From: Deltaproteobacteria bacterium
GTDB taxonomy: Bacteria > Desulfobacterota > Binatia > DP-6
Direction of reading: 5' to 3'
Assembly (NCBI GenBank): GCA_005888095.1
Contig: VBKF01000103.1
Span: 35,845-99,844, forward strand
Length of the DNA: 64,000 bases
The notes below the pieces were generated by a model. The model was not told the origin of the DNA, made no database searches, and saw only the letters and a program-made list of their open reading frames with translations. Both the position numbers and the translations under genes were made by a program. How positions within the stretch are numbered: the stretch's first letter is position 1; each line of letters starts with the position of its first letter. Of this stretch, positions 1 through 64,000 are shown piece after piece.

Positions 1-174
1 TACGGGCCGCACACCTGCGTCGGCATGCACCTCGCGCGCATGGAGACCCGCGTCGTGCTCGAGGCGGTGCTCGATCGTCTGCCGAACCTCCGCCTCGATC
101 CCGAGGCGCCCGACGTGCACATCACCGGCCTCTCGTTCCGCGCGCCGCGGCGGCTGCCGGTGCTCTTCGGCTGA
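1..174 (+). CDS. cytochrome P450, C-terminal fragment (the 5' end lies outside the window)
   Basis: Frame 1 reads YGPHTCVGMHLARMETRVVLEAVL...LPVLFG* with stop at 172-174. GPHTCVGMHLA matches the P450 heme-binding FxxGxHxCxG cysteine loop. Confidence 0.6.
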   Translation, partial: YGPHTCVGMHLARMETRVVLEAVLDRLPNLRLDPEAPDVHITGLSFRAPRRLPVLFG

Positions 175-192
175 CCGAGCGGCTCCCCGCCC

Positions 193-3100
193 ATGCACTG
201 CCCGTCCTGCGGACACGACCTGCGGCCCGGGGCGCGCTTCTGCGACGCGTGCGGTCATCCCGTCGGCGGGGTCGCGCCGCCCGAGCGTCGCCCCCACGCA
301 CCGGCCCACCTCGCCGAGAAGATCCTCGCGTCGCGGGGCCGGCTCGAGGGCGAGCGCAAGCACGTGACGGTGCTCTTCGCGGACGTGAAGGGGTCGATGG
401 AGCTCGCGGAGCGGGTCGATCCCGAGGCGTGGCACCGCATCCTCGACCGCTTCTTCGCGATCCTCGCCGACGGGGTGCACCGGTTCGAAGGCACCGTCAA
501 CCAGTTCACGGGCGACGGCATCATGGCGCTCTTCGGCGCACCGCTCGCGCACGAGGATCATGCACGGCGGGCCTGCGCCGCCGCGCTCCACCTCGGCGCG
601 GAGATCCGGCTCTACGCGCGCGATCTCCGCCTCGCCGAGGGACTGAACTTCTCCGTCCGCATGGGCCTCAACTCGGGCGAGGTCGTGGTGGGCACGATCG
701 GCGACGACCTGCACATGGACTACACCGCGCTCGGCGCGACCGTGGGTCTGGCGCAGCGCATGGAGCAGCTCGCCGAGCCCGGCAAGGTCTACCTGACCGA
801 GCACACGGCACGGCTGGTGGAAGGGTTCTTTCGCCTCGAGGAGCTCGGGCGGTTCAGCGTGAAAGGCCTGCGCGACCGGGTCCGGGTCTACGAGCTCGAG
901 GGCCCCGGCCCGCTCAAGACCCGCCTCGACGTCTCCCGCGCACGCGGCCTCTCCCGCTTCGTCGGACGCGTGGAGGAGACGGCGGCGCTGGAGGCCGCAC
1001 TCCGCCGGGCGGTGGAGGGACGCGGCGGGGTCGTGGGCATCGTCGCCGAGGCCGGAGTCGGCAAGAGCCGGCTCTGCTACGAGTTCATCGAGCGAACCCG
1101 CGCGCGCGGTCTCACGGCCCACCAGGCGCACTGCGTCGCCCACGGGAGGATGGTTCCCTTCCTCCCGATTCTCGAGCTCCTGCGCGGGTACTTCGGCATC
1201 TCCGAGCAGGATGGCAACGAGGCAGGCCGCCGGAAGATCGCCGGCACGGTGCTCTTGCTCGACCCGGAGCTCACCGAATCGCTCCCGCTCCTCTTCGACT
1301 TCCTCGGCGTGCCGGACCCCGAGCGCCGGGCTCAGCGCATGGACCCCGAGGCGCGCCAGCGCCGGCTCTGTGCGCTGTTCACGCGGCTGGTCCAGGCGCG
1401 GAGCCGCCGGGAGCCGAGCGTGCTCCTGGTCGAGGATCTCCACTGGGTGGACGGCGGCAGCGAGGTGTTCCTGGCGGAGCTCGTCGCGGCGCTGCCGGAG
1501 ACCGCCGCGCTGCTCCTCGTGACCCTCCGCCCGGAGTACCGGGCCGGCTGGTTCGGGACGTCCTCGTACCAGCAGCTGACGCTCGCACCGCTCGTCGCCG
1601 AGGCGAGCGCCGCCCTGCTCCAGGACCTGCTCGGCTCCAATCCGTCGCTCGCCGGGGTCGTCGGGCCCGTCCGCGAGCGCACCGCCGGAAATCCCTTCTT
1701 CATCGAGGAGGTCGTCCAGGCGCTGGTCGAGGGCGGGAGCCTCGTCGGGACGAAGGGCGCGTACCGGCTGGTCAAGCCGGTCGCCGAGCTCGTCGTCCCG
1801 CCCACGGTGCACGCGGTGCTCGCCGCGCGCATCGACCGGCTGCCCGAACGTGAGAAGGACATCCTGCAGACTGCCGCCGTCATCGGGAAGGAGTTCACGG
1901 AGCGGGTGCTGAGAGCGGTGAGTGAGCTTCCCGAGGCCGACGTCGGGGCGGCCCTCGCGACGCTCACGCAGGCCGAGTTCATCTACGAGGAACCCGTCCA
2001 TCCCGAGATCGAGTACAGCTTCAAGCACCCGCTGACCCACGAGGTGGCGTACCGCTCCCAGCTGGGCGAGCGGCGCGCCTCGACGCACGCGGCGGCGGCG
2101 CGGGCGATCGCCGAGCTCTACGCGGACAAGCTCGACGAGCGCGCGGCGCTCCTCGCCCACCACTGGGAAGCGGCCGGCGAGAGCCTCGAAGCGGCGCGCT
2201 GGAGCCGCCGAGCCGCCGAGTGGGCGGGGGTCAGCGACCTCGCCGAGGCCGCGGCCCAGTGGCGGAAGGTGCGCGAGCTGCTCGCCACGGTCCCCGACTC
2301 TGCGGAGCGGCTGGAGATGGGCGTGCAGGCGGACATCGCGCTCCTGGGCCTCGGCTGGCGGTTCGGCATCGCGGAGGACGAAGCCGCGGCGATCTTTGCG
2401 GAAGGCGTGGCCCTCGCCCGGCAGACGCACGATCCTGGCGCGCTTTCGACGCTCCTCAACACGTACGGCATGGTCCGGGGGATGTCCGGGCACGTCGCCG
2501 AGGCCGTGGAGCGCACGCGGGAGGGGACGCGTCTGGCGGACGAGACCAACGACGCGGGCCGGCAGCTCGGCTCGCGCGTCGCGCTCGTCGAGGCCCAGTA
2601 CATGGCGGGAGACCTGCGCGGCGCACTCGAGACGCTCGGGGAGGCGCGCGCGTACGCCGCCGAGGCGCCGAGCGGCGCCCGGATTCGAACCGGCTTCAGC
2701 CCCTCCAACTGGATGGTCATGATGAGCGGATGGCTCCTCTTCGACACCGGTCATCCCGAGGAGGCCGCGCGCGAGCTCGAGCGCGCCCGCTCGCTCGCAC
2801 GCGAGCATGGCGAGACCGAGCTCCTCGGCTGGGCGCACGAGCTCAGCGCGCACGTGGCGGCGTTCAGAGGAGACTCGGACGGGGCGCTCGATCACGCCCG
2901 CCAGGCGTTCGACATCGCCGAGCGAATCGGGAGCTCGTTCTCGCGGACGTCGGCATACGACGCGCTCGGCTGCGTGCACCTCGCGAACCAGGGTTGGGCG
3001 TCGGCCGCGAGCGCGTTCGAGCAGGCCCTCTCCATCGTCCGGGAGCGAGGGATCGGGCTCCACTGGGAGCCCCGCATCCTCGCCGAGCTCGCCGAGGCGC

Positions 3101-3435
3101 AGCTCGGAGGCGGAGACGTCGAGAAGGCGCGGGCCACGGCCGAGGATGCCGTGCGGCGGGTCCGCGCTCTCTCGACGAAGGTGACCGAGTGCCGTGCACT
3201 CCTGACCTTCGCCCGGGTTCTGCTGCGGAGCGAGGGAGCCGGGGCGCGCGGTCCGGTGGAGGCCGCGCTCGGCCGGACGCTCGCGCTGGTCGCGGAAACC
3301 GGCGCCGGCCTCTACGAGCCCCAGATTCGTCTCGAGCTGGCGGAGCTCGCGCGCCTCACGGGCGACGAGGATGCGCGCCGGCGCGAGCTCTCCGAAGCGC
3401 GGCGCCTGCTCGGCGCAATGGGGTGTTTGGCCTAG
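193..3435 (+). CDS. multidomain signalling protein: N-terminal zinc ribbon, class III adenylate/guanylate cyclase domain, AAA/STAND ATPase (AAA_16-like), C-terminal TPR-like repeats
   Basis: The 1080-aa ORF begins CPSCGhdlrpgarFCDACG, a zinc-ribbon pattern. It then has cyclase-homology motifs (VTVLFADVKGS, FTGDGIMALFGAP) and a Walker A motif (GIVAEAGVGKSRL). The C-terminal 400 aa are Ala/Leu/Arg-rich and helical, consistent with TPR repeats. Confidence 0.8.
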   Translation: MHCPSCGHDLRPGARFCDACGHPVGGVAPPERRPHAPAHLAEKILASRGRLEGERKHVTVLFADVKGSMELAERVDPEAWHRILDRFFAILADGVHRFEGTVNQFTGDGIMALFGAPLAHEDHARRACAAALHLGAEIRLYARDLRLAEGLNFSVRMGLNSGEVVVGTIGDDLHMDYTALGATVGLAQRMEQLAEPGKVYLTEHTARLVEGFFRLEELGRFSVKGLRDRVRVYELEGPGPLKTRLDVSRARGLSRFVGRVEETAALEAALRRAVEGRGGVVGIVAEAGVGKSRLCYEFIERTRARGLTAHQAHCVAHGRMVPFLPILELLRGYFGISEQDGNEAGRRKIAGTVLLLDPELTESLPLLFDFLGVPDPERRAQRMDPEARQRRLCALFTRLVQARSRREPSVLLVEDLHWVDGGSEVFLAELVAALPETAALLLVTLRPEYRAGWFGTSSYQQLTLAPLVAEASAALLQDLLGSNPSLAGVVGPVRERTAGNPFFIEEVVQALVEGGSLVGTKGAYRLVKPVAELVVPPTVHAVLAARIDRLPEREKDILQTAAVIGKEFTERVLRAVSELPEADVGAALATLTQAEFIYEEPVHPEIEYSFKHPLTHEVAYRSQLGERRASTHAAAARAIAELYADKLDERAALLAHHWEAAGESLEAARWSRRAAEWAGVSDLAEAAAQWRKVRELLATVPDSAERLEMGVQADIALLGLGWRFGIAEDEAAAIFAEGVALARQTHDPGALSTLLNTYGMVRGMSGHVAEAVERTREGTRLADETNDAGRQLGSRVALVEAQYMAGDLRGALETLGEARAYAAEAPSGARIRTGFSPSNWMVMMSGWLLFDTGHPEEAARELERARSLAREHGETELLGWAHELSAHVAAFRGDSDGALDHARQAFDIAERIGSSFSRTSAYDALGCVHLANQGWASAASAFEQALSIVRERGIGLHWEPRILAELAEAQLGGGDVEKARATAEDAVRRVRALSTKVTECRALLTFARVLLRSEGAGARGPVEAALGRTLALVAETGAGLYEPQIRLELAELARLTGDEDARRRELSEARRLLGAMGCLA

Positions 3436-4721
3436 AACACGTCGCCCAGGCGGATCGTCTGCTCGCGCTGCGGGCCGACCGACAGCAAGACGACCGGCGT
3501 GCCGACCAGCGCCGACAGTCGGTCGAGGTAGCGACGCGCGTTCGGCGGCAGGTCGGCGAGCGCACGCACCGCACCCAGGCTCTCCCGCCACCCCGCCAGC
3601 TCCTCGTAGAGCGGCACGACCCGCTCCCAGCCCCTCTGCGTCGCGGGCGGAAAGTCCCGGCGCCGGCCGTCGAGCTCGTAGGCGACGCAGACCCGCAGCG
3701 GGTCGATGCCGGTCAGCACATCGAGCTTGGTGAGGGCGAGACCGTCGACACCGGAGAGCGCGGTCGCGTGGCGCACCACGACCGCGTCGAACCAGCCGCA
3801 GCGACGCGGGCGGCCCGTGGTGGCGCCGTACTCGTCGCCGTCGGCGCGCAGCCGATCGCCGAGCGCATCGGCGAGCTCGGTCGGGAAGGGGCCCGAGCCG
3901 ACGCGCGTCGTGTAGGCCTTGGCGATGCCGACGATCCGTCCGATGGCGCGGGGCGGCACGCCCGCACCGGCCGAGGCGCCTCCGGCCAGCGTGCTGGAAG
4001 AGGTCACGAACGGGTACGTCCCGTGGTCGACGTCGAGGAGCGCGCCCTGGGCGCCCTCGAGGAGCACGCGCCGGCCGGCGGCGAGCGCGGCACGGAGCTC
4101 GGCCGTCGTGTCGGCGACGAAGGGCCGCAGCCGCTCGCGGTAGCCCCGGTAGCGGTCGTGGATGTCGTCGAAGGCGAGCGGCGGCTCGCCGAGGAGCGCC
4201 TGCAGGTACCCGTTCTTCTCGCGCAGGTTGCGCTCGAGCGCGTCGCGGAACCCGGGCTCGTCGAACAGCTCGCCGACGCGGATGCCCGTCCGCGCCATCT
4301 TGTCCTCGTAGGCGGGGCCGATGCCGCGGCCCGTCGTGCCGATGTTCCCGGGGCCGCGGAGGCGCTCGCGCGCCCGGTCGATGGCCCGGTGGTAGGGCAT
4401 GATGAGATGCGCCTGCTCGCTGATGCGCAGCCACCGGTCGTCGCTGAGGTAGCCGCGGCGGCGGAGCGCGTCGATCTCGCCGACCAGCACCTCGGGATCG
4501 ATCACCATGCCCGGTCCCATCACGCAGATGCGGCCGGGGTGGAGCACACCCGCGGGGATCAGGTTGAGGATCGTCTTCTCGCCGTCGACCACCAGGGTGT
4601 GTCCGGCATTGTTGCCGCCGTGGAAGCGGACGACGACGTCGGCGTCCGCCGCCAGGAGGTCGACGATCTTTCCCTTCCCCTCGTCACCCCACTGGGTGCC
4701 CGTGACGACCGCGGCAGGCAC
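3432..4721 (-). CDS. purA: adenylosuccinate synthetase
   Basis: N-terminus VVTGTQWGDEGKGKIVD and GGNNAGHT are PurA signatures. The stop overlaps the upstream gene by 4 nt. Confidence 0.95.
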   Translation of the reverse strand: MPAAVVTGTQWGDEGKGKIVDLLAADADVVVRFHGGNNAGHTLVVDGEKTILNLIPAGVLHPGRICVMGPGMVIDPEVLVGEIDALRRRGYLSDDRWLRISEQAHLIMPYHRAIDRARERLRGPGNIGTTGRGIGPAYEDKMARTGIRVGELFDEPGFRDALERNLREKNGYLQALLGEPPLAFDDIHDRYRGYRERLRPFVADTTAELRAALAAGRRVLLEGAQGALLDVDHGTYPFVTSSSTLAGGASAGAGVPPRAIGRIVGIAKAYTTRVGSGPFPTELADALGDRLRADGDEYGATTGRPRRCGWFDAVVVRHATALSGVDGLALTKLDVLTGIDPLRVCVAYELDGRRRDFPPATQRGWERVVPLYEELAGWRESLGAVRALADLPPNARRYLDRLSALVGTPVVLLSVGPQREQTIRLGDVF

Positions 4722-4728
4722 CGAACGC

Positions 4729-6318
4729 CTACAGCCGCAGCACGTCGGCCGAGACGATCTGCGGGAGCTTCCGCAACTCCGCCACCACCTCCGGCGGCAC
4801 GGGATCGTCGACGTGGATCAGGGAGATCGCCATGCCCCCGACCCGCTCGCGGCCGAGCTCGAGGCCGGCGATGTTGACGCCGCGCTCGCCGAGGAGCGTG
4901 CCGACGCGGCCGACGACGCCGGGCACGTCGCGGTTGTGCAGCATCAGGATGTGGCCCTCGGGAACGGCCTCCATGCGGAAGCCGTCGATCTTGGTCAGGC
5001 GGATCGTCTCGGCGCCGAACACCGCGCCCTCGACCGCCGTCGTGCGCGAGGCCGTGCGCACGCCGACGCGGACCGCGTTCAGGTAGTCGCTCGACTGCGT
5101 GGCGCGGGACTCGATCACCTTGATGCCCCGCTCGCGGGCGAACGCCGGCGCGTTCACGTAGTTGACGCTCGGGTCGAGGAGCTGGGCGAGGAGCCCGCGC
5201 AGCGCGGCGGTGGTGAGCGCCCGGCTCTCGCGCTCGGCCGCCTCGCCGCTCACCTCGACCGTCACCTCGAGCGGCGGCTCGGGCAGGAGCTGGCCGGCGA
5301 GCGCGCCGAGCTTCTCGGCGAGCAGCAGGTAGGGGCGGAGGACCTGCACCACCTCGGGCGAGAGCGACGGGGCGTTGACCGCGTTCTGGATGACCCCCCG
5401 GCAGAGGAAATCCGCCACCTGCTGCGCGATCGCGATGGCGACGTTCACCTGCGCCTCGCCGGTGGAGGCGCCGAGGTGCGGGGTGGCGATCACCTGCTCG
5501 AGCGCGAGGAGCGGGTGCCCGCTCGGGGGCGGCTCCTCGGCAAAGACGTCGAGCGCCGCGCCCGCCACCTGACCCGAGCGGATCGCGGCGGCCAGCGCCG
5601 GCTCGTCGACGATGCCGCCGCGCGCGCAGTTGACGAGGCGGACGCCGCGCTTCATGCGGGCGATGGTGGCGGCGCCGATCAGGCCTCGCGTCTCGGGCGT
5701 CAGCGGGGTGTGGATGGTGATGAAGTCCGCACGCGCATAGATCTCGTCGAGCGAGACGAGCTCGACCCGCAGGCGCGCCGCCGCCTCGGCGGTCACGAAG
5801 GGGTCGAAGGCGATCACCTTCATGCGCAGCCCGAGCGCCCGCTCGGCCACGATCGTGCCGATGTTGCCGAGCCCGACGATGCCGAGCGTCTTGTTGCAGA
5901 CCTCGGTGCCGATCCAGCGCTCGCGCGGCCACTTGCCCGCCTTCACCGCGGCATCCGCCTGCGGGATGTTGCGGGCGAGCGCGAGCAGCATCGCGATCGC
6001 GTGCTCGGCGGTCGTGACGTTGCTCCCGCCGGGGGTGTTCATGACGACGACGCCGCGCTTGGTAGCGGCGTCGACGTCGATGTTGTCGACGCCGATGCCG
6101 GCCCGGCCGATCACGCGCAGCACGTCGGCACCGGCGAGGTTCTCGGCCGTCACCTTGGTGCGGCTGCGCACGATGAGAGCGTGGAAGCCGCGGATCGCCT
6201 GGCGGAGCTCGCCGGGACCGAGCTCGGTGCGCGCGACGACCTCGAGCTCGGAATGCTGGCGGAGGTGCGCCAGCCCCTCGGGACCGAGCGGGTCGGTCAG
6301 CAGGACGCGGTACGCCAT
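4729..6318 (-). CDS. serA: D-3-phosphoglycerate dehydrogenase (long form with C-terminal ACT domain)
   Basis: 529 aa with a 2-hydroxyacid dehydrogenase core (GLGNIGTIVAERA, NADH-binding) and a C-terminal ACT-like tail. It sits next to a class V aminotransferase. Confidence 0.9.
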   Translation of the reverse strand: MAYRVLLTDPLGPEGLAHLRQHSELEVVARTELGPGELRQAIRGFHALIVRSRTKVTAENLAGADVLRVIGRAGIGVDNIDVDAATKRGVVVMNTPGGSNVTTAEHAIAMLLALARNIPQADAAVKAGKWPRERWIGTEVCNKTLGIVGLGNIGTIVAERALGLRMKVIAFDPFVTAEAAARLRVELVSLDEIYARADFITIHTPLTPETRGLIGAATIARMKRGVRLVNCARGGIVDEPALAAAIRSGQVAGAALDVFAEEPPPSGHPLLALEQVIATPHLGASTGEAQVNVAIAIAQQVADFLCRGVIQNAVNAPSLSPEVVQVLRPYLLLAEKLGALAGQLLPEPPLEVTVEVSGEAAERESRALTTAALRGLLAQLLDPSVNYVNAPAFARERGIKVIESRATQSSDYLNAVRVGVRTASRTTAVEGAVFGAETIRLTKIDGFRMEAVPEGHILMLHNRDVPGVVGRVGTLLGERGVNIAGLELGRERVGGMAISLIHVDDPVPPEVVAELRKLPQIVSADVLRL

Positions 6319-6319
6319 C

Positions 6320-7471
6320 TCAGCGCGCGGGCAGCCCCTCGGCGAGCACCGCCTCGGCCGCGCCGACGCCGCGTCCGAGCTCGACCGGCGCGCCGAAGTG
6401 ACGAAGCGCGAGCTCGAGCGCAGCGACCCCGGTCACCACGTCGAAGGCGTCGACGTAGCCGAGGTGCGCGATGCGGATGACCTTTCCCTTCAGCCGGTCC
6501 TGGCCTCCGGCGAAGGTGACCCGCATGCGGTCGCGCAGGTAGCGGAAGAGCGCGCTGCCGTCGAGACCGTCCGGCAGGCGGATCGCCGTCGCCGCCGGGC
6601 TCGGAGCGTCGGGGGCGAGGAGGCCGAGTCCGAGCGCCGCCGCTGCCGCGCGCGTGGCGCGTGCCAGCCGGTCGTGGCGGGCGTAGACCCCCGGGAGCCC
6701 CTCGTCGAGCAGCAGGCGGAGCGCGGCGCGCAGCCCGTAGATGAGCGAGATGGCCGGCGTCCAGGCCGTCGAGCGCTCAGCCACGCCCTTCCGCTCGCGC
6801 CGGAAGTCGAAGTAGAAGCGCGGCAGCCGCGCGCGCTCGGTCGCCGCCCAGGCGCGCTCCGAGAGCGCGGCGAAGGCGAGCCCCGGCGGCAGCATGAGGG
6901 CCTTCTGCGAGCCGGTGACGAGCACGTCGATGCCGAGCCGGTCCATGGGCAGGTCGACGACGCCGACCGCGGTGATCCCGTCGACCACGAGGAGCACGTC
7001 GCGCCGGCGGGTGAGCTCGGCGAGGGCCGGGACGGGGTGAAGGACGCAGGTGGAGGTCTCGCTCGCCTGCGCGAAGACGGCGCGGACCTTCGGGTGCGCC
7101 TCGAGGGCATGCGCCACCGCCGCCGGCTCGACCGCCCGCCCCCACTCGACGGTCACCTCGTGCACCACGACGCCGTAGCCCTGGCAGATCTTCGTCCAGC
7201 GCTCGCCGAACTTGCCCCCGTTGACGACGACCACCTCGTCCCCGGGCGAGAGGAGGTTGGTGACCGAGCCCTCCATGGCGCCGGTGCCCGAGGCGGCGAG
7301 CACGAGCACGTCCTGGCCGGTCCCGAAGAGCTCGCGCAGCCCCTCCTGCACCTCGGCCAGCATCTCGCCGAACTGCGGCGTGCGATGGTGGATCACGGGC
7401 AGCGCCATCGCGGCCGCCACCTCGGGCGGCACCGGGGTGGGACCGGGCGCGAGCAGATACGATTTGATCAC
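6320..7471 (-). CDS. serC: class V aminotransferase (phosphoserine / serine-glyoxylate aminotransferase type)
   Basis: 383 aa, MIKSYLLAPGPTPVPPEV... is the typical AGXT/SerC class V N-terminus. Immediately upstream of serA with a 2-nt gap, consistent with an operon. Confidence 0.8.
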   Translation of the reverse strand: MIKSYLLAPGPTPVPPEVAAAMALPVIHHRTPQFGEMLAEVQEGLRELFGTGQDVLVLAASGTGAMEGSVTNLLSPGDEVVVVNGGKFGERWTKICQGYGVVVHEVTVEWGRAVEPAAVAHALEAHPKVRAVFAQASETSTCVLHPVPALAELTRRRDVLLVVDGITAVGVVDLPMDRLGIDVLVTGSQKALMLPPGLAFAALSERAWAATERARLPRFYFDFRRERKGVAERSTAWTPAISLIYGLRAALRLLLDEGLPGVYARHDRLARATRAAAAALGLGLLAPDAPSPAATAIRLPDGLDGSALFRYLRDRMRVTFAGGQDRLKGKVIRIAHLGYVDAFDVVTGVAALELALRHFGAPVELGRGVGAAEAVLAEGLPAR

Positions 7472-7694
7472 GACTGTATGGACCCCGCCGTTTCCCGTGG
7501 GCCCAGGCGTTCGGCCCGCTGGTGGCTCAGCACTCCCCCGTGGTCAATTCCACGCGAACGCCAGTCGTGCGAGCGATCGTTCTTTGGTTCGTTTAGCCGC
7601 GGGCTGCACAGATTGTCAAGGCACGCGGGGACACCATCGTCGTGCCGCCGCAATTCGTTGACTCGTCTGCGCTTATCCGTTAGCGCAATCGCAG

Positions 7695-9467
7695 GTGTCG
7701 CGCCGCCTCCCACTCGCCTACCTGACCGTGCTCGCACTCGCCACGGCGGTGCCGTCCGCCGGCGAGGACCCTCCCGACGCTCGCGAGCCGTCGTGGCGCG
7801 GTGCAGGCCTCGCCCCGTCGTGGCGCCGGAGTTTGCCGGAGAGCGAGGCGCTCCGCATCCCCACGCCGATCACGCGCGACGAGGAAGTCGAGCGGGTGAC
7901 GCTCAAGGAGGCGATCGGCATCGCGCTCGAGAACAACCCCGGCATCGCCGCTCAGCGCCTCGAGCCGACGCGACAGGGCGCGGGCGTCCTGCAGGCCGGG
8001 GCCACCTTCGACCCGACGCTGTCGGGCGAGCTCACGCACCGGAACAGCATCACCCCTAACGCGAGCGCACTGGCCGGCACCCGTACCCTCGTCACGGACG
8101 ACCGGAGCGCCAACTTGCACCTCTTCAAGACCTTCCGGACCGGCACCACCGCGACCGTCGACTTCCTGAACGACCGGCTGGACACCAATCCCCGCTTCCA
8201 GCAGCTCCGCCCGGAGTACCAGGCGGCGCTCAACCTCTCGCTCGTCCAACCCCTCCTCAGGAACTTCGGGTGGGACTTCTCCTACCTCATCGTGCGCGTC
8301 GCGGAGCAGGTGGCGGATGCCGCGGTCTACCAGTACCAGGCACAGGTGGCCGACTTCGTCCAGCAGGTGATCGAGGCGTACTGGAACGTCGTCCGGACGC
8401 GCGAGAACCTCGAGGTGCAGCGCGAGTCCAAGACGCTCGCCGACCGCACCGTCCACGAGAACGAGGCCCGGGTGCGGGTGGGGCTGCTTCCGCCCGTCGC
8501 CGTGCTCGAGGCGGAGGCCGACGCCAAGAGCCGCGAGGAGCAGGTGATCCAGGCTGACAACGACCTCGCCGTCGCCCGCCAGCTGCTGGCTCAGACAGCC
8601 TTCTATCGGCCGGCCGACACCTTCGTCCCCCGCACCCTGGAGCCCGCCGACGAGGTGGTTCCGGAGGACGTCACGGTCGACATCGAGCACGGGCTCAGCA
8701 CGGCGCTGAGCAATCGCCCCGAGATCCAAGCCTCGGCGCGCGGCATCCTCGTTCAGCAGCTGAACGAGCGCATCGCCACCAACGGGCTCCTGCCGCGGCT
8801 CGACGTCGTCGGCAGCTACGGGGTGAATGGGCTGAGCGGCACGAATCGCGCCGTCTCCCTGACGACGGTCGCGTTCAGCCCGACGGACCTCGGGGGCGGG
8901 CGATGCGTTCCCCTCGGATCCGGCCAGGGGTTCATCTGCAAGGTTGTGCTCAACGCGGCCTCGCCCTTCGCCGGGTCCGCCAGTGAGGCGTACCGTCGGC
9001 TCGAGTCGAACGACTTCCGCAGCTACTCCTTCGGCCTCCAGTTCCAGATGCCGCTCTCGAACGCGCTCGCGCGCAGCGAGCTGACCCAGAGCCGGATCAC
9101 GCGCAGCCAGGCGGAGCTGAACCACCGCCAGCTCCTCTCGAACGTCACCCTCGAGGTCCGCAAGAGCGCCGCCGACGTCACCTCGGCACGCCAGCGGATC
9201 GACACGACGCGCGTTGCCCGCGCGCTCGCCGAGGAGAACCTGCGCAACCAGGAAAAGCGGCACGAGGTCGGCATGGCGACCACGAAGGACCTGCTCGACT
9301 TCCAGACCCGGCTGACGAGCGCCCGCGCCGCCGAGGTGCAGGCGAAGGTCGACTACGCGATCGCCGTGGCCAGCTGGCTGCGGGCGCAAGGCCGGCTGCT
9401 CGCGAACTACCAGGTGGTGGTCGAGCAACCGGGGCGACGAGGCACCCCCTGGTTCGCGCGGTTCTGA
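7695..9467 (+). CDS. TolC-family outer membrane efflux protein with signal peptide
   Basis: N-terminal signal peptide (LAYLTVLALATAVPSAG). LKEAIGIALENNPGIAAQRLE is the hallmark start of the OEP/TolC repeat, and the two-repeat architecture fits. No partner pump genes are adjacent. Confidence 0.8.
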   Translation: MSRRLPLAYLTVLALATAVPSAGEDPPDAREPSWRGAGLAPSWRRSLPESEALRIPTPITRDEEVERVTLKEAIGIALENNPGIAAQRLEPTRQGAGVLQAGATFDPTLSGELTHRNSITPNASALAGTRTLVTDDRSANLHLFKTFRTGTTATVDFLNDRLDTNPRFQQLRPEYQAALNLSLVQPLLRNFGWDFSYLIVRVAEQVADAAVYQYQAQVADFVQQVIEAYWNVVRTRENLEVQRESKTLADRTVHENEARVRVGLLPPVAVLEAEADAKSREEQVIQADNDLAVARQLLAQTAFYRPADTFVPRTLEPADEVVPEDVTVDIEHGLSTALSNRPEIQASARGILVQQLNERIATNGLLPRLDVVGSYGVNGLSGTNRAVSLTTVAFSPTDLGGGRCVPLGSGQGFICKVVLNAASPFAGSASEAYRRLESNDFRSYSFGLQFQMPLSNALARSELTQSRITRSQAELNHRQLLSNVTLEVRKSAADVTSARQRIDTTRVARALAEENLRNQEKRHEVGMATTKDLLDFQTRLTSARAAEVQAKVDYAIAVASWLRAQGRLLANYQVVVEQPGRRGTPWFARF

Positions 9468-9502
9468 TCCGCGGTGATCGGGGGCTCCGGCCGCCGGCTG
9501 TT

Positions 9503-11125
9503 TTACCCCGCCGCGCCCACCAGCAGCCGCTCCGCGAGGCGCGCCATGCTCGCGTAGTCCGCCTTTCCGTTCGGCGCCCGCCCGATCGATTCGACGACGA
9601 GCACGCGCTTGGGCGTCTTGAACCCAGCCAGGCGCGCACGCACGTGGCGGCGGAGCTCATCCTCGCCGGGGGTGGCACCCCGGTTGAGCTCGACGAGCCC
9701 GATGACCGCCTGCCCCCATTTCTCGTCGCGGACACCGACCACGACCGCGTCGTAGACGGCGGGATGGGTCTTCAGCATCTCCTCCACCTCCTCCGGGTAG
9801 ACCTTCTCGCCGGCGGTGTTGATGCAGACGCTGCCGCGGCCGAGGAGCGTCAGCGCCCCGTCGGCCTCCACCGTGCACCAGTCGCCCGGGATCACGTAGC
9901 GTACGCCGTCGATGACCCGGAACGTGCGCGCGGTCTTCTCGGGGTCCTTGTAGTACCCGACGGGGATCGCGCCACCATGCGCGACGACCCCCGGTTCGCC
10001 GCTGCCCGGCTGGACCTCGCGGCCGTCCTCGGTGAAGACCTTCACCTTCTCCCCGAGCTGGAAGCGGCCCGTCCGCGACTCGCCCGCGGCGGTGGTGATC
10101 GCGGCGCCGAAGCCGACCGCCTCCGAGGAGCCGAAGGAATCGAAGAGGACCATGCTCGGATGGTGCGCGAGGAGCGCCCGCTTCACCTCCGGCGACCACA
10201 TGACGCCCGAGGAGATGATGGAGATGAGGCTGTCGAGCCGGTACTCCCCACGCCGCTCGTCGAGGGCCCGCAGCATCGGCTTGGCGAAGGCGTCGCCCAC
10301 GATGGCGATCGTGTTGACGGCGTGGCGCCCGACGGCATGCCACAGCTCGTGCGGGTCGAAGTTGACGCCACCGAGCGTGGCGATCGAGCCGCCCGCGGTG
10401 AGCGTGATGAAGGCGGTGAAGAGGCCGGTGCCGTGCATGAGGGGACAGGCCGGCAGGTGGCGGAGCCCGGGGCCGCGCGCGCGGACGCGGGCGGCGAGCT
10501 CGTCGAGTGACGCGACCGGCGGCTCCCCGAGCACCGGGTTCCCACCGCCCCCGATCGCACGCCAGAGGTCCTCGGACCGCCACATGACACCCTTCGGCAT
10601 GCCGGTGGTGCCGCCGGTGTAGAGGAAGAGGAGGTCGTCGGGCGAGCGCTCGATGCCGAGCGGCGCGCCGCGGCCTTCGGCGGCGAGCGGCTCGTAGGGC
10701 GCGGCGAAGGGCGCGAGCGGGCTCCCGTCGTCCAGCTGGATGTAGGCCTGCACCCTCGGGAGCCTGGGGCGGAGCGCGTCCAGGCGCTCGGCGAACTCGC
10801 CGGCGAACACGACGAACTTCGCATCGGCGTCGTCCATGATGTAGCGGAGCTCGTCGCCCAGGTAACGGAAGTTGACGTTGACGTGGACCAGCCGGGCCTT
10901 GAAGCAGGCGACGGTGGCCTCGAGGTACTCGGGCCGGTTGCGGAGGTAGAGGGCCACCTTGTCGCCCGGCTGCCCGCCGCGCGCGCGGAGCGCCGCGGCC
11001 AGGTTGTTCGTCCGCCGCGTGAACGCCGTCCAGCTGACGGCGCGCTCGCCGTGGAGGAGTGCCGCGCTGTCGCCCGGGACGGCCTCGCCGAGCGTGTCGA
11101 AGATGTCGCCCAGATTCCAGCTCAC
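9503..11125 (-). CDS. acyl-CoA synthetase / AMP-dependent ligase (FadD-like)
   Basis: AMP-binding motif LLFLYTGGTTGMPKGV. Start placed at the GTG preceded by GGAGG (ggaggcgaatcGTG). This GTG overlaps the stop of the upstream hydrolase gene (GTGA). Confidence 0.8.
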   Translation of the reverse strand: MSWNLGDIFDTLGEAVPGDSAALLHGERAVSWTAFTRRTNNLAAALRARGGQPGDKVALYLRNRPEYLEATVACFKARLVHVNVNFRYLGDELRYIMDDADAKFVVFAGEFAERLDALRPRLPRVQAYIQLDDGSPLAPFAAPYEPLAAEGRGAPLGIERSPDDLLFLYTGGTTGMPKGVMWRSEDLWRAIGGGGNPVLGEPPVASLDELAARVRARGPGLRHLPACPLMHGTGLFTAFITLTAGGSIATLGGVNFDPHELWHAVGRHAVNTIAIVGDAFAKPMLRALDERRGEYRLDSLISIISSGVMWSPEVKRALLAHHPSMVLFDSFGSSEAVGFGAAITTAAGESRTGRFQLGEKVKVFTEDGREVQPGSGEPGVVAHGGAIPVGYYKDPEKTARTFRVIDGVRYVIPGDWCTVEADGALTLLGRGSVCINTAGEKVYPEEVEEMLKTHPAVYDAVVVGVRDEKWGQAVIGLVELNRGATPGEDELRRHVRARLAGFKTPKRVLVVESIGRAPNGKADYASMARLAERLLVGAAG

Positions 11126-11892
11126 GATTCGCCTCCTTGCGCCAGTGTCTTCACCGGCTCGACCACGAACGGCCACAGCGCCCGCCCGCGCGGGTCGAAG
11201 GGCCGCCACGCGCCCTCGGGCTGCGCCAGACGCTCGGCGATGACGAGCAGGACGGCGGGATGGTGGCCCATCCCGCAGTGGCTGCTCCTGACCTCGATGT
11301 TCTCGCAGAGCGGCGCGCCCACCTCCAGGCAGCTCCGCCAGGCGACGATCCCGTCGCTGCGGCTGTAGATCGAGGTGGACGGCACGGGCAGCGGCGTCCC
11401 GAGCCGCGCCTGGAAGCCGCCGGCCCGGCCATCGGGGCGGGAGCCGAAGAAGCGTGCAACGCTCGTCGCCGACGGGTCGCGAAAGGGGCTGGCGAGCGTG
11501 ATCACCTGGCGGACGTCGTCCGGAAAGCGGCGCGCGAGCTCGCGCGCGTAGATGCCGCCGAGGCTCCAGCCGATCAGGCTGAGCTTCCGCCCGTGCCGCG
11601 CGCGCAGCGCCGTGAACCGCTGGCCGAGCGCCGGGGCGAGCCTGCTGCTCGGCCCGAGGTTCCGACCGAGCTTCCAGCCGTGGACGTGGTAGCCGCGGTC
11701 GCGGAGGAACCAGCGCAGGGCCTGCGTCGAGCGGTCGTTCGCGAGCCAGCCCGGCAGCACCAGGACCGGATGGCCGTCGCCGGCCGGCGCCCGTCCGAGG
11801 AGCGGCAGCGCCGGCAGCAGGGCGGCGAACTCGAGCCAGGCCCGCCCCTCGAGGGCGAGCAGCGCGGGCGAGGGCGGCCGCATCGTCTCCAC
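11122..11892 (-). CDS. alpha/beta-fold hydrolase (lipase/esterase, PGAP1-like)
   Basis: 256 aa with the GxSxG nucleophile elbow (IGWSLGG) and a HPVLVLPGW pattern. Translationally coupled to the downstream acyl-CoA synthetase. Confidence 0.7.
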   Translation of the reverse strand: METMRPPSPALLALEGRAWLEFAALLPALPLLGRAPAGDGHPVLVLPGWLANDRSTQALRWFLRDRGYHVHGWKLGRNLGPSSRLAPALGQRFTALRARHGRKLSLIGWSLGGIYARELARRFPDDVRQVITLASPFRDPSATSVARFFGSRPDGRAGGFQARLGTPLPVPSTSIYSRSDGIVAWRSCLEVGAPLCENIEVRSSHCGMGHHPAVLLVIAERLAQPEGAWRPFDPRGRALWPFVVEPVKTLAQGGES

Positions 11893-11932
11893 GGTTGCCG
11901 CGCGTCACAGTGCTGACACACGGCCTCCGGCG

Positions 11933-12379
11933 TCAAGGGGGCGGCCGGCGCCGCGCCACGACCATCTGGACGCGCTCCCCGCAGGCGAGCCGGAGCCGCT
12001 CCACCGCGAAGCCGATCGCCGCGAGCTCGCGCGCCGCCGGATAGCGGGCACGGGACGGCGCGAGCCCCCGGGCCGCCAGGACGAGGATGCCGACCGCCCG
12101 CCGCCAGAGCGCCCGCGGCTGGCTGTGGTCGAGGAGGACGAGCGGCGCGCCCGCCGGCAGCCGATTGCGCAACGCGGCGAGGAGCGCCTGCCGCTCCGCC
12201 GGCCGCGGCGGGCTGCCGAGGAAGGCGACGACGGCGGCGGCCGGTACCTCGCCGTCCCGCGCAGCCGCGAGACGCGCCGCGAGATGGGCCCCGAGGCGCG
12301 GCGGCGCGGCCACCGCGACGGGGCCCGCGACGGGGCCGAGCAGACGGACGGCGTGCGCGGCGAGCCGCGCCCCGCTCAC
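11933..12379 (-). CDS. hypothetical protein (about 148 aa), translationally coupled to folE
   Basis: Open frame [11 protein letters not shown]...VVARRRPPP. Its GTG start overlaps the folE TGA (ctcac = GTGA). No recognisable motif, and composition is borderline given the GC content. Confidence 0.35.
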
Positions 12380-12933
12380 CGCCGCCCGATCAGCGTCATG
12401 AACTCCTCGCGGGTCGGCTGCTGCGCGCGGAACGCGCCGAGCATCGCGCTCGTCACCACCACGGAATTCTGCTTCTCGACCCCGCGCATGCGCATGCAGA
12501 GGTGCTCGGCCTCGAGCACGACGCCGACTCCCAGGGGATCGAGCTCCTCCATGATCGTGTTCGCGATCTGGGTCGTCATGCGCTCCTGGACCTGCAGGCG
12601 GCGCGCGAAGATTTCGACCAGCCGGGCGATCTTGCTGATGCCGATGATGCGATGCTGGGGCAGGTAGGCGACGTGCGCCTTGCCGAAGAAGGGGAGGACG
12701 TGATGCTCGCACATCGAGTAGAAGTCGATGTCCTTGAGCACGATCATCTCCGAATACTCTTCGACGAAGAGCGCGCCGTTGATGACCTGCTTCGGGTCGA
12801 CGTCGTAGCCGCGCGTCAGGAACTCGAGCGCGCGGGCGACGCGCGCGGGCGAGCGCCGGAGGCCTTCCCGCTCCGGCTCCGGGTCGAGGGCGCGCAGAAT
12901 CGCCCGCACGTGGGCCTCGAGATCCTCGCGCAT
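12376..12933 (-). CDS. folE: GTP cyclohydrolase I
   Basis: 185 aa with CEHHVLPF and GKAHVAYLP...IIGISKIAR motifs diagnostic of FolE. Confidence 0.95.
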
Positions 12934-12945
12934 CGTTCGGGACGT

Positions 12946-13857
12946 CTAACGGATGGGCGAAGGCGTGGCAAGGCGCGGCAGCGGGCCTCCGACCAGCCCC
13001 TCGCGGCACAGGTTCTCGAAGATCGCGCGCGTCGCCGGCGACTTGTTGAGCGTGTAGAAGTGGATCCCCGGAGCCCCGCTGCGCAGCAGCTCGGCGCACT
13101 GCCGCGTCGCCCACTCCACGCCGACCGCGAGCGCCGCCTGCTCGTCGTCGCGCACGCGCTCGAGCGCGGCGCGGAGCGCGGCGGGGATCTGATTGCCGCT
13201 GAGCGCCGTGATGCGTTCGATCTGCGGCACGTTGGTGATCGGCATGATGCCGGGGACGAGCGGCACGCCGATGCCCGCCCGCCGCGCCCGCTCGACGAAC
13301 GCGAAGTAGTCGGCGTTGTCGTAGAAGAGCTGGGTGATGACGGCATCGAGCCCGGCGTCGACCTTCATCTTGAGGTGCTGGATGTTGAGCTCCAGGTCCC
13401 GGCACTCGGGGTGGCCTTCGGGATGGCCGCCGCCCACCAGGCACAGCTTGTGGCCGCGCGCGCGTACGAAGCGGATCATGTCGACGGCGTAGCGGAAGCC
13501 GTTGAGTGGGGGGTGAAAGCTCCCCTCGCCCGGCCGATCGCCGCGAATGGCGACCACGTTCTCGATGCCGCGCGCCTCGATGAGCTCGTAGTGCGCCGCG
13601 AGCTCCTCGCGCCCGGCCTCGATGCAGGTGACGTGCGCCGCTGCCTCGATGCCGAGCGCCCGGATGCGCGTCACGAGCTCCACCGGCGCCTCGCGCGGCT
13701 TGGCACCCGTCCGCGTCACCGAGACGAATCCCGGCCCCAGCGGCTTGAGCGCCTCGATCGTGCGCATGAGGGCGGCCTCGCCCTCGGGCGTCTTCGGCGG
13801 GAAGAACTCGAACGAGATGCAGGGCCCGCCGCGGGCGAGGATGTCGGTGATCTTCAT
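12946..13857 (-). CDS. metF: 5,10-methylenetetrahydrofolate reductase
   Basis: 303 aa; ISFEFFPPKT at the N-terminus and the TIM-barrel MTHFR pattern (VTC, LVGGGHPEGHPE, FYTLN). Confidence 0.9.
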   Translation of the reverse strand: MKITDILARGGPCISFEFFPPKTPEGEAALMRTIEALKPLGPGFVSVTRTGAKPREAPVELVTRIRALGIEAAAHVTCIEAGREELAAHYELIEARGIENVVAIRGDRPGEGSFHPPLNGFRYAVDMIRFVRARGHKLCLVGGGHPEGHPECRDLELNIQHLKMKVDAGLDAVITQLFYDNADYFAFVERARRAGIGVPLVPGIMPITNVPQIERITALSGNQIPAALRAALERVRDDEQAALAVGVEWATRQCAELLRSGAPGIHFYTLNKSPATRAIFENLCREGLVGGPLPRLATPSPIR

Positions 13858-13891
13858 GGGGCGGCGGGAGGACGCTGGGCGCTCGCGTGAG

Positions 13892-14929
13892 CTAGTGCGA
13901 GCCTTTCTTCTCGAGCGCCTTCACCTTCTGGTACTTGCGGTAGTCGTAGCCGGTGGCCATGGCCATGAGCAGCCCTTCCATGCCGCCGTCCCGCTCCCGC
14001 CGCAAGATCTGCAGCCGCTCGTAGAACTCCCGGAAGTCCTTGTTCACCCGCGACCCCGCGTCGACCGGATTCAGGAAGAAATCGTGCAGGCGGGTGATCG
14101 TGAAGCGGACCGCCGAGAATCGCAGCTCATTCGGGAACGCGTCCCACTCGGCGAGCGACAGAGCGCGCAGCGACTCGTAGCCCGCGATGAGCGCCTCGAA
14201 GCGCTTGAGCTGGTAGCTCTCGCCGTCGAAGCACAGGGCGTTCACCGCGGTCGCCAGGTCGAAGATGAACTTGCCGCGGCAGGCCGCCTCGAAGTCGAGC
14301 ATGGCGACGAGCTTGTCGCCCTTGAAGATGACGTTGTCGTCGAAGAGGTCGCCGTGAATGACGCCCTTCGGAAGCTTGCTCTCGAGATACCCCTGGAGGT
14401 AATCGACCTCGTCGTCGAGCGTGCGGACGATCCGCTTGAAGTAGGAGGGGAGCCGCTCCCGCACCTGCGCGTAGAGGTCTGCCACGCGGTCGTAGCTGAA
14501 GCGATTGTCGATGCCCTTCTTGTAGCTCTTGCCGATCGTGTGGAGGTCGGCGAGCACGCGGCCGACGTTCTCGATCTGCGCCGTCGTGAGGCGCGCGGGA
14601 GACACGGTGTGCCCGTCGACGTAGCGGTAGAGCGTGAGGCACTTGCCGTTCACCTCGCGGTAGTGCCGCCCCTTGCGGTCGGCGACCGGCTGCGGGCAGG
14701 GAAAGCCGTGCTTGCGCAGGAAGAGGAGCAGGTCGAGCTCACGCTTCACCTCGAGCTCGCTCTTCACCTCGTCGATGCGCAGCAGATGCTTTCCGCGCGT
14801 GGTCTCGAGCAGATAGGAGGTGTTGACGGAGCCCGCCGCGATTCCACTCGCCGCGATGAGCTTCGCGAGACCGTAGTCCTCGACAATTTCGGCGAGCTCG
14901 CGCGTTCCGAGCTCGGTGTAAACGGCCAT
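13892..14929 (-). CDS. phosphotransferase of the aminoglycoside-phosphotransferase / homoserine kinase type II family
   Basis: Catalytic HGDLFDDNV (Brenner motif) and an APH fold. Start placed at ATG MAVYTELG, preceded by GGGAGG. The longer ORF upstream reads like untranslated leader. Confidence 0.7.
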   Translation of the reverse strand: MAVYTELGTRELAEIVEDYGLAKLIAASGIAAGSVNTSYLLETTRGKHLLRIDEVKSELEVKRELDLLLFLRKHGFPCPQPVADRKGRHYREVNGKCLTLYRYVDGHTVSPARLTTAQIENVGRVLADLHTIGKSYKKGIDNRFSYDRVADLYAQVRERLPSYFKRIVRTLDDEVDYLQGYLESKLPKGVIHGDLFDDNVIFKGDKLVAMLDFEAACRGKFIFDLATAVNALCFDGESYQLKRFEALIAGYESLRALSLAEWDAFPNELRFSAVRFTITRLHDFFLNPVDAGSRVNKDFREFYERLQILRRERDGGMEGLLMAMATGYDYRKYQKVKALEKKGSH

Positions 14930-15065
14930 CTCCGCCCGCCTCCCTAACCCACCGGAATTCCACCCAAAAAGCCGTCGCAAAGTATCGTTAGGTGCGGCAT
15001 TTGTCAAGCTGAAAATTCGCTTCGCCGCGGAAAACGCCTTTACCGGCGCGGGGTTGCGCCGTATA

Positions 15066-15086
15066 GAAGATGTTCTTCTTTTTTTT
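15066..15086 (+). promoter_or_regulatory. small hairpin (GAAGA-tgt-TCTTC) followed by an 8-T run, 8 nt upstream of the VIT gene start; candidate attenuator or sRNA terminator
   Basis: Read directly from the sequence. It lies in an unusually AT-rich 165-bp divergent intergenic region (14930-15093) within a GC-rich genome. Confidence 0.3.
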
Positions 15087-15093
15087 GGGTCGC

Positions 15094-15867
15094 ATGATGG
15101 CATCCAACCCGCGGGGCGAGCCTGGGCCGATGCCGGCGCCCGTCACCAGGCTGGCGGAGCCGCTCAAGCGGTTCCACAAGGAAGCCTGGCATACCCCCCA
15201 GGGACGGCTCATCCGCGAGGTCATCTTCGGCCTCAACGACGGCGTCATCTCGACAATCGGCTTCCTGGCGGGGGTCACGGCCACCATCGGCGACCTCCAC
15301 ACGGTCGCGCTCGGCGGGCTCGCCGCCGCCTTTGCCGGCGCGCTCGCCATGGGCATCGGGGCCTACGTGGCGTCCAAGTCCCAGCGCCGGTTCTTCGAGG
15401 CCGAGATCGCGCGCGAAGCGTGGGAGATCGAGAACATGCCCGACCACGAGCGGGAGGAGATCCGCGAGATCTACGGCCAGCTCGGGTTCGGCGCGGAAGA
15501 AATCGACCTGATCGTCCGGCGGGTCACCGCCAATCCCGAGCTGTGGCTCCGCTTCATGTCGCGCGAGGAGCTCGGCCTCGCCGAGGAGACCTTCGATCCG
15601 CCCGTGCGCATCGCAGCCGTCACGGGCTTCGCGTACCTGACCGGCGCGCTCATCACGCTCGTGCCCTACTTCCTCCACCCCGCGCCACCGCGCACCTTCG
15701 CGGCCGCCGCCGCGCTGTCGGTCGCCACGCTGCTCGTCACCGGCGCCGCCAAGACGTGGCTCACCAAGGAGAACCCGGTAGCCGCGAGCCTGGAGCTCGC
15801 CGGCCTCGGCGTGCTCGCCTGCGTCGTCGGTTTCGTGCTCGGCCGCCTGGTGGGCGTCGCGGTGTAG
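15094..15867 (+). CDS. VIT1/CCC1-family membrane protein (putative Fe/Mn transporter)
   Basis: 257 aa; LNDGVISTIGFLAGVTA and GALAMGIGAYVAS are VIT-family signatures with C-terminal TM helices. Start at the tandem ATG ATG. Confidence 0.8.
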   Translation: MMASNPRGEPGPMPAPVTRLAEPLKRFHKEAWHTPQGRLIREVIFGLNDGVISTIGFLAGVTATIGDLHTVALGGLAAAFAGALAMGIGAYVASKSQRRFFEAEIAREAWEIENMPDHEREEIREIYGQLGFGAEEIDLIVRRVTANPELWLRFMSREELGLAEETFDPPVRIAAVTGFAYLTGALITLVPYFLHPAPPRTFAAAAALSVATLLVTGAAKTWLTKENPVAASLELAGLGVLACVVGFVLGRLVGVAV

Positions 15868-15909
15868 TGGCCGCGGACGGTGCAAGCGGCGTGCGGTCCG
15901 TCGCGCTCC

Positions 15910-16632
15910 TTACGCCGACGCCGTGACGCCGATCCGCGGGCACCACTCGGCCACGGGGCAGACGCTGCAGCGGGGCTTCCGCGCCACGCACACGCGGCGG
16001 CCGTGGTGGATCAGGCGGTGTGCGAACCGCGTCCACTCCTTCGGCGGCAACAGCTCGCGCAGGTTGGCCTCGATCTTGTCGGGGTCGTCGTTCGTCGTGA
16101 GCCCGAGCCGACCGGCCAGGCGCCGCACGTGCGTGTCGACGAAGATGGCCGGCTGGCCGAAGGCGGTGCCGAGGACGACGTTCGCGGTCTTCCGCCCCAC
16201 CCCGGGGAGCGCGCAGAGCTCCTCCATCGTCTGCGGCACCCGTCCTTCGTGCCGCTCGACGAGGATGCGCGCCACCGCCTGGAGCGCCTTCGCCTTCTGG
16301 CGAAAGAACCCGGTCGGCTTGACGATCGCCTCGAGCGCATCCCCGGGCGCGGCGGCCAGCTCTTGCGGGCCCGGATACTCGGCGAACAGACGCGGCGTCA
16401 CCTGGTTCACCATCGCGTCGGTGCACTGCGCCGAGAGGATGGTCGCCACCAGCAGCTGCCACGGGTTCTGGTAGTGGAGCGCGCACCACGCGTCCGGATA
16501 GGCGCGTGCCAGGCGGCGCGCGATCTGGCGAGCCCGCGCGCGACGCCTCTCCCGGCTCTCGCGTGCGACGTTCAGTCGGGGAGACGGCTTGGCGGCGGGC
16601 TTCCGGGACGGTCGCGGCGACTTCAGCGCCAC
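15910..16632 (-). CDS. nth: endonuclease III (DNA glycosylase/AP lyase)
   Basis: HhH-GPD motif LPGVGRKTANVVL and a 4Fe-4S cluster loop (CxxxxxxCxxC...C: CVARKPRCSVCPVAEWC). Start inferred at a GTG that overlaps glpD by 10 nt; there is no in-frame ATG. Confidence 0.8.
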   Translation of the reverse strand: MALKSPRPSRKPAAKPSPRLNVARESRERRRARARQIARRLARAYPDAWCALHYQNPWQLLVATILSAQCTDAMVNQVTPRLFAEYPGPQELAAAPGDALEAIVKPTGFFRQKAKALQAVARILVERHEGRVPQTMEELCALPGVGRKTANVVLGTAFGQPAIFVDTHVRRLAGRLGLTTNDDPDKIEANLRELLPPKEWTRFAHRLIHHGRRVCVARKPRCSVCPVAEWCPRIGVTASA

Positions 16633-18269
16633 CGCCGGCGGCCCTCTTCCACCACCGCGGCATAGCTCTCCGCAGCGGCGCGCGCGGCCTCGGGCGTCCA
16701 GCCGAGCGGTCCCGCCATCAACGCGGCCACCTCCCCGGCCGCCTTGACGCCCTCGCTCTCCTCGCGCAGCGAGATCTGCGTGCGGCGGCGGAGCACGTCC
16801 TCGACGGTCAGCGCGCCCTCGCGCTCGACGGCCTCGAGCACCTCGGCGCGCGGGTCGGGAAGCGTCGGGACGATCGGGTCGGCGAGCCGGCGGTCGGCCG
16901 CGACGAGATGCAGCACCTCGCCCGCTCGGCTGCCGTAGCGGTCGGCCAGGTGGCCGATCACCGGGGGCGCAAGCCCGTTGCCGTCGCGCGACAGGACCGC
17001 CGCCGCCACCGAGTCCGGCGGCGCCGCCCCGCCCGGCAGCGGCACTGTGCCCGTCCGGCAGCGGCCGAAGCGGCGCTGGTCGCCGCCCCGGCGGAGCGCG
17101 TCGATCACGCGCTCGACGACCGCCGCCGCCACCAGCCGATGGGTCGTGAGCTTGCCGCCCGCGATCGAGATCAGACCCGAGGGCGAGGCGAAGATCTCCT
17201 CCTCGCGCGACACGCTGGAGGGCGCCACCGCGGCGCCGGCGGGCGGCGCGATCAGCGGCCGGAGCCCGGCGAAGGCGCTGGTCACATCCTCCCGCGAGAG
17301 ACGGGCGGCCGGGAAATAGTGGTTCACCGTTTCCAGCAGGTAGGTGACGTCGGCCGCCTCGACGACGGGCGGGACGTCGGGACCGCCCTCGTGGTCGGTG
17401 TCGGTGGTGCCGACCAGCGTCTGCTCCTGCCACGGGATGACGAACATCACGCGGCCGTCCTTGACGGCGTGCAGCACGACCGCCGCCCGGTTGCCGACCC
17501 GCGCCCGGGGGACGAGGACGTGCACCCCCTTGGTCAGCCGCAGCCGCGCCGGCGCCGGTGCGTCGAGGGCCGCCACGGTGTCCACCCACGGGCCGGTCGC
17601 GTTGACGACGACGCGGGCCCGGACGCTCACCTCCCCGCCCCCGAGCCGGTCGACCAGCCGTGCGCCGGCGAGCCGGCCGTCCTCCTTGAGAAGCGCCGCC
17701 ACGCGCGCGTACGACACCGCGACGGCGCCCTCGCGCCCCGCGGCGAGGATCGTCTCGAGGACGAGCCGCGCGTCGTCGGTGCGGCAGTCCCAGTAGCACC
17801 CGGCGCCCCGCAGACCCTCCGTCCGCAAGGCAGGCTCGGCCTTCCGTGTGGCGCGCGCCGAGAGCATGCGATGGCGATGGACGTTCCACAGGCCGGCCAT
17901 GAGATCGTATGCCCAGAGCCCGGCAGCGAGCTTGAATCTCCCGACCGGACCGTCTTCGTACACCGGGAAGATGAACTCCTGCGGGCGCACGAGGTGCGGC
18001 GCGAGCCGCCGCAGCCGCTCGCGCTCGCGGCACGCCTCGAGGACCAGCCGGACATCGCCCTGCTCGAGGTACCGGAATCCTCCGTGGATCAGCTTCGAGG
18101 ACCGGCTCGAGGTGCCCGAGGCGAAGTCCGCATGCTCGACGAGCGCCGTCCGGAGGCCGCGCATGGCGGCGTCGCGCGCGATCCCTGCGCCGTTGATGCC
18201 GCCGCCGATGACGAGGAGGTCGAAGGTCTCGCTGCCGAGCCGGGCGAGCGCCGCGCTGCGCGGGGTCAC
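16623..18269 (-). CDS. glpD: FAD-dependent glycerol-3-phosphate dehydrogenase
   Basis: N-terminal FAD fold DLLVIGGGINGAGIARDAA and the GlpD signature SSRSSKLIHGGFRYL. Confidence 0.85.
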   Translation of the reverse strand: MTPRSAALARLGSETFDLLVIGGGINGAGIARDAAMRGLRTALVEHADFASGTSSRSSKLIHGGFRYLEQGDVRLVLEACRERERLRRLAPHLVRPQEFIFPVYEDGPVGRFKLAAGLWAYDLMAGLWNVHRHRMLSARATRKAEPALRTEGLRGAGCYWDCRTDDARLVLETILAAGREGAVAVSYARVAALLKEDGRLAGARLVDRLGGGEVSVRARVVVNATGPWVDTVAALDAPAPARLRLTKGVHVLVPRARVGNRAAVVLHAVKDGRVMFVIPWQEQTLVGTTDTDHEGGPDVPPVVEAADVTYLLETVNHYFPAARLSREDVTSAFAGLRPLIAPPAGAAVAPSSVSREEEIFASPSGLISIAGGKLTTHRLVAAAVVERVIDALRRGGDQRRFGRCRTGTVPLPGGAAPPDSVAAAVLSRDGNGLAPPVIGHLADRYGSRAGEVLHLVAADRRLADPIVPTLPDPRAEVLEAVEREGALTVEDVLRRRTQISLREESEGVKAAGEVAALMAGPLGWTPEAARAAAESYAAVVEEGRRRWR

Positions 18270-18467
18270 ACGTGGATTCTACCGAGCCCCCGATCCCATG
18301 TCACGGCGCGTCACCGCCAGCTGCTGTCGCTCGGACAGCACCCCGCCGGAGCTCGACTCGAGATCGAATCTCCGCGCGCGCCGCGCGCGCGGCCGAGCGA
18401 AGCGAGCGGGGAGTGAGGACCCGGCGGGCTCCGCCCGACGGGGCGAGGGGCGGAGCCCCTCGCTGAT

Positions 18468-19489
<1,022 letters not shown>

Positions 19490-19490
<1 letters not shown>

Positions 19491-20242
19491 CAGAGGATGC
19501 CGAGCACCTTGTGCAGCTGGGGCATGACGCGCACGTCGGGATGACGGCGGCTGGCGAGCGCGTGCAGGCGCTCGAGCGTCGCCGCGCTGATCGTGAGGTT
19601 CGTCCCGTCCGGCGGCGTGAGCGGGGTCAGGAAGAGCGGCACCGCCGGGTCGACGGCCGCGACCAGGCGCGCGCCATGCTCGACCTCCTCGGCGAGCGTG
19701 CCCTCGTCGACCGGCATCTTGACGTATATCGCTCGGCCGGCGGCGACCGCGGCGCCGAGACACGCCTCGTGCTCCTCCCAGCGCGCGCGCTCGCCCGTGT
19801 TGCTCGGGCATTTGAGGTCGAGGCTGACGATCGCCACGTGCGGCAGGAGCCGCTCGAGGCGCGCCGGCAGGATGCCCGCCGTCTCGAGCAGGACGGGCAG
19901 CTCGCCCGTGCGCATCCCGAGCCAGGCGGCCAGGAAGTCGGTCTGGGCGAGCGGCTCCCCGCCGGTCACGGCGAGCGCGGCCAGCGGCGGCGCCGCGGCG
20001 ACGAGGGCCTGGACTTCGGCCTCGAGCTCGACGGGCGTGAAGGGGTTCGCTCGCCGCCGCTCCCCGTCGGGACCGAGGATGCGGCACTCCGGGACGGGGA
20101 CGAGGCTCCCGGGGGTGTCGCAGTAACGGCAGCGCAGCGGGCAGCCCCCCAGGCGGACGAAGAGATGGCGCCGCCCCGCATGCAGGCCCTCGCCCTGGAA
20201 GGAGACGAACATCTCCGAGACGTTCCCCTCGCCACCCCGCAT
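19490..20242 (-). CDS. queE: 7-carboxy-7-deazaguanine synthase (radical SAM)
   Basis: FVSFQGEG...GCPLRCRYCDT are QueE CxxxCxxC radical-SAM/cluster motifs. The alternative start 20212 (MFVSF) cannot be excluded. Confidence 0.8.
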
Positions 20243-20253
20243 GCGGCGGCCAT

Positions 20254-21582
20254 TTAGCACGTGGCACGCAGAGTCACCACCACGTCGGCGACGTTCGTGC
20301 CCGTCGGTCCCGTGCGCACGAGATCGCCGGCGGCGTCGAGCAGCGGATGGCTGTCCGTGCGGGCCAGCGCGGCCGCGGGGTCGAGACCGCGCGCTCGCGC
20401 GCGCCCGGCCGTCTCGCCGTCGACGCAGGCGCCCGCGGCGTCGGTCGGGCCGTCGACGCCGTCGGTGCCGGCCGCGAGCAGGACGGCGGGCTCGCCGGCG
20501 AGTGCGATGGCCGCGGCGAGCGCGAGCTGCTGGCAGCGCCCGCCGCGGCCATCCGGCACGACGCGAACCGTGGTCTCCCCGCCCGCGACGATCGCCTGCG
20601 GCCGGTCGCGGGGCGAGGCGGCGAGCCGAGCGGCGATGGCGCGCCCGGCACTGGCCGCGTCGCCGCTGAGCGCCGCCGGGAAGACGGTCGTCGCGTAGCC
20701 GTGCAGCTCCGCCGCGCGCGCGGCCGCCCCGAGCGCGTCGCGGTTGCCGCCGACCAGGAGCAGCCGTGTCCGCGCGCAAACGGGCTCCCCGGGCTTGACG
20801 GTTTCCGGCACGCGGCCCGCGAGGCCGCGCTCCAGGTGCCGCTGGACGGCGGCCGGCACGTCCTCGGGTGCGAGGAAGCGGGCGACCACGCGGGCCGCGT
20901 CGGCGAACGTGGTCGGATCCGGCACCGTCGGCCCCGAGCCGATGGTCGCCGGGTCGTCGCCGACCACGTCGGAGAGAACGAGGGTCCAGACGCCCGCCGC
21001 GCCGGCGGCGGCGCGCAGGAGACCCCCGCCCTTCACCTGCGAGCAGTGCTTGCGGACGGTGTTCAGCGCCTCGATGTCCGCGCCCGCGAGGAGGAGCCCG
21101 CGCGTCACCTCCTGCTTGTCGCAAAGGTCGAGGCCGGGCGCGGGCGCGACCAGCAACGCCGACGCGCCGCCCGCGAGCACGACGAGGACGACTGTCGAGC
21201 GGTCGGCTGTAGCGACCACCTCCAGGAGCCGTCGCGTCGCCGCCTCGCCCGTCGCGTCCGGCACGGGATGCGCTCCGGCGGCGACCGTGACACCGCCGAT
21301 GGGCGACAGGTCGCTCCCGTGGGGTACGATCACGATCCCACCGTGCAGCGCCTGTCCCGCCGCACGCGCCACCGCCTCGGCCATGCTCCGCGCCGCCTTG
21401 CCCGCGCCGACCACAAGCACCGGCCCCGCATGGCGCGCCGTCACGGCCGCCCCCGGTGCACCGAGGCACAGCGTGTCGTCGACGCGGCGCAGACGCGCGC
21501 TGACGAGCCGCCCGGGATGCACCGCCTCGACCGCCGCGCGCCAGCACTCGAGTGCGTCCCGGCGCATCTCGGCAAGCGTCAT
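20254..21582 (-). CDS. glycerate 2-kinase (MOFRL family; hydroxypyruvate reductase-like)
   Basis: 442 aa with the MOFRL pattern (VLVVGAGKAA, LAGGETTV, GTDGVDGPTD). Confidence 0.85.
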   Translation of the reverse strand: MTLAEMRRDALECWRAAVEAVHPGRLVSARLRRVDDTLCLGAPGAAVTARHAGPVLVVGAGKAARSMAEAVARAAGQALHGGIVIVPHGSDLSPIGGVTVAAGAHPVPDATGEAATRRLLEVVATADRSTVVLVVLAGGASALLVAPAPGLDLCDKQEVTRGLLLAGADIEALNTVRKHCSQVKGGGLLRAAAGAAGVWTLVLSDVVGDDPATIGSGPTVPDPTTFADAARVVARFLAPEDVPAAVQRHLERGLAGRVPETVKPGEPVCARTRLLLVGGNRDALGAAARAAELHGYATTVFPAALSGDAASAGRAIAARLAASPRDRPQAIVAGGETTVRVVPDGRGGRCQQLALAAAIALAGEPAVLLAAGTDGVDGPTDAAGACVDGETAGRARARGLDPAAALARTDSHPLLDAAGDLVRTGPTGTNVADVVVTLRATC

Positions 21583-21645
21583 GGCGGCTGGCCTCGCCGC
21601 CCGCTTCTGGACCTCCCCCGGGCCCGCCGCCTATAAGGCTCTACC

Positions 21646-22173
21646 ATGTCGTCGACCGGCGAATTCGAGGGCGCCGCGGTGCTCGAGGGGTTCCCCAACA
21701 CCTGGAAGCGCGTCATGACGGACCCACGCGGCTTCTTCGCGGACATGCCCGAGGTGGGGGGCCTCCAGGCCCCGCTCGCCTTCCTCGGCGTGTCGGCGGT
21801 GATCAGCGCGGCCGGCCACCTCGTCATGGGCTGGGGTCTCGGCGGCTTCCTCCGGATCGTCCTCTGGCAGGTGCTCGGCGCCTTCGTGTCGGCGGCGCTC
21901 TATGTACTCGTCGCCCAGCACCTCTTCGGCGGGCGCGCCGGCTTCGAGGCGACCTTTCGCGTGGTGGCGTACGCGGCCGCGCCGATGGTGCTGTCCTGGT
22001 TGCCGTGGCGGCTCGGCGTGCTGGCCGTCCTCTACGGCGCCTACCTGACGATCATCGGGCTCGAGCGCGTGCACGCATTCGACGCCACGCGGGCCGTGCT
22101 GACGGTCGTGATCGGGCTCGGCGCGACCTGGCTCCTGTTCGCCGCACGCCGCCGCGGCCCGTTCCTGCCGTGA
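21646..22173 (+). CDS. Yip1-domain integral membrane protein
   Basis: 175 aa, hydrophobic with about 5 TM segments and a balanced (non-Arg-rich) composition. The N-terminal pattern resembles the Yip1 family. Confidence 0.55.
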   Translation: MSSTGEFEGAAVLEGFPNTWKRVMTDPRGFFADMPEVGGLQAPLAFLGVSAVISAAGHLVMGWGLGGFLRIVLWQVLGAFVSAALYVLVAQHLFGGRAGFEATFRVVAYAAAPMVLSWLPWRLGVLAVLYGAYLTIIGLERVHAFDATRAVLTVVIGLGATWLLFAARRRGPFLP

Positions 22174-22174
22174 G

Positions 22175-22600
22175 CTACGAGGTCTCCTCGTCGGTGTCGC
22201 CGGTGGTGAGGCGCCGGTAGGTGCGGTCCTCCTCGAACCGCTTGTTGAGCCGGGCCTCCTTCTCGCGCTCCGCCTGGCAGTTGATGCAGAGCCGGGTGAA
22301 GGGCAGCGCCTCGAGGCGCCCCTCGGCGATGTCCGACTCGCAGCTCTCACACATGCCGTAGGAGCCTTCGTCGACCCGCGCGAGCGCCTCGTCGATCGCC
22401 TGGAGCTTCTCGCGCTCGCGGTCGGTCAGGATGAAGTTGATCTCCCGGTCGCGCGCGTCGCTCGCGAGGTCGTACGTGTCCATGCCCTCGTCCTTGCTCT
22501 GCTCGCGTCCTTCGTGCAGCTCGGCCTGCACGTTGCGGAGGAGCTGAGCGCGCATCTCCTGCAGCGTGTCGCGGGCTTTCTTGAGGAATGCCTTGCGCAT
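22175..22600 (-). CDS. dksA: DksA/TraR-family C4 zinc-finger transcription factor
   Basis: 141 aa; coiled-coil N-terminus and a C-terminal CESCESDIAEGRLEALPFTRLCINC zinc finger. Confidence 0.85.
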   Translation of the reverse strand: MRKAFLKKARDTLQEMRAQLLRNVQAELHEGREQSKDEGMDTYDLASDARDREINFILTDREREKLQAIDEALARVDEGSYGMCESCESDIAEGRLEALPFTRLCINCQAEREKEARLNKRFEEDRTYRRLTTGDTDEETS

Positions 22601-22626
22601 GAAGCCTCCCGGAAAGGCGCGGCACT

Positions 22627-24000
22627 CTAAAGTGTCGCCTGGGACGTGTCAACGGCGGTCCCGGGCCTCGACTCGATGATCTCGCCGATGAGGTCGTACG
22701 TTTCTGCACCGACGATCCGCGCCCGCACGAGATCGCCCGCCTGCGCGCGGCCTCTCAGGTACGTGCGCCCGTCGATCTCGGGCGCCTGACCGCGCGTTCT
22801 CCCCACGAGACGGCCGCGCGTATCCCGGCCCTCGACGAGAACCTCGATGGTGCGCCCGCGGTGGGCAGCTGCACGACGTCGCGCCACGCTCGCCTGGACC
22901 GCCATCACGCGTTCCCAGCGCTCGGCCTTCACGGCCTCGGGCACCTGGCCGGACAGCGCGGCCGCAGGCGTGTTCTCCTCCCGCGAGTAGCGGAAGACGC
23001 CCACGTGGTCGAACTCCGCCTCCGCGAGGAAGGCGCACAGCTCGGCCAGGTCGTCCTCCGTCTCGCCGGGAAAGCCGACGATGAACGAGGTGCGGAGCGC
23101 GATCGCAGGCACCGCGCGCCGGATGCGGGCGATCAGGCCGCGGATGGCGGCGCCGCTGCGCTCGCGGCGCATGGCACGCAGCAGCCGGTCGGAGATGTGC
23201 TGGAGCGGCATGTCGAGGTACGTGCAGACCGCCGGCTCGTCGGCGATGACCTCGAGGAGCTCGTCGGTGACCGACGCGGGGTAGGCATAGAGCAGCCGGA
23301 GCCAGCGCACCTCGGGCACGCGCACGGCGAGCGCACGGAGGAGCCGCGCGAGCGACGCGTCGCCCGCGAGGTCGCGGCCGTAGGCGGTCAGATCCTGGCC
23401 GATGAGGCAGATCTCGACCGTCCCCTCGGCGGCGAGGCTCGCCGCCTCGGCGAGGAGGTCGTCCATCGGGCGGCTCTCGTGCCGGCCCCGGATCTTCGGG
23501 ATGATGCAGAAGCTGCACGCGTGGTCGCAGCCCTCGGAGACCTTCACGTAGGCCGTCCACCACGCCCCCGTCCGCACGCGCGCCGCGCGCGCGTGGGTGG
23601 GAAGCACGTGCTGGGCGCCGCGATAGACGATCGGCGCGGGTGCGGGCGGCGCCTCGATCGCGTCGGCGATGCGCAGGAGATCGCCCGTGCCGACGAACAC
23701 GTCGACCTCGGGAAGCGCCGTCTCGAGGTCGTCGGCGTAGCGCTGGGCGAGACAGCCCGTCACCACCAGGCGCCGACCGGGGCGGGCAGCCTTCACCGCG
23801 GCCAGGTCGAGGATCGCGTCGATCGACTCCTCCTTGGCGGGCGTGATGAAGGCGCAGGTGTTGACCACGAGCACGTCGGCGGCCTCGGGGTCGGACACCA
23901 TCTCGTAGCCGCGGCGGGCGAGCACGCCGAGCATGATCTCGCTGTCCACCTGGTTCTTCGGGCAGCCGAGGGTCAGGAGGTGCACGCGGCGGGACGTCAT
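22627..24000 (-). CDS. rimO: ribosomal protein S12 methylthiotransferase (MiaB family)
   Basis: 457 aa; MTTase N-domain (LTLGCPKNQVDSE), radical-SAM CxxxCxxC (CDHACSFC), C-terminal TRAM domain. Confidence 0.9.
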   Translation of the reverse strand: MTSRRVHLLTLGCPKNQVDSEIMLGVLARRGYEMVSDPEAADVLVVNTCAFITPAKEESIDAILDLAAVKAARPGRRLVVTGCLAQRYADDLETALPEVDVFVGTGDLLRIADAIEAPPAPAPIVYRGAQHVLPTHARAARVRTGAWWTAYVKVSEGCDHACSFCIIPKIRGRHESRPMDDLLAEAASLAAEGTVEICLIGQDLTAYGRDLAGDASLARLLRALAVRVPEVRWLRLLYAYPASVTDELLEVIADEPAVCTYLDMPLQHISDRLLRAMRRERSGAAIRGLIARIRRAVPAIALRTSFIVGFPGETEDDLAELCAFLAEAEFDHVGVFRYSREENTPAAALSGQVPEAVKAERWERVMAVQASVARRRAAAHRGRTIEVLVEGRDTRGRLVGRTRGQAPEIDGRTYLRGRAQAGDLVRARIVGAETYDLIGEIIESRPGTAVDTSQATL

Positions 24001-24002
24001 CG

Positions 24003-24488
24003 TCAGTCGCGGAAGTTCACGAACTGCATCGCGACGCCGAGGTCCTCGGCGCGCAGCCGCTGGACGACCGCCTGGAGGTCGTCCTTCTTCTTGCCGCTGA
24101 CCCGCACCTGGTCGCCCTGGATCGCCACCTGGAGCTTCGTCTTCATGTCCTTCACCAGCTTCACGATGTCGCGCGCCTTCTCGACGGGGATGCCCTGCTG
24201 GAGATCGAGCTTCTGCTTGGCCGTGCCAGCCGGACCGGGCTCGATGGGCCCGGCCAGCAGCGCCTTCAGCGGCACCTGGCGGCGGGCGAGCTTCTCGCGC
24301 AGGATGTCGCCGAGCGCACGCAGCTTGAAGTCGTCGGCGGTGTGCAGGTGGATGGCGTTCTCCTCGCGCCGGACCTCGGTCTTCGCGCCCTTGAAGTCGA
24401 AGCGCTGGCCGATCTCGCGCAGCGTCTGGTTGATCGCGTTGTCGACCTCCTGCAGATCGACGCGGCACACGACGTCGAAGGACGGCAT
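24003..24488 (-). CDS. yajQ: YajQ-family nucleotide-binding protein (UPF0234)
   Basis: MPSFDVVCRVDLQEVDNAINQ is the canonical YajQ N-terminus. There is a 2-nt gap to the rimO start. Confidence 0.85.
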   Translation of the reverse strand: MPSFDVVCRVDLQEVDNAINQTLREIGQRFDFKGAKTEVRREENAIHLHTADDFKLRALGDILREKLARRQVPLKALLAGPIEPGPAGTAKQKLDLQQGIPVEKARDIVKLVKDMKTKLQVAIQGDQVRVSGKKKDDLQAVVQRLRAEDLGVAMQFVNFRD

Positions 24489-24499
24489 CCCGGCCGGCG

Positions 24500-25141
24500 T
24501 CAATAGGCAGGGGGACGGACCACGTCAACCCCGGGCGGTGGTGTGAACCGGAAGACATCGGCGCCGAGCGAGACGTTCCGCCGCTCGTCGGTGAGCGCGA
24601 GCCGCGTCGTCGTGCCGAGCGGGTCCGTGATGCGGGCCTCCTCGATGGCCGCGTCCCGCTTGCGCACGACGAGGACGAGCGTACCGACGCCGCGGTCCTC
24701 GCGCGGGACGAGACGGACCACCCAGTGGTCGCCCGCGCTCGACTCCAGCGTCGGCGTGAAGTCGCGGTCGACGTGCCCGATCCCGGCGAGGAAGGTGACG
24801 GGGGTCGTCGCCTGGAACGCCTCGCGGAGCGGGGCCTTCAGCACCTGCTTCTCCTCGGGCTGGTAGATCCAGAGCGTCTCGCCGTCGCTCACGATGGTCT
24901 GCCGGTCGGGACCCGCGTAGTCCCAGCGCATGCGGTTCGGCTTCTCGAAGCTGACCGTGCCGCTCGACGTGAGCTTCCCGGCCAGGGTCGGCGACTCGAC
25001 CTCCTGGCTGAACTTCGCGACCAGCGTGCGCGTCGACTCGTAGCGCTGCTGGAGCATGCGGAGTGCCTCGGCGAGCTCGTCGGCACGGGCCAGCGCCGGG
25101 AGGGCCGCCGCGGCCGCCAGGTAGACGAGCACACGTCGCAT
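24500..25141 (-). CDS. lolA: outer-membrane lipoprotein carrier protein
   Basis: Signal peptide MRRVLVYLAAAAALPALA, then the LolA fold pattern (FSQEV...GKL...F...WDY). Confidence 0.8.
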   Translation of the reverse strand: MRRVLVYLAAAAALPALARADELAEALRMLQQRYESTRTLVAKFSQEVESPTLAGKLTSSGTVSFEKPNRMRWDYAGPDRQTIVSDGETLWIYQPEEKQVLKAPLREAFQATTPVTFLAGIGHVDRDFTPTLESSAGDHWVVRLVPREDRGVGTLVLVVRKRDAAIEEARITDPLGTTTRLALTDERRNVSLGADVFRFTPPPGVDVVRPPAY

Positions 25142-25151
25142 GGCCGCCCGC

Positions 25152-26312
25152 CTATCCTTCCGCGGGCCGAGGTGCAATCGCACGATCGACGGCCATCACT
25201 CCGAGCCCGCCGAGCGTCGTCGCGCCGAGGAGCGCGAACATCCCCCGGTATCCCACACCCTCCGCCAGCGCGCCGCAGACGGGAGTCCCCAGCACGGCGC
25301 CGAGGTCCGACGCTGCCGTGAGCAGGCTCACCGCGGTGCCGGCCAGCCGCGCCGGCGCGCGCTCGATGGCGAGCGCGTTGAGCACGGGGAAGAGCGACCC
25401 GTGGCCCGCGCCGCAGACGATCCCCGCGAGCACGAGGACGCCCGGGCGCGGCAGCAAGCAGAGGAGCCCGAGCCCTGCACCGATGCACGCGAAGGCCGGG
25501 ATGGCCACCCGGTGCGGCTCGACGCGGTCGAGGAGGCGACGGCCGACCAGGCGCAGCACGATCGAGGTGGTGGCATAGGCGGCAAAGAAGGGCGCGGCCC
25601 GTGCGAGGCCGAGATCCCGCGTGAAGGGGGCGACGAAGAAGAACGCGGCGTTGACGCCCATGCCGAACACGACCGTGGCGAGCAGCACCCGGGCGAGCGC
25701 GCCGTCGGCGAGGGCCCGCCATCGGCCGGTTGCGCCGCCTGCGGCAGAGGTGGCCGGAGGTACGGGCACGGCCAGGGTCAACGAGAACGAGAGGAGGGCG
25801 AAACCGGCAGCCGTGAGGAAGAAGGCGCTGAACCCGGCACGGGCGATGACCACCTCGCCGAGCGACGGGCCGAGGCCGTTGGTGAGCATGCCCGCCGCGC
25901 CGAAGACGGCGATGCCCTCCGCCCGCCGCCCCGGCGGCACGAGGTCGGCGGCATACGTGAAGTAGCTGGCGAAGAGCGCCCCCCAGAGGACGCAGTGCAC
26001 GACGGTGGCGGCGAGGAGCCAGGGCCCGAGCCGACCGAGTGCCAGAAAGGGCAGGAACGAGGCGGCGTTGAGACCGTTCGCCCAGAGCAGCACGCGGCGC
26101 CGCCCGAAGCGGTCGAGCGCCAGGCCGACGAGCGGCCGCGCCGCCACGCTCGCCGCCTCGCCGGCGCCGAGCAGGAGCCCGATCGCGACGCTGCTGCCGC
26201 CCAGCCGGCGCACGAAGAGCGGGAAGAGGAGGAACATCGCGAGGCTCATGCCCCCGGTCACGTGAATGGCGCACGCGATCCAGAAGGCGCGGGTGTAGAG
26301 CGGCGACGTCAA
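25152..26312 (-). CDS. MFS transporter
   Basis: 386 aa, 12 predicted TM helices; MFS motif A-like [14 protein letters not shown]. Confidence 0.8.
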
Positions 26313-28501
26313 TCCTCGAGGCGGCGAGCGATCACCTCGCGCGGCCGCGCGCCGGAGGCCGGCGAGACCACGCCCTCGCGCTCCATGCGCTCGACCATGC
26401 GAGCGGCGCGGTTGTAGCCGACGCGGAGCCGCCGCTGGAGCCAGGAGATCGACGCCTGCCGGTGCTCGGTCACGAGCCGCACGGCCAGGTCGTACATCTC
26501 GTCCGAGAGGTCCTCGTCCTCGCTCTCGTCGCCCTCGTCCTCGTCGCTCTCGAGGAGCTCCATCTCGTAGCGCGGCTGCTCCTGCCGCTTGATGAAGTCC
26601 ACCACCCGGTGGACGTCGGTGTCGGAGACGAAGGCGCCATGCAGGCGCTGGACGCGCGCCGTGCCGGGCGGCAGGAAGAGCAGGTCCCCCTCGCCGAGCA
26701 GGCGCTCGGCGCCGCTCGCGTCGAGGATGGTGCGCGAGTCGATGCGCGAGGTCACCTGGAAGGAGATGCGGGCCGGGAAGTTCGCCTTGATGAGACCGGT
26801 GATGACGTCGACCGACGGGCGCTGCGTGGCGAGGATCAGGTGGACGCCTGCGGCCCGCGCCTTCTGGGCGAGGCGCGTGATCGACTCCTCGATCTCGCGT
26901 CCGACGGTCATCATGAGGTCGGCGAGCTCGTCGATGATGATGACGATGCGGGGCAGGTGTCGATGCACGAGCGCACCGTCCTCGGCCGGCTCCTCCGGCG
27001 CCGGCTCCGCGGGCGGCGCGTGCGCCAAGAGACGGTTGTAGCTGTCGATGTTGCGCACGCCCTTGTCGTGGAGCAGGCGGTAGCGCGTGTCCATCTCGCG
27101 GATGGTGTTGTTGAGCGCCGCGGCCGCCTTCTTCGGATCGGTCACCACGGGCACGAGGAGGTGCGGGATGTCCTCGTAGGTGGAGAGCTCGAGCATCTTC
27201 GGGTCGATCATGATGAAGCGGACATCACGAGGGGTCGCTTTGTACAGGATGCTCATGACCATGGCGTTCATCGAGACCGACTTGCCGGTGCCGGTGGCGC
27301 CCGCCACCAGGAGGTGCGGCATGCGGGCGAGGTCGGCCACCACCACGTTGCCGGTGGTGTCCTTCCCGAAGGCGAGCGCCAGCTTCGAGTCGGCGCGCCG
27401 GTAGTCGTCGGTCGCCAGGAGCTCGCGGATGAAGACCTTCTCGCGCGAGGGGTTCGAGACCTCGATGCCGACCACCGGCTTGCCCGGGATCGGCGCCAGC
27501 ACGCGCACCGAGAGCGCCCGCAGCGCCATCGAGAGATCGTCGGCCAGGTTGACGATGCGGTTCACCTTCACGCCCGGCGCCGGCTCGAACTCGAAGGTCG
27601 TGATCACCGGTCCGGGACGCACGGCGACGACCTTGCCGATGACGCTGAAGTCCGCGAGCTTCGTCTCGAGGATGCGGGAGCTCGCGAGCAACGCGGCCTC
27701 GTCGAGCGGCTGTACGGTCCTGACCGGCTGATCGAGCAGCCCGAGCGTCGGCAGCCGGTAGCTGTCGGGCGTGAAGAGCTCCTCCTGGGTCTCGGCGCGC
27801 CGCCGCCTCGGGCCGGCGGCCTCCGGCTTCGGCTCGGGCTCGCGGATGATCGGCGGCGGGGCGTCGCCGAGGGCCGCCGCGTCCTCGATCGCATCGTCCA
27901 GCAGGATGGGCCTGCGGCTCCGTGGCGCCAGCTCTCGTGGCGCACGCATGCCGAGACCCGCCGCCACGAGACGCCTGCCCGCCGCGGCGAGCTGCCGCGC
28001 GAGCCGGGAGGCGACGGCGATCGCCGACACGCCGGTGGCCAGCATGAGCGCCACGACCAGCAGACCCGTGAGCGCGAGGTACGCCCCCGGCCCGCCGACG
28101 AGCTCGCGCAGCGCGGTGGCAACGAAGCCGCCGAGCCACCCCCCGCCGCGCACGATCGCGCGCCCCTGGGTGACGAGGCCGACCAGGGCCGCGAGCGTGA
28201 CGACGAGGAGCCCGGCGCCCGCGAGCCTGAGCCCGCCCAGGTCCTCGGCCCCCGGCCGCAGGAGCGCGACGGTGACGTAGCCGAGATAGAAGGGGAACAG
28301 GTAGGCCGCGAAGCCGAGCGCGTGCAGGGCCGTGTCGGCGATCGCGTGCCCCACCGGGCCGCCGAGGTTGGCGTGCGGCGCGTCGGGCGCGTAGGAGAGG
28401 AGGCTGAGCGCGAGGAAGACGGCGAGCGCACCGCCCGAGATCGCCTCCGCCTCGCGGATCAGAAGGCCGCTCGACCCGGCCGACGGACGCCGGCTCGGCA
28501 C
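26309..28501 (-). CDS. ftsK: DNA translocase FtsK/SpoIIIE
   Basis: N-terminal TM segments, motor domain with Walker [12 protein letters not shown], and a gamma-domain winged helix at the C-terminus ([14 protein letters not shown]). Confidence 0.9.
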
Positions 28502-28574
28502 GCTAGCGGGCCTCCCCGACCGTGCCCTGCCCCATCGTCACCGCCCCACCCTTCCCCGGCAGGGGCCTTTTCTA

Positions 28575-30242
28575 TTACATCTCCATGACGAAGGGGAGGA
28601 TCACGGGACGGCGGTCGAAACGCTTGAAGTACCGCCGGAGCGCCTTGCGGACCTCCTCCTTCACCTCGGCGGGGTCGGTCCGCGACTCGGGGTTGATCGC
28701 TGCCAGCGCGTCCAGGACCACCCCCCGTGCCCGCTCGAGGATCTCGGGGCTCGCCTCCTCGGTCACGACCCCGCGCGAGATGAGGTCGGGCCCGGCGACG
28801 ATCTCGCCCGACTGCTGCGCGATCGCCAGGACGGCGAGCACGAGGCCGTCCTCGGAGAGATGGCGCCGGTCGCGCAGGACCTCGTCCTCGACGTCGCCGA
28901 TCCCCTTGCCGTCGACGAAGACGCGCCCCGCGGTCACCCGCTCGCGGCGGCGCGCGACGCCCGCCGCGTCGAGCTCCAGCACGTCGCCGTCCTCGAGCAG
29001 GTGGCACGATTCGGGAGGGATGCCCACCTCCTCGGCCAGCCGAACGTGACGGACGAGGTGGCGGTACTCGCCGTGCACGGGGATGAAGTGGCGCGGCCGG
29101 ACGAGGTTCAGGACGAGCTTCAGCTCCTCCTGCGAGGCATGGCCCGAGACGTGCACCGCGGCCGTGCGACCGTAGTGCACGACGGCGCCGCGCCGGTAGA
29201 GATGGTTCACGAGGCTCGAGATCGCGCGCTCGTTGCCCGGGATGATGCGCGAGGAGAGGATCACCGTGTCCCCGGGCTCCAGCGTCACCTGCTTGTGGGC
29301 GTCCATCGCGATCCGCACCAGGGCGGATGCCGCCTCGGCCTGGCTGCCGGCGGTGATGATCACCACCCGATGGCGCGGCAGGTCGCGGGCGCTGCCGGTG
29401 TCGACGAGCGTCCCGTCGGGGATCGCGAGGTGCCCGAGGTCGCGCGCGATGGCGGTGTGCACGCCGAGGCTGCGGCCGACGAACGCGACGCGCCGGCCGA
29501 AGCGGACCGCCAGGTCGATCACCTGCTGCATGCGATGGATGTGCGAGGAGAAGGTCGTCACCAGGATGCGGCCGGTCGCCTGGCGGAAGATCGTGTCGAA
29601 CTCCGTGCCGACCGACCGTTCCGACGGCGTCACGCCGGCGTGCTCGACGTTGGTCGAGTCGGAGAGCAGGAGCAGCGCGCCCTCGGCGCCGAGCTCGCCG
29701 AGTCGGACGAGGTCGGGCAGCCGCCCGTCGAGCGGGGTCTGATCGAGCTTGAAGTCTCCCGTGTGGACGACGGTGCCGACCGGCGTGCGGATCGCGAGCC
29801 CGACCGAGTCCGGGATGGAGTGGGTCATCGCGATGGGTTCGACCGCGAAGGGGCCGACGCGGCAGGGCTCGACGTCGTAGAGGAGCAGCGGGGCCGAGAG
29901 GCCGCGCTCGCCGAGCCGCTCGCGGACGAAGCCCAGGGTGAGCCTCGTGCCGTAGACGGGGACCGGCCGCTCGCCGAGCACGTACGGCAGCGCGCCGATG
30001 TGGTCCTCGTGCCCGTGGGTCAGGAAGATCGCCTGGAACCGTTCGCCGAGGCCGCGGATGTACGTGATGTCCGGGATCGCGACGTCGATGCCGAGCATCC
30101 GCTCGTCCGGGAACATGACGCCGCAGTCGACGGCAATCGCCGCGTCCCCGTACTCGAGGACGAGCAGGTTGAGGCCGATCTCGCCGAGGCCGCCGAGCGG
30201 GATGACCCGCAGCGGCGTACCCGCGCCGTTCCCCCCCTTCAC
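28575..30242 (-). CDS. rnj: ribonuclease J (metallo-beta-lactamase/beta-CASP)
   Basis: HxHxDH motif FLTHGHEDHIGALP, beta-CASP and the RNase J C-terminal domain. Confidence 0.9.
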   Translation of the reverse strand: MKGGNGAGTPLRVIPLGGLGEIGLNLLVLEYGDAAIAVDCGVMFPDERMLGIDVAIPDITYIRGLGERFQAIFLTHGHEDHIGALPYVLGERPVPVYGTRLTLGFVRERLGERGLSAPLLLYDVEPCRVGPFAVEPIAMTHSIPDSVGLAIRTPVGTVVHTGDFKLDQTPLDGRLPDLVRLGELGAEGALLLLSDSTNVEHAGVTPSERSVGTEFDTIFRQATGRILVTTFSSHIHRMQQVIDLAVRFGRRVAFVGRSLGVHTAIARDLGHLAIPDGTLVDTGSARDLPRHRVVIITAGSQAEAASALVRIAMDAHKQVTLEPGDTVILSSRIIPGNERAISSLVNHLYRRGAVVHYGRTAAVHVSGHASQEELKLVLNLVRPRHFIPVHGEYRHLVRHVRLAEEVGIPPESCHLLEDGDVLELDAAGVARRRERVTAGRVFVDGKGIGDVEDEVLRDRRHLSEDGLVLAVLAIAQQSGEIVAGPDLISRGVVTEEASPEILERARGVVLDALAAINPESRTDPAEVKEEVRKALRRYFKRFDRRPVILPFVMEM

Positions 30243-31051
30243 GTCGCCTCCGCGACGCGGCGCCCGGTCTCGAGCCCCGCCGGGGCGGGGAGATGCTCGA
30301 GCATGAAGCTCCGTACGCGCCGGATGAGCTCGTCGCGGTCCACACCCGCCGCCGGGATCGGACGGCCCACGACGACCTCGATGTCGCCCGCGGCCACCCG
30401 CCAGGCGCGTCTCGGCAGGACCTTGTCGCTGTCACGCACGACCATGGGGACGATCGGGACTCCGGTGTCGAGCGCCATCATGAAGCCGCCCTTCTTGAAC
30501 CGCAAAAGCGTGTCGCGGGGCGTGGCACGGGTACCCTCGGGGAAGATCATGACCGAGATGCCCTCGCGCATCCGCAGCTCGGCCGCACGCAGGCTCCGGA
30601 CCGCCTGCGTGCTGTCGCTCCGGTCGATGATGATGTGGCCGGATCGCCTGAGCGCCCAGCCGAACACCGGGACGCGCGTCAGCTCGACCTTGGCCACCCA
30701 GCGGAGCTGGTACTCCGGCAGCGCAGCGATCACCGCGAGGACGTCGAACTGGCTGCGGTGGTTCGACATGAAGACGTAGGGCGTCTGCGGGTCGAGCGGG
30801 GCGAGCCGCCGCGTTCGCACGCGCACGCCGCAGGCCAGGAGGTTGATCCGGACCCAGAGCCGGCAGAGTCGATACGCTGCCCGCTCGTCGAACAGGGCGA
30901 CGGCGACCACGCTCAGCGCACAGACGACCGTGTTGAGCCCGACGCAGATCAGCTTGAGGATCGAAACCAGGATCACGACCCGTTTCTCACCCCGCCGCCG
31001 CGAACCCCTCCCGGCCTGGATCGCCGCCGCAACTAGCGTACATCCGAACAT
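30239..31051 (-). CDS. plsC: 1-acyl-sn-glycerol-3-phosphate acyltransferase
   Basis: N-terminal TM helix, acyltransferase NHxxxxD motif (FMSNHRSQFDVLA) and PEGTR motif. The exact start (ATG 31051 or an internal GTG) is uncertain. Confidence 0.75.
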   Translation of the reverse strand: MFGCTLVAAAIQAGRGSRRRGEKRVVILVSILKLICVGLNTVVCALSVVAVALFDERAAYRLCRLWVRINLLACGVRVRTRRLAPLDPQTPYVFMSNHRSQFDVLAVIAALPEYQLRWVAKVELTRVPVFGWALRRSGHIIIDRSDSTQAVRSLRAAELRMREGISVMIFPEGTRATPRDTLLRFKKGGFMMALDTGVPIVPMVVRDSDKVLPRRAWRVAAGDIEVVVGRPIPAAGVDRDELIRRVRSFMLEHLPAPAGLETGRRVAEAT

Positions 31052-31111
31052 ACCGGGGCGCAGCCGCGCAAGTCAACGTGGAGAAGGAGCGCTGTGTGCG
31101 CGGCTTGCCGT

Positions 31112-31131
31112 GGTAGCTTCCGGAAGCTACC
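31112..31131. promoter_or_regulatory. 20-bp perfect palindrome GGTAGCTTCC|GGAAGCTACC, 8 nt upstream of the antitoxin start; putative autoregulatory operator over the promoter
   Basis: Read directly from the sequence. It overlaps a candidate -35/-10 (TTGCCG ... TACCGT). Type II toxin-antitoxin operons are typically autorepressed through palindromic operators. Confidence 0.5.
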
Positions 31132-31139
31132 GTGGGCAC

Positions 31140-31433
31140 ATGCGCGCGGTCGGGCTGAAGGTGCTCAAAAACAAGCTGAGCGAGTACGTACGCCTCGCTG
31201 CCCGGGGGGAGACCGTGCTGGTCACGGACCGCGACCGGGTGGTGGCCGAGCTGGGTCCGCCGCGAGAGGGCCGGGCCCCGAGGCTCGCCGACGCCCAGCT
31301 CGCCGAGATGATGCGGAAGGGGATCCTCGCCCCGCCACTCGTGTCGCGCGAGACCCCATTGCCTCCCCGGAAGCCGATCGCGCCTCTCGCCGAGCTCCTG
31401 CGCGAGCTCGACCAGGATCGCGCGGACCGGTGA
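31140..31433 (+). CDS. vapB: type II antitoxin (Phd/YefM or VapB-like) paired with a PIN toxin
   Basis: 97 aa; MRAVGLKVLKNKLSEYVRLAARGETVLVTDRDRVVAEL is the typical antitoxin N-terminal fold. Its stop overlaps the vapC GTG start. Confidence 0.75.
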   Translation: MRAVGLKVLKNKLSEYVRLAARGETVLVTDRDRVVAELGPPREGRAPRLADAQLAEMMRKGILAPPLVSRETPLPPRKPIAPLAELLRELDQDRADR

Positions 31434-31813
31434 TCTACGTCGACACCTCCGTGGTGCTGGCGGAGCTTCTCGCCGAGGATCGCTCGCCACCGGCGCGGCT
31501 CTGGGAGTCCGACCTCGTGTCGAGCCGACTGCTCGAGTACGAGCTCTGGACCCGGGTGCACGCGCGTAAGCTGACGTCCACCCACGGCGACGCGGCGCGC
31601 GCGATCGTGGCGAGGATCGCGTTGCTCGACCTCTCGCCGCTCGTCCTCGGACGGGCGCTCGACCCGTTTCCCGTCGCGGTCCGCACGCTCGACGCCTTCC
31701 ATCTGGCGTCGATGGACTATCTCCGAGGGGGCGGTCAAACCGTCGTGCTCGCAAGCTATGACGACCGTCTCGTCCGCGCCGCCAGCGCGCTCGACTTCCC
31801 GCTCTTCGAGTGA
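31430..31813 (+). CDS. vapC: PIN-domain ribonuclease toxin
   Basis: 127 aa; IYVDTSVV (first acidic residue), internal ...LDAFHLAS and ...SYDD acidic residues of a PIN fold. GTG start overlaps the antitoxin TGA. Confidence 0.8.
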   Translation: MIYVDTSVVLAELLAEDRSPPARLWESDLVSSRLLEYELWTRVHARKLTSTHGDAARAIVARIALLDLSPLVLGRALDPFPVAVRTLDAFHLASMDYLRGGGQTVVLASYDDRLVRAASALDFPLFE

Positions 31814-31937
31814 GAGGGGGGCGGCGGCACGTGGCGTCCGACGTTCGGACAGCGCCACACTCGACCAACAATTGCGAGCGCCACGTTGACTTCGCCCGCC
31901 GCGCGCGACTATCGTCCGCGACGGGGAGGACGCGGTC

Positions 31938-32348
31938 ATGTCGGTGAACCGAGTGATGCTGATCGGCAACCTGGGGAAGGATCCCGAGGTGCGCTTCACA
32001 CCGAGTGGACGCGCGGTCGCGCGCTTCCCGCTCGCCACGAGCGAGGTGTGGAACGACCAGGAGGGCCAGCGCCAGGAGCGGACGGACTGGCACAACGTGG
32101 TCGTCTGGGGAAAGCAGGCCGAGTCCTGCGGCCAGTACCTCGCCAAGGGCCGCCAGGTCTACGTCGAGGGGTCGATCCGCACCCGCCAGTACGACGACAA
32201 GGACGGCAACCGCCGCTACATCACCGAGATCATCGCGCAGCGGGTGCAGTTCCTCGGCGGCGGGCGCGGAGCCGACACGCCGCGCGGGCTTCCCGAGGAG
32301 CCGCCCCCCGGTCCGCCGAGCGCCACCGACGACGACGTCCCGTTCTGA
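31938..32348 (+). CDS. ssb: single-stranded DNA-binding protein
   Basis: 136 aa; OB-fold start [21 protein letters not shown], a Gly/Pro linker and an acidic tip DDDVPF. Confidence 0.95.
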
Positions 32349-32363
32349 ACGGGCGCGAGCCGC

Positions 32364-33392
32364 TCAGTCCGCCAGCCAGCGCACGGGCTTGCCGTGGAAG
32401 CCCGAGATCGCGATCAGGCGATCCTCGCCCGCGGGCCACGTCTTGAGCCGCACCTCCGCCCCCTCCGCGCCGGGCTCCATGCGCAGCCAGGCGAGCGGCG
32501 CATCCCGGGTGGCGCGCCGTCCCGCCTCCTCCACCTCCCCGACGAAGCGCTCCCGCTCGTCATCGGCCAGGTACTGCATGAAGATCGAGTGGAACACGAC
32601 CGACGCCACGGCGTGGACGGGACGCTGGAGCGCGGCCGCCGTCCAGCCCGCGGCGCTCGCCGCCTCGATCACGACCGGCACGCGTCGCGCCAGGGCGATC
32701 GCGCCGCGCAGCAGGGCGATACGCTCGAGCTGGTCCGCCCACACGTAGGACAGGAGCGTGCGCTCTCCTTCGGGCGACGCGGGATCGATCGGATGCCGGT
32801 CGCAGCCGCGGCGCGTCGCGATCCGGATGGGAACGTCGAGGGGAGGAAGCCGCGCCTCGAACGTCTCGACGAGCCGTACGGGCGAGTCGGGATCGCCCCA
32901 CGCCGTTCCACGGCATTCGTAGCGGTAGAGGTCCCAGCGCAGATTGAGTCCGGCGCTCGCTCCGACCTCGAGCAGCCGCAGGGGGAGTCCGGTTCGGGCG
33001 ACGAGGAGGAAGCCGCCGAGCAGCGCGGACGACCTGCCAACCTCGTTGGTCTGGACCGGGCGCTCGAGGAGCATCCCGAGCGCACGAGCGTGCCGCTCCA
33101 CCGCCGTCCGGAAGACCGGCCAGGCGGCCTCGGCGTCGGCACGGCCTCCGACCGACGGGTAATAGGGTGCCAGCTCCGGCACCTGGCCCTCCAGCACGAG
33201 CCGGTGCATGGAGCCCATCAGCCGGAGCGCCAGCGCCGAGCCCGGCGAATCGGACTCGTGGCCACGGAGCAGCTCCCGGACCGGGCCGCCGGCCGCCACG
33301 TCCGTGGCCGCATGCTCGAGCAGCCGCGCGTACAGCGGCGAGCCCAGCCGATCACACCAGCCCGCCTGCAGGCGAAGGAGGTCGGCTACCAC
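32364..33392 (-). CDS. DUF2332-family protein (uncharacterised)
   Basis: About 342 aa; resembles the DUF2332 family (recalled, not searched). GTG start preceded by GGAGG. Overlaps the radC 3' end by 7 nt. Confidence 0.6.
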   Translation of the reverse strand: MVADLLRLQAGWCDRLGSPLYARLLEHAATDVAAGGPVRELLRGHESDSPGSALALRLMGSMHRLVLEGQVPELAPYYPSVGGRADAEAAWPVFRTAVERHARALGMLLERPVQTNEVGRSSALLGGFLLVARTGLPLRLLEVGASAGLNLRWDLYRYECRGTAWGDPDSPVRLVETFEARLPPLDVPIRIATRRGCDRHPIDPASPEGERTLLSYVWADQLERIALLRGAIALARRVPVVIEAASAAGWTAAALQRPVHAVASVVFHSIFMQYLADDERERFVGEVEEAGRRATRDAPLAWLRMEPGAEGAEVRLKTWPAGEDRLIAISGFHGKPVRWLAD

Positions 33393-34084
33393 CGCCCCTC
33401 CTCGGCCATGCTCGTGTAGCGTCCCCGGCCGATCACCACGTGGTCGAGCACCCGGATGCCGACGAGCTCCCCCACCTGCCGCAGACGCTGGGTGATGGCA
33501 GCGTCCTCGGCCGACGGCGTGGGATCGCCGCTCGGGTGATTGTGGACCAGGATGAGCGCCGCGGCGGCGGCACGGATGGCGGGGCAGAAGACCTCGCGCG
33601 GATGGACGAGGGCCGCGGTCAGCGATCCCTCCGAGACGTGCACCTCCGCCTGGACGCGGTTCTTGCCGTCGAGGAGGAGGACGTAGAACACCTCGCGTTC
33701 GAGCTGCGGGAGGCGCCCGCGGAAGTGGCCGTAGACCGCCGCCGCGTCGCGCACCGGGCCGCCGGCGGTGAGCGGCAGGGCCGCGCCCCGCCGGCCGAGC
33801 TCGAGCGCCGCGCGCACCAGCGCGGCCCGTCTCGGCCAGAGGCCGCCGAGCGCGGCGTACGCGGCGCGATCGAGACGGTCGAGCCGCTCGACCCCGCCCG
33901 CGGCGCCGATCATCCGCTCCGCGAGCGACACGGCGGCCGGCGTCGCCGCGCCGCCGTCGAGCACGAGGCCGAGGAGCTCCGCGTCCGAGCACGCGGACGC
34001 GCCGGCCGCGAGGACTCGCTCGCGCACGCCGAGCAGCCGCAGCCGGCGCCCGGTCGGCGCCGCGGAGTCGGAGACGGTGTCCAC
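33386..34084 (-). CDS. radC: DNA repair protein RadC (JAB/MPN domain)
   Basis: HNHPSGDPTPSAEDAAIT is the JAMM motif, with an N-terminal HhH region. Confidence 0.9.
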   Translation of the reverse strand: MDTVSDSAAPTGRRLRLLGVRERVLAAGASACSDAELLGLVLDGGAATPAAVSLAERMIGAAGGVERLDRLDRAAYAALGGLWPRRAALVRAALELGRRGAALPLTAGGPVRDAAAVYGHFRGRLPQLEREVFYVLLLDGKNRVQAEVHVSEGSLTAALVHPREVFCPAIRAAAAALILVHNHPSGDPTPSAEDAAITQRLRQVGELVGIRVLDHVVIGRGRYTSMAEEGRW

Positions 34085-34154
34085 CTCGACGCCTCGATAG
34101 CGGTCGCGCGCGGCCGACGCGATACCTAGACCGAGCCGTTGCGCGAGCCACGCC

Positions 34155-35324
34155 TCACGCCCGCAGGAGAAGCACCTTCAGGTACTCGCCCTCGGCATGC
34201 GCGAGCGCGGTCGGGTGGTCCGGCGGGTGTCCCCACTCGGCGACGACCTGGACCGCCCGGCCCGCGTCCGCGGCCGCGGCGCTCACGACCTCGCGGAAGG
34301 CCGCGCGCGGGAGATGCTGCGAGCAGGACGACGTCACCAGCCACCCGCCGGGGACGAGGCGGCGGAACGCCTGCAGGTTGACGTCCTTGTAGCCGCGGAG
34401 CCCCGGAACGAGGTCGCGCCGGCGGCGCACGAAGGCAGGCGGGTCGAGGACGATCAGCTCGTAGCGGTCCTCGCCGGCGCGCAGGAAGTCGAAGACGTCG
34501 GCGACGACGAAGCGGCCGGCCGCCGGGGCGAGGCCGTTCTCCGCCCAGGCGGCCTCGCCGAGCTCGAGCGCGGGCCGCGAGGTGTCGACCGACACGACCT
34601 CCCGCGCCCCCGCCCGGGCCGCGACGATCGCGAAGGCGCCGCTGTAGGCGAAGGCGTTCAGCACGCGCCGGCCCGCGGCAAGCGCGCCGACTCGGCGGCG
34701 CGTCTCGCGCTGGTCGAGGTAGAAGCCCGTCTTCTGCCCGTGGTGCACGTCGACCACGAAGCGGGCGCCGTCCTCCTCGATCGTGAGGCGCAGGGGGGGC
34801 GCGTCGCCGGCGAGGACGCCCCGTGCGCCGGGAATGCCCTCCTCGGTCCGCACCGCGCCCTCGCTGCGCTCGAAGACGCCCCGCGGGTGAAGGCGCTCCT
34901 CGAGCGTCGAGACGACGGCCGGCGCCAGGCGCGCGGCGCCCGCGGTGAGAAACTGGCAGACGACGAAGTCGCCGTACCGGTCGACCACGATACCCGGCAG
35001 GCGGTCGCCCTCGCCGTTCGCCACCCGATACGTGTCGAGGCCGGGGCCGAGCAGCTGCTCCCGGAGCGCGAGCGCCTGGTCCAGGCGGCGGTGGACGAGC
35101 GCGGCCTCGACTGGCTCGTCGTCGGTGGTGAGGACGCGGACGGCGATCGGCGTCCGCGGGTTGCAGTAGCCGGCGGCGAGGAAGCGGCCGTTCGCCGCCA
35201 CCACGCGCACGGCCTCTCCGGGCTCCGCGCCCTCGAGTCCCGCGGCGATCGCACCCGAGAAGATCCACGGGTGGCCGGTCCGGACCGGGCCGTCGCGCCC
35301 CGGCTTGAGCGTGATCACCCGCAC
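34155..35324 (-). CDS. rlmI: 23S rRNA (cytosine1962-C5)-methyltransferase (PUA plus SAM MTase)
   Basis: PUA-like N-terminus, SAM-binding region, and RlmI-type catalytic residues (LVTSSCSQH). Start at a GTG preceded by GGGAGG; the upstream part of the ORF is Arg-rich leader. Confidence 0.8.
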   Translation of the reverse strand: MRVITLKPGRDGPVRTGHPWIFSGAIAAGLEGAEPGEAVRVVAANGRFLAAGYCNPRTPIAVRVLTTDDEPVEAALVHRRLDQALALREQLLGPGLDTYRVANGEGDRLPGIVVDRYGDFVVCQFLTAGAARLAPAVVSTLEERLHPRGVFERSEGAVRTEEGIPGARGVLAGDAPPLRLTIEEDGARFVVDVHHGQKTGFYLDQRETRRRVGALAAGRRVLNAFAYSGAFAIVAARAGAREVVSVDTSRPALELGEAAWAENGLAPAAGRFVVADVFDFLRAGEDRYELIVLDPPAFVRRRRDLVPGLRGYKDVNLQAFRRLVPGGWLVTSSCSQHLPRAAFREVVSAAAADAGRAVQVVAEWGHPPDHPTALAHAEGEYLKVLLLRA

Positions 35325-35338
35325 GGACCGCCTCCCGA

Positions 35339-35836
35339 CTACCGTTCGCCCGGTCGGACGAAGGTGCCGCTCCGGCCGCCGGTCTTCCGCACCAGGCGGA
35401 CCTGCCCGAGGGTCATGCCGCGGTCGACGGCCTTGCACATGTCGTAGAGCGTGAGCCCGGCAACGGCGACCGCGGTGAGCGCCTCCATCTCGACGCCCGT
35501 CCGTCCCTCGACGCGCGCGCGGCCCTCGATGATGACGCGCGCCCCCGGCGGGTCGACGGCGAGCGAGACGTCGACGTGCGAGAGCGGCAGCGGGTGGCAG
35601 AGAGGGATCAGCTCCGCCGTCCGCTTGGCCGCCATCATGCCCGCGAGCCGCGCGACGGCCAGCACGTCGCCCTTGGGCACCGTGCCGGCGGCGATGCGAG
35701 CCAGCGTCCCTGGCTGCATCGTCACCTCGCCGCGCGCCACCGCCTCGCGCACCGTGACCGGCTTGGCCGAGACGTCGACCATGCGGGCGCGCCCGGCATG
35801 ATCGAGGTGCGTCAAGCGTCGCCGCGGCCGCGCCAT
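35339..35836 (-). CDS. moaC: cyclic pyranopterin monophosphate synthase accessory protein
   Basis: 165 aa; MVDVSAKP...[22 protein letters not shown] are MoaC signatures. Confidence 0.9.
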
Positions 35837-35883
35837 TTACCTTGCGCGGCCTATACCAGCTCCCTATAGTCAGCGGAATCGCG

Positions 35884-36828
35884 ATGGCCGACCCGGTCTG
35901 TCACCGTGTGCTCATCCTGGGCTCCGGCCCCGCCGGACTCACCGCGGCGCTCTACGCGGCGCGCGCGAACCTCGGGCCGACGGTGGTCGAGGGCTCGCAG
36001 CCGGGCGGCCAGCTCACCATCACGACCGACGTCGAGAACTACCCGGGCTTCCCGAAGGGCATCCTCGGCCCCGAGCTGATGGAGGTGTTCAAGGAGCAGG
36101 CCGGCCGCTTCGGGACGCACTTCATCTACGGCGACGTGACGGCGGTGGACCTGTCGAGCCGGCCCTTCCGGCTCACGATCGGCGACGAGCTCCACCGCGC
36201 CGAGACCCTCATCGTCGCGACCGGCGCGAGCGCGAAGCTCCTCGGGCTCCCCTCCGAGCAGCGGCTCATGGGCTACGGCGTATCGGCGTGCGCCACCTGC
36301 GACGGCTTCTTCTTCAAGGACAAGGAGCTGGCCGTGGTCGGCGGCGGCGACACGGCGATGGAGGAGGCCACCTACCTCACCAAGTACGCGACGCGGGTCC
36401 ACGTGCTGCACCGGCGCGATCAGCTCCGCGCCTCCAAGATCATGCAGGAGCGCGCGCGCCGCAACCCGAAGATCGCCTTCGTCTGGAACGTCGTCGTGCG
36501 CGAGATCGTCGGCGATCCCGCTGCGGGCGGCGTCACCGGCGTCGTCCTCGAGGACGCCCGCACGCGCGAGCGCCGCACCATGCCCGTCGACGGCGTGTTC
36601 ATCGCCATCGGCCACGAGCCGAACACCAAGCTCCTCGCCGGGCAGCTCGAGATGGACGAGCGCGGCTACATCGTCACGCGGCCGCGGACGACCGCGACCA
36701 GTGTCCCCGGCGTCTTCGCGGCCGGCGACGTCCAGGACCCGAGCTACCGTCAGGCGGTCACCGCCGCCGGCACCGGCTGCATGGCCGCCATCGACGCCGA
36801 GCGCTTCCTCGAAGCGCAGCACGGCTGA
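35884..36828 (+). CDS. trxB: thioredoxin-disulfide reductase
   Basis: GSGPAG FAD motif, redox-active CATC, and a [15 protein letters not shown] motif. Start at MADPV. Confidence 0.9.
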
Positions 36829-36843
36829 AACGCAACCGGTCCC

Positions 36844-37542
36844 TTACCCGGCCATCCGCCGGCGGAACTCTCGCGCGCGGCGGCTCGACGAGGCGAGCTC
36901 GAGGAAGAGGAGGCCGCGCACGATCATCATGAAGTAGAGCAGGACGCCGGCGGCCGCGTCGCCGACGATGCCGAACGGGCCGCCGGGAAGTTCCGCCACC
37001 GCCACCACCGCCGCGCCGAGGGCCAGCGTGGCCGGGAACCACTCGATCCAGTTCTCGCCGATGAAGCGATAGCTCTCGACGAGGAGCTCGGCCGCCGAGT
37101 GCCGTCCGAGGTAGATGAGCTCGGGGACGGCGTTGAAGAAGACGAGTACGGCAAGGCCGAACACGATCGCCAGGAAGCGGAAGGGCGCAAGCACGACCGA
37201 CGCGACCAGGCCCAGCAGCGAGGTGAGGAAGCCCACCGCCAGCAACTCGCCGAGATAGGCGGCGAAGCTCGACGGCACATCGCCGAGCCGCACCCGGCCC
37301 GACCGGATCACCTGCTCGACGAGCGAGAGCCACGAGCTGAGGCACGCCATCATGACGAGCCAGAGCAGCAGCCCGCCGACGACCCCGAGGGGCGCCGTCA
37401 CCTGCGCGACGAGCCCGAGCAGCGCCCCGTACGCCACGACCATCAGGCCGACGGGCCAGTTGGTGAGCGCGAGCCGTGCCCCCCGACGAAAGACGCGGCC
37501 GTAGAGCGCCGCCGTGTCCGTGATCCAGCCGCGCGGAAGCAC
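36844..37542 (-). CDS. hypothetical integral membrane protein
   Basis: 232 aa with about 6 hydrophobic segments and no known motif. Composition is hydrophobic rather than Arg/Ala-biased, which argues for real coding. Confidence 0.45.
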   Translation of the reverse strand: MLPRGWITDTAALYGRVFRRGARLALTNWPVGLMVVAYGALLGLVAQVTAPLGVVGGLLLWLVMMACLSSWLSLVEQVIRSGRVRLGDVPSSFAAYLGELLAVGFLTSLLGLVASVVLAPFRFLAIVFGLAVLVFFNAVPELIYLGRHSAAELLVESYRFIGENWIEWFPATLALGAAVVAVAELPGGPFGIVGDAAAGVLLYFMMIVRGLLFLELASSSRRAREFRRRMAG

Positions 37543-37543
37543 G

Positions 37544-38314
37544 CTACACCCGGACCGTCACGCCGCGCGCGGCGAGGTACGTCTTCGCCTCGCGCACGCG
37601 GTGCTCGCCGTAGTGGAAGATCGAGGCGACGAGCGCGGCGCTGGCGCCGCCGGCGACGAGCCCCTCGTAGAGGTGCTCGAGCGTGCCCGCGCCCCCCGAC
37701 GCGATCACGGGGATGCCGACGCGCTCGACGACGGCCCGGGTGAGCTCGAGGTCGTAGCCCGCGCGCGTCCCATCCCGGTCCATGCTCGTCAGCAGTATCT
37801 CGCCGGCGCCGGCCGCCTCCATGGCCGCCGCCCAGGCGATGGCGTCGAGGCCGGTCGGCGTCCGCCCGCCGTGCGTGTAGACCTCCCAGCCGCGGGCCGC
37901 GTCTGCCGCCACGCGGCGGCGCGCGTCGATCGCGACCACCACGCACTGCGTCCCGAACCGCTCGGCCGCCTCGCGGACGAAGTCGGGCCGGCCCACCGCC
38001 GCGGTGTTGATCGACACCTTGTCGGCGCCGGCCTTGAGCAGCGCGCGCACGTCGTCGACCGTCCGCACGCCGCCCCCGACGGTGAGCGGCATGAAGACGC
38101 GCTCGGCCGTGCGGGCGACGACGTCGAGGATGATCGGCCGGCGCTCGTGCGAGGCGGTGATGTCGAGGAAGCAGAGCTCGTCGGCGCCTTCGGCGTCGTA
38201 GCGAGCCGCGACCTCGACCGGGTCGCCGGCGTCGATGAGGTCGACGAAGCGCACGCCCTTGACGACGCGCCCATCCTTCACGTCGAGGCAGGGGATGATG
38301 CGGCGCGCGAGCAT
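37544..38314 (-). CDS. hisF: imidazole glycerol phosphate synthase cyclase subunit
   Basis: [20 protein letters not shown]...; 256 aa. Start ATG overlaps the hisA stop (ATGA). Confidence 0.95.
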
Positions 38315-39042
38315 CAGGCGGCCCCCGCGACCGCCAGCGCATCGGCGAGACGGACGGCGCCCGTGTAGAGCGCCCGCCCGATGATGACGCCCGCGACGCC
38401 GTCTGCCCCGAGCGCCGCGACGGCCCGCAGGTGATCGAGCGAGCCGATACCGCCCGAGGCGATCACCGGCAGGCCCGCCGCGCGGGCCACCGCCCGCGTG
38501 CCGGCGAGGTCGGGACCCAGCTCCGTGCCGTCGCGCTCGACGTCCGTGTACACGACGGCCGCGGCGCCCATGCCGGCCGCGCGGCCCGCGGCCGTCACCG
38601 CGTCGAGATCCTCGGCCTCGGTCCAGCCGGCCACGCGCACGCGGCCGGCGCGCGCGTCGAGGCCGACGGCCACGCGGCCCGGGTGGGCGCGGCAGAGCGT
38701 CCGGCAGAGCGCCGGGTCGCGGACCGCGACTGTTCCCACCACGACCCGCGCCGCGCCCGCGTCGAGCACGGCCGCCACCGCGTCGGCGTCGCGCAGCCCG
38801 CCGCCCACCTGGACCGGGATCGCCGCCGTCCGGCAGATCTCCCGCACCAGCGCCGTCTGCATCGGCCGGCCGGCGCGCGCGCCGTCGAGGTCGACGACGT
38901 GCAGCCACTGCGCCCCCGCCGCGGCCCACGCGCGGGCGACCGCGACCGGATCGTCGCCGTAGACGGTCTCCCGGTCGAACGCGCCCTGCAGGAGCCGGAC
39001 GCAGCGGCCGCCGCGCAGGTCGATGGCCGGATAGACGATCAT
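38314..39042 (-). CDS. hisA: 1-(5-phosphoribosyl)-5-[(5-phosphoribosylamino)methylideneamino]imidazole-4-carboxamide isomerase
   Basis: [20 protein letters not shown]...; 242 aa. ATGA overlap with the hisH stop. Confidence 0.9.
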
Positions 39043-39668
39043 GACCGGCCGCGCACCACCCGCACGAAGTTCTCGAGCAGGCGGAGTCCCACCGCCTGGC
39101 TCTTCTCGGGGTGGAACTGACAGGCGAACACGTTGTCCCGCACCACGCTCGAGGCGAACTCCGCCCCGTACGGCGTCGCGGTCGCGACGAGCGCGGCATC
39201 GGCCGGGACGGGGTAGTAGGAGTGCACGAAGTAGACGTAGGCGCCGTCCGCGATGCCCGCGAGGTGCGGCGCCGGCCGCGCGATGCGGAGCGTGTTCCAC
39301 CCCATGTGGGGCACCTTCCGGTCCGGGTCGGGCGCGAAGCGCACGACGCGCCCGGGCAGGATGTGGAGGCCCTCGATCGGACCGAACTCCTCGCTCTCGT
39401 CGAAGAGGAGCTGCATGCCGAGGCAGATGCCGAGGAAGGGACGCCCGGTGGTGATCGCCCGGCGCACCGGCTCGAGGAGGCCGAGCGCCCGGAGGTTCGC
39501 CATGCACGCGCCGAAGGCGCCGACGCCGGGCAGCACGACGCCCGGCGCGCCGGCGATGCGCTCGGGGTCGCGCGTCACCTCCGCCGCCTGGCCGACGCGC
39601 TCGAACGCCTTGGCGACGCTGCGCAGGTTCCCCATGCCGTAGTCGACGATCGCGAGCGGCCGCATCAC
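39039..39668 (-). CDS. hisH: imidazole glycerol phosphate synthase glutaminase subunit
   Basis: [14 protein letters not shown]...GICLGMQ (class I glutamine amidotransferase Cys) ...HSYY. Confidence 0.9.
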
Positions 39669-39684
39669 GGCTCCCGGGCTCGAG

Positions 39685-40308
39685 CTAGAGCGTCCCCTTG
39701 GTCGAGAGCACGCCCGAGAGGCGGGGGTCGCGCTGCGTCGCCAGGTCCATGGCGCGGGACAGCGACTTGAAGGTCGCCTCGACGATGTGGTGCGGGTTGC
39801 GGCCCGAGGCCATGCGGACGTGCAGGTTCATCGCCGCTTGATTGGTGAGCGCGAGCAGGAAGTCGTGAACCAGCTCGACGTCGAAGCTGCCGATCTTCGC
39901 CTGCTCGATCTTGACGTCGTAGACGAAGAACGGCCGTCCGGAGAGGTCGACGACGCTCGTCACCAGCGCCTCGTCGAGCGGCACCGCGGCCTCGCCGAAG
40001 CGGCGGATGCCGGCCTTGTCGCCGAGCGCCTCGCGGAACGCCTGGCCGAGCGCCAGGCCGACGTCCTCGACCGTGTGGTGATAGTCCACCTCGAGGTCGC
40101 CAGTCGCGCGCACGGTGAGGTCGAAGAAGCCGTGGCGGGCGAAGATCTCGAGCATGTGGTTCAGGAACGCGATACCGCTCTCCACCTGGTAGCGCCCGGC
40201 TCCGTCGAGGTTCAGCTGCAGGTGGATGTCGGTCTCCTTGGTGCGTCGCGTGACCGTGGCGGTCCGCTCGTGCGGGCGCGACGGGGCGCGGCGGGCGCGA
40301 AGGGTCAT
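39685..40308 (-). CDS. hisB: imidazoleglycerol-phosphate dehydratase
   Basis: RKTKETDI...HHTVEDVG...HHIVEA, the metal-binding His motifs of IGPD. Confidence 0.9.
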   Translation of the reverse strand: MTLRARRAPSRPHERTATVTRRTKETDIHLQLNLDGAGRYQVESGIAFLNHMLEIFARHGFFDLTVRATGDLEVDYHHTVEDVGLALGQAFREALGDKAGIRRFGEAAVPLDEALVTSVVDLSGRPFFVYDVKIEQAKIGSFDVELVHDFLLALTNQAAMNLHVRMASGRNPHHIVEATFKSLSRAMDLATQRDPRLSGVLSTKGTL

Positions 40309-41630
40309 CGGTTGCCTCCTCTCACGGCGGCGAGCCGCCGCTCGACGGCTCGCCCGTGCGCGTCGAGGCCCTCGAGCCGAGCGAGCCGCACGACCGGCGG
40401 CCCGAGGGTGGCGAGCGTGCGCGGGCCGGCCCCGATGACGCTCGTCCGCTTGACGAAGTCGTAGACGCCGAGCGGGGAGGCGAAGCGCGCCGTCCCGCCC
40501 GTCGGCAGCACGTGATTCGGGCCGGCGAGATAGTCGCCGAGCGCCTCGGGCGCGTCCTGCCCGAGGAACACGGCGCCCGCGTGGCGCACCCCGGCCGCCA
40601 CCGGCCCCGGATCGCGCACCGCGAGCTCGAGGTGCTCGGGGGCGAGCCGGTTCGCGATCTCGACCGCCTCGGCCACCGAGCGCGTGACGACGATCGCCCC
40701 GAAGGCCGCGAGCGCGCGCTCGGCGATGGCACGCCGCGGAAGCGTGGCGAGCTGCGCCGCGAGGGCCGCGGCGACCCGGGCGGCAAGCCGGCGGTCCGTG
40801 GTCAGGCAGACCGCCGCCGCGAGCGGGTCGTGCTCGGCCTGGGCGAGCATGTCGGCCGCCACCAGCTCCGGGTCGGCCGAGCGGTCGGCCACGATCACCA
40901 CCTCGCTCGGGCCGGCAATCGCATCGATGGCGACGTGCCCGTAGCAGAGCCGCTTCGCGGTCGCGACGTAGATGTTGCCCGGACCGACGATCTTGTCGAC
41001 GCGCGGCACGGTCTCGGTGCCGAACGCGAGCGCCGCGATGGCCTGGGCTCCGCCCAGGCGATAGAGCCGGTCGACGCCAGCCACGTGGCAGGCCGCCAGA
41101 ATGAGGGGATTGTCGAGAGGGTGGTCGCCGCCCTTCTGCGCCGGGGTGACCGCGATCACCTCCCGGACGCCGGCGACCCGGGCGGTGACCACGGTCATCA
41201 GGACCGTCGACGGATAGACCGCGCGGCCGCCCGGGATGTAGACGCCGACCCGCGCGAGCGGCTCGATGCGCTGGCCGAGCCGCGCGCCGGTCGCGTCGCG
41301 GAAGGACCAGGAGCGCTCGCGCTGGCGCGCGTGGAAGGCGCGGATGCGGCGCGCGGCGAGCGCGAGATCGCGGCGTACGCTCGGCGGCTGCTTCCGATAG
41401 GCCCGCGCCAGCGCGCCGTCGGGCACACGCAGCTCGCCCCGCCGGAGCGAGACGCCGTCGAACCGCCGGGTGAATGCCAGGAGCGCGCGGTCGCCGCGCC
41501 GCCGCACGGCCTCGATGATGCGGCGGACGTCCGCCTCCACCCTGGCACCCGCCGCCTCCCCGCGCCGCTCCAGGCGCGCGAGGCGCCGCCGCGCGGCGGC
41601 GCTGCCCGAGGTGCAGACGAGGTCGGTCAC
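40305..41630 (-). CDS. hisD: histidinol dehydrogenase
   Basis: 441 aa; [14 protein letters not shown]...QAEHD...[11 protein letters not shown] motifs. 4-nt overlaps on both sides. Confidence 0.9.
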
Positions 41631-42892
41631 GGGGCGCCCGCCTCGCGCCGGATGTCGGCCCCGAGAGCTCGGAGCTTCTCCTCGACGCGCTCGTAGCCCC
41701 GGTCGAGGTGGTAGACGCGCGCGACCCGCGTCGTCCCGCGCGCCGCGAGCCCGGCGAGCACCAGGCAGACGCTCGCCCGCAGGTCCGTCGCCATGACCGG
41801 GGCTCCCGACAGCGCGGACGGGCCGCGCACGATCGCCCGGTTGCCGTCGGCGCGGATGTCGGCGCCCATGCGGACGAGCTCCTGGGCGTGGAGGAAGCGG
41901 TTCTCGAAGATGGTCTCGGTGATCGTGCTCGCGCCCGTCGCCCGCGTCATGAGGGCCATGAACTGCGCCTGGAGATCGGTCGGGAAGCCCGGGTGAGGCA
42001 TCGTCTTCACGTCGGCCGCCCCGAGCGTGCCGCTCGCCGCGACGCGGATGCCGCCCGCGCCGTCGCGCACCGCGACCCCGGCCTCGCGCAGCTTGGCGGT
42101 GAACGCGTCGAGGTGGTCGCCGCAGGCGCCGGCGACCACGACGGAGCCGCCCGTGATCGCCGCCGCCACCATGTACGTGCCCGCCTCGATGCGGTCCGGG
42201 ATGACGGTGACGTCGGCGCCGTCGAGCTCGGGACGGCCTTCGATGGTCACCTCGGGCGTGCCGGCGCCGCGCACCCGCGCCCCCATGCGCTCGAGGGCGG
42301 TGGCCAGGCAGACGTTCTCCGGCTCGCGGGCCGCGTTCTCGATGACGGTCGTGCCCTCCGCGAGCGACGCCGCCATCATGAGCTGCTGCGTCGCGCCCAC
42401 CGACGGCATGTCGAGGACGATCTTCGCCCCGCGGAGCCGGTCGGCCTCGGCCTCGACGTAGCCCTCGGCGATGCGAATGCGGGCTCCCATCTTCTGCAGC
42501 CCCGTCAAGTGGAGGTCGACCGGCCGCGCGCCGATCGCGCAGCCGCCTGGCGTCGAGACGCGCGCCCGGCCGAAGCGGGCGAGGAGCGGGCCGAGCACCA
42601 GGAAGGAGGCCCGCATGGTCTTCACCAGCTCGTAGGGGGCCTCGCTGCGGGCGACGTCGCCTGCCTCGACGGTGATCTCGTGCCCGTCCGGCCCGGGCGC
42701 GACCCGCGCGCCGAGATGGCGGAGCACGGCCACCGCGGTCCGGATGTCGCGCAGCACGGGCACGTTCCGGATGAGGCAGCGGCGGGGGGTGAGCAGGGTG
42801 GAGAAGAGGAGCGGCAGCGCCGCGTTCTTCGAGCCGCTCACGGTGACCTCGCCGTCGAGGACGGCGCCGCCCCGGATCACGATCGTGTCCAC
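41627..42892 (-). CDS. murA: UDP-N-acetylglucosamine 1-carboxyvinyltransferase
   Basis: [16 protein letters not shown] at the N-terminus and an EPSP-synthase fold. GTG start with GAGGAGG 9 nt upstream; the upstream part of the long ORF is Arg-rich non-coding read-through. Confidence 0.9.
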
Positions 42893-43733
42893 GCGTCCGG
42901 CCTCCTCTCGACCGCCACCACGCGCTCGATGCCGGCGTGATCGCGCACCAGCCGCGCGCCGAGCCAGCACCCGTCGGTCGCGACGAGCTTGCCCACCGCG
43001 GCGGCCTGTCCAGCTCCGATCTCCATCACCAGCCACCCCCCCGCCGCGAGCGCCCGAGGCGCGTCGGCGACGAGCCGCCGGATACACACCAGGCCGTCGG
43101 GCCCCCCGTCGAGCGCCGCGCGCGGCTCGTGGTCCCGCACCTCGGGGGCGAGTGCGGCGAGCTCCGCATCCGAGACGTAGGGCGGGTTCGACACGATCAG
43201 GTCGAAGGCCCCCGCCCGCCAGGGGGCGATGAGGTCGGCGGCGACGCAGCCCACGCCGGGGGCGTGCCGGCCGAGGTTCGCGCGCGCGACGGCGAGGGCA
43301 TCCCGCTCGCGGTCGCTCGCCCACACGCGGGCCGCGGGGAGCGCGCGCGCGAGCGCCGCCGCGACCGCACCGCTTCCCGTGCCGAGGTCGAGCACGCGCC
43401 GCGCCGCGGGCACCACGGCGAGCGCCGTCTCGACGAGGAGCTCCGTCTCCGGCCTCGGGATCAGCACCCGGGCGTCGACGGCGAAGGGCAGCGACCAGAA
43501 CTCCCGCTCGCCGACCAGGTGGTGGAGCGGCACGCGCGCCGCCCGGCGGGCGACCAGCCGCTCGAAGCGAGCCGCGACCTCCTGGAGCAGCGGCTCGCGG
43601 GCCCGGGCAATCACGTCCGTACGGCTCGTCCCGAGCGCGTGCGCGAGGAGCACCTCCGCGTCGGGCCGCGGCTCGGGCACCCCGGCCGTCCCGAGCTGCT
43701 CGATGGCGGCCGCGAGCGCCGCTCCGGCGCTCG

Positions 43734-43737
<4 letters not shown>
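42877..43737 (-). CDS. prmC: peptide chain release factor N5-glutamine methyltransferase
   Basis: SAM-binding LDLGTGSG and catalytic NPPY. Confidence 0.85.
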
Positions 43738-44798
<1,061 letters not shown>

Positions 44799-44840
44799 CG
44801 CGCTCAGGTCCCGGCGCCTGCCCGGCCGGAGGGCACGGGA

Positions 44841-45065
44841 CTACGCGGGCTGCGAGCCGGGAGTGCCCTTGATGCCGTACTTGCGCTGGAAGCGCTCGAC
44901 CCGGCCGGCGGTATCGACGAGCTTCTGCTTGCCCGTGAAGAACGGATGGCACGCCGAGCAGATCTCGACGTGGATCTGGGGCACGGTGGAACGGGTCTCG
45001 ATGACATTGCCGCAGGCACAGACGATCTTGGCCTTGTCGTACCGCGGATGAATGCCTTCCTTCAT
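44841..45065 (-). CDS. rpmE: 50S ribosomal protein L31
   Basis: MKEGIHPRY...CxCG...[10 protein letters not shown] zinc ribbon of L31 (type A). Confidence 0.85.
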
Positions 45066-45137
45066 GGGGAGGCCAGCACCATAGCAGCGGGGTCCGATGC
45101 GCGCAACGCGCGGCCGTCGCACGCCCGTGGGGGCAAC

Positions 45138-45977
45138 TCACCCCTCCCCGATCCAGCGGTCGAACCAGGCGTCGAGCATCTCGACCACCGCCGCCCGCTC
45201 GGCCGGCGGCTCGTTCAGCAGCTCGTGGTAGTAGCCGCGCAGCATGACCAGCTCGTGCACGCAGGTGAGATGAGCGGCGACCTCGGCGGCCGCCGTGGGG
45301 TCGACGATCCGGTCGGCGTCGCCCTGGAGGATCAGGAGCGGCGGGCTGAGCCGCGCCGCCTCCGCGCGCACGACCGCCTGCGCGGCGAGCACGGCGCGGT
45401 AGAAGCCGGCGCTCGCCCGCCGGTGCACGAGGGGATCGGCGACGTACGCCGCGCCCACCGCCGGGTCGCGCGACAGGAGCCGTTCGTCGAGGTTCGAGCG
45501 CAACCCGACGCCGGGCGCCACCCGCCCGAGCGACAGGGCGATCATCTGCAACGAGCGCGGCGCGGCGTCCGGCACGCGGAAGGCGGGCGCTGAAAGCGCC
45601 CCGGCGCGCATCGTTTCCGGGTGGCGTAACAGATACAGGAACGCGATGAGGCCGCCCATGCTGTGGCCGAAGAGGAGGCGCGGCACGCCCGGCCACCAGC
45701 CCTCTGCGAGGTCCGCGAGCGTGCGGAGATCGGCCACGAACTCGGCGAACGTCCGGCAGTGCCCGCGGGGCCCGCCCGACCGTCCGTGCCCACGATGATC
45801 GACCGCTGCCGCCGCGAACCCGCGTCCGGTGAGATGTGCGACGAACTCGCGGTAGCGCCCGAGGTGCTCCGCGTACCCGTGCGCGATCAGGACGACGCCG
45901 CGCGGGGGGCGGGGCGCGGGAGCGGACCGCTGATAATAGATCTGGACCCCGCCGGCACCGGCGAAGGTCCCGTCCAT
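45138..45977 (-). CDS. alpha/beta hydrolase (lysophospholipase / monoacylglycerol-lipase-like)
   Basis: 279 aa; HGYAEHLGRY ... GHSMGG nucleophile elbow ... C-terminal His. Start at MDGTFAG, 8 nt after the glpK stop. Confidence 0.75.
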   Translation of the reverse strand: MDGTFAGAGGVQIYYQRSAPAPRPPRGVVLIAHGYAEHLGRYREFVAHLTGRGFAAAAVDHRGHGRSGGPRGHCRTFAEFVADLRTLADLAEGWWPGVPRLLFGHSMGGLIAFLYLLRHPETMRAGALSAPAFRVPDAAPRSLQMIALSLGRVAPGVGLRSNLDERLLSRDPAVGAAYVADPLVHRRASAGFYRAVLAAQAVVRAEAARLSPPLLILQGDADRIVDPTAAAEVAAHLTCVHELVMLRGYYHELLNEPPAERAAVVEMLDAWFDRWIGEG

Positions 45978-45985
45978 CCCGCCGG

Positions 45986-47479
45986 TCACGCGGGCGCCGG
46001 CTGGCTCCGCACGCGCGCCACCGCGTCCCGCCAGCCCTGGTAGAGCGCGTCGCGCGCGTCGGGCGCCATGCGCGGCCGGAAGCGTCGGTCGATCCGCCGG
46101 GCGCGGGAAAGGTCCGCCTGCGAGCGCCAGAAGCCCGTCGCCAGGCCGGCGAGAAAGGCGGCGCCCATGGCCGTCGTCTCGACCACGCGCGGCCGGTCGA
46201 CCGGCACGCCCAGCACGTCGGCCTGGAACTGCATGAGGAAGTCGTTGGCCGCCGCCCCGCCGTCCACCCGGAGCGCCCGCAGCGACTCGCCGGCATCGGC
46301 CGCCATGGCGTCGGCGACGTCGCGCGTCTGGTAGGCGAGCGCCTCGAGCGCCGCGCGCACGACGTGGGCGCGCGTCACGCCGCGCGTGAGGCCGAGGAGC
46401 GCGCCCCGCGCGCCGGCGTCCCAGTGCGGGGCGCCGAGGCCGACGAAGGCCGGGACGAGGTAGACGCCGAGGGTCGAGTCGACGCTCTTCGCGAGCCGCT
46501 CCGACTCCGCGGCGCGCTTCACGAGCCCGAGGCCGTCGCGCAGCCACTGGATGGCCGCGCCGGCGATGAAGACCGAGCCCTCGAGCGCGTAGGCCGGGGC
46601 GCCGGCGGCGTCGCAGGCGACGGTGGTGAGCAGCCCGTGCTCCGAGGCGACCGGCCGGGCACCCGTGTTCAGGAGGAGAAAGCAGCCCGTCCCGTAGGTG
46701 TTCTTCGCCATCCCCGGCTCGACGCAACCCTGGCCGAAGAGCGCCGCCTGCTGGTCGCCCGCGATGCCGGCGATCGGGATCGGCGCGCCGAGGACGTCGG
46801 CCGTCGTGGTGCCGAACTCGCCGCTCGACGGCCGCACGACGGGCAGCACGGCCGTCGGCACGTCGAGGAGCGTGCACATCTCCCCGTCCCACGCACGCGC
46901 GTGGATGTCGTAGAGGAGCGTGCGCGAGGCGTTGGTCGGGTCGGTGGCGTGCACTGCCCCGCCCGAGAGCTTCCACACCAGCCAGGAGTCGATCGTGCCG
47001 AAGCAGAGCTCGCCCTCGGCCGCGCGCTCGGCCGCCCGTGCGACGTTCTCCAGCAGCCAGCGCAGCTTGGTGCCGGAGAAGTAGGGGTCGAGGACGAGGC
47101 CCGTCTTCTGGCGCACGCGGGCCTCGAGGCCGCGCGCTCTCAGCTCCTCGCAGAGCGGCGCCGTGCGGCGGTCCTGCCAGACGATTGCCCGATGCACGGG
47201 GCGGCCCGTGCGGCGGCTCCAGAGGACCGTCGTCTCGCGCTGGTTCGTGATGCCGAGCGCCCGGACGTCGCGGCCGCGCGCGCCCGCCCGCCGGCACGCC
47301 TGGCGCAGCACGCGAAGCGTCACCTGCCAGATCTCCTCCGCATCGTGCTCCACCCACCCGGGCCGCGGATAGTGCTGCGTGAACTCGGAATAGGCGCGGC
47401 CGACCACGCGCCCCAGGCGGTCGAAGACGAGCACGGTCGACCCCGTCGTGCCCTGATCGACCGCGACGACGTAGGGCAT
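45986..47479 (-). CDS. glpK: glycerol kinase
   Basis: [12 protein letters not shown]...[12 protein letters not shown]...[12 protein letters not shown], the FGGY kinase/GlpK signatures. Confidence 0.9.
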
Positions 47480-47481
47480 CC

Positions 47482-48504
47482 CTAGCCGAGGAAGATCGCG
47501 CGGCGGCGGCGCACACCCTCGCTCACCAGCGCCTGCAGGCGCTCGCGCACCTGGTCGCGGACGCGCAGCACGGTCCGCGGATCGCGCGCCGCTTCGGGCG
47601 GGTGCTGCGCGGCGACGTCGAGGGGCTCGCCCACGTGGAGCGTCCACTTGGTCGGCAGCGGCAGGAGGCCGGCGGGCCCGAGCCAGGGGAAGGTCGGCGT
47701 GATGGGGAGGGTCGGGAGGCCGAGCCAGCGCCCGACGGTGTCCAGGCGCCAGAGCACGGGCTGGCTCTCCTCCGTGCCGACGACCGCCACGGGGATGATC
47801 GCCGCGCCGGTCTCGAGCGCGACGCGCGCGAAGGCGGCGCGCCCAAAGCCCGCGAGACGGTACCAGCGACGCCGGCTCTTGGCGCATGCCTCGCGTCCCT
47901 CGGGCTGGACGATCACGGCCTCGTCGCGCTCGAGCAGGCGCCGCATCACGCCCGGCGTGGCGCGGAGCGCGCCGAGGGCGCTCCCGAGACGCAGCCGGAC
48001 CACCCAGTCGTCGACCAGCGGCCACGCCATGCGGCCGGCCGGATGGTCGATGGCGAGCGCCACCGCGACCATGAGCGCCTCGTAGGGGAGCAGGATCCCG
48101 GCGCGATTGACCACTAGCAGCACCCGGCCGCGTGCCGGTACGCGCTCGAGCCCCACCGTGTCGACCCGCCACCACAGCCGGTAGAACGTGCGCAGCAGCG
48201 TGGCGCCGACCAGGTCGGCGCCGAGGCCGCGGCGCAGGCTCGCATACGCCGCGAGCAGCTCGTCGAGCGCGGCCTCGAGGGCCTGGCGGCCGGCTCGCCC
48301 CGGAGTCGCGTGCCCGGCGAGCGCCGCATCGATCTCGCGCTCGAGCGCGCCGAGCCGGTCGCCCAACAGCCGCCCGGCGGGCGCCGCCGGCGCGTGACGC
48401 ACGCGCCGTTCGCGCACGACACGCAGGTGCCGCATCGCGGACTCGGACAGAGGGCTCGCCGGCTCGCGGCGATCGCGCTCGTCCGGTCGATCGGCGTCGG
48501 ACAC
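47482..48504 (-). CDS. lysophospholipid/glycerolipid acyltransferase (PlsC-like)
   Basis: 340 aa with acyltransferase-type motifs (VNRAG..LPYE region, and EGREA resembling the xEGxR block); weaker than plsC above. Forms an operon with glpK and the lipase-like gene. Confidence 0.65.
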
Positions 48505-48533
48505 GTGGGAAAGCTAGGAGACGCCCAGGCGCG

Positions 48534-48562
48534 TGTCAAATTGGACGGCGTGCAAATTGACA
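48534..48562. promoter_or_regulatory. repeat element TGTCAAATTG-N7-TGCAAATTGACA upstream of the ArsA-like ATPase pair; contains a consensus -35 TTGACA followed 18 nt later by TATGAC
   Basis: Read directly from the sequence. This is an AT-rich island in a GC-rich intergenic region between divergent operons (acyltransferase-glpK on the minus strand, the ATPases on the plus strand). Confidence 0.4.
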
Positions 48563-48592
48563 CTTCGCGCGCGCCGCAGCTATGACCGTGAC

Positions 48593-49528
48593 GTGCCGGC
48601 CCGCCTGCCGCTCGCCGCCCAGCGACTGGTGATCGTCACGGGCAAGGGTGGCGTCGGCAAGAGTGCCGTGACCGCCGCTCTCGCGCGCGCCGCCGCCGGT
48701 GCAGGGCGGCGGGTGCTCGCGGTGGAGGTGGCGCGCGGCGGCCTCGGTCCGCTGCTCGGCGGGCGCCCGCTCGGGTCGGCCCCCGTGCTCGTCGCCCCCA
48801 GGCTCCGGGCGACGGCGCTCGAGCCCGAGGAGGCGCTCGGCGACTTCGTGCACGGCATCCTGCGCTTCCGCGTGCTGGCCCGCCGCCTGCTCGAGAGCAC
48901 GTCGTTCCAGGTCCTCGCCGCGGCGGCGCCGGGGCTGCCGGAACTCCTGGTGCTGCACCGGCTGCTCGGCTGGGTGGAGGAGCGCCGGCTCGGCCGGCGC
49001 GCCTACGATCTCGTGCTCGTCGACGCGCCCGCGTCGGGCCACTCGCTGCCGCTCCTCGCCGCGCCACGTACCCTCGGGACGCTCGCGCGCTTCGGCCCGG
49101 TCGCCCAGGTGCTCACGAAGATCCGTGCGCTCCTCACCGATCGCTCCCAAACGCTCGTCTGTCTTGTGACCACCCCCGACGAGCTCGCCGTGCGCGAGAC
49201 GATCGAGCTGCACCGCGAGCTTGCCGGACCGCTCGGACTGCCGGTCGCGCCGCCGATCGTGAACGCGCTCCCGCCGCGCCGCTTCGGTGCCGGCGACGAA
49301 GCAGCGCTCGCACGCCTGGAGGCCGCCGACGGCGAGCACCCCTATCTCGCCGCCGCCCGCTACCAGCTCGAGCGGCGGCGCCGCGCGCTCCGCCAGGTCA
49401 CCGCGCTTCGCCGGGCGCTTCACACCTCCGCCGTGTCGCTGCCCTTCCTGTTCGCCGGGCCGGAGGCGCCAGGAGGTATGGCGCGCCTGGCTGCCGATCT
49501 CGCGGCGGCCGCGGGCCTGGCGGCGTGA
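48593..49528 (+). CDS. ArsA/Get3-family P-loop ATPase (single-domain, first of a tandem pair)
   Basis: Deviant Walker A VTGKGGVGKS near the N-terminus; anion-transporting-ATPase family. Start uncertain: GTG 48593 is chosen because the GTG at 48533 lies inside the promoter-like repeat. Confidence 0.7.
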   Translation: MPARLPLAAQRLVIVTGKGGVGKSAVTAALARAAAGAGRRVLAVEVARGGLGPLLGGRPLGSAPVLVAPRLRATALEPEEALGDFVHGILRFRVLARRLLESTSFQVLAAAAPGLPELLVLHRLLGWVEERRLGRRAYDLVLVDAPASGHSLPLLAAPRTLGTLARFGPVAQVLTKIRALLTDRSQTLVCLVTTPDELAVRETIELHRELAGPLGLPVAPPIVNALPPRRFGAGDEAALARLEAADGEHPYLAAARYQLERRRRALRQVTALRRALHTSAVSLPFLFAGPEAPGGMARLAADLAAAAGLAA

Positions 49529-49535
49529 GCCGACG

Positions 49536-50657
49536 ATGACGCTCGACGGGATGCTCGCGGGGCGGCGCATCGTCTTCTGCGTCGGCAGCGGCGGCGTCGG
49601 CAAGACGACCACCGCGGCGGAGCTCGCCGTCGAGACGGCGCGGCGCGGACGGAAGACCGCCGTGCTGACGGTCGATCCCGCACCGCGCCTGAAGGACGCC
49701 CTCGGCCTCGACGCGCTCGATGCGCGCCCGCGGCGGGTCCCGCTCGGCGCGGGCGTCCATCTCGACGCCGTCCTCCTCGACGTCCGGCGCACCTTCGACG
49801 AGGTCGTCCGCGGGCTGGCGGCGACGCCCGAGCAGGCGAGCGCGGTGCTCGAGAACCGGCTCTACCAGAACCTGTCGGGCACGCTCGCGGGCACCGCCGA
49901 GTACACGGCGGTGGAGACCGTCTTCCGCCTGGCCGACGAGGGGGGCTACGACCTCCTGGTCGTCGACACGCCGCCCGCGCGCCACGTGGTCGACTTCCTC
50001 GACGCGCCGCGCCGGCTGCTCGCGCTCCTCGACTCGCGCGCCTTCGCGATCCTGAAGGACCCGAGCGTCATCCTGCCGGCGGCGGGCTCGCGGCTCGCGC
50101 ATCTCGTGCTGAGCGCGGTGCTGCGCGGCCTCGAGCGCTTCACGGGTCTCCAGCTGGTCCGCGAGGTGGGGGACTTCGTGCGCGCCATCGAGGCGTTGAC
50201 GGACGCGCTGCGCGCACGGGTCTCCGCCGCAGACGCGCTGCTGCGCGCCGAGGGCACGGCGCTCGTCCTCGTGACTGCGCCGGAGCCCCGGCTGGTGGAC
50301 GAGAACGCCCGGCTCGCCCACGCGCTCGCCGGGCTCGGCCTGCCGATCGGCGGCATCATCGTGAACCGCATGCTGCCGCGCGCGCTGTTCGCGCCCGGCG
50401 CGCCACCGCCGCCCGATGGCCTCCCCCCCGCGCTCGTCGCGCGCCTGCGGCGCGCGCACGCCGAGCTCGCCACCCTCGCCGCGCGCCAGGAGGCCGTCCT
50501 CCAGCCGCTCGTCGACGGCGCCGGCGCGCCCGTGCTGGCCGAGGTCCCACTGCTGCCGGGCGACCTCGGCTCGCTCGCCGACCTGGGCGTGATCGCGCGG
50601 CACCTCTTCCCCGCCCCGGCCGCCGCCCCACCCTCGGCCGGCCGGCTTGGCCGCTGA
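49536..50657 (+). CDS. ArsA/Get3-family P-loop ATPase (second of the tandem pair)
   Basis: MTLDGMLAGRRIVFCVGSGGVGKTT Walker A. It lies 7 nt after the first ATPase's stop and is the same family but divergent. Confidence 0.75.
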   Translation: MTLDGMLAGRRIVFCVGSGGVGKTTTAAELAVETARRGRKTAVLTVDPAPRLKDALGLDALDARPRRVPLGAGVHLDAVLLDVRRTFDEVVRGLAATPEQASAVLENRLYQNLSGTLAGTAEYTAVETVFRLADEGGYDLLVVDTPPARHVVDFLDAPRRLLALLDSRAFAILKDPSVILPAAGSRLAHLVLSAVLRGLERFTGLQLVREVGDFVRAIEALTDALRARVSAADALLRAEGTALVLVTAPEPRLVDENARLAHALAGLGLPIGGIIVNRMLPRALFAPGAPPPPDGLPPALVARLRRAHAELATLAARQEAVLQPLVDGAGAPVLAEVPLLPGDLGSLADLGVIARHLFPAPAAAPPSAGRLGR

Positions 50658-50663
50658 TGCCGG

Positions 50664-50999
50664 CTACTCCTGCGCCTCATGCCGCGTCGCGCCGGCGGGC
50701 TTGCGGCTCGTCCGCCGCCGCGGCTTGGTCGCCAGGAGGCGGTCCACCTTGAGGTTCAGGTTGACCAGGCTCCCCTGGATGGCCTCGAGCCTGGTGGCGA
50801 TGCGGGCCAGGTCGGCACGGGAAGGGAGGTTCAGCAGGCCGAGCACGGTCTGGACGTTCCGGTCGACGCGTCCCTTGGCCTCGAGCGCCGCCTGCACGGC
50901 GCGCCCGAACGCCTCCGTGAAGCGCGGACTCGCGAACAGGGTCGCGGCGAGCGTCCCGAGCGCTTCCCCACCGAGGCTGCACAGTCGCCTGACGATCAC
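50664..50999 (-). CDS. phasin-family / PHA-granule-associated protein (TIGR01837-like)
   Basis: About 111 aa; helical with VLGLLNLPSRADLARIATRLEAIQGSL and a basic C-terminal tail, typical of polyhydroxyalkanoate granule regulator/phasin proteins. GTG start after GGAGAGAGG; AT-rich promoter region upstream. Confidence 0.55.
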   Translation of the reverse strand: MIVRRLCSLGGEALGTLAATLFASPRFTEAFGRAVQAALEAKGRVDRNVQTVLGLLNLPSRADLARIATRLEAIQGSLVNLNLKVDRLLATKPRRRTSRKPAGATRHEAQE

Positions 51000-51122
51000 C
51001 CTCTCTCCAGGACGCGTAGCGCCCGTATCCGCTGCACGCGAAGCGGCCGTGTCGGCGGGACGTGAAGCGTTGAAGTATAGAGACGCGTTCTCGAAAATCA
51101 AAGACTGGCGGCGAGGAAGCAT

Positions 51123-51383
51123 ATGACCGCCGCCGTCTTCCTCTCCTACTGGACCGGCCTGCGCTTCGTCGCGCCGGACCTCGACCCCGCCGCGCTCGTC
51201 GGGACGGCGCTTGCGCTGCACGTGTGCGACGCGATCATGTGCCGGCTCTTCGCGCACAACAACGGCTACCCGAAGACCCTGTGGACCGGGCTCGGCCTGG
51301 TCGCGGGGCTCTGGGCGGTCGCCGTCCTGATCCTGCTGCCGCGCCGCGGCGGGGCCCCTCCCCCGCCCGGGCGCCTGCCGTGA
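51123..51383 (+). CDS. small hypothetical membrane protein (86 aa)
   Basis: ATG with GAGGAAG 5 nt upstream; two hydrophobic helices and a non-biased composition. Confidence 0.4.
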   Translation: MTAAVFLSYWTGLRFVAPDLDPAALVGTALALHVCDAIMCRLFAHNNGYPKTLWTGLGLVAGLWAVAVLILLPRRGGAPPPPGRLP

Positions 51384-51396
51384 GAGTCTGTGCCGC

Positions 51397-51804
51397 TCAG
51401 CGGCCGGGGGAGCGCACGCCGCGGTCCTCGGCGATCACCGAGGCGACGGCGCTCGCCTCGCCGTGGCTGAGCGCGACGAGCCAGCGACGGATGCCCCGGC
51501 GGCGGGCGATGGCTGCGGCACGGCCGTGCAGGACGAGCGCCGGCGGGCCGGTCGGCGGCCGTACCACCTCGACGTCGAGCCATCGAACGCCGTCCGTCAA
51601 GCCTGTCCCGAGCGCCTTCATGGCCGCCTCCTTGGCGGCGAAGCGCGCCGCGTAGCTCGCGAAGCGACCCCGTCGCCGCTGCTCGCAGTACGCCTGCTCG
51701 GCCGGCGTGAAGATGCGGGCCTTGAAGCGCTCGCCGGTCGGCCGCTCCAGCGCCCGACGGATGCGCGCGATGTCGCAGACGTCGACACCGACCCCGACGA
51801 CCAC
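51397..51804 (-). CDS. acpS: holo-[acyl-carrier-protein] synthase
   Basis: VVGVGVDVCDIARI...KEAAMKALG, the 4'-phosphopantetheinyl transferase signature. Confidence 0.85.
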   Translation of the reverse strand: MVVGVGVDVCDIARIRRALERPTGERFKARIFTPAEQAYCEQRRRGRFASYAARFAAKEAAMKALGTGLTDGVRWLDVEVVRPPTGPPALVLHGRAAAIARRRGIRRWLVALSHGEASAVASVIAEDRGVRSPGR

Positions 51805-51811
51805 GGCTCCC

Positions 51812-53557
51812 TCAGCACGCGCCGCAGGTGTGGCAAGTCGCGGTGTCGCAGGGCGGCGTCTCGATCTCGGCGAGAGCCTTTCGCCGCTCGGCGGCGAGGT
51901 AACGCTTGTCCACCGAGTGATCGATGAAGTCCCACGGCAGCACGGCGTCGAGCGGATACGACCGGTGGACGAAGCGATCGGGGTCGACGGTCTCGCTCCC
52001 GCCGCCGCGGAGCCGCCTGAGCGTCGGCCACCAGGCGTCGGGCTCGGCCGCCAGACGCTCGAGGATCGCCGCCGTGCGCCGGTCGCCGCGCGAGAGCAGG
52101 GTCTGGAGATACGCCTCGCGCGGGCTCTCGACCTCGACCTGCACGCCCGGCATGGCGGCGAGCGCCCGGCCGAGTGCGGCGAGCTTCGCCCGGAGCGAGG
52201 GAATGGCCTCCATCGACTCCCACTGGAAGGGCGTCCACGGCTTCGGGACGAAGGGGTTGATCGAGACGAGGATGCGGCCGACCCGCGGCCGCCCGCCGGC
52301 CGCGAGACGCGCCCGCACCTTGGCGGTCAGGTCGACGATGCCGGCCACGTCCGCGGCGGTCTCCGTCGGCAGGCCGACCATGAAGTAGAGCTTCAGGCTC
52401 TCGACCCCGCTGCCGACCAGCCACTCGGCCGCGCGCAGGATCTCGGACTCGGTCAGGTTCTTGTTGACCACGCGCCGCATCCGCTCCGAGCCGGCCTCGG
52501 GCGCGACCGTGACCGAGCGGTTCCCGTTCCGGCCGAGCGCTGCGGCCAACGCCGGGGTGATCATGTCCGCCTTGAGCGAGGACGGCGACGCGCGGCCGCC
52601 CGCCTCGGCGACCTGCTGGCAGAGCGCCGCTACGCCGGGCAGGCTCGCCATCTCGGCGCCCACCAGGCCGATCGTCCTGCGCTCCTGAAGGCCGCGGGCA
52701 ACGCTCGCGCGGAGCGTCCCGAGGCTCCGGTAGCGGACCGGCCGGTACATGAACCCGGCCGCACAGAACCGACAACCCCACTCGCAGCCGCGGCTCGTCT
52801 CGACCAGGTACATGTCTCCGAACACGGCCTCGGGGGCCAGCACCTCGGAGTTGGTCGCGAAGCGATCGAGGTCGGCGACGAAGCGCCGGCGGACGCGCCC
52901 GTCCCCGGCACCGTGGTAGCTGACCGCGACCAGGTCGCCCTGCTCGTCGTACACCGGCGCATGGCGGTCCGGCCGGTACACCCCCGCCACGGCCTCCGTC
53001 CGCTCGAGGATCGCCTCGCGGCCGAGGGGACCCGCAAGGGCGCGGTCGAGGAACTCGCCCAGCATCTCCTCCGCCTCGCCGATCAGGAAGAGATCGACGA
53101 ACTCGGCCAGCGGCTCGGGATTGAGAAACGTCGCCGGCCCCCCTGCGATGACCAGCGGCGTGCGCGGGCCGCGCTCCCGACTCCGGAGCGGAATACCGGC
53201 CAGACGGAGACAGTGGAGGACGTTCAGGTAATCGCTCTCGAACGAGATCGAGAACGCCACCACGTCGAAGTCGCCGACGGAGCGGTCCTGCTCGAAGGAC
53301 CGCAGCGTACGCGGCCACGCGGCGCGCTCGCCGTCGGCCAGGAAGGCCCGGTCACAGGCGACGCGCGCATCCTCGGACAGGAGCCGGAGCACGGCCTGGA
53401 AGCCGAGGTTCGCCATCCCGACCGGATACGTGTTCGGGTAGACCAGACACACCGACAGCGGACCGCTCGGGCCCGGAGCGAAGAGCCTGCGCTCCGCGGC
53501 CAGGCGGGCGAGACGGCGGTCGTCCAGTCGAGGCATCGTCAGGGGTCGATACTGCAT
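51812..53557 (-). CDS. B12-binding-domain radical SAM protein (large, uncharacterised family)
   Basis: About 581 aa; N-terminal B12-binding-like domain (LSVCLVYPNTYPVGMANLGFQ), radical-SAM cluster ETSRGCEWGCRFCAAG, and a Cys-rich C-terminus (CDTATCHTCGAC). Start at ATG MQYRPL. Confidence 0.75.
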   Translation of the reverse strand: MQYRPLTMPRLDDRRLARLAAERRLFAPGPSGPLSVCLVYPNTYPVGMANLGFQAVLRLLSEDARVACDRAFLADGERAAWPRTLRSFEQDRSVGDFDVVAFSISFESDYLNVLHCLRLAGIPLRSRERGPRTPLVIAGGPATFLNPEPLAEFVDLFLIGEAEEMLGEFLDRALAGPLGREAILERTEAVAGVYRPDRHAPVYDEQGDLVAVSYHGAGDGRVRRRFVADLDRFATNSEVLAPEAVFGDMYLVETSRGCEWGCRFCAAGFMYRPVRYRSLGTLRASVARGLQERRTIGLVGAEMASLPGVAALCQQVAEAGGRASPSSLKADMITPALAAALGRNGNRSVTVAPEAGSERMRRVVNKNLTESEILRAAEWLVGSGVESLKLYFMVGLPTETAADVAGIVDLTAKVRARLAAGGRPRVGRILVSINPFVPKPWTPFQWESMEAIPSLRAKLAALGRALAAMPGVQVEVESPREAYLQTLLSRGDRRTAAILERLAAEPDAWWPTLRRLRGGGSETVDPDRFVHRSYPLDAVLPWDFIDHSVDKRYLAAERRKALAEIETPPCDTATCHTCGAC

Positions 53558-53783
53558 ACTCTCGGCCCCCGTCCGCCTCAAGCCAACACCCCGCTGCCGC
53601 GCCGCTCGCCGGGGCGAGCCCACGGCGAGCACCGAAAGTGACCGGTGCGCCGGCAGCGCGCCGGGACGGGAAGGGAGACCGCCGTCTGCCGGCCGAAGTC
53701 GAGTCTGCCGGCGCCCGAGGAGCGGCCCTGCGCAAGCGCCCGGGCGGCTTGCCGCCGTAATGGGGATGTAATACCGTTGGCCC

Positions 53784-54017
53784 ATGGCGATCGTCACCGC
53801 GTCCCGTCTGACGAGCAAGTACCAGGCGACGATCCCCGTCGAGGTGCGGCGGGTGCTGCGCCTCAAGCAGGGCGATGCCGTCCAGTTCGAGATCGACGGC
53901 GAGCGCGTGACGCTGCGGCGTCAGACCGCGTCGGATCGTACCTACCTGCGCGGGGTGGAGGCCAACCTCTCGGAGTGGAACTCGCCGTACGACGACGAGG
54001 CGTATGGCGACCTATGA
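53784..54017 (+). CDS. mazE: type II antitoxin, AbrB/MazE/SpoVT family
   Basis: 77 aa; swapped-hairpin motif KYQATIPVEVRRVLRLKQGDAVQFEI and an acidic C-terminus. Confidence 0.8.
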   Translation: MAIVTASRLTSKYQATIPVEVRRVLRLKQGDAVQFEIDGERVTLRRQTASDRTYLRGVEANLSEWNSPYDDEAYGDL

Positions 54018-54342
54018 GCCGTGGAGTGTGGTGGTCGTGCCCTTCCCGTTCGTGGACCGGCGACAGACAAAGCGCCGCCCTGCCGTGGTGCTCTCGCCGG
54101 AGCGGTTTCAGGCCGAGCACCAGTGCTCCGTGCTCGCCATGATCACGGACGCCCGCAACCCTCGCTGGCCGTCGGACGTGCCGATCCGCGATCTCACCGC
54201 CGCGGGGCTTCCCCTCGCCTCGGTGTTTCGCTGCAAGGTGTTCACGCTCGACAGTCGCCTGATCCTGTCCCGCATCGGCACCCTCTCGAGCACCGACCGG
54301 AAGGCAGCCGGCCGAGCGTTGCGCGCGGCGATCGTCCGGTAA
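54004..54342 (+). CDS. mazF: type II toxin, MazF/PemK-family endoribonuclease
   Basis: 112 aa; VVVVPFPF...KRRPAVVLS...AMITD matches the PemK/MazF fold. Overlaps mazE by 14 nt. Confidence 0.85.
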   Translation: MATYEPWSVVVVPFPFVDRRQTKRRPAVVLSPERFQAEHQCSVLAMITDARNPRWPSDVPIRDLTAAGLPLASVFRCKVFTLDSRLILSRIGTLSSTDRKAAGRALRAAIVR

Positions 54343-54382
54343 GCAAGGTCCTCTCCCGCGCCGCCGCCCCGGGGCGCGCCGC

Positions 54383-55573
54383 CTACTCGGCGCCGCGACG
54401 CAGGAAGGTCGGGATCTCGAACTCGTCGCCCTCCTCGGGCGCCGGCGGCGACGGCGCGGCCGCTTGCCGGCCCTCGGACACCGGCGCGTCCTTCCGGCGA
54501 CGCTGCCAGGTGGGCACGTCGAGCTCGTCGTCGGCGACCAGACCGTGGCGGCGGACGGGCCGCCCGCCCGCCTGCACGCCGCGCAGCTCCGACCCGTGAC
54601 GTCCCATGCCCTTCTCGACGCGCTCGCCGAAGCCGGTGGCGATCACCGTGATGCGCATCTCGTCGCCCATCGACTCGTCGATGACCGCGCCGAAGATGAT
54701 GTTGGCGTCGTCGTCCGCCTCCTCCTGGATGAGGGTGGCCGCCTCGTTCACCTCGTGCAGCGTGAGATCGGGGCCGCCCGTGATGTTGATGAGGACGCCC
54801 CGCGCCCCCTGGATCGACACGTCCTCGAGGAGCGGGCTCGAGATCGCCTTCTGGGCCGCCTCGACGGCGCGGTTCTCGCCCTGGGCGATCGCCGCCCCCA
54901 TCATCGCCATGCCCATCTCCGACATGATCGTGCGCACGTCGGCGAAGTCGAGGTTGATGAGCCCGTGGACGGTGATCAGGTCCGAGATGCCCCGCACGGC
55001 CTGGAGGAGCACGTCGTCGGCCTTCTTGAAGGTCTCCAGGATCGAGGAGTTGCGGCCGGCGACCGACAGGAGGCGCTGGTTGGGGATGGCGATCAGCGTG
55101 TCGACGTTCGCCTTGAGCTCCCGCATGCCGTCCTCGGCCTGCTTCATGCGGCGCTTGCCCTCGAACGTGAACGGCTTGGTCACCACGCCGACGGTGAGCG
55201 AGCCGATCTCCTTGGCCACCCGGGCGATCACCGGCGCGGCGCCCGTGCCCGTCCCCCCACCCATGCCCGCCGTGATGAAGATCATGTCGGCGCCGCCGAG
55301 GTGCCCGCGGAGCCGTTCGACGTCCTCCTCCGCGGCATGCTTGCCGACCGCGGGGTTGCCGCCGGCGCCGAGGCCGCGGGTCAGCTGCTCGCCGAGCTGC
55401 ACCTTCACCGGGGACAGGTTGGCGCGCAGCGCCTGCGCGTCGGTGTTGGCGGCGATGAAGTCGACGCCGGGCAGCCCGGCCGCGATCATCGTGTTCACCG
55501 CGTTGCCACCGCCCCCGCCGACGCCCACCACCTTGATCCGCGCCCCCTCGCCGGCATCGACGAACTCGATCAT
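54383..55573 (-). CDS. ftsZ: cell division protein FtsZ
   Basis: GGGTGTG tubulin signature and an N-terminal [15 protein letters not shown]. Start ATG with AGGAGGGG 7 nt upstream. Confidence 0.95.
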
Positions 55574-55650
55574 CGCCGCCCCTCCTCTTCGACCACCCCG
55601 CTCGGTGCCCGATGTTCCGGACGTCCGGCGGTTCAGCCGCGCGCGTGGCG

Positions 55651-56892
55651 TTAGAAGAACTCGCGCAGCCACTCGACCATCCGCTGCCGCACCACCCCGA
55701 TCTGCCCGCGCACGCCGTCACCGCCGCGTGCCGCCGCCGGACCCTGTTGCCTCAGTCCGTGCAGCACGAGACCTACTGCGGTCGAATACATGGGACTCGC
55801 TACCGCGTCAACCAACCCGGTCAGATGAAGGGGCACGCCGAGACGCACCGGGAGGTGGAAGACCCGCTCCGCGAGCTCGGTGAGACCGGCGAGCGCCGCG
55901 CCGCCGCCGGTGAGCACGAGGCCCGAGGTGAGCAGCCCGTCGCAGCCCGCGCGCTCGATCTCGTGCTTGACGAGCAGGAGCATCTCCTCGGCGCGCGGCT
56001 CGATGACGTCGGCGAGCGCGCGGCGCGAGAGCAGATGCGGCTCGCGGCCGCCGACCCCCGCCACCTCGATCGTCTGCTCCACCGGCGCCGTCTGCACCAG
56101 CGCCGAGCCGTGGCGCTGCTTCAGACGCTCGGCCTCGCCGAACGGGGTGCGCAGCGCCGCGGCGAGGTCGTTGGTCACGTGGCCGCCGCCCACGGGCAGG
56201 ACGGCCGTGTGGCGGATGGCGCCGGCGTGAACGACGCTCACCGACGTCGTGCCAGCACCCAGGTCGACGAGGGCCACGCCGAGCTCGCGCTCCTCGGGCG
56301 TCAGCACCGCCTCCGCCGCCGCCAGCGGTCCGCCGAGCACGTCGCGCACGTGGAGCCCCGCGCGGTTGCAGCACTTGACGACGTTCTGTCCCGAGCTGAC
56401 CGCGCCGGTCACGATGTGGACGCGGGCCTCGAGGCGCACGCCCGCCATGCCGACCGGCTCCTTGATGCCGTCCTGATCGTCGACGATGAACTCCTGGGGC
56501 AGGACGTGGAGCACCTCGCGGTCCGCGGGCAGCGCGACCGCCCGCGCCGCGTCGATGACACGCTCGATGTCGCCCGGCGCCACCTCGCGGTTCTTCACGG
56601 CGACGACGCCGTGGCTGTTGAAGCCCTTCAGGTGGCTGCCGGCCGCGCCCGCGATGACGCTGCGGATCTCGCAGCCCGCCATGAGCTCGGCCTCGTCGAC
56701 CGCCCGCCGGATCGACTCCACCGTGGCCTCGATGTTGACGACCACGCCTTTCTTGAGGCCGCGCGAGACGGCCGTGCCGATCCCCGTGATCTCGACGCCA
56801 CCCTCGGCGAGCTCGGCGACGATGACGCCGATCTTGTAGGTGCCGACGTCGAGCCCCACGACCAACGGATTGCGCTTCCGCATGCGTGCCAT
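55651..56892 (-). CDS. ftsA: cell division protein FtsA
   Basis: Actin-like ATPase; [18 protein letters not shown]...[12 protein letters not shown]... Confidence 0.9.
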
Positions 56893-56901
56893 TGGGCCCT
56901 C

Positions 56902-57741
56902 TCAGGTCCTGGTCGGGCGCCGGCCCGCCGCCTTCCCGGGACGCGTGCGGACGATCACCTCGCCGTCGAAGAGCAGGGAGACGCCCGCCATGGCGGCCTC
57001 GCGTCCGTTCCACGCCGCCAGCACGGGCGGCAACAACGCCAGGCGGGAGCCGAAGCCCGCCCAGCCGACCTCGATCGGCACCGTCGGCCGGACGGGCAGG
57101 AGGACGAGCCCGCGCACCCGGTCGACGTGGATCTCCGAGACCGTCCCGACCCCGCCCGGGGCATGGGCCGCGGCGTGCAGGAGCGCGAGCGCCCGGCGGA
57201 TCGCGCGCGGCCCGAACGACTCGCGGCCGCCGAGGTCGGCCTCCGCGAGCCCGGTCACGTACGGGAGGTCGTGCGGATCGGTCGCGCCGACGTCCGCGAA
57301 CACCCGTCCGTTCGCGGCCACGTAGTAGAGGCGAGTCGCGAACGCGAGGATGGCCGCCGGGCGGTACTCGCGTACCTGGATGACGACCCGATGCGGCAGC
57401 TCCCGCGTGACCCGCGCCGAGCGCACCCAGGGCTGGCGGCGAAGCCGGGCCTCAGCCGCCGGCACGTCGACGTCCCAGATGCTCATGCCCGATTCGATGC
57501 CGGCGGCGGCGCGCAGCGCGTCGGGCGCGAGCCGCCCGTGGCTCCGGACCACGACCTCGCGGACCGCGAAGTAGGGATGGCCATGGACGCCGTCCCGGAC
57601 GAGGGGCCAGCAGGCGAGGGTCGCGGCGATCCCGAGCCCGGCGGCGAGCCCGCGGCGGACGGCGACGCCGAACCGCGCGTCCCGACGGCGGGCGAGCGGC
57701 CGCCGGCGGCGGCGGTTGCGCGCGCCGAAGAGCCGGCTCAC
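56902..57741 (-). CDS. ftsQ: cell division protein FtsQ (POTRA)
   Basis: Basic cytoplasmic tail, one TM helix, then POTRA (FAVREVVVRS...). Start placed at the GTG overlapping the murB stop (GTGA). An alternative ATG at 57777 would overlap murB by 40 nt. Confidence 0.75.
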   Translation of the reverse strand: MSRLFGARNRRRRRPLARRRDARFGVAVRRGLAAGLGIAATLACWPLVRDGVHGHPYFAVREVVVRSHGRLAPDALRAAAGIESGMSIWDVDVPAAEARLRRQPWVRSARVTRELPHRVVIQVREYRPAAILAFATRLYYVAANGRVFADVGATDPHDLPYVTGLAEADLGGRESFGPRAIRRALALLHAAAHAPGGVGTVSEIHVDRVRGLVLLPVRPTVPIEVGWAGFGSRLALLPPVLAAWNGREAAMAGVSLLFDGEVIVRTRPGKAAGRRPTRT

Positions 57742-58664
57742 CAGGTTCCGACGAACCGGACCTCGGGCTCCAGCCATATGCCGCTCCGCTCCCAGACCAC
57801 CCGCTGGGCCAGGTCCATCAGCCCCTTCACGTCCTCGGCCGACGCCCCGCCCTCGTTGACGATGAAATTCGCATGCCGCTCCGAGATGCGCGCCCGCCCC
57901 ACCCGGGCGCCCTTCAGACCCGCGACGTCGATCAGCCGCCCGGCGTGGTCCCCGGCGGGGTTCTTGAAGATCGAGCCCGCGTTCGCTCGCCCGTGCGGCT
58001 GGCTCGCCACACGGCGCTGGCGGACCTCCTCCAGCCGCCGGTGGACCGCTGCCGGGTCCTCGCGCCGGAGCGCGAAACGCACCGCAGTCACCACGAAACG
58101 AGGCGGCAGCGCCGCGCCACGGTAGCGGAACCCGAGCGCCTCGCGCGGCAGCACGGCCGGCTCGCCGCCGGCGTCGAGCCCCTCGACGGCGATCGCCGCC
58201 CCCGCGACGTCGCCCCCGTAGGCGCCGGCATTCATGAAGAGGGCACCGCCGACGGTGCCCGGGATGCCCTCGGCATGCTCGAGGCCGGCAAGGCCGCGCG
58301 TCGCGGCGGCGCGGGCCAGGCGGCCGAGGTTTGCCGCCGCGCCTGCCCGGACCTGCGCCCCTCCCTCGCCCTCCTGCCAATCGACGCGCGCGAACCCGCG
58401 GCCGAGCTTCACGACCACGCCGCGCACGCCGCCGTCGCCGACGAGCACGTTGGAGCCGCCGCCGAGGAGCGTGACACGCGCCGCCGAGCGGGCAACCGCG
58501 CGCACCACGAAGGCGAGCTCCTCCACGGTCTCGGGGACCACCAGGAGCTCTGCCGGCCCGCCGATGCGAAACGACGTGTGCCGCGCGAGCGGCTCGCCCG
58601 GACACGCGCGCACACCCAGGCGGCCGGAGATCGTCTCGACGAGCGGTGCGGGCAGCTCCATCAC
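57738..58664 (-). CDS. murB: UDP-N-acetylenolpyruvoylglucosamine reductase
   Basis: FAD-binding LGGGSNVLV...; C-terminal MurB domain. Confidence 0.9.
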   Translation of the reverse strand: MMELPAPLVETISGRLGVRACPGEPLARHTSFRIGGPAELLVVPETVEELAFVVRAVARSAARVTLLGGGSNVLVGDGGVRGVVVKLGRGFARVDWQEGEGGAQVRAGAAANLGRLARAAATRGLAGLEHAEGIPGTVGGALFMNAGAYGGDVAGAAIAVEGLDAGGEPAVLPREALGFRYRGAALPPRFVVTAVRFALRREDPAAVHRRLEEVRQRRVASQPHGRANAGSIFKNPAGDHAGRLIDVAGLKGARVGRARISERHANFIVNEGGASAEDVKGLMDLAQRVVWERSGIWLEPEVRFVGTW

Positions 58665-58674
58665 CTCGATCGCT

Positions 58675-60070
58675 CTACTGGACCAGGCGGAGCGGCAGCC
58701 CCGCCTTGAGGAGGGTGAGCAGCTCGTCGGCCGTGCGGTGGATGTCGCCCGCCCCGAGGGTCAGCACCAGATCCCCGCGACGGACGGTCCCGAGCAGGGA
58801 CTCCGCCACCTGCTCGCGCGCCGGCACCCAGCGCACGTCGAGATGCCCGCGCCGCTTGAGCGCATGAAAGAGCTCCTCGCCCGAGGCGCCCTCGAGCCGC
58901 TCCTCACCGGCCGCGTAGACGTCGGTCAGCACGAGGACGTCGACCTCGTCGAACGCCTCCAGGAATTCGTTGAACAGGTCGCGGGTGCGGGTGTAGCGGT
59001 GCGGCTGGAAGGCCGCCACCAGCCGGCGCGAGAAGCCCTCCCGCGCGGCGCGCAGCGTGGCGCGGACCTCCTCGGGATGGTGCGCGTAGTCGTCCACCAC
59101 GAGCACGTCCTGCTCCTCCCCCTTCACCTCGAAGCGGCGATGGATGCCGCCGAACTCCTCGAGGGCGTGCGCCGCGATGCGGAACGGGATCTCGAGGTCG
59201 GCGGCGACGGCGAAGGCGGCGAGCGCGTTGAGGGCGTGATGGCGGCCGGGCATGCGGAGCCGGACGGGGCCGAGCCGCCGCTCGCCGCGCCAGACCTCGA
59301 ACACGGTCTCGAGCCCGTCGACGCGGAGGTCGCGCGCCTGCCAGTCGGCGTCGGGCGACGTCCCGTAGGTGACGAAGCGCTTGCGGATGTGCGGCACCAG
59401 GGCGCGCACCGCCACGCTGTCGAGGCAGAGGACGGCCAGGCCGTAGAACGGGACGCGGTGGATGAACTGGAGATACGCCTCGCGCACCCGGTCCATGTCC
59501 CGGTAGTAGTCGAGGTGCTCGCGGTCGATGTTGGTGACGACGGCGATGATCGGCGAGAGGAGGAGGAAGGTGCCGTCGCTCTCGTCGGCCTCGGCGACCA
59601 GGAACTCCCCCTGGCCGAGGCGGGCGTTGGTGCCGAGTGTGCGGAGCTTGCCGCCCACGACGACCGTCGGGTCGCGTCCCGCCTCGCGCAGCACGGCCGC
59701 CACCAGCGAGGTGGTCGTCGTCTTGCCGTGCGTGCCGGCCACCGCGACGCCGTACTTCATGCGCATGAGCTCGGCGAGCATCTCGGCGCGCGGCACGACG
59801 GGGATCTTCAGCTCGCGGGCGCGGCTCGCCTCGGGGTTCGCGAAGGTGACCGCCGAGGAGATGACGAGCACGTCGATGTCGTCGGTGATACGGGCGGCGT
59901 CGTGCGGGCCGATGTCGATGCGGGCACCGAGGCGTGCGAGCCGGCGCGTCGTCTCGCCGTCGACCAGGTCGGAACCCGTCGTAGCCGAGCGTCAGCAGCA
60001 CCTCGGCGATGCCGCTCATGCCGATGCCGCCGATGCCGACGAAATGCACTCGCCGCTTCCGCCCGGTCAC
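58675..60070 (-). pseudogene. murC: UDP-N-acetylmuramate--L-alanine ligase with an apparent frameshift near 59975-59985
   Basis: The N-terminal 30 aa (HFVGIGGIGMSGIAEVLLTLGY) are in one frame, starting GTG 60070 after GGAGGAAG. The remainder (TTGSDLVDGETTRRL...VAVAGTHGKTTTT...) is in the +1 frame. The junction falls exactly at the conserved LGYxxSGSDL block, and the span length is not a multiple of 3. Confidence 0.55.
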
Positions 60071-60181
60071 CGCACTTCCTCCGTGGCGAGATCGCCCGGA
60101 CCACGCGCCCCACTCCAAGCCCACCACGAGCGATGCAATTACAGAAGCCTGGCGCCCTCTTCAAGTGGGCCGGCGATAATT

Positions 60182-61318
60182 CTAGCTCATCGGCGGCCCC
60201 CCTCCGCCGCCGATCAGACGCACGCACTCCGCCGCCACCTGCTCGGCGGCGTCCGGACGGCCGAGCGCGCGGGCTCGCGTGGCCATCGCCGCGCGCCGCA
60301 CGGGGTCGTCCACCAGGCCGCGGATGGCGGCGGCGAGGCGCTCCCCGTCGCACTCCCGGTCGAGGATCATCTCCGCCGCGCCGGCGGCGACCAGCACCTC
60401 GGCGTTCAGCCGCTGGTGGTCGTCGGCGGCGTGGGGATAGGGCACGAGGATGGCGGGCAGGCCGACGGCGGTGATCTCGGCGCAGCTCATGGCACCCGCG
60501 CGCGCGATCACCAGATCGGCCGCCGCGTAGGCGCCGCCCATGTCCGCGATGAAGGGCTCGACGCGCGCGGCGAGCGCGAGCGCCCGGTACGCCCGGCGCA
60601 CCTCTTCGAGGTCCGCGGGGCCGGTCTGATGGGTCACCTCGAGGCCCCGGGCCGCGGCCCCGAGCGCCGCCAGCGCCTCCACCACGGCGACGTTCAGGCG
60701 ATGCGCGCCGGCACTCCCCCCGAAGACGAGCAGGCCCGGCCGGGCGCGCGGCGCCCGCGTCGCGCCGCCCAGGACCTCCCGGCGGATGGGGTTCCCGGTG
60801 TGGGCCGCGCGGCCGCGCGGGAAGAAGCGGGCGGACTCGGCGAACCCGACGCAGACCCGTGCCGCGAGCCGCCCGAGGAAGCGGTTCGCCGCGCCGGGCA
60901 CGACGTTCTGCTCGAGGAGGACGATGGGGATGCCCGAGAGCCGCGCCGCGAGCACGACGGCGACCGACGCGTAGCCTCCGACGCCGACCACCAGACGGGG
61001 CCGGAGCTCGCCCAGGAGGCCCCGACCGCGCACCGCGCCGCGCGCCACCGCCGCGAGCCCGGCCGCGGCGCGCCCCGCGCCGCCGCCGCGCAGCTGCTGC
61101 CCCGGCAGCAGGCGGAGCGGGTAGCCGGCCGCGGGCACGACGCGCGCCTCGATGCCGCTCGCGGTGCCGACGAAGGTGACGTCGAAGCCCTGCTCGCCGA
61201 GGGCATCGGCGAGGGCGAGGCCGGGATAGAGGTGCCCTCCCGTGCCGCCGCCGGCGATGACCACGCTGCCTCGCCGTGCCGCGCCCGGCCGGGCCGGCTG
61301 CGATGCGGCGCTCATCAT
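60182..61318 (-). CDS. murG: undecaprenyldiphospho-muramoylpentapeptide beta-N-acetylglucosaminyltransferase
   Basis: VVIAGGGTGGHLYPGLALA... GT28 signature. ATGA overlap with the ftsW stop. Confidence 0.9.
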   Translation of the reverse strand: MMSAASQPARPGAARRGSVVIAGGGTGGHLYPGLALADALGEQGFDVTFVGTASGIEARVVPAAGYPLRLLPGQQLRGGGAGRAAAGLAAVARGAVRGRGLLGELRPRLVVGVGGYASVAVVLAARLSGIPIVLLEQNVVPGAANRFLGRLAARVCVGFAESARFFPRGRAAHTGNPIRREVLGGATRAPRARPGLLVFGGSAGAHRLNVAVVEALAALGAAARGLEVTHQTGPADLEEVRRAYRALALAARVEPFIADMGGAYAAADLVIARAGAMSCAEITAVGLPAILVPYPHAADDHQRLNAEVLVAAGAAEMILDRECDGERLAAAIRGLVDDPVRRAAMATRARALGRPDAAEQVAAECVRLIGGGGGPPMS

Positions 61319-62490
61319 CCCGCCTCGCGCGCGAGCGCGAGCAGCACGCCCACCTGGGCGAGGGCAGCGATCATCGCCGAGCCGCCGTAGGAGAGGAACG
61401 GCAAGGCCAGCCCCTTGGTGGGCAGGCAGCCGAGGACGACGCCGGCGTTCACGAGGGCCTGGAGCACCAGCGAGACCGTCACGCCGAAGGCCGCGAGGCT
61501 GGCGAAGGGGTCCGGATGGCGGAGCGCCGTGCGCAGGCCGCGCGCCGCGATCACGCCGAAGAGCCCGAGCACGACCAGCGCTCCCGCGAGCCCGAGCTCC
61601 TCGCCGATCACCGAGAAGATGAAATCGGTATGCGCCTCGGGCAGGTAGAACATCTTCTGCCGGCTCTCCCCGAGCCCGACGCCCCACAGCCGGCCCGAGC
61701 CGAAGGCGATGAACGATTGCATCAGCTGGAACCCGATGCCGCGCGGGTCGTGCCACGGGTTCAAGAAGGCGAGCAGGCGCTTCACCCGGTAGCCCGCCCC
61801 TGTCGCCTCGTAGACGACGAGCGGCAGGGCGGCGATCACCGGCACCGCCAGATGCCGCGCGCGGACGCCGCCCGCGAAGAGCATCAGGAACAGGAGGGCG
61901 GCCGCGAGCGCCGCGGTGCCGAAGTCCGGCTCGAGCAGCAGGAGGCCCGCCACGAAGCCTACCACGAGGCAGTGGGGCACGACGCCGACCACGAAGTCGT
62001 GCACGCGCTCGCCCTTCTTGCTGAGCGACCGCGCCAGGTAGAGGACGAGGGCGACCTTGGCGGCCTCGGAGGGCTGCAGGCTGAGCGGGCCGAGGTGCAG
62101 CCAGCGCCGGGCGCCGCCCCGCACGAGGCCGATGCCCGGGACGAGGACCAGGACCAGCGCCAAGACGCTCGCGCCGAGCAGCGGATACGCCGCGCGCCGA
62201 TAGGTCTCCGAGGACAGTCGGGAGGCGACGACGCAGGCCGCAGTCCCGAGGGCCACGGCCAGGAGGTGGCGTCGGAAGAAGTACAGCGAGTCGCCGAGCC
62301 GCTCCCGCCCGTAGAAGTAGCTCACGTTGAACACCATCACGATGCCGAGGCCGAGGAGGGTGGCCACCGCCGCGACCAGCCAGGGGTCGCCGCGGAGTCG
62401 GCCCACGACGCGCGGCCGCTGCCCCGCGAGCGGGCCGCGAAAGACGGGGGCCTGGGGCGCCGGACGCGGCACCGTCCCCGCCCCCGTCAC
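61315..62490 (-). CDS. ftsW: lipid II flippase / peptidoglycan polymerase FtsW (SEDS family)
   Basis: 10-TM SEDS pattern, ...LPEAHTDFIFSVIGEELG... Confidence 0.9.
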   Translation of the reverse strand: MTGAGTVPRPAPQAPVFRGPLAGQRPRVVGRLRGDPWLVAAVATLLGLGIVMVFNVSYFYGRERLGDSLYFFRRHLLAVALGTAACVVASRLSSETYRRAAYPLLGASVLALVLVLVPGIGLVRGGARRWLHLGPLSLQPSEAAKVALVLYLARSLSKKGERVHDFVVGVVPHCLVVGFVAGLLLLEPDFGTAALAAALLFLMLFAGGVRARHLAVPVIAALPLVVYEATGAGYRVKRLLAFLNPWHDPRGIGFQLMQSFIAFGSGRLWGVGLGESRQKMFYLPEAHTDFIFSVIGEELGLAGALVVLGLFGVIAARGLRTALRHPDPFASLAAFGVTVSLVLQALVNAGVVLGCLPTKGLALPFLSYGGSAMIAALAQVGVLLALAREAG

Positions 62491-63821
62491 CCGAGGGCCT
62501 CGATCGCCGCCCGGAAGGCGCGGCCGCGGGCGGCGTAATCCGCGAACATGTCGAAGCTCGAGCAGGCGGGCGCGAGCAGCACGACGTCGCCCGGCCGGGC
62601 GTGGGCCGCCGCCGCCCGCACCGCAGCCTCGAGCGACGGGACGTCCTCGACGGCCACGTCGCGCGCGAGGAGCGCCGCGGCGATCGCGGCGCGCGCCGCG
62701 CCGAAGACCAGGGCCACGCGGACCTTGCCGGCCGCTGCATCGGCCAGCGGCGCGTAGCTGCCGCCCTTGTCGACGCCGCCTGCGAGCAGGACGACGGATT
62801 GCGCGAATGACTCGAGGCTCTTCACCGCCGCCCCGACGTTGGTCGCCTTCGAGTCGTCGAACCAGTCCACGCCACGCCGGGTCGCGACCCGCGTCATCCG
62901 ATGCGGGAGCGGCTCGAAGGCGTCGATCGCCTCCTGGACCGCCCGCGGCGGCGCGCCCGCGAGCCGGGCCACGGTGAGCGCGGCCAGGACGTTCTCGAGG
63001 TTGTGGCGCCCGACGAGCCGGGTCCGCGCGAGGTCGTAGCGCTCCTCGCCGGCCTCGGGGAGCCGCAGCGCCGCGTATCCTTCACCGGCGAAGGCGCCGC
63101 ACGGCACCGGCGCCGCCCCGAACGACACGAGCCGCGACCCGAGGCGCCCGGCGAGGCGCCAGACGACCGCATCGTCGCGGTTCAAGACCGCGAAGTCCTC
63201 CGCCTGCTGGCGGGCGAAGAGGCGGGCCTTGGCGGCGGCATACGACTCGAACGAGCCGTGCCGGTCGAGATGGTCCGGCGTCAGGTTGATGAGGCAGCCG
63301 ACCCGCGGCCGGAAGTGCTCCACCCACTCGAGCTGGAAGCTCGACACCTCGGCGACCGCCACGTCGGCGTCGCTGCCGACGGCGGCGATCAGCGGCGTGC
63401 CGAGGTTGCCGCCGACGAAGGCCCGTCGGCCCGCCCTCGCGAGCGCGAGACCGACCAGGCTCGTGGTCGTGCTCTTGCCGTTCGTGCCGGTGATGGCGAC
63501 CACGGGGCACGCCAGCAGCTCGGCCGCCATCTCGATCTCGCTCCGCACCGGAAGGCCGCGTCGCAGCGCGGCCGCGAGCACCGGCGCCTGGCGCGGCACC
63601 CCGGGGCTGGGGACGACGAGGTCCATGCCGGCGAGCAGCTCGGGCCCCTCCTCGCCGAGCCGGAGCTCGACGTCCATCCAGGTGCGGCTCTCGACCCCCA
63701 GCGCTTCGGCCGGACGCCGGTCGGCCACCCGCACCCGGACGCCACGGGCGGCGAGCACCCGCGCCACCGCCTGGCCGGTGCGCTGGAATCCCAGGACGAG
63801 CGCCTGGCGCGGGAGGGCCAT
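62487..63821 (-). CDS. murD: UDP-N-acetylmuramoylalanine--D-glutamate ligase
   Basis: VAITGTNGKSTTTSL Mur ligase P-loop. Start placed at [15 protein letters not shown], overlapping the mraY stop by 1 nt; the TTG at 63860 is an alternative. Confidence 0.9.
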   Translation of the reverse strand: MALPRQALVLGFQRTGQAVARVLAARGVRVRVADRRPAEALGVESRTWMDVELRLGEEGPELLAGMDLVVPSPGVPRQAPVLAAALRRGLPVRSEIEMAAELLACPVVAITGTNGKSTTTSLVGLALARAGRRAFVGGNLGTPLIAAVGSDADVAVAEVSSFQLEWVEHFRPRVGCLINLTPDHLDRHGSFESYAAAKARLFARQQAEDFAVLNRDDAVVWRLAGRLGSRLVSFGAAPVPCGAFAGEGYAALRLPEAGEERYDLARTRLVGRHNLENVLAALTVARLAGAPPRAVQEAIDAFEPLPHRMTRVATRRGVDWFDDSKATNVGAAVKSLESFAQSVVLLAGGVDKGGSYAPLADAAAGKVRVALVFGAARAAIAAALLARDVAVEDVPSLEAAVRAAAAHARPGDVVLLAPACSSFDMFADYAARGRAFRAAIEALG

Positions 63822-64000
63822 CAGCGCAGCTTGAGGGTCGACAGCGCGAGGAGCGCGCAAACGATCGACACGATCCAGAAGCGGACGATGATCTGCGGCT
63901 CGGGCCAGCCCAGGAGCTCGAAATGATGGTGGATCGGGGCCATGCGGAAGATGCGCTTGCGTCTCAGCTTGTAGGAGACGACCTGTCCGATGACCGACAG
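63821..64000 (-). CDS. mraY: phospho-N-acetylmuramoyl-pentapeptide transferase, C-terminal 59 aa (gene continues beyond the window)
   Basis: Reverse translation gives ...[29 protein letters not shown]...LKLR*, the conserved MraY C-terminus. Confidence 0.85.

Follow-up and report, generated by a model that had tools for sequence, protein, structure and literature searches.

The RNA targets of characterised VapC toxins are a tRNA or a loop of 23S rRNA; VapC20 of M. tuberculosis cleaves the sarcin-ricin loop, and PAE0151, another solved VapC, comes from Pyrobaculum. The operator of the antitoxin YefM is made up of two adjacent sites. For type II toxin-antitoxin (TA) operons, palindromic operators located within the promoter and negative autoregulation are classical features (reviewed in PMC4803016), and the VapB46-VapC46 complex of M. 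tuberculosis binds its own promoter DNA in EMSA (PMC11160731, citing Roy et al. 2019, FEBS J 286:1174). TA mRNAs of M. tuberculosis are furthermore mostly leaderless, and the -10 consensus of this organism is TANNNT (PMC3898074, PMC8485053).

The locus analysed here lies within a 64-kb window (the whole stretch of DNA under study, 73% GC over its length) and had been described in an earlier note as a vapBC module with a palindromic operator, situated between plsC and ssb. Judged by its PIN profile, acidic quartet, fold and operon layout, the module belongs to the VapBC-type type II TA systems, and we consider it highly likely that it represents a horizontally acquired, self-contained cassette of the kind that combines a Phd/YefM antitoxin with a PIN (VapC) toxin. 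The layout given in the earlier note (palindrome, gap to the start codon, open reading frames, gene overlap, promoter hexamers and neighbouring genes) could be confirmed at every coordinate (Table 1). The palindrome is followed by a gap of 8 nt (31132-31139) before the ATG of the antitoxin gene, and the GTG start of the toxin gene and the TGA stop of the antitoxin gene share the sequence GTGA (31430-31433). Its neighbours are, on the minus strand, the genes for RNase J and a PlsC-type acyltransferase and, on the plus strand, the gene for SSB.

Table 1. Features of the TA cassette and its immediate surroundings (positions refer to the window).
Feature	Position	Strand	Description
plsC promoter-like site TTGACT-N18-TATGTT	31047-31076	-	Host sequence, immediately left of the insertion
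Inserted segment	31077-31865		789 bp, whole cassette inside; local alignments with TA-less relatives
-35 hexamer TTGCCG	31105-31110	+	Family consensus TTGACA; column conservation in 81 aligned upstream regions
Perfect 20-bp palindrome GGTAGCTTCCGGAAGCTACC	31112-31131		Putative operator filling the promoter spacer; right arm overlaps the -10
-10 hexamer TACCGT	31128-31133	+	Family consensus TACCTT, TANNNT type; 17 nt from the -35
Antitoxin gene	31140-31433	+	ATG start; 97 aa plus stop (98 codons); probable Phd/YefM-type N-terminus
Toxin gene	31430-31813	+	GTG start; 127 aa; predicted PIN/VapC-type ribonuclease
GC-rich hairpin GTGGCG (31832-31837) / CGCCAC (31853-31858)	31832-31858	+	Inner TCCGA/TCGGA stem; MFE fold
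ssb promoter-like site TTGACT-N18-TATCGT	31886-31915	+	Host sequence, right of the insertion

The PIN domain ascribed to the toxin was recovered over residues 2-118 by the Pfam model PF01850, which scored 32.2 bits (gathering score, 23.6). The acidic quartet, formed by D5, E38, D88 and D111, is present on alignment: in a set of 24 close homologues E38 and D111 never vary and the conservation of D5 and D88 is 90% or more, and across 60 diverse homologues D111 is invariant and D5, E38 and D88 are each at least 90% conserved. Homology searches with the toxin returned 2,244 matches, with identities of 63-73% in Rokubacteria, Gemmatimonadota, Nitrococcus, Alphaproteobacteria and Acidobacteria, and the family amounts to 2,508 representatives at E <= 0.001 in a library clustered at 50% identity. 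By sequence, the toxin found no match in the PDB, neither as a single sequence nor as a 24-sequence profile, and none in NCBIfam.

The structure of the toxin was predicted with AlphaFold (AF2) from an alignment of 60 sequences, 50%-cluster representatives among them, yielding a model with a pLDDT of 97.1 and a pTM of 0.90. An earlier model built on the shallow alignment of the 24 close homologues had reached a pLDDT of 72, and its fold matches were non-significant with PIN proteins at the top. When the deeper model was compared to the PDB with Foldseek, the six top matches were all VapC/PIN toxins, among them VapC20, PAE0151 and 4xgr (E 2.5e-4 to 8.5e-4, TM 0.64-0.70), followed by VapCs of Klebsiella, Shigella, the F plasmid, Haemophilus, Rickettsia, Salmonella and Caulobacter; overall, the VapC matches had a probability of ~1.0 and a TM of about 0.6-0.72. 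The toxin as modelled has a PIN/VapC fold with an intact acidic quartet.

For the antitoxin, the earlier note had left the choice between the Phd/YefM, RHH and AbrB types to be settled, and all matches obtained point to the first of these. Residues 1-42 match the N-terminal half of PF02604 (PhdYeFM_antitox) with an E of 9.7e-6, a score (25.7 bits) that lies below the gathering score of 29.8, and the match to TIGR01552 (E 9e-4) similarly reaches 18.5 bits against a cut-off of 20.8. Each of the 24 aligned antitoxin homologues matches PF02604 (best E 1.9e-7), and precomputed PF02604 annotations are found on most of the database homologues. In the PDB, the sole solved relative detected by sequence is 6jqy, the N-terminal domain of M. 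tuberculosis VapB46 (E 2e-4 with the single sequence, 5.5e-6 with the profile), with VapB5 as a faint second. Based on these similarities, the antitoxin is probably a member of the Phd/YefM superfamily, its own profile scores being sub-threshold. Members of the family also share a conserved C-terminal half (RLADAQLAE..R.GW...ELD.DR.DR), which is presumed, by analogy with other type II antitoxins, to bind the toxin. The label vapBC is accordingly fair, and is put more exactly as a Phd/YefM-antitoxin and PIN-toxin pair of the VapB46/VapC46 type.

As the earlier note had suggested a comparison of synteny, the surroundings of the module were examined in related genomes. Twenty contigs from many soil metagenomes, as well as MAGs labelled 'Deltaproteobacteria bacterium', carry a copy of the window locus that is identical to the base. 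A metagenome scan with PlsC yielded 23 further, more distant relatives, with identities to the window of 57-70% for PlsC, 73-83% for RNase J and 70-92% for SSB. In 21 of these 23 relatives, plsC and ssb are divergent and ~130-230 bp apart, with no TA genes between them; of the remaining ones, L122 ends before ssb and L118 carries a different insert. This insert of L118, found at the identical plsC/ssb spot, is 1.5 kb long and contains a 451-aa ORF.

Local alignments to the plsC-ssb intergenic regions of five relatives (L104, L106, L113, L103 and L105) break off at 31076-31078 and are taken up again at 31866, with the left boundary just past the -35 of plsC (minus strand) and the right boundary just before the -35 of ssb. 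Where the window has its 789-bp segment, made up of 28 nt, the promoter-operator, both genes and a further 52 nt that contain the hairpin, the relatives carry ~17 nt. Since plsC and ssb are directly adjacent in the TA-less relatives, the segment is an insertion, and the comparison of these sequences places the cassette between the two divergent promoters. Both promoter-like elements belong to the host: the one of plsC is also conserved in the TA-less relatives, and the one of ssb, which the earlier note had already pointed out, is conserved there as CGTTGACTTCG...CTATCGTC. A long plsC ORF beginning at 31051 is probably mis-started: gene callers put the start near 30976, and the conserved promoter of the gene covers 31047-31076.

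No target-site duplication or terminal repeats were found by eye at the insertion junctions, and Rfam returned no RNA family at E <= 1 over 30900-32100. A similarity of the L123 intergenic region to both window junctions (GCGCGGCTT / CGACGTTC) was set aside as too short to trust. A second copy of the cassette, or of the operator core, was not found elsewhere in the window. The nearest copies of the cassette have 80-90% protein identity and keep the palindrome as GGTAGCTTCCGGGAGCTACCGT, and they occur in unrelated contexts, namely after dapF-dapA-dapB, before a glycosyltransferase gene and beside an MNT/HepT pair. Neither plsC, ssb nor RNase J was found near the cassette in any of 80 genome loci.

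This mobility bears on what the module is selected for. A role in anti-phage abortive infection or in the stabilisation of mobile elements, instead of stress-responsive growth control, would suit a mobile cassette whose closest copies sit in unrelated contexts, one of them next to an MNT/HepT pair, and which is present in very many phyla. Against this stand the PADLOC defence models, which matched neither toxin nor antitoxin, and the lack of phage, integrase or transposase genes near the cassette in the window locus. We regard such a role as possible, if on the whole unlikely; it bears on the role alone, leaving the mechanism untouched, and agrees with the explanation of the module as a type II TA cassette.

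The operator was assessed by comparison between genomes. The palindrome occurs once in the window, even when 3 mismatches are allowed, and first-order Markov simulations of the window give an expectation of 0.63 perfect 20-bp palindromes per 64 kb, with at least one in 49% of the simulations; a second perfect 20-bp palindrome, consisting of G/C throughout, is indeed located at 41583. The perfection of the palindrome being within chance expectation, the case for its function must rest on comparative conservation. An antitoxin scan of one genome per species provided the 80 loci mentioned above, the 5' flanks of which were aligned on the right arm of the palindrome. More than 10 phyla are represented in all, comprising Gemmatimonadota, Acidobacteriota, Rokubacteria/Methylomirabilota, Binatia, Planctomycetota, Actinomycetota and Latescibacterota as well as Alpha-, Beta-, Gamma- and Deltaproteobacteria/Myxococcota.

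These loci share a control region with the consensus TTGACA - 1 to 3 nt - (A/G)GTAGCT(T/A)C(C/T)(G/A)G(A/T)AGCTAC(C/T)TT - 5 to 8 nt - ATG. Within it, each position of GTAGC, of GCTAC and of the central C and G is kept in 70-81 of 81 loci, mostly in at least 79. The first T of the -35 is found in 78 of the 81 aligned upstream regions, and in the -10 columns the T is kept in 79, the A in all 81 and the final T in 74, while the sequence 5' of the -35 is unconserved. In the family -10, TACCTT, the final three bases of the right arm are followed by three others, and the hexamer is spaced 17 nt from the -35. The promoter proposed for the window copy, TTGCCG-N17-TACCGT, matches the family consensus TTGACA-N17-TACCTT; it escaped a generic sigma-70 promoter scan, both of its hexamers being weak matches in the window copy.

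The motif TAGC-N8-GCTA occurs 64 times in 567 kb of family loci, in all cases before an antitoxin gene of the family: 63 occurrences are at the antitoxin 5' end, and the remaining one (L081:169) stands in front of a decayed second copy of the cassette. Being unique in the window and, in the family loci, confined to this position, the palindrome does not behave as the generic repeat that the earlier note had named as an objection to its own reading. The toxin gene follows 3' of the antitoxin gene in 77/80 loci, nearly always with the identical overlap. Symmetric covariation within the palindrome exceeds that of shuffled columns for the outer pair (p = 0.001) and for an inner pair (p = 0.03), which is weak evidence since the loci are related.

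Taken together, these comparisons suggest that the palindrome is very probably the binding site of the antitoxin, although the right arm could owe some of its conservation to the -10 and not to protein binding. The symmetric site between -35 and -10 lends strong comparative support to transcriptional autoregulation via this operator, and the reading as an autorepressed type II TA operon put forward in the earlier note is thus supported by a promoter-embedded site that is conserved across the family and exclusive to it.

A host-encoded function of the same site has to be weighed against this. The palindrome might be an element of the promoter or the target of a host factor, and not the operator of the antitoxin, given that its right arm holds the -10, its left arm abuts the -35, and its symmetric covariation is weak and confounded by relatedness. 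However, nearly every position of the spacer is conserved and the conservation is 2-fold symmetric, whereas promoter spacers are normally not conserved; it is unlikely that Gemmatimonadota, Acidobacteriota, Proteobacteria, Planctomycetota, Actinomycetota and others have such a host factor in common; and the sole protein that always accompanies the site is the antitoxin, predicted to be a DNA-binding protein of the Phd/YefM type. We therefore judge such an element to be improbable.

With the palindrome as operator of the antitoxin, the results are consistent with a model in which an antitoxin dimer, or more tightly the toxin-antitoxin complex, would bind the palindrome via the antitoxin's N-terminal domain. 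Because the site fills the spacer and overlaps the -10, it is placed to exclude RNA polymerase; a bound palindrome would cover both elements and keep the polymerase out, resulting in negative autoregulation. The distance between -10 and ATG, 6 nt in the window and 5-8 nt over the 81 loci, is so short that no Shine-Dalgarno site fits, from which we infer a leaderless TA mRNA whose 5' end would coincide with, or adjoin, the A of the ATG. As the toxin GTG overlaps the antitoxin stop, translational coupling across GTGA is the likely route of toxin synthesis. The C-terminal half of the antitoxin would then wrap the toxin and block its Mg2+-dependent active site, and upon loss of the antitoxin, for instance through proteolysis or a block of its synthesis, the liberated PIN toxin would cleave a specific RNA, bringing translation and growth to a stop.

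Such a model presupposes that the pair is still at work. Decayed copies exist in the family, such as the second copy in L081, and many chromosomal VapCs have been non-toxic in tests, VapC27 being a case in point (PMC11160731), so that the module could in principle be an inactive remnant and no longer a working TA pair. Both ORFs of the window copy are, however, full length, the catalytic residues are intact and the operator is a perfect palindrome. Measured against the copies that are 80-90% identical, dN/dS is 0.09-0.17 for the toxin and 0.12 for the antitoxin, values that indicate purifying selection on both genes, and the locus is identical in the 20 contigs, which come from different samples. 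An inactive remnant thus appears hardly probable, slightly less so even than the host element considered above.

The notion that the palindrome, as a fortuitous or generic GC-rich repeat, has no specific function and that the TA genes are expressed or regulated otherwise, which could point to the ~0.6 such palindromes expected per window and to the one at 41583, is effectively refuted by a core kept at a fixed distance from the start codon in 80 loci of >10 phyla with unconserved sequence upstream of the -35, by the 64/64 motif occurrences that precede an antitoxin gene, and by its single occurrence in the window.

Downstream of the toxin gene, the earlier note had drawn attention to a GC-rich hairpin. 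This hairpin does form in the predicted fold, but a role as terminator is unsupported: its stability does not differ significantly from that of shuffled sequence (z = -0.59 and +0.25), it has no T-run, and no terminator was called. The regions 3' of 76 family toxins likewise display no excess structure (mean z -0.04). We thus rejected the hairpin, which is not conserved in the family, both as a terminator and as a part of the cassette. With no terminator recognised in it, transcripts may read through into ssb.

This arrangement allows for a more speculative proposal, which we put forward as an unlikely one, a little less favoured than the anti-phage or stabilising role discussed above. The cassette would be a phylum-independent 'plug-and-play' expression unit, and its derepression could read through, coupling the supply of SSB to TA activation. 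If true, a near-consensus -35, a minimal TANNNT -10 within the unit's own operator and a leaderless start would together constitute the design, the leaderless start requiring no host-specific Shine-Dalgarno pairing. Such a design would explain how a protein identity of 60-77% goes together with an almost invariant 18-bp control site in >10 phyla. The cassette is co-directional with ssb and precedes the ssb promoter region by 52 nt, no convincing terminator lying in between, and TA derepression under stress could, if the proposal holds, run into ssb.

In itself, the module is ordinary: it is one more chromosomal VapBC-like module and matters little alone, and public records already carry its proteins as 'type II toxin-antitoxin system VapC family toxin' and 'prevent-host-death protein'. 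What is added here is the conservation across phyla of a unit of promoter, operator and leaderless start, together with a definition of the insertion at the nucleotide level. For the Phd-PIN subfamily, which is large (2,508 clusters at 50% identity), uncharacterised and common among soil bacteria, this provides an operator hypothesis with TTGACA-aGGTAGCTTCCRGAAGCTACCTT-N6-ATG as the consensus. The locus is also a clean example of a TA cassette between two divergent housekeeping promoters with both boundaries placed within a few nucleotides.

Among the described systems, the closest are VapBC pairs with a Phd/YefM-type N-terminal domain in VapB. One of them, VapBC46 of M. tuberculosis (Rv3385c/Rv3384c), is similar in that the N-terminus of the antitoxin aligns with VapB46 (6jqy) over 40 residues, the toxin is a PIN protein, and the toxin gene is preceded by the antitoxin gene, with which it overlaps. 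It differs in that the detectable similarity is restricted to the first ~40 residues of the antitoxin, and it belongs to another host of another phylum. The solved VapCs, namely VapC20 (5wz4/5wzf), PAE0151 (2fe1), the mycobacterial 4xgr chain and those of Shigella, Salmonella and Rickettsia, share the fold and the acidic quartet with the toxin of the window, with a probability of 1.00 and a TM of 0.64-0.72, yet their sequence identity to it is only 12-22%. Their antitoxins are mostly of the AbrB or RHH type, in contrast to the probable Phd/YefM type encoded in the window, and their RNA target cannot be transferred to the window toxin.

With Phd-Doc of phage P1 and with YefM-YoeB / Axe-Txe, the module probably shares the fold family of the DNA-binding antitoxin (PF02604, TIGR01552). 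These systems have promoter-embedded palindromic operators and negative autoregulation exerted by antitoxin or complex (PMC4803016), and the site of the window likewise lies within the promoter. The toxins set them apart, Doc and YoeB being a Fic-type kinase and a RelE-type RNase, respectively, as opposed to the PIN protein of the window. The operators differ as well: in contrast to the two adjacent sites of Phd and YefM, the putative operator of the window is a single palindrome of 18-20 bp built around a GTAGC/GCTAC core.

The gap between the divergent plsC and ssb promoters may represent a permissive spot for insertion. In L118, a more distant relative of the host found by scanning metagenomes with PlsC (57% identity between the two PlsC proteins), the same plsC|ssb intergenic site is occupied by a 1.5-kb insertion, which is different from the toxin-antitoxin (TA) cassette and contains a minus-strand ORF of 451 aa. 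Across the 900 bp of window 31040-31940, 100% identity was observed in 20 contigs (L001-L020), whose sources are separate soil metagenomes and two MAG assemblies, and the population appears to be widespread and nearly clonal. The order of the DUF2332 and RadC-like genes downstream of ssb was likewise kept in all near-identical contigs.

Two start codons at the locus differ between gene calls. The longest plsC ORF, of 270 aa from the ATG at 31051, is probably over-extended, since public gene calls place the start near 30976 (245 aa) and a promoter-like site conserved in relatives occupies 31047-31076. For the toxin, a length of 151 aa, with an N-terminal extension reaching into the antitoxin gene, is given by one public record, the NCBI protein TMB44576.1; the GTG at 31430 (127-aa toxin) is the start in agreement with all homologues.

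Coordinates of features in the window and in two other loci
Feature	Sequence	Position	Strand
Promoter-like site, TTGACT-N18-TATGTT	window	31047-31076	minus
Toxin as in TMB44576.1	window	31358-31813	
DUF2332 protein and RadC-like (UPF0758) protein	window	32364-34084	minus
Second perfect 20-bp palindrome	window	41583-41602	
1.5-kb insertion	L118	2500-4000	
Decayed cassette copy	L081	167-750	
Truncated antitoxin ORF	L081	187-381	

The second perfect palindrome of the window, GCGCCGCCGCGCGGCGGCGC, consists of G and C only and is probably a chance product of the base composition; given its presence, perfection alone is no evidence for a palindrome in this window.

In the Bryobacterales genome of L081, one of the loci with a homologous antitoxin, the cassette is present a second time, as a decayed copy with the operator-like sequence AGTAGCTTCCAGTTGCTACT, an antitoxin ORF truncated to 64 aa, and N- and C-terminal toxin remnants fused in one ORF. 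Elsewhere, on the contig of P0005 (JGI 3300056388), an 82% identical cassette copy directly adjoins an MNT/HepT (nucleotidyltransferase/HEPN) TA pair, suggesting that TA modules cluster together.

Follow-up and report, generated by a model that had tools for sequence, protein, structure and literature searches.

The closest described systems are BagA and BagB of Mycobacterium tuberculosis (Rv3679 and Rv3680; heterodimer structure PDB 6BS3), encoded by a pair of neighbouring genes, A before B, each for a single-domain Get3/ArsA-fold ATPase. According to a passage of PMC10597346 that cites Whitaker et al. 2020, bagAB has been implicated in shielding M. tuberculosis from the toxicity of glycerol metabolism and nitric oxide. 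Loss of BagA/BagB renders M. tuberculosis glycerol-sensitive. Get3/TRC40, a targeting ATPase for tail-anchored proteins from the same fold family, forms a homodimer that has a CxxC zinc site and a pair of equivalent ATP sites; a catalytic role of its switch-I aspartate (D57) has been reported (PMC10248533). ArsA, in turn, is a single fused polypeptide with two non-equivalent halves, As(III)-binding cysteines and a place in ars operons. The stretch analysed here (64 kb, hereafter the window) comes from an uncultured soil bacterium of Candidatus Binatia rather than from an actinobacterium such as M. tuberculosis, and a sequence-only reading had pointed out a tandem ATPase pair beside a glycerol kinase gene in it, as an echo of the glycerol link of Rv3679/Rv3680.

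Genes in the locus were called by third-position GC and translation, and the genes, P-loops, gaps and repeat reported earlier were all recovered at their positions. The minus-strand operon starts with an LPLAT-fold (PlsC-like) protein of 340 aa (47482..48504), followed by glycerol kinase GlpK of 497 aa (45986..47479) and a monoacylglycerol-lipase-like alpha/beta hydrolase of 279 aa (45138..45977). Its described tight packing was borne out by reading the junctions, which leave 2 nt between the LPLAT-like gene and glpK (TAG-GG-ATG) and 8 nt between glpK and the lipase gene (TGA-CCGGCGGG-ATG). Divergent from this operon, the plus strand encodes a BagA-like (311 aa, 48593..49528) and a BagB-like (373 aa, 49536..50657) single-domain Get3/ArsA-fold ATPase, 7 nt apart as had been described (TGA-GCCGACG-ATG). 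A gene for a small phasin-like coiled-coil protein with a basic tail (111 aa, 50664..50999, minus strand) converges on bagB with stop codons 6 nt apart, and a Binatia-specific 86-aa membrane protein with two hydrophobic segments is encoded at 51123..51383 on the plus strand. The starts given by a public gene caller, GTG 48533 for bagA and ATG 48435 for the LPLAT-like gene, are probably wrong, because homologue N-termini and a promoter layout kept in relatives point to GTG 48593 and GTG 48504, respectively.

Both ATPases match PF02374 (61.6 bits for the BagA-like and 100.5 bits for the BagB-like protein), and their P-loops read VTGKGGVGKS and VGSGGVGKTT, respectively. The top NCBIfam matches are ATPase BagA NF053622 for the former (108 bits, cut-off 400) and ATPase BagB NF053621 for the latter (271 bits, cut-off 521), with neither equivalog cut-off reached. 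Against solved structures, the BagA-like protein finds chain A of 6bs3, Rv3679 (80 bits, E 1.5e-21), while the BagB-like protein finds chain B, Rv3680, over its full length (209 bits, E 1.4e-60; runner-up 87 bits). These chain-specific best matches, with the BagA and BagB models on top, support the suspected kinship: the two proteins are distant relatives of Rv3679 (BagA) and Rv3680 (BagB), with BagB identity of 39% and scores under the equivalog cut-offs. Likeness to Get3/TRC40 is seen in TIGR00345 scores of 67 and 85 bits (cut-off 135) and in the deviant Walker A and switch I/II. Unlike Get3, however, the pair is by homology a heterodimer without CxxC and with one degenerate site, and no Get1/2-like receptor was identified for it.

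The two proteins differ in their active-site motifs in a regular manner. In a survey of genes from Binatia, Myxococcota, Acidobacteriota and Actinomycetota, the GKGGVGKS P-loop of the BagA-like protein and its lack of the switch-I DPA recurred in 51 of 51 BagA-like genes of related loci, and the GSGGVGKT P-loop with DPA switch I of the BagB-like protein recurred in 58 of 59 related loci. Alignments give the same asymmetry for Rv3679/Rv3680 (GKGGxGKS without DPA in A; G[SA]GGVGKT plus DPA in B), so that BagA has the trans-acting P-loop lysine and no switch-I aspartate, and BagB the reverse. Because these motifs are complementary, the fully catalytic site would be a single composite ATP site on BagB, with the BagA-like ATPase probably being the non-catalytic and the BagB-like ATPase probably the catalytic subunit.

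GlpK is assigned by TIGR01311 (708 bits, cut-off 590) and NF000756 (764 bits), with FGGY_N and FGGY_C both detected, while glpD lies 30 kb away, outside the operon. The hydrolase matches PF12146 Hydrolase_4 (236.5 bits) and possesses a GHSMGG nucleophile elbow, the domain and GxSxG being common to monoacylglycerol lipases. Among solved structures it comes closest to 6eic, the M. tuberculosis monoglyceride lipase Rv0183 (full-length match, 166 bits, E 1.3e-47); further monoacylglycerol lipases come next, along with human MGLL (110 bits). Of the named NCBIfam models, phospholipase BipL and lysophospholipase L2 are nearest, each scoring far under its cut-off, and a lysophospholipid is thus a possible alternative substrate. 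The view of the minus-strand unit as a glycerolipid/glycerol unit is therefore supported, and the hydrolase can be specified as monoacylglycerol-lipase-like. Judged by family membership, the lipase would free glycerol and GlpK would turn it into glycerol-3-phosphate, and the leftward unit may thereby salvage glycerolipid head groups.

The first gene of this unit had been called an LPLAT acyltransferase, and the fold is borne out. On PF01553 (cut-off 23) the protein reaches a mere 18.6 bits, and this over its C-terminal part only, yet its AF2 model (pLDDT 79.7) matched PlsC 5kym, PatA 5f2z and GPAT 1k30 in Foldseek (E down to 1.3e-6, prob 1.00). In common with PlsC/AGPAT (T. maritima PlsC 5KYM, PatA 5F2Z) are the predicted fold, motif IV (IPVAVVG) and the PEG motif. 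By contrast, the catalytic His of motif I (HX4D) is replaced by Arg and the acidic residue stands further away, part of the clade has an eroded motif III, and a family-specific, nearly invariant, uncharged Pro/Gly-rich segment is inserted after motif IV. Among 110 homologues, 103 have Arg at the His position and 7 have His; PF01553 is matched over the full length in the His-type relatives. An acylation step can therefore not be assumed. An intact PlsC (NHRSQFD, FPEGTR) is encoded elsewhere in the window (30242-31072). The LPLAT-like protein is probably not the housekeeping acyltransferase, and a lipid- or membrane-bound partner or sensor is more likely.

On PF09712 (PhaE C-terminus) the phasin-like protein reaches 20.8 bits and on PF05597 (Phasin) 15.9 bits, neither of which passes the cut-off, but 11 of 14 members of its family match PF05597 (best E 4.2e-6). 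A short amphipathic coiled coil and an LNLPSRxD...L motif are held in common with phasins (PF05597; PhaF/PhaP) and the PhaE C-terminal region, and the basic tails of the family recall that of PhaF, being Arg/Lys/Pro-rich in Binatia members and long and Lys/Ala/Pro-rich in the homologue at locus L082, as in PhaF-type phasins. It differs from phasins in that the window protein stays below Pfam thresholds with no PHA synthase nearby. The gene has its own sigma-70-like promoter at 51101-51074. A family HMM places it beside bagAB in 39 of 80 genome loci; in the reverse test, the phasin-like homologues on long contigs adjoined bagB-bagA in 3 of 3 cases. The 86-aa membrane protein, for which Pfam gave no match, has a Kyte-Doolittle maximum of 2.19 at residues 53-75, and the second of its two hydrophobic segments lies near the C-terminus. 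With a homologue within ~0.5 kb of bagB in 18 Binatia loci, it is possibly associated with the bagAB module, its membership being uncertain.

Comparison of neighbourhoods separates these partners. The glpK and lipase genes follow the LPLAT-like gene at loci L003, L005, L009 and L010 and on two metagenome contigs. Of 6 close Binatia genomes that could be evaluated, 4 have glpK beside bagAB, as do these two contigs, against 0 of 55 other loci; the 4 positives among the 61 evaluable genome loci belong to a single sub-clade of Binatia. The pairing of the ATPases with glpK, which was to be looked for in relatives, is thus confined to this sub-clade and absent from the other phyla sampled. The adjacency is real and recurs in some relatives, but as an echo of Rv3679/Rv3680 it is weak and not a family-wide rule; the glycerol link here is genomic and agrees with the glycerol phenotype that the cited passage reports for M. 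tuberculosis. LPLAT-like genes, on the other hand, occur near bagAB in 15 Binatia and 5 Myxococcota loci and phasin-like genes in 22 of 22 evaluable Binatia and 17 Myxococcota loci, with relative positions that differ between loci, and a PhaR-like regulator (PF07879, 92 bits) is found at 17 Myxococcota bagAB loci. LPLAT-like and phasin-like genes are therefore linked to bagAB far more widely than glpK. None of the LPLAT-like, glpK, lipase and phasin-like neighbours was found in the 14 Actinomycetota loci examined, and LPLAT-like and phasin-like genes were likewise missing beside bagAB in 4 Acidobacteriota loci; the lipid link may therefore not hold for mycobacteria. We propose that glpK and the lipase gene are a recent, clade-specific addition to an older bagAB module.

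The two divergent units would start from back-to-back sigma-70-type promoters. The leftward one (48511..48539, minus strand) has a -35 TTGACA (reverse complement of 48534-48539), a 17-nt spacer and a -10 TAGCTT (reverse complement of 48511-48516); the rightward one (48557..48586, plus strand) has a -35 TTGACA at 48557-48562, a 17/18-nt spacer and a -10 CTATGA/TATGAC at 48580-48586. The leftward -10 is separated from GTG 48504 by 6 nt and the rightward -10 from GTG 48593 by 6-7 nt, implying a leaderless mRNA in each direction, and both mRNAs appear to be largely leaderless. The leftward layout, with 6-9 nt from -10 to start codon, recurs in 8 of 9 relatives read (L003, L004, L006, L009, L010, L013, L016 and L017); in L085, the LPLAT-like start codon stands 32 nt past the -10. 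By eye, a rightward TTGnnn/16-18 nt/TAnnnN with a start 6-13 nt later is present in all 18 Binatia loci read, and also in L085. A generic consensus promoter scan called neither promoter, the -10 boxes matching 3-4 of 6 positions. TTGAC[AT] occurs just 8 times in 64 kb, each time immediately upstream of a gene or riboswitch.

The two -35 hexamers, 17 bp apart, lie within the inverted repeat TGTCAAATTG-N7-TGCAAATTGACA (48534..48562), and the perfect TTGACA noticed earlier is in fact present in both arms. A search of the 64 kb for further copies of the repeat 10-mer with up to one mismatch returned these two arms (0.12 matches expected) and nothing else, and the repeat can be lengthened to arms of 15 nt each (48533-47 and 48549-63; 87% complementary). 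It had been taken for a common regulator site, and the 31-bp dyad GTGTCAAATTGGACG-G-CGTGCAAATTGACAC could accordingly be the operator of a dimeric transcription factor co-regulating both units, given that it reaches past the hexamers (13/15 complementary), is unique in the window and is retained in the nearest relative, L003, where the flanking G...C pair has become C...G on both sides; CAAWT directly 5' of the -35 is also confined to these two promoters in the window. However, conservation past this closest relative is limited to TGTCAA and TTGACA(C) plus a few A/T bases, the locus contains no regulator gene, and the box-to-box distance runs through 17, 19, 17, 10, 20, 1 and ~44 nt across Binatia. 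Such variable spacing fits independent promoters and argues against a common fixed operator, leaving co-regulation from the dyad improbable; the most plausible reading of the repeat is a pair of divergent -35 hexamers, each flanked upstream by A/T-rich sequence. A less improbable, though still doubtful, alternative is that bagAB and the glpK operon are unrelated neighbours whose shared intergenic region stems from a recent rearrangement in one Binatia lineage. In line with this, glpK and lipase genes lie near bagAB solely in close relatives (BagB at least 69% identical), and are absent at L007 and L008 (70% identical), at 8 of 8 evaluable more distant Binatia loci, and at all Myxococcota, Actinomycetota and Acidobacteriota loci; the M. 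tuberculosis glpK (Rv3696c) is not known to adjoin Rv3679/80 either. Yet the arrangement persists in at least 6 independent assemblies despite considerable divergence (LPLAT-like 48-82%, GlpK 76-91% identical), glpK has been inserted into the operon of an LPLAT-like gene that is itself an old bagAB neighbour, and the sole published BagAB phenotype, as that literature passage presents it, involves glycerol.

Two further alternatives concern the ATPases themselves. The PF02374 ArsA_ATPase matches, a domain held in common with ArsA, and public annotation of relatives as 'ArsA family ATPase' or 'anion-transporting ATPase' would suit a split ArsA energising an arsenite/antimonite efflux pump, but the ArsA model TIGR04291 (31 and 49 bits) stays far behind the BagA and BagB models (108 and 271 bits), and the E. 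coli ArsA structure (43 and 54 bits) is likewise outscored by Rv3679/Rv3680 (80 and 209 bits). With one Cys per ATPase there can be no metalloid-binding Cys triad and no CxxC motif, the fused polypeptide and ars operon of ArsA are lacking as well, and no arsB, acr3, arsR, arsC or arsD was found among the ~45 annotated ORFs of the window. We rejected the arsenite pump, which is hardly credible without arsenic-binding cysteines and with no ars genes in the window. Alternatively, BagAB could be a ParA/MinD-style positioning ATPase for lipid/PHA inclusions with the basic-tailed phasin-like protein as cargo adaptor, by analogy to PhaF; the linkage of phasin-like genes to bagAB in two phyla, the PhaR-like genes at Myxococcota loci, and the PhaF-type tail at L082 with the Arg/Lys/Pro-rich tails in Binatia would agree. 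Nevertheless, the pair is much nearer Get3/ArsA than ParA/MinD, neither a PHA synthase nor a wax-ester/TAG synthase was seen in the window, and the window's phasin-like protein falls under the Phasin Pfam threshold, which makes positioning quite unlikely.

We lean, by somewhat more than even chances, toward an explanation that combines divergent units, client handling by BagAB in a lipid context and late addition of glpK and lipase. The rightward unit would encode a BagA/BagB-type heterodimeric Get3/ArsA-fold ATPase, and we infer that BagAB may use ATP to handle (target, insert or release) lipid-surface or membrane-associated proteins that steer glycerolipid flux. A lipid-related role is suggested by the linkage to an LPLAT-like and a phasin-like amphipathic protein across two phyla, and such client handling would explain glycerol toxicity upon loss of BagAB in M. 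tuberculosis. Thus, the locus gives useful context for BagAB function and points to a lipid-related job for the ATPase pair.

Because the window has a G+C content of 73%, raw ORF lists consist mostly of shadow ORFs. Gene calls based on third-position GC profiles together with translations resolved five tightly packed genes. On the minus strand, an operon begins with an LPLAT-like gene (47482..48504), followed by glpK (45986..47479) across a 2-nt junction (TAG-GG-ATG) and by an alpha/beta hydrolase gene (45138..45977) across an 8-nt junction (TGA-CCGGCGGG-ATG). Divergent from it on the plus strand are two ATPase genes separated by a 7-nt gap, in the order bagA-like (48593..49528, P-loop VTGKGGVGKS) and bagB-like (49536..50657, P-loop VGSGGVGKTT). 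The gene positions, the 2-, 8- and 7-nt gaps, the P-loops and an intergenic repeat had all been described in a sequence-only reading of this DNA, and every detail was borne out. No tRNA gene and no Rfam family was found in the locus, and rpmE, downstream of the minus-strand operon, appears to have its own promoter. The locus is also present on two ENA metagenome contigs (L001 and L002), and the nearest named homologues of three locus proteins come from MAGs labelled 'Candidatus Binatia' or 'Deltaproteobacteria bacterium'. The host belongs to the Binatia, not to the actinobacteria.

The two ATPases had been likened to the Rv3679/Rv3680 (BagA/BagB) pair of Mycobacterium tuberculosis (Mtb), with PF02374 as one check; both match PF02374, and their best NCBIfam and PDB matches are chain-specific for BagA and BagB, in agreement with that proposal. 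The top NCBIfam model is ATPase BagA (NF053622, 108 bits) for the first ATPase and ATPase BagB (NF053621, 271 bits) for the second. In the PDB, the first is matched best by chain A (Rv3679) of 6bs3, the structure of the Mtb pair, with 80 bits (chain B, 49 bits), and the second by chain B (Rv3680) with 209 bits over its full length at 39% identity (chain A, 41 bits); next-best matches scored 49 and 87 bits, respectively. Family assignment was drawn from these NCBIfam and PDB score gaps. The NCBIfam cut-offs that define close equivalogs, 400 bits for NF053622 and 521 bits for NF053621, lie above both scores, so the pair was filed at the family level as BagAB-like and not as equivalogs. We conclude that it is a distant member of the BagAB kind.

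Two other families were weighed against this assignment. In ArsA, two domains are fused in one protein, which has a metalloid-binding Cys triad and is encoded with arsB/acr3 and arsR. This reading of the window pair was rejected: the ArsA model TIGR04291 gave 31 and 49 bits, where its cut-off is 650, the proteins are single-domain with one Cys each, and no ars gene (arsB/acr3 or arsR) was found among the ~45 annotated ORFs of the window. Get3/TRC40, by contrast, forms a homodimer bearing a CxxC zinc motif; its model TIGR00345 scored 67 and 85 bits, against a cut-off of 135, and the CxxC motif is absent from the pair. The BagA and BagB scores are much higher than those of either model. With a single Cys per ATPase, the pair thus possesses neither the ArsA metalloid site nor the Get3 motif. 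Hu et al. in 2019 reportedly considered the Mtb pair unlikely to transport anions.

The BagAB-like pair is asymmetric in its active-site residues. The BagA-like protein keeps the signature Lys of the deviant Walker A motif in its P-loop (GKGGVGKS) and has EVA at the position of the Get3 switch-I DPA, and the BagB-like protein has lost the signature Lys (GSGGVGKT) and kept the DPA. The pattern is common to the window pair and, in printed alignments, the Mtb pair, with GKGGTGKS and EVE in Rv3679, and GAGGVGKT and DPA in Rv3680. A genome scan with a BagB alignment yielded 80 related loci, drawn from Binatia, Myxococcota, Acidobacteriota, Actinomycetota (Solirubrobacterales among them) and further groups, and the asymmetry was seen in 51/51 BagA-like and 58/59 BagB-like genes. 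In MinD, NifH and Get3 the signature Lys acts across the dimer interface. The switch-I Asp (D57 in yeast Get3) activates the attacking water (PMC10248533). From these motifs we infer a single complete catalytic site, which the BagB pocket and the BagA Lys would form in a putative heterodimer.

Neighbour genes were scored across the 80 loci by tblastn, HMM searches and ORF clustering. At the tblastn threshold, the bagA-bagB tandem was found in all 20 evaluable Binatia, 34/37 Myxococcota or other, 4/4 Acidobacteriota and 5/13 Actinomycetota loci. The glpK and lipase genes stand beside bagAB only in L003, L005, L009 and L010, that is, in four of the six evaluable loci of close Binatia, and in none of the 55 evaluable loci outside them; two metagenome contigs supplied further cases. 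The adjacency of glpK to the ATPase pair, to which the sequence-only reading had drawn attention, is therefore genuine but clade-limited, and in Mtb glpK is not known to be adjacent to Rv3679/80 either. Two other genes reach further. The LPLAT-like gene is divergent from bagA in 15 Binatia loci, down to 39% identity and with His-type proteins in the deeper lineages, and lies downstream and convergent in five Myxococcota MAGs. A phasin-like gene is convergent with bagB in 22/22 evaluable Binatia loci. It also occurs in 17 Myxococcota loci, including those of Myxococcus, Corallococcus and Anaeromyxobacter, where it usually lies upstream of bagA in divergent orientation. In the reverse test, all three phasin-like homologues on long contigs adjoin bagB-bagA. 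No glpK/lipase, LPLAT-like, phasin-like or PhaR-like partner gene was found in the Actinomycetota and Acidobacteriota loci examined. Taxon labels of these MAGs are inconsistent, since typical Binatia-type loci (L011, L012 and L016-L018) carry the public labels Limnocylindria, Thermodesulfobacteriota or Polyangiaceae.

GlpK is canonical, with 708 bits for TIGR01311 against an equivalog cut-off of 590 and with both PF00370 and PF02782 found. The hydrolase matches PF12146 (Hydrolase_4, 236.5 bits) and has a GHSMGG nucleophile motif (GxSxG); its best solved relative is the Mtb monoacylglycerol lipase Rv0183 (6eic, 166 bits, full length), and further monoacylglycerol lipases and human MGLL rank next. 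A route from monoacylglycerol via glycerol to glycerol-3-phosphate is thus predicted with good support from family membership, and to this extent the glycerolipid unit read earlier from the minus-strand operon holds. A GlpD-type FAD glycerol-3-phosphate dehydrogenase (16626-18278, minus; DAO and DAO_C) and a glycerate-kinase-type protein (20257-21630, minus; DUF4147/MOFRL) are encoded ~30 kb from glpK, indicating that glycerol catabolism is dispersed instead of being gathered in one glp operon.

The acyltransferase step assigned to the same unit is, by contrast, doubtful, because the catalytic His is replaced, the Pfam score falls below the cut-off and motif III is partly eroded. The LPLAT-like protein matches PF01553 with 18.6 bits against a gathering score of 23, and only over profile positions 83-131, the C-terminal third, whereas its His-type relatives pass with 53-67 bits from end to end. 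As searching the PDB by sequence yielded only noise and no detectable relative, structure prediction and a fold search were used. An AlphaFold (AF2) model built from 55 homologues (pLDDT 79.7) matches PlsC, PatA, plant GPAT and LpxM, and on this model the predicted fold is that of an LPLAT (AGPAT). In motif I (HX4D), the catalytic His is Arg in 103 of the 110 full-length homologues and His in the remaining 7; part of the Arg clade also has an eroded motif III. By contrast, the canonical PlsC of the window (30242-31072, minus; PF01553 103.7 bits), which has its own TTGACT promoter at 31076, keeps both motif I (NHRSQFD) and FPEGTR intact; a nearly invariant, uncharged Pro/Gly-rich stretch of the LPLAT-like family is absent from it. 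Most Arg-type members (P0127-P0240) are publicly annotated as '1-acyl-sn-glycerol-3-phosphate acyltransferase', which is probably an over-annotation, and a large clade annotated as 'PlsC' (103/110 sampled) stands out as being without the catalytic His. Deeper Binatia loci (L014, L015, L016, L023, L024 and L025) carry a second, His-type paralogue with the motif NHSGTLPFD (at ~3.5-4.4 kb, plus strand), 3-4 kb from bagAB.

The phasin-like gene of the window (111 aa; 50664..50999, minus) is named with caution because its product scores 15.9 bits for PF05597, below the gathering score of 28.8; PF05597 is matched by 11 of 14 family members, with E values up to 0.1 (best 4.2e-6). Its stop codon and that of bagB are 6 nt apart (50655-50666), and a generic promoter/terminator scan detected no intrinsic terminator across 44.8-51.6 kb, so that the two convergent transcripts probably overlap. 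A PhaR-like regulator (PF07879, 92 bits) is encoded in 17 Myxococcota loci. When the profile of the phasin-like family was compared with the C-terminal part of this PhaR-like protein, only a weak local similarity emerged (probability 24%, E 8e-4), and the two are not treated as homologous. Literature searches on Binatota with PHA returned nothing useful. An 86-aa protein (51123-51383, plus), which has two hydrophobic segments, the second near the C-terminus, and no Pfam family, is kept beside the bagAB/phasin-like genes in 18 Binatia loci and could conceivably be a small membrane client.

Genes for a 4'-phosphopantetheinyl transferase (ACPS) and a B12-binding-type radical SAM protein (Radical_SAM_N2) follow (51397-53557, minus), and many Binatia keep both of them downstream of the locus. 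A toxin-antitoxin pair of the MazEF type, MazE/PemK (~53.7-54.4 kb; 12453-13011 in L001), separates the radical SAM gene from ftsZ and adjoins a partial dcw cluster (ftsZ, ftsA, ftsQ, murB, murC and more Mur ligases) that reaches the window end. Elsewhere, a ~1086-aa protein (175-3432, plus) combines a zinc ribbon, an adenylate/guanylate cyclase domain, AAA_16 and TPR repeats.

Between the divergent units lies the repeat TGTCAAATTG-N7-TGCAAATTGACA (48534..48562), which can be lengthened to arms of 15 nt with 87% complementarity. As had been suggested for checking, further copies were sought within the 64-kb window, and its 10-mer occurs nowhere else there at up to one mismatch (2 matches against 0.12 expected). 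Because plus-strand TGTCAA reads TTGACA on the minus strand, the arms can be read as outward-facing −35 boxes. The rightward promoter would consist of TTGACA (48557-62), a 17/18-nt spacer, CTATGA/TATGAC and 6-7 nt to the GTG at 48593; the leftward one of TTGACA (reverse complement of 48534-39), 17 nt, TAGCTT and 6 nt to the GTG at 48504. For bagA, this layout is readable in 18 Binatia loci with 6-13 nt from −10 box to start, and for the LPLAT-like gene in the 9 relatives examined, with 6-9 nt in 8 of them and 32 nt in L085. The LPLAT-like alignment has a nearly invariant M1 that agrees with the assigned start. Given that the starts follow shortly after the −10 boxes and match the conserved N-termini, both mRNAs are probably leaderless; the public gene calls (bagA 331 aa, LPLAT-like 317 aa) are probably mis-started. 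The generic scan called neither divergent promoter because the −10 boxes are weak. TTGAC[AT] occurs only 8 times in 64 kb, each time directly upstream of a gene or of the ZMP/ZTP riboswitch (RF01750, 57 bits; 7494-7578, minus; promoter TTGACA at 7619), which precedes genes for a class-V aminotransferase, D-3-phosphoglycerate dehydrogenase and adenylosuccinate synthetase (minus).

The repeat had been taken for the site of a common regulator, an interpretation that needs revision. The distance from box to box across Binatia is 17, 17, 19, 17, 10, 20, 1 and ~44 nt, and a single rigid operator would hardly vary in this way. In both the window and its nearest relative L003, however, the dyad reaches past the hexamers, which leaves room for a lineage-specific regulator as a candidate.

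According to PMC10597346, citing Whitaker 2020, bagAB has been implicated in protecting Mtb from the toxicity of glycerol metabolism and of nitric oxide. This phenotype is known only for mycobacteria. Literature searches on Rv3680 with glycerol and methylglyoxal returned nothing useful. The published glycerol/NO link is consistent with a lipid-related reading of BagAB, and is not proof of it. BagAB may work with lipid-surface or membrane proteins, and the LPLAT-like and phasin-like proteins may be its partners or clients. The glpK and lipase genes would have joined this module recently, in one Binatia lineage, possibly because it already dealt with glycerolipid flux. A bolder and improbable reading, offered as speculation, is that BagAB-type ATPases are the engine of a previously unrecognised bacterial module handling lipid-surface proteins. 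Its clients or partners would be the His-less LPLAT-fold protein, with its invariant uncharged Pro/Gly-rich, hairpin-like segment, and the amphipathic phasin-like protein, to which Myxococcota would add the PhaR-like regulator. Such a module would perform Get3-like targeting or quality control for monotopic or amphipathic proteins that belong to membranes or to lipid inclusions, and would set the draw of glycerol-3-phosphate into glycerolipids.

Both the BagAB pair and the one-sided design of its active site are ancient and occur widely, in Binatia, Myxococcota, Acidobacteriota and Actinomycetota. For Rv3679/Rv3680, the Mtb structure has been solved and the glycerol and NO phenotypes are known. 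The physical joining of glpK and lipase to bagAB in one lineage gives independent genomic support for the glycerol connection, and control of glycerolipid flux by the BagAB module, if true, would explain the glycerol toxicity in Mtb bagAB mutants. The main value of the locus lies in the candidate partners that it suggests for the BagAB ATPase: the most persistent neighbours of bagAB in two phyla, the LPLAT-fold and phasin-like proteins, are concrete candidates.

Follow-up and report, generated by a model that had tools for sequence, protein, structure and literature searches.

The 64,000-nt stretch of DNA analysed here (the window) carries, directly beside ftsZ, a gene pair that is very probably a canonical type II toxin-antitoxin (TA) operon acquired by insertion at this site. 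It would consist of a PemK/MazF toxin and an AbrB/PrlF-type (MazE-like) antitoxin. We base the TA assignment on Pfam scores above the gathering thresholds, a matching fold, the catalytic positions and the antitoxin-first, overlapping gene order. Here we describe the anatomy of the genes, their families, the fold and catalytic residues of the toxin, a conserved upstream box, the insertion itself and the decay of the module in sister populations. The best explanation for the position next to ftsZ is insertion into a permissive intergenic spacer prone to recombination, not a functional link to division.

The gene pair and its protein families

The original prediction had described two ORFs overlapping by 14 nt, preceded by 226 bp of intergenic DNA and convergent with ftsZ, and all coordinates were confirmed (Table 1). 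By the ORF coordinates, the overlap lies at 54004-54017. The minus-strand radical-SAM gene begins at 53557, so the intergenic DNA upstream of mazE spans 53558-53783; the convergent mazF and ftsZ are 40 bp apart. A GAGG stands 3 nt upstream of the mazF ATG. Together with the overlap, it suggests that mazF may be translationally coupled to mazE. Reading the sequence upstream of mazE, we did not find a Shine-Dalgarno sequence. The antitoxin-first layout on one strand is common to at least 12 homologous loci.

Table 1. Features of the mazEF locus and its flanks in the window.
Feature	Coordinates	Strand	Remarks
TIGR03960-like radical-SAM gene	51812-53557	-	PF19864 132.8 bits; PF04055 62.7 bits
Retained ancestral spacer beside the radical-SAM start codon	53558-53594	-	motif GGCTTGAGGC...GTATG on the minus strand
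Module-associated upstream DNA, inside the inserted segment	53595-53746	+	absent from empty-site spacers
Promoter/operator-like box	53747-53775	+	conserved in 12 mazEF loci
mazE-like antitoxin gene	53784-54017	+	77 aa; PF04014, PF15937 and TIGR01439 matches
mazF/pemK-family toxin gene	54004-54342	+	112 aa; PF02452; presumed sequence-specific endoribonuclease
Gap between the convergent mazF and ftsZ stop codons	54343-54382		40 bp; remnant of a ~230 bp ancestral spacer
ftsZ, last dcw cluster gene, flank of the insertion	54383-55573	-	TIGR00065 432 bits; PF00091 and PF12327

The gene order mraY-murD-ftsW-murG-murC-murB-ftsQ-ftsA-ftsZ places ftsZ at the distal end of the dcw cluster, as had been proposed. 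The gene on the other side of the pair had been called a B12-radical-SAM gene. Its radical-SAM part held (PF04055), but the B12-binding part stayed below the threshold (PF02310, 19.7 bits; gathering score 32.1). TIGR03960 gave 355 bits, below the cut-off of 462. The second TA system noted within 23 kb was also located. A Phd/YefM-like antitoxin and PIN (VapC-like) pair lies at 31140-31813, 22.6 kb from mazEF; its PIN match is above the gathering score, but the antitoxin match is below it.

The predicted families of both proteins stood up to profile searches. MazF matched PF02452 with 54.5 bits (gathering score 23.1, E 1.6e-14), and its residues 7-108 cover profile positions 3-107 of 109. The AlphaFold2 model (pLDDT 94.4, pTM 0.88) showed the MazF/CcdB-type SH3-like beta-barrel fold with a C-terminal helix. 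All its top Foldseek matches were MazF/PemK structures (4mdx, 4mzp, 5hkc, 6kyt and 5cr2; probability 1.0, TM 0.75-0.83), and the matches include the MazF proteins of B. subtilis, S. aureus, M. tuberculosis and E. coli. Across 36 homologues of the subfamily, the residues R25, P26 and T48 do not vary. A profile alignment puts R25/P26 on the 'VRP' motif of S. aureus MazF and T48 on its 'AAIT' motif. In B. subtilis/B. cereus MazF, the catalytic positions are Arg25 and Thr48 (PMC7354611).

By sequence, the match to solved MazF proteins was weak, with E 0.04 for the single sequence and 1e-4 with a profile, and MazF is only about 18-22% identical to any of them. It also matched no NCBIfam model. Because of these two observations, we assign MazF to a divergent PemK/MazF subfamily, whose signature is VVPFPF(T/V)D...KRRPAVVLS...AMIT...W-x2-D. 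Neither MazE nor MazF matched the PADLOC defence models, and no MazF homologue was found in a search of a phage collection.

MazE passed three profiles: PF04014 (33.2 bits, gathering score 24.7), TIGR01439 AbrB (31 bits, cut-off 28.3) and, marginally, PF15937 PrlF (33.7 bits, gathering score 32). The profile matches place an N-terminal AbrB/SpoVT-type (swapped-hairpin) DNA-binding domain at about residues 2-50, and a sequence search matched the solved AbrB-family regulators 5itm, 2l66 and 1z0r with E 1e-3. The C-terminal tail (...EANLSEWNSPYDDEAYGDL) is acidic, contains both W and Y, and is kept in the sister alleles; it is presumably the toxin-binding part. Full-length MazE homologues, 70-90% identical, sit upstream of mazF homologues elsewhere. 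A PrlF-YhaV system was considered and failed, as MazE scored 36.8 on the NCBIfam PrlF equivalog, far below the cut-off of 125, and its partner is a PemK/MazF protein rather than YhaV.

mazE and mazF are real genes rather than ORFs that arose by chance in a genome of 73% GC: their third-position GC (0.90 and 0.88) is within the host-gene range, dN/dS is 0.18 against a sister lineage and homologues are numerous. The window allele was present in 10 independent contigs with 0-3 SNPs across 53558-54382, and the exact MazF sequence in 130 metagenome blocks.

The upstream box and the insertion into the ftsZ spacer

Upstream of mazE we found a box of about 30 nt, GCTTGCC-N4-GTAAT-N6-GTAATACC, which ends about 9 nt before the ATG. 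It holds direct repeats of GTAAT at 53757-53761 and 53768-53772, 11 nt apart. The module seems to travel, since this box is kept in 12 mazEF loci whose flanks are otherwise unrelated and whose DNA further upstream is not conserved. The box is presumed to be the promoter/operator of mazEF. A scan of 53400-54500 for sigma-70 promoters and intrinsic terminators found nothing, and no credible Rfam family turned up in 53300-54600 or in the spacers of the relatives.

The DNA before the box falls into two parts. The stretch next to the radical-SAM gene (53558-53594) aligns with the radical-SAM-proximal end of the ftsZ-radical-SAM spacer in L100, L101, L102, L099 and L011. The remainder (53595-53746) is shared neither with mazEF-less relatives nor with other mazEF loci; L100, L101 and L102 lack it in their empty-site spacers. 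This stretch carries the direct repeat GTCTGCCGGC twice (53684 and 53703) and one arm (53707-53722) of a perfect 16-nt inverted repeat, whose other arm is at 54431-54446. This repeat brackets the module and its exact match is unexpected (0.09 expected per window). We considered whether it marks an insertion scar or copies the 3' end of ftsZ. It is probably due to chance, because its extended alignment is weak (reached by 5 of 300 shuffles) and the sister lineage differs at 2 positions of the ftsZ arm. An apparent hairpin homology between the L011 spacer and window positions 53600-53625 was dropped as well, since closer relatives did not confirm it.

The suggestion of a small accessory insertion was upheld by the relatives. 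In L100, L101, L102 and L011, whose radical-SAM genes are 89, 85, 83 and 77% identical, ftsZ is directly followed by the radical-SAM gene, and tblastn found no mazEF remnants in these four. Their spacers are collinear across the insertion point, and the L100 spacer aligns on both sides of the L099 insert. The same adjacency was seen in L026, L027, L035, L038, L044 and L049. Several distant Deltaproteobacteria-type MAGs have the radical-SAM gene directly after ftsZ. Ancestrally, this gene shared the strand of ftsZ and lay 80-320 bp downstream of it; mazEF, on the opposite strand, now separates the two. MazF homologues with 70-84% identity occur in unrelated contexts, next to a restriction-modification system, other radical-SAM genes, and GST or ECH genes, among others; these loci have the upstream box too. 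So mazEF is neither found at the locus in all relatives nor made of ORFs that fail profile searches.

The empty collinear sites and the homologous modules in unrelated contexts support mazEF as a recent accessory insertion in the ftsZ-radical-SAM spacer and not an ancestral component of it. The acquired segment would be about 760 bp long (roughly 53595-54350). The insertion is best explained as dating to the recent common ancestor of the window population and its closest sister populations. For mazF, dS is 0.16, the same as for the genes on either side (0.13-0.19). A shift in base composition had been proposed as a further check. The GC content of mazEF is 68.5% against a median of 73.2%, which is a weak shift (6th percentile of windows of the same size), and the third-position GC is host-like. 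We found no transposase, integrase or target-site duplication at the insert.

It is extremely unlikely that mazEF occupied this site from the start and that the relatives lost it one after another. Deletions do happen here, as seen in the 353-bp loss in three sister assemblies and in the loss of a hairpin in the window (both described below). However, an ancestral mazEF would require at least 4 clean, remnant-free losses (L100, L101, L102 and L011) with the spacers still collinear. The distant lineages with the radical-SAM gene directly after ftsZ and the close homologues of the module in unrelated contexts also argue against it, and the phylogeny so far is the opposite of empty-site lineages nested within mazEF-bearing ones.

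Sister alleles and the question of a division link

At the same site, the sister populations carry damaged forms of the module. The allele of three assemblies (L096, L099 and L105) lacks 353 bp (53595-53947), so that the box and MazE codons 1-55 are gone while mazF is intact. A translatable C-terminal remnant of MazE was considered for this allele and rejected, as the open frame has no ATG, GTG or TTG. The orphan intact mazF fits silencing by the loss of the box, or the toxin could be weak. In the L103 allele, mazF is frameshifted, the invariant W55 is lost and there is a further insertion of 2.3 kb. A PQQ-repeat gene was seen in L103; that it was brought by the original insertion is less parsimonious than a later insertion. 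The module is already decaying at the ftsZ site in sister lineages.

The window pair could likewise be a remnant that no longer works or is decaying, carried neutrally because its toxin is weak or silent. The retention of mazF without antitoxin and box in L096, L099 and L105, and the frameshift and W55 loss in L103, would fit such a state and indicate that the module is less needed at this site. We consider it very unlikely, since both ORFs of the window are intact, R25, T48, the other invariant family residues and the box are all present, dN/dS is 0.18, and the allele is widespread and nearly invariant in the 10 contigs.

The relatives have a conserved hairpin element of about 200 nt after ftsZ. 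It is lost in the window allele, where about 24-40 nt are kept, and the remaining 40-bp gap has no terminator-like site and a folding energy no better than that of shuffles (z 0.05 and 0.74). This arrangement bears on a functional coupling of mazEF with cell division, which could take three forms. mazEF could alter ftsZ/dcw expression through transcriptional collision or antisense RNA; read-through from ftsZ could silence mazEF as antisense and run on into the radical-SAM gene; or MazF could favour the cleavage of dcw transcripts and so tie growth arrest to division. The convergent genes with 40 bp and no recognisable terminator between them, the lost hairpin and the radical-SAM gene now cut off from ftsZ by the module would all be in line with coupling. 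Against it, the adjacency to ftsZ is limited to one shallow clade and homologous modules lie elsewhere, and the sister populations truncate or frameshift the module at the ftsZ site without losing the locus. Our analysis found no evidence for a functional division link, and the literature collection searched held no report of mazEF in a dcw cluster. Coupling is very unlikely, and the idea that the position beside ftsZ is relevant to division was unsupported.

A more specific version is equally doubtful. It holds that the mazEF insertion and the hairpin loss together created terminator-less convergent transcription, in which TA activity would feed back on the 3' end and stability of the ftsZ/dcw mRNA. 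Conversely, read-through from dcw would be antisense to mazEF and would keep the radical-SAM gene expressed. If true, a growth-arrest module would have become functionally wired to the division operon by accident.

Proposed mechanism and comparison with known systems

As an inserted type II TA operon, the pair would work as follows. mazE and mazF would be co-transcribed from the box, and their translation would be coupled through the 14-nt overlap. By analogy with the family, a MazE dimer would bind GTAAT-N6-GTAAT through its AbrB-type N-terminal domain and repress the operon, and the acidic/aromatic C-terminal tail of MazE would fill the RNA-binding groove of the MazF dimer. Once MazE is degraded, free MazF would use Arg25 and Thr48 to cleave single-stranded RNA wherever a short specific motif occurs, which would bring growth to a halt. 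From the same analogy we infer the RNase activity and its specificity, the neutralisation, the autoregulation and a cellular role, which may be addiction, stress response or phage defence.

The locus adds one more chromosomal MazEF-like module, which comes from a divergent MazF subfamily that is common in high-GC soil bacteria (the relatives are Binatia-like MAGs). It also offers a natural allele series at one site: an empty allele, an intact one, one with the antitoxin deleted, and one with a frameshifted toxin and a further insertion. This series records how a TA module was gained and then decayed step by step in wild populations. It shows that the antitoxin can vanish with the toxin ORF intact, provided that the upstream box, the presumed promoter, also goes. 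It marks the ftsZ-radical-SAM spacer as a recombination hot spot, and it reveals the conserved structured element after ftsZ that was lost here.

The pair resembles the MazEF/PemIK systems (Kid-Kis, B. subtilis EndoA/MazF-MazE, S. aureus MazEF, M. tuberculosis MazF-mt3/MazF6 and E. coli MazEF) in several respects. The antitoxin comes first and the genes overlap, the toxin has the MazF/CcdB-type fold (TM about 0.8) with the Arg-Pro and Thr catalytic positions kept, and the antitoxin combines an N-terminal AbrB/SpoVT-type domain with an acidic C-terminal tail. B. subtilis MazE is an RHH-type antitoxin and not an AbrB-type one. The window MazF differs from these systems in its low identity to the solved MazFs, its own subfamily signature and the missing NCBIfam match.

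Closer counterparts are the plasmid pairs of Azospirillum and Roseomonas (NZ_CP032326.1 and NZ_CP061096.1), annotated by PGAP as 'PemK/MazF family toxin' and 'PrlF family antitoxin'. Their toxins fall in the subfamily of the window MazF (39-43% identical over 98% of the length) and the antitoxin type is shared, but these pairs are plasmid-borne whereas the window pair is chromosomal. Classical PrlF partners the YhaV toxin and not MazF (Pfam PF15937 description). The locus is also like other decaying chromosomal TA insertions, with presence/absence polymorphism in close relatives, homologues placed in unrelated contexts, and sister lineages in which the toxin is frameshifted or the antitoxin deleted. 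Unlike other strain-variable chromosomal TA insertions, this one landed directly after ftsZ and split the conserved adjacency of ftsZ and the radical-SAM gene.

The mazEF genes and their neighbourhood

Long ORFs are common by chance in a 73% GC genome. mazE and mazF are nevertheless real genes, with host-like third-position GC (0.90 and 0.88), many homologues and a dN/dS of 0.18. Our ORF check of the window recovered both as originally predicted, including the 14-nt overlap of their reading frames. A GAGG lies 3 nt ahead of the mazF ATG, within the 3' end of mazE. We found no Shine-Dalgarno sequence for mazE, so its mRNA may have a short leader or be leaderless.

The predicted site at the end of the dcw cluster was borne out, as the minus-strand order mraY-murD-ftsW-murG-murC-murB-ftsQ-ftsA-ftsZ adjoins mazF, with 40 bp between the mazF and ftsZ stop codons. 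On the opposite flank, a 226-bp intergenic stretch (53558-53783) precedes the radical-SAM (rSAM) gene, which is followed by an ACPS (holo-ACP synthase family) gene. Two small genes, flanked by the ACPS gene and a pair of ArsA/ParA-like ATPase genes, are conserved in all relatives. The other toxin-antitoxin system noted within 23 kb is a Phd/YefM-like antitoxin and PIN pair (31140-31813) lying 22.6 kb off; its genes share 4 nt.

Features of the mazEF site (window coordinates unless a comparison locus, L, from relatives or metagenomes is named)
Feature	Position	Strand	Remark
Phd/YefM-like antitoxin	31140-31433	+	97 aa; PF02604 25.7 bits, under gathering score
PIN-domain VapC-like toxin	31430-31813	+	127 aa, GTG start; PF01850 32.2 bits, over gathering score
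Small gene	50664-50999	-	111 aa; no Pfam match above threshold; weak PHA synthase III E C-terminus match, E 2.5e-4
Small gene	51123-51383	+	86 aa; no Pfam match above threshold
rSAM gene	51812-53557	-	TIGR03960-like
Deletion in sister allele	53595-53947		353 bp
Direct repeat	53684-53693; 53703-53712		GTCTGCCGGC, 10 nt, 19 nt apart
Inverted repeat	53707-53722; 54431-54446	+; -	GCCGGCGCCCGAGGAG, 16 nt, perfect
Upstream box	53747-53775		
mazE	53784-54017	+	77 aa
mazF	54004-54342	+	112 aa
Lost ftsZ-downstream element	54343-54382		reduced to 40 bp
ftsZ	54383-55573	-	convergent with mazF
ftsZ-downstream element, relatives	L099:3340-3530; L096:4340-4545; L100:920-1140; L101:2560-2740	L096 -	
Antitoxin-deleted allele	L096:3946-4339; L099:3545-3938; L105:2160-2544	L099 -	
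Toxin-frameshifted allele	L103:1-2982		
MazF homologue	L094:5001-5342; L095:5001-5342		70% identical; Binatia MAG GCA_046327925.1

Insertion and allele series in the ftsZ-rSAM spacer

A scan of ftsZ in GTDB species representatives placed the organism among 'Deltaproteobacteria'/Binatia-type MAGs. Its closest representative (L011; FtsZ 79% and rSAM 77% identical) has the order ftsA-ftsZ-rSAM-ACPS with an 80-bp ftsZ-rSAM spacer and without mazEF. The relatives L100, L101 and L102 (rSAM 89, 85 and 83% identical) likewise carry ftsZ then rSAM, with spacers of 318, 268 and 184 bp, and tblastn found no trace of MazE or MazF in these three loci. MazF homologues with 70-84% identity adjoin, among others, a BglII-type restriction-modification system, another B12-rSAM gene and GST, DUF6151 and enoyl-CoA hydratase genes. 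The empty sites and unrelated contexts uphold the predicted accessory insertion, and mazEF is not present at this locus in all relatives. In an alignment, the L100 spacer matches L099 on either side of the insert (nt 4-253 and 297-377). The insertion therefore maps some 40 bp ahead of the rSAM start, directly after a ~220-nt ftsZ-proximal element. The compositional shift proposed with the prediction is only mild: GC is 68.5% (6th percentile), and third-position GC is like that of the host.

We found no mobility gene or target duplication flanking the inserted segment. The inverted repeat brackets the module, with its second arm in the 3' coding end of ftsZ (PAPEE). Only 0.09 such 16-nt matches are expected per window; however, in the sister lineage the ftsZ arm differs at two positions, extending the alignment gives only a weak match, and the repeat is probably a chance occurrence.

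Besides the empty allele (L100, L101, L102 and L011) and the intact allele of the window, the site has two damaged forms. Three independent assemblies (L096, L099, on the same contig as L104, and L105), which match the window at about 94% identity in the flanks, share a clean 353-bp deletion. It takes out MazE codons 1-55 together with the box and the DNA ahead of mazE. What is left of MazE lacks any ATG, GTG or TTG start, and the orphan mazF is intact, 95% identical, and retains R25 and T48. Since the dS of mazF between the window and this sister (0.16) equals that of the flanking genes (0.13-0.19), the insertion is older than their split. In L103, mazE sequence extends past the deletion breakpoint, and mazF carries a 1-nt frameshifting deletion, C41R and W55C, the latter removing an invariant residue. 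A further 2.3-kb insertion, exactly after the mazF stop, encodes a 599-aa PQQ-repeat protein and a 104-aa ORF; beyond it the ancestral hairpin follows, then the 3' end of ftsZ. The ftsZ-rSAM spacer looks like an insertion hot spot. The data fit a module that landed in a recombination-prone spacer and is now eroding in sister populations. The window's own MazF sequence recurs identically in 130 soil-metagenome blocks; ten contigs that we read had the same context and 0-3 SNPs over 53558-54382.

The element lost from the window spans about 200 nt directly after the ftsZ stop codon in relatives. Its predicted fold is one very long hairpin with 68 pairs and a consensus energy of -108 kcal/mol; 11 of these pairs are kept by compensatory changes on both sides. 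The element has no Rfam match. It could be a dcw terminator, a 3' stabiliser or a DNA palindrome. This loss and the allele series are the sole points beyond routine annotation.

A putative control region and the question of a division link

The box GCTTGCC-N4-GTAAT-GG(G)-N3-4-GTAATACC recurs at twelve mazEF loci whose flanks are otherwise unrelated. Its 3' end lies 8-14 nt before the mazE ATG; further upstream the DNA is not conserved. The two GTAAT repeats are spaced by one helical turn and may form an operator for the AbrB-type domain of MazE, overlapping the promoter. A sigma-70 consensus scan gave no match in the mazE upstream region. The direct repeat GTCTGCCGGC falls within the unconserved stretch that lies ahead of the box.

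We found no support for the hint that the position might matter for division; nothing links mazEF to it. Neither a terminator scan nor folding revealed a recognisable terminator in the 40 bp between mazF and ftsZ. Because the genes converge there and the rSAM gene is now cut off from ftsZ by mazEF, antisense effects or interference between transcripts could be imagined, and we consider them very improbable. The mazEF-ftsZ adjacency is young, limited to one shallow clade and not kept by selection there.

The ftsZ-rSAM adjacency itself (51812-55573 in the window) is patchy but recurrent. A TIGR03960-like rSAM gene directly follows ftsZ on the same strand at L011, L026, L027, L035, L038, L044, L049 and L100-L102, which cover both this clade and several remote lineages of Deltaproteobacteria type, among them Syntrophaceae and Smithella. 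It was not seen in the Binataceae representatives.

Protein families and known MazEF systems

Both proteins pass the Pfam gathering scores of the predicted families (MazE, PF04014, 33.2 bits against 24.7; MazF, PF02452, 54.5 against 23.1). MazE also matches the NCBIfam AbrB domain model and, marginally, PrlF (PF15937, 33.7 against 32); no NCBIfam model matches the window MazF. Over its first 50 residues MazE matches AbrB-family regulators of solved structure. The C-terminus, EWNSPYDDEAYGDL, has the acidic and aromatic character that a putative toxin-binding tail should have.

The AlphaFold2 model of MazF (pLDDT 94.4, 36 homologues as input) has exclusively MazF/PemK toxins as its best solved-structure matches, from B. 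subtilis, S. aureus, M. tuberculosis (MazF-mt1, -mt3 and -mt9) and E. coli (TM about 0.8, identity 18-22%). R25, P26, T48, W55, D58, R76, K78 and T81 are invariant in the subfamily. In a profile-to-PDB alignment R25-P26 falls on 'VRP' and T48 on 'AAIT' of S. aureus MazF. Mutation of Arg25 or Thr48 abolishes the activity of B. subtilis and B. cereus MazF (PMC7354611).

No antitoxin gene is called ahead of the homologue in L094 and L095, where 100 bp separate it from a divergent gene; it is another apparent orphan toxin of this subfamily.

The pair fits a canonical type II MazEF-like module that is probably still functional. Its MazF subfamily is divergent; the catalytic residues, fold and architecture are all typical, as is its behaviour in genomes. 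Plasmid homologues of MazF from Azospirillum and Roseomonas (39-43% identical) are annotated as PemK/MazF toxins beside PrlF-family antitoxins, and the combination in the window is therefore of an already recognised kind.

Follow-up and report, generated by a model that had tools for sequence, protein, structure and literature searches.

A private 5-nt deletion splits the dcw-cluster gene murC at a switch between strain haplotypes and is probably a local assembly error

The 64-kb stretch of DNA analysed here (the window, to which all positions refer) has a G+C content of ~73% throughout and carries a dcw cluster at its right end. On the minus strand the cluster reads murD-ftsW-murG-murC-murB-ftsQ-ftsA-ftsZ, with gene identities taken from Pfam-labelled genes in colinear loci that share 99.8% DNA identity with the window. 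The host, an uncultured soil bacterium of high G+C content, probably belongs to the class Binatia. As expected for a dcw cluster, murC lies between murG and murB in the colinear loci, in agreement with an earlier sequence-only reading of the window that placed the gene mid-operon. A non-coding gap of 111 nt separates murG from murC (60071–60181) and keeps its length in all conspecific loci, whereas most of the other dcw genes here overlap or abut; this gap might hold an internal promoter or regulatory element. Two toxin-antitoxin pairs, labelled by Pfam in colinear loci, are found on the plus strand: a MazE/PemK pair directly after ftsZ (53784–54342) and a Phd-like/PIN pair near ssb (31140–31813).

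The gene at the centre of this analysis is an ordinary single-copy murC of the dcw cluster, encoding UDP-N-acetylmuramate--L-alanine ligase, whose coding sequence is spread over two reading frames (Table 1). A Shine-Dalgarno-like GGAGGAAG stands 4 nt upstream of a GTG start codon (60070–60068, minus strand), which opens an N-terminal fragment, VTGRKRRVHFVGIGGIGMSGIAEVLLTLGYD, that bears the GxGGxG nucleotide-binding loop. Translation from 60070 confirms that the sequence-only reading had set this frame correctly. The second frame begins at GGT 59976 and reads GSDLVDGETT... (GSDLVDGETTRRL...GTHGKTTTT...LRLVQ) up to a stop codon at 58675–58677. The domain order of MurC, namely PF01225, PF08245 (Mur_ligase_M) and PF02875 (Mur_ligase_C), is preserved across the two frames, with PF01225 itself divided between them: profile positions 2–24 are matched in the first frame and positions 26–95 in the second. 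The rest of PF01225, Mur_ligase_M with its GTHGKTT P-loop, and Mur_ligase_C all lie in the second frame, and the translations contain both the N-terminal GIGGxGMSG loop and the ATP-binding P-loop G-T-H-G-K-T-T. An intact homologue recovered by protein search (P0001; 466 aa, 99% identical) reads LGYDVSGSDL and matches MurC structures in the PDB at E = 6e-142 (phmmer); by tblastn, the remainder of murC in the window aligns to its residues 33–466 at 99.5%.

The single uninterrupted ORF of ~460–490 codons expected for MurC is absent from the window, where the fixed spacing LGY-x-[VI]-S-G-S-D after helix 1 has become LGYD/GSD (the stroke marks the junction). Since the C-terminal frame is closed upstream by a TGA codon (59994–59992), the change of frame must fall between this codon and 59976; the GC3 frame plot shows the coding phase changing at ~59975–59985. 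According to the ORF list and the translation, the C-terminal frame holds no ATG, GTG or TTG ahead of the GTG at 59871, and the first possible start of the C-terminal piece is residue 68 of the intact protein. The N-terminal frame runs on out of frame past the junction (GFRPGRRRDD...) until it meets a stop codon at 58904, and Pfam matched nothing in it beyond residue 30; the run-on is open only because stop codons are rare at the local G+C content (~74%). The translations, the GC3 phase and the Pfam split therefore bear out the main claim of the sequence-only reading, that murC is split by a frameshift at the LGY block, and its subsidiary claims hold as well: the rest of the gene lies in another frame with no start codon of its own, and no long homopolymer is found at the junction, where the sole run is the GGG that the junction itself creates.

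Table 1. Features of the interrupted murC gene and its immediate surroundings, in window coordinates.
Feature	Position	Strand	Basis
Shine-Dalgarno-like GGAGGAAG	60075..60082	minus	Read from sequence; same in intact conspecific contigs
murC N-terminal fragment, 31 codons, VTGRKRRVHFVGIGGIGMSGIAEVLLTLGYD	59978..60070	minus	Translation, Pfam, tblastn (P0001 residues 1-31)
TGA closing the C-terminal frame, 5 codons upstream of GSDL	59992..59994	minus	Translation
Deletion junction, 5 bases TCTCC (gene strand) missing between G59977 and G59976	59976..59977	minus	Alignments, allele census
Rest of murC in the second frame, 433 codons (GSDL...LRLVQ) and stop codon	58675..59976	minus	Translation, ORF list, Pfam, tblastn
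Out-of-frame run-on of the N-terminal frame (GFRPGRRRDD...), 357 codons	58904..59977	minus	ORF list, translation
Divergent haplotype tract, directly 3′ (gene orientation) of the deletion	59890..59965	minus	Mismatch maps, alignment

In the intact allele this point is occupied by GAC GTC TCC GGT (D V S G), so that TAC GAC GTC TCC GGT TCC in relatives corresponds to TAC GAC G/GGT TCC in the window, and codons Val32–Ser33 minus one base have been removed. A 1-nt deletion or a 2-nt insertion had been guessed from the sequence and an alignment to relatives proposed as the check; the relatives do show an intact LGYxxSGSDL, as anticipated, but the guessed size was wrong, the lesion being a 5-nt deletion (TCTCC) with respect to every relative examined. 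The same 5 nt are missing relative to the two closest species representatives (67–68% amino-acid identity), which read LGYQ[VI]SGSDL; both are MAGs, one of them labelled Candidatus Binatia, and the scan of genome contigs from which they come returned no relative above 68% amino-acid identity. The contig that encodes P0001 (L081) aligns to the window over 6,126 nt at 99.36% identity, with one 5-nt gap. Once Val-Ser is put back, the MurC of the window equals another retrieved protein (P0125), which occurs on 17–20 contigs, at 466/466 residues. A search for direct repeats or microhomology flanking the deletion found none, and only a weak 9-nt imperfect inverted repeat was present.

The site is intact in all 31 other contigs that span it, 25 of which are 99.0–99.9% identical to the window. 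These 25 near-identical loci, which represent ~21 distinct contigs, all show the same single 5-nt gap relative to the window and no other window-private indel, and a further six loci over the site (five JGI matches and the ENA contig L127) are likewise intact. In the allele census, 29 loci carry GTCTCC, while two synonymous variants, GTGTCG and GTTTCG, are found in one locus and in L127, respectively. The contigs derive from JGI soil metagenomes, ENA assemblies (k141_ and CRIT18-1_..._METAG-scaffold records) and NCBI GCA_009771695.1; many share their sampling sites, and re-assemblies of the same data may be among the ENA records, so the contigs compared are not all independent. Among JGI metagenome contigs, the deletion allele itself had 0 exact matches, and a gap-tolerant pattern had 5, all intact. 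At the protein level, the 90%-identity cluster of P0001 has 61 members, and LGYD[VI]SGSDL is found in all 15 members listed. The spacing G-x-G-G-x-G-M-S...G-S-D is kept in 134/134 retrieved homologues, none of which is split there. The same spacing is found in 49 GTDB loci from diverse phyla, a statement limited to sequences in which the motif could be located, as the regular expression missed 33/80 GTDB loci and a loosened form added only 2 MurC N-termini.

Elsewhere in the window, the comparison of positions 29039–64000 (35 kb, up to ~30 loci deep) revealed no other window-private indel, and a GC3/ORF scan of the full 64 kb revealed no other frame break. Three candidate frame breaks were rejected as normal neighbouring genes with their own starts: metF followed by folE (12945/12946), rpmE followed by prfA (44840/44841), and an MFS transporter gene followed by lolA (25152–25195).

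An authentic frameshift could in principle be expressed by recoding, or its two pieces could act as a split enzyme. Recoding could involve a ribosomal slip (+1 near GAC-GGG-U, or −2) or slippage during transcription, and would yield LGYDGSDL, in a MurC two residues shorter than usual. That an essential gene is frameshifted while its remaining sequence is perfectly preserved is the sole point in favour of such a reading. The interruption is not conserved, since every conspecific and more distant orthologue is intact, even on contigs 99.9% identical to the window, and the occurrence of an uninterrupted gene in genomes this close excludes a conserved programmed event. The sequence CUC GGC UAC GAC GGG UUC CGA contains no CUU-UGA-type site, X-XXY-YYZ heptamer or homopolymer; there is no Shine-Dalgarno-like element upstream of the junction, no zero-frame stop for 357 codons and no obvious pause site. 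Local folding at the junction is no better than that of shuffled sequences (z = −0.8; the intact allele has z = −0.12). The shortening of β-strand 2 by two residues is seen in no homologue examined, and translation of the C-terminal piece by itself could begin no earlier than residue 68 of the intact protein. The three hallmarks of a programmed frameshift (a slippery, stop or hungry codon; conservation; a stimulatory element) are thus all absent from the junction. With no slippery motif, nearby stop, significant structure or conservation, both recoding and a functional split gene can effectively be dismissed, and the lower rank that the sequence-only reading gave to a recoded, authentic frameshift agrees with the comparative evidence. 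It is also very improbable that the deletion is real in one Binatia-like soil strain in which murC function is kept by low-level +1 frameshifting (GAC-GGG-U), by an intact second copy or by merodiploidy; if true, this would show that an essential gene for the cell wall can, in nature, outlast a newly acquired frameshift.

The deletion falls at a switch between two haplotypes. On its 5′ side (60026, 60066 and 60074) the window carries the A-type alleles, and it does so again from 59889 downstream; the intervening divergent tract contains 7 sites at which the window differs from 24–25 of the 25 near-identical contigs and equals L115, a relative of only ~95% identity to the window. All seven tract SNPs must be synonymous, because the repaired protein equals P0125. 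When the window is compared with A-type contigs of 99.8% identity, the tract holds most of the mismatches (7/8 against L087 and 7/9 against L084). Among contigs of at least 99% identity, SNPs private to the window stand at three positions, 56845, 59962 and 59965; the last two are no more than 15 nt from the deletion. Another contig, L104, has 5/7 of the L115-type alleles together with an intact murC, and L127 represents a further haplotype, also intact, with 20 differences across 59890–60074. At least four haplotypes (L091-type, L104, L115-type and L127) therefore occur within ~200 nt at the 5′-end of murC (59890–60075), in contigs that are otherwise 99.7–99.9% identical, which suggests that the diversity here reflects short recombination tracts. 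Contigs of other assemblies end at ~60197 (L086), ~60122 (L127) and ~60035 (the L107 contig), none of them more than ~220 nt from the deletion. Taken with the haplotype diversity, these nearby contig ends mark the 5′-end of murC as a strain-variable spot where assembly graphs branch. A second shared haplotype tract is found in ftsA (56225–56260). In addition, an ENA METAG-scaffold record (L122; ERZ28573723, CRIT18-1_SAMN08902841 scaffold_100) is 100.000% identical to window positions 29039–49665 (20,627 nt); if this 46,031-nt scaffold is colinear throughout, it would end at window position ~59884, 6 nt from the divergent tract.

The adjoining donor-like SNPs could also belong to a real event, though this is less likely. 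The deletion might be a very recent 5-bp null mutation in the sampled lineage or a sub-population of it, possibly introduced where a short tract acquired by recombination from a related strain ends. Cells with this allele would either not survive, or persist only transiently, or depend on a second, intact murC in another part of the genome. The seven SNPs do resemble a recombination import, the intact gene of L104 contains a shorter version of this tract, the lesion is not of the homopolymer type of error, and the remainder of the compared 35 kb is free of private indels. Against this, murC is essential for peptidoglycan synthesis, and the deletion costs part of β-strand 2 of the UDP-binding Rossmann-type domain and frameshifts 433/466 codons. 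No second murC is found in the 64 kb, in which the only other Mur ligase match is murD at 30% identity. The allele is absent from the 31 other contigs and from the JGI contigs, and a lethal variant should not dominate a consensus sequence. The further disabling or non-synonymous changes that mark a pseudogene are also missing: the repaired protein shows zero additional amino-acid changes and the 7 nearby SNPs are all synonymous. A genuine null allele is thus unlikely, though it deserves more weight than any form of recoding; a real deletion would represent a new lethal or complemented allele, and its interest would be modest and confined to population genetics.

Comparable lesions occur in sister assemblies. 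The JGI contig L101 (3300026537 Ga0209157_1004718) lacks 25 nt in murG at window position 61260, inside VIAGGGTGG, and 35 nt in ftsQ (57068–57101), both out of frame and private to this contig. A private 1-nt deletion at 54895 in L108 (ENA ERZ27286434 k141_821528) splits ftsZ into calls of 269 aa and 122 aa, and L113 has a private, intergenic loss of 2 nt. In L124 (ENA ERZ27315202 k141_2436995), a private 1-nt deletion and a 1-nt insertion, 7 nt apart and compensating, are found at the 3′-end of the L31 gene rpmE (44860–44867). The rate of private indels is approximately one event per 80–90 kb over ~0.45 Mb aligned (summed alignment lengths), and against this background one private indel in the window is unremarkable. 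The out-of-frame lesions in murG, ftsQ, ftsZ and murC bear no trace of passage through selection and look like errors. Two MurC proteins from the searches are also irregular. In an NCBI-sourced MurC of 434 aa from another MAG (P0012; 87% identical), inspection by eye shows an in-frame gap of 32 residues, PRAEMLAELMRMKYGVAVAGTHGKTTTTSLVA, that takes out the ATP-binding P-loop; a further assembly lesion or a dead allele is the probable cause. A 465-aa MurC from a 2,661-nt ENA contig (P0002) looks chimeric by eye, its first ~190 residues being clearly divergent from the MurC of the window and the remainder identical.

Local assembly errors are a recognised cause of corrupted gene sequences in metagenome assemblies and MAGs and are suspected to be prominent in IDBA-UD assemblies; assemblers are also noted to retain, at the ends of scaffolds, sequence that is not unique (Chen et al., 2020, Genome Res 30:315, PMC7111523). 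The murC lesion has two of the attributes of such an error: it is private to one assembly and sits at a site of strain heterogeneity or graph ambiguity. We accordingly consider the 5-nt deletion most likely to be a local error of the assembly or its consensus, made at a junction of haplotypes in a strain-variable stretch, and hold this reading with good confidence. The assembly or sequencing indel favoured from the sequence alone is in this respect supported by the privacy of the lesion, the 466/466 identity of the repaired protein, the haplotype switch and the lack of any recoding feature. The contig path would have changed between two co-occurring strain haplotypes in the variable 5′-end of murC, and TCTCC at codons Val32–Ser33 would have been lost from one assembled sequence during this change of path. 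The murC of the organism itself would then be expected to be intact and to encode a 466-aa enzyme, as in all other assemblies of the population, and reads would be expected to carry the intact GACGTCTCCGGTTCC, with few or none across GACG/GGTTCC. Three considerations weigh against an artefact: real molecules may carry the deletion; base-calling errors are not typically 5-nt deletions that lack a homopolymer, a flanking direct repeat and a significant hairpin; and a pure de Bruijn-graph assembler needs reads that hold the junction k-mers. As to whether the lesion is an artefact or a true null allele of recent origin, we infer from the comparison of contigs that the deletion is probably absent from the DNA of the dominant cells.

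The split murC is most likely not a biological feature and is of low interest under any reading considered. The main value of the observation is as a quality flag, marking a murC that is ordinary apart from what is probably a defect of assembly. If annotated unrepaired, the contig would show a murC pseudogene or two gene fragments, from which an uncultured soil lineage would be wrongly credited with a defective cell wall. Frameshifts of this kind can be classified without reads by comparing conspecific contigs, the useful signals being privacy to one assembly, zero further decay and a coincident haplotype switch.

Read across both frames, the protein is a full three-domain Mur ligase like canonical MurC (structures including 8dof/29zm, 6x9f, 2f00 and 1gqq/1p3d). 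Unlike canonical MurC, its ORF is interrupted, with two codons minus one base missing from the LGY-x-V/I-S-G-S-D strand. An essential gene whose product requires a programmed +1 frameshift is prfB, encoding RF2, in which CUU UGA C is preceded by an upstream Shine-Dalgarno-like element. Like prfB, murC is essential, and here its product would need a change of frame near the 5′-end; unlike prfB, the murC junction has no slippery codon, in-frame stop or Shine-Dalgarno-like stimulator, and it is not conserved even in 99.9%-identical genomes. The mur genes are genuinely pseudogenised in some wall-less or host-restricted bacteria, with which the window shares a frameshift in a gene for peptidoglycan synthesis. 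In contrast to those pseudogenes, the dcw cluster around murC is intact, murC has no other change, and the gene is intact in the population of the host, a free-living soil bacterium. The local assembly errors described by Chen et al. (PMC7111523) are defined by a consensus without perfect read support, and the murC lesion, unlike these, is assigned to the class from contig comparison. It otherwise resembles them: it is an isolated, small lesion in a protein-coding gene of one assembly only, it lies in a strain-heterogeneous region where other contigs terminate, and sister assemblies of the population carry analogous private lesions.
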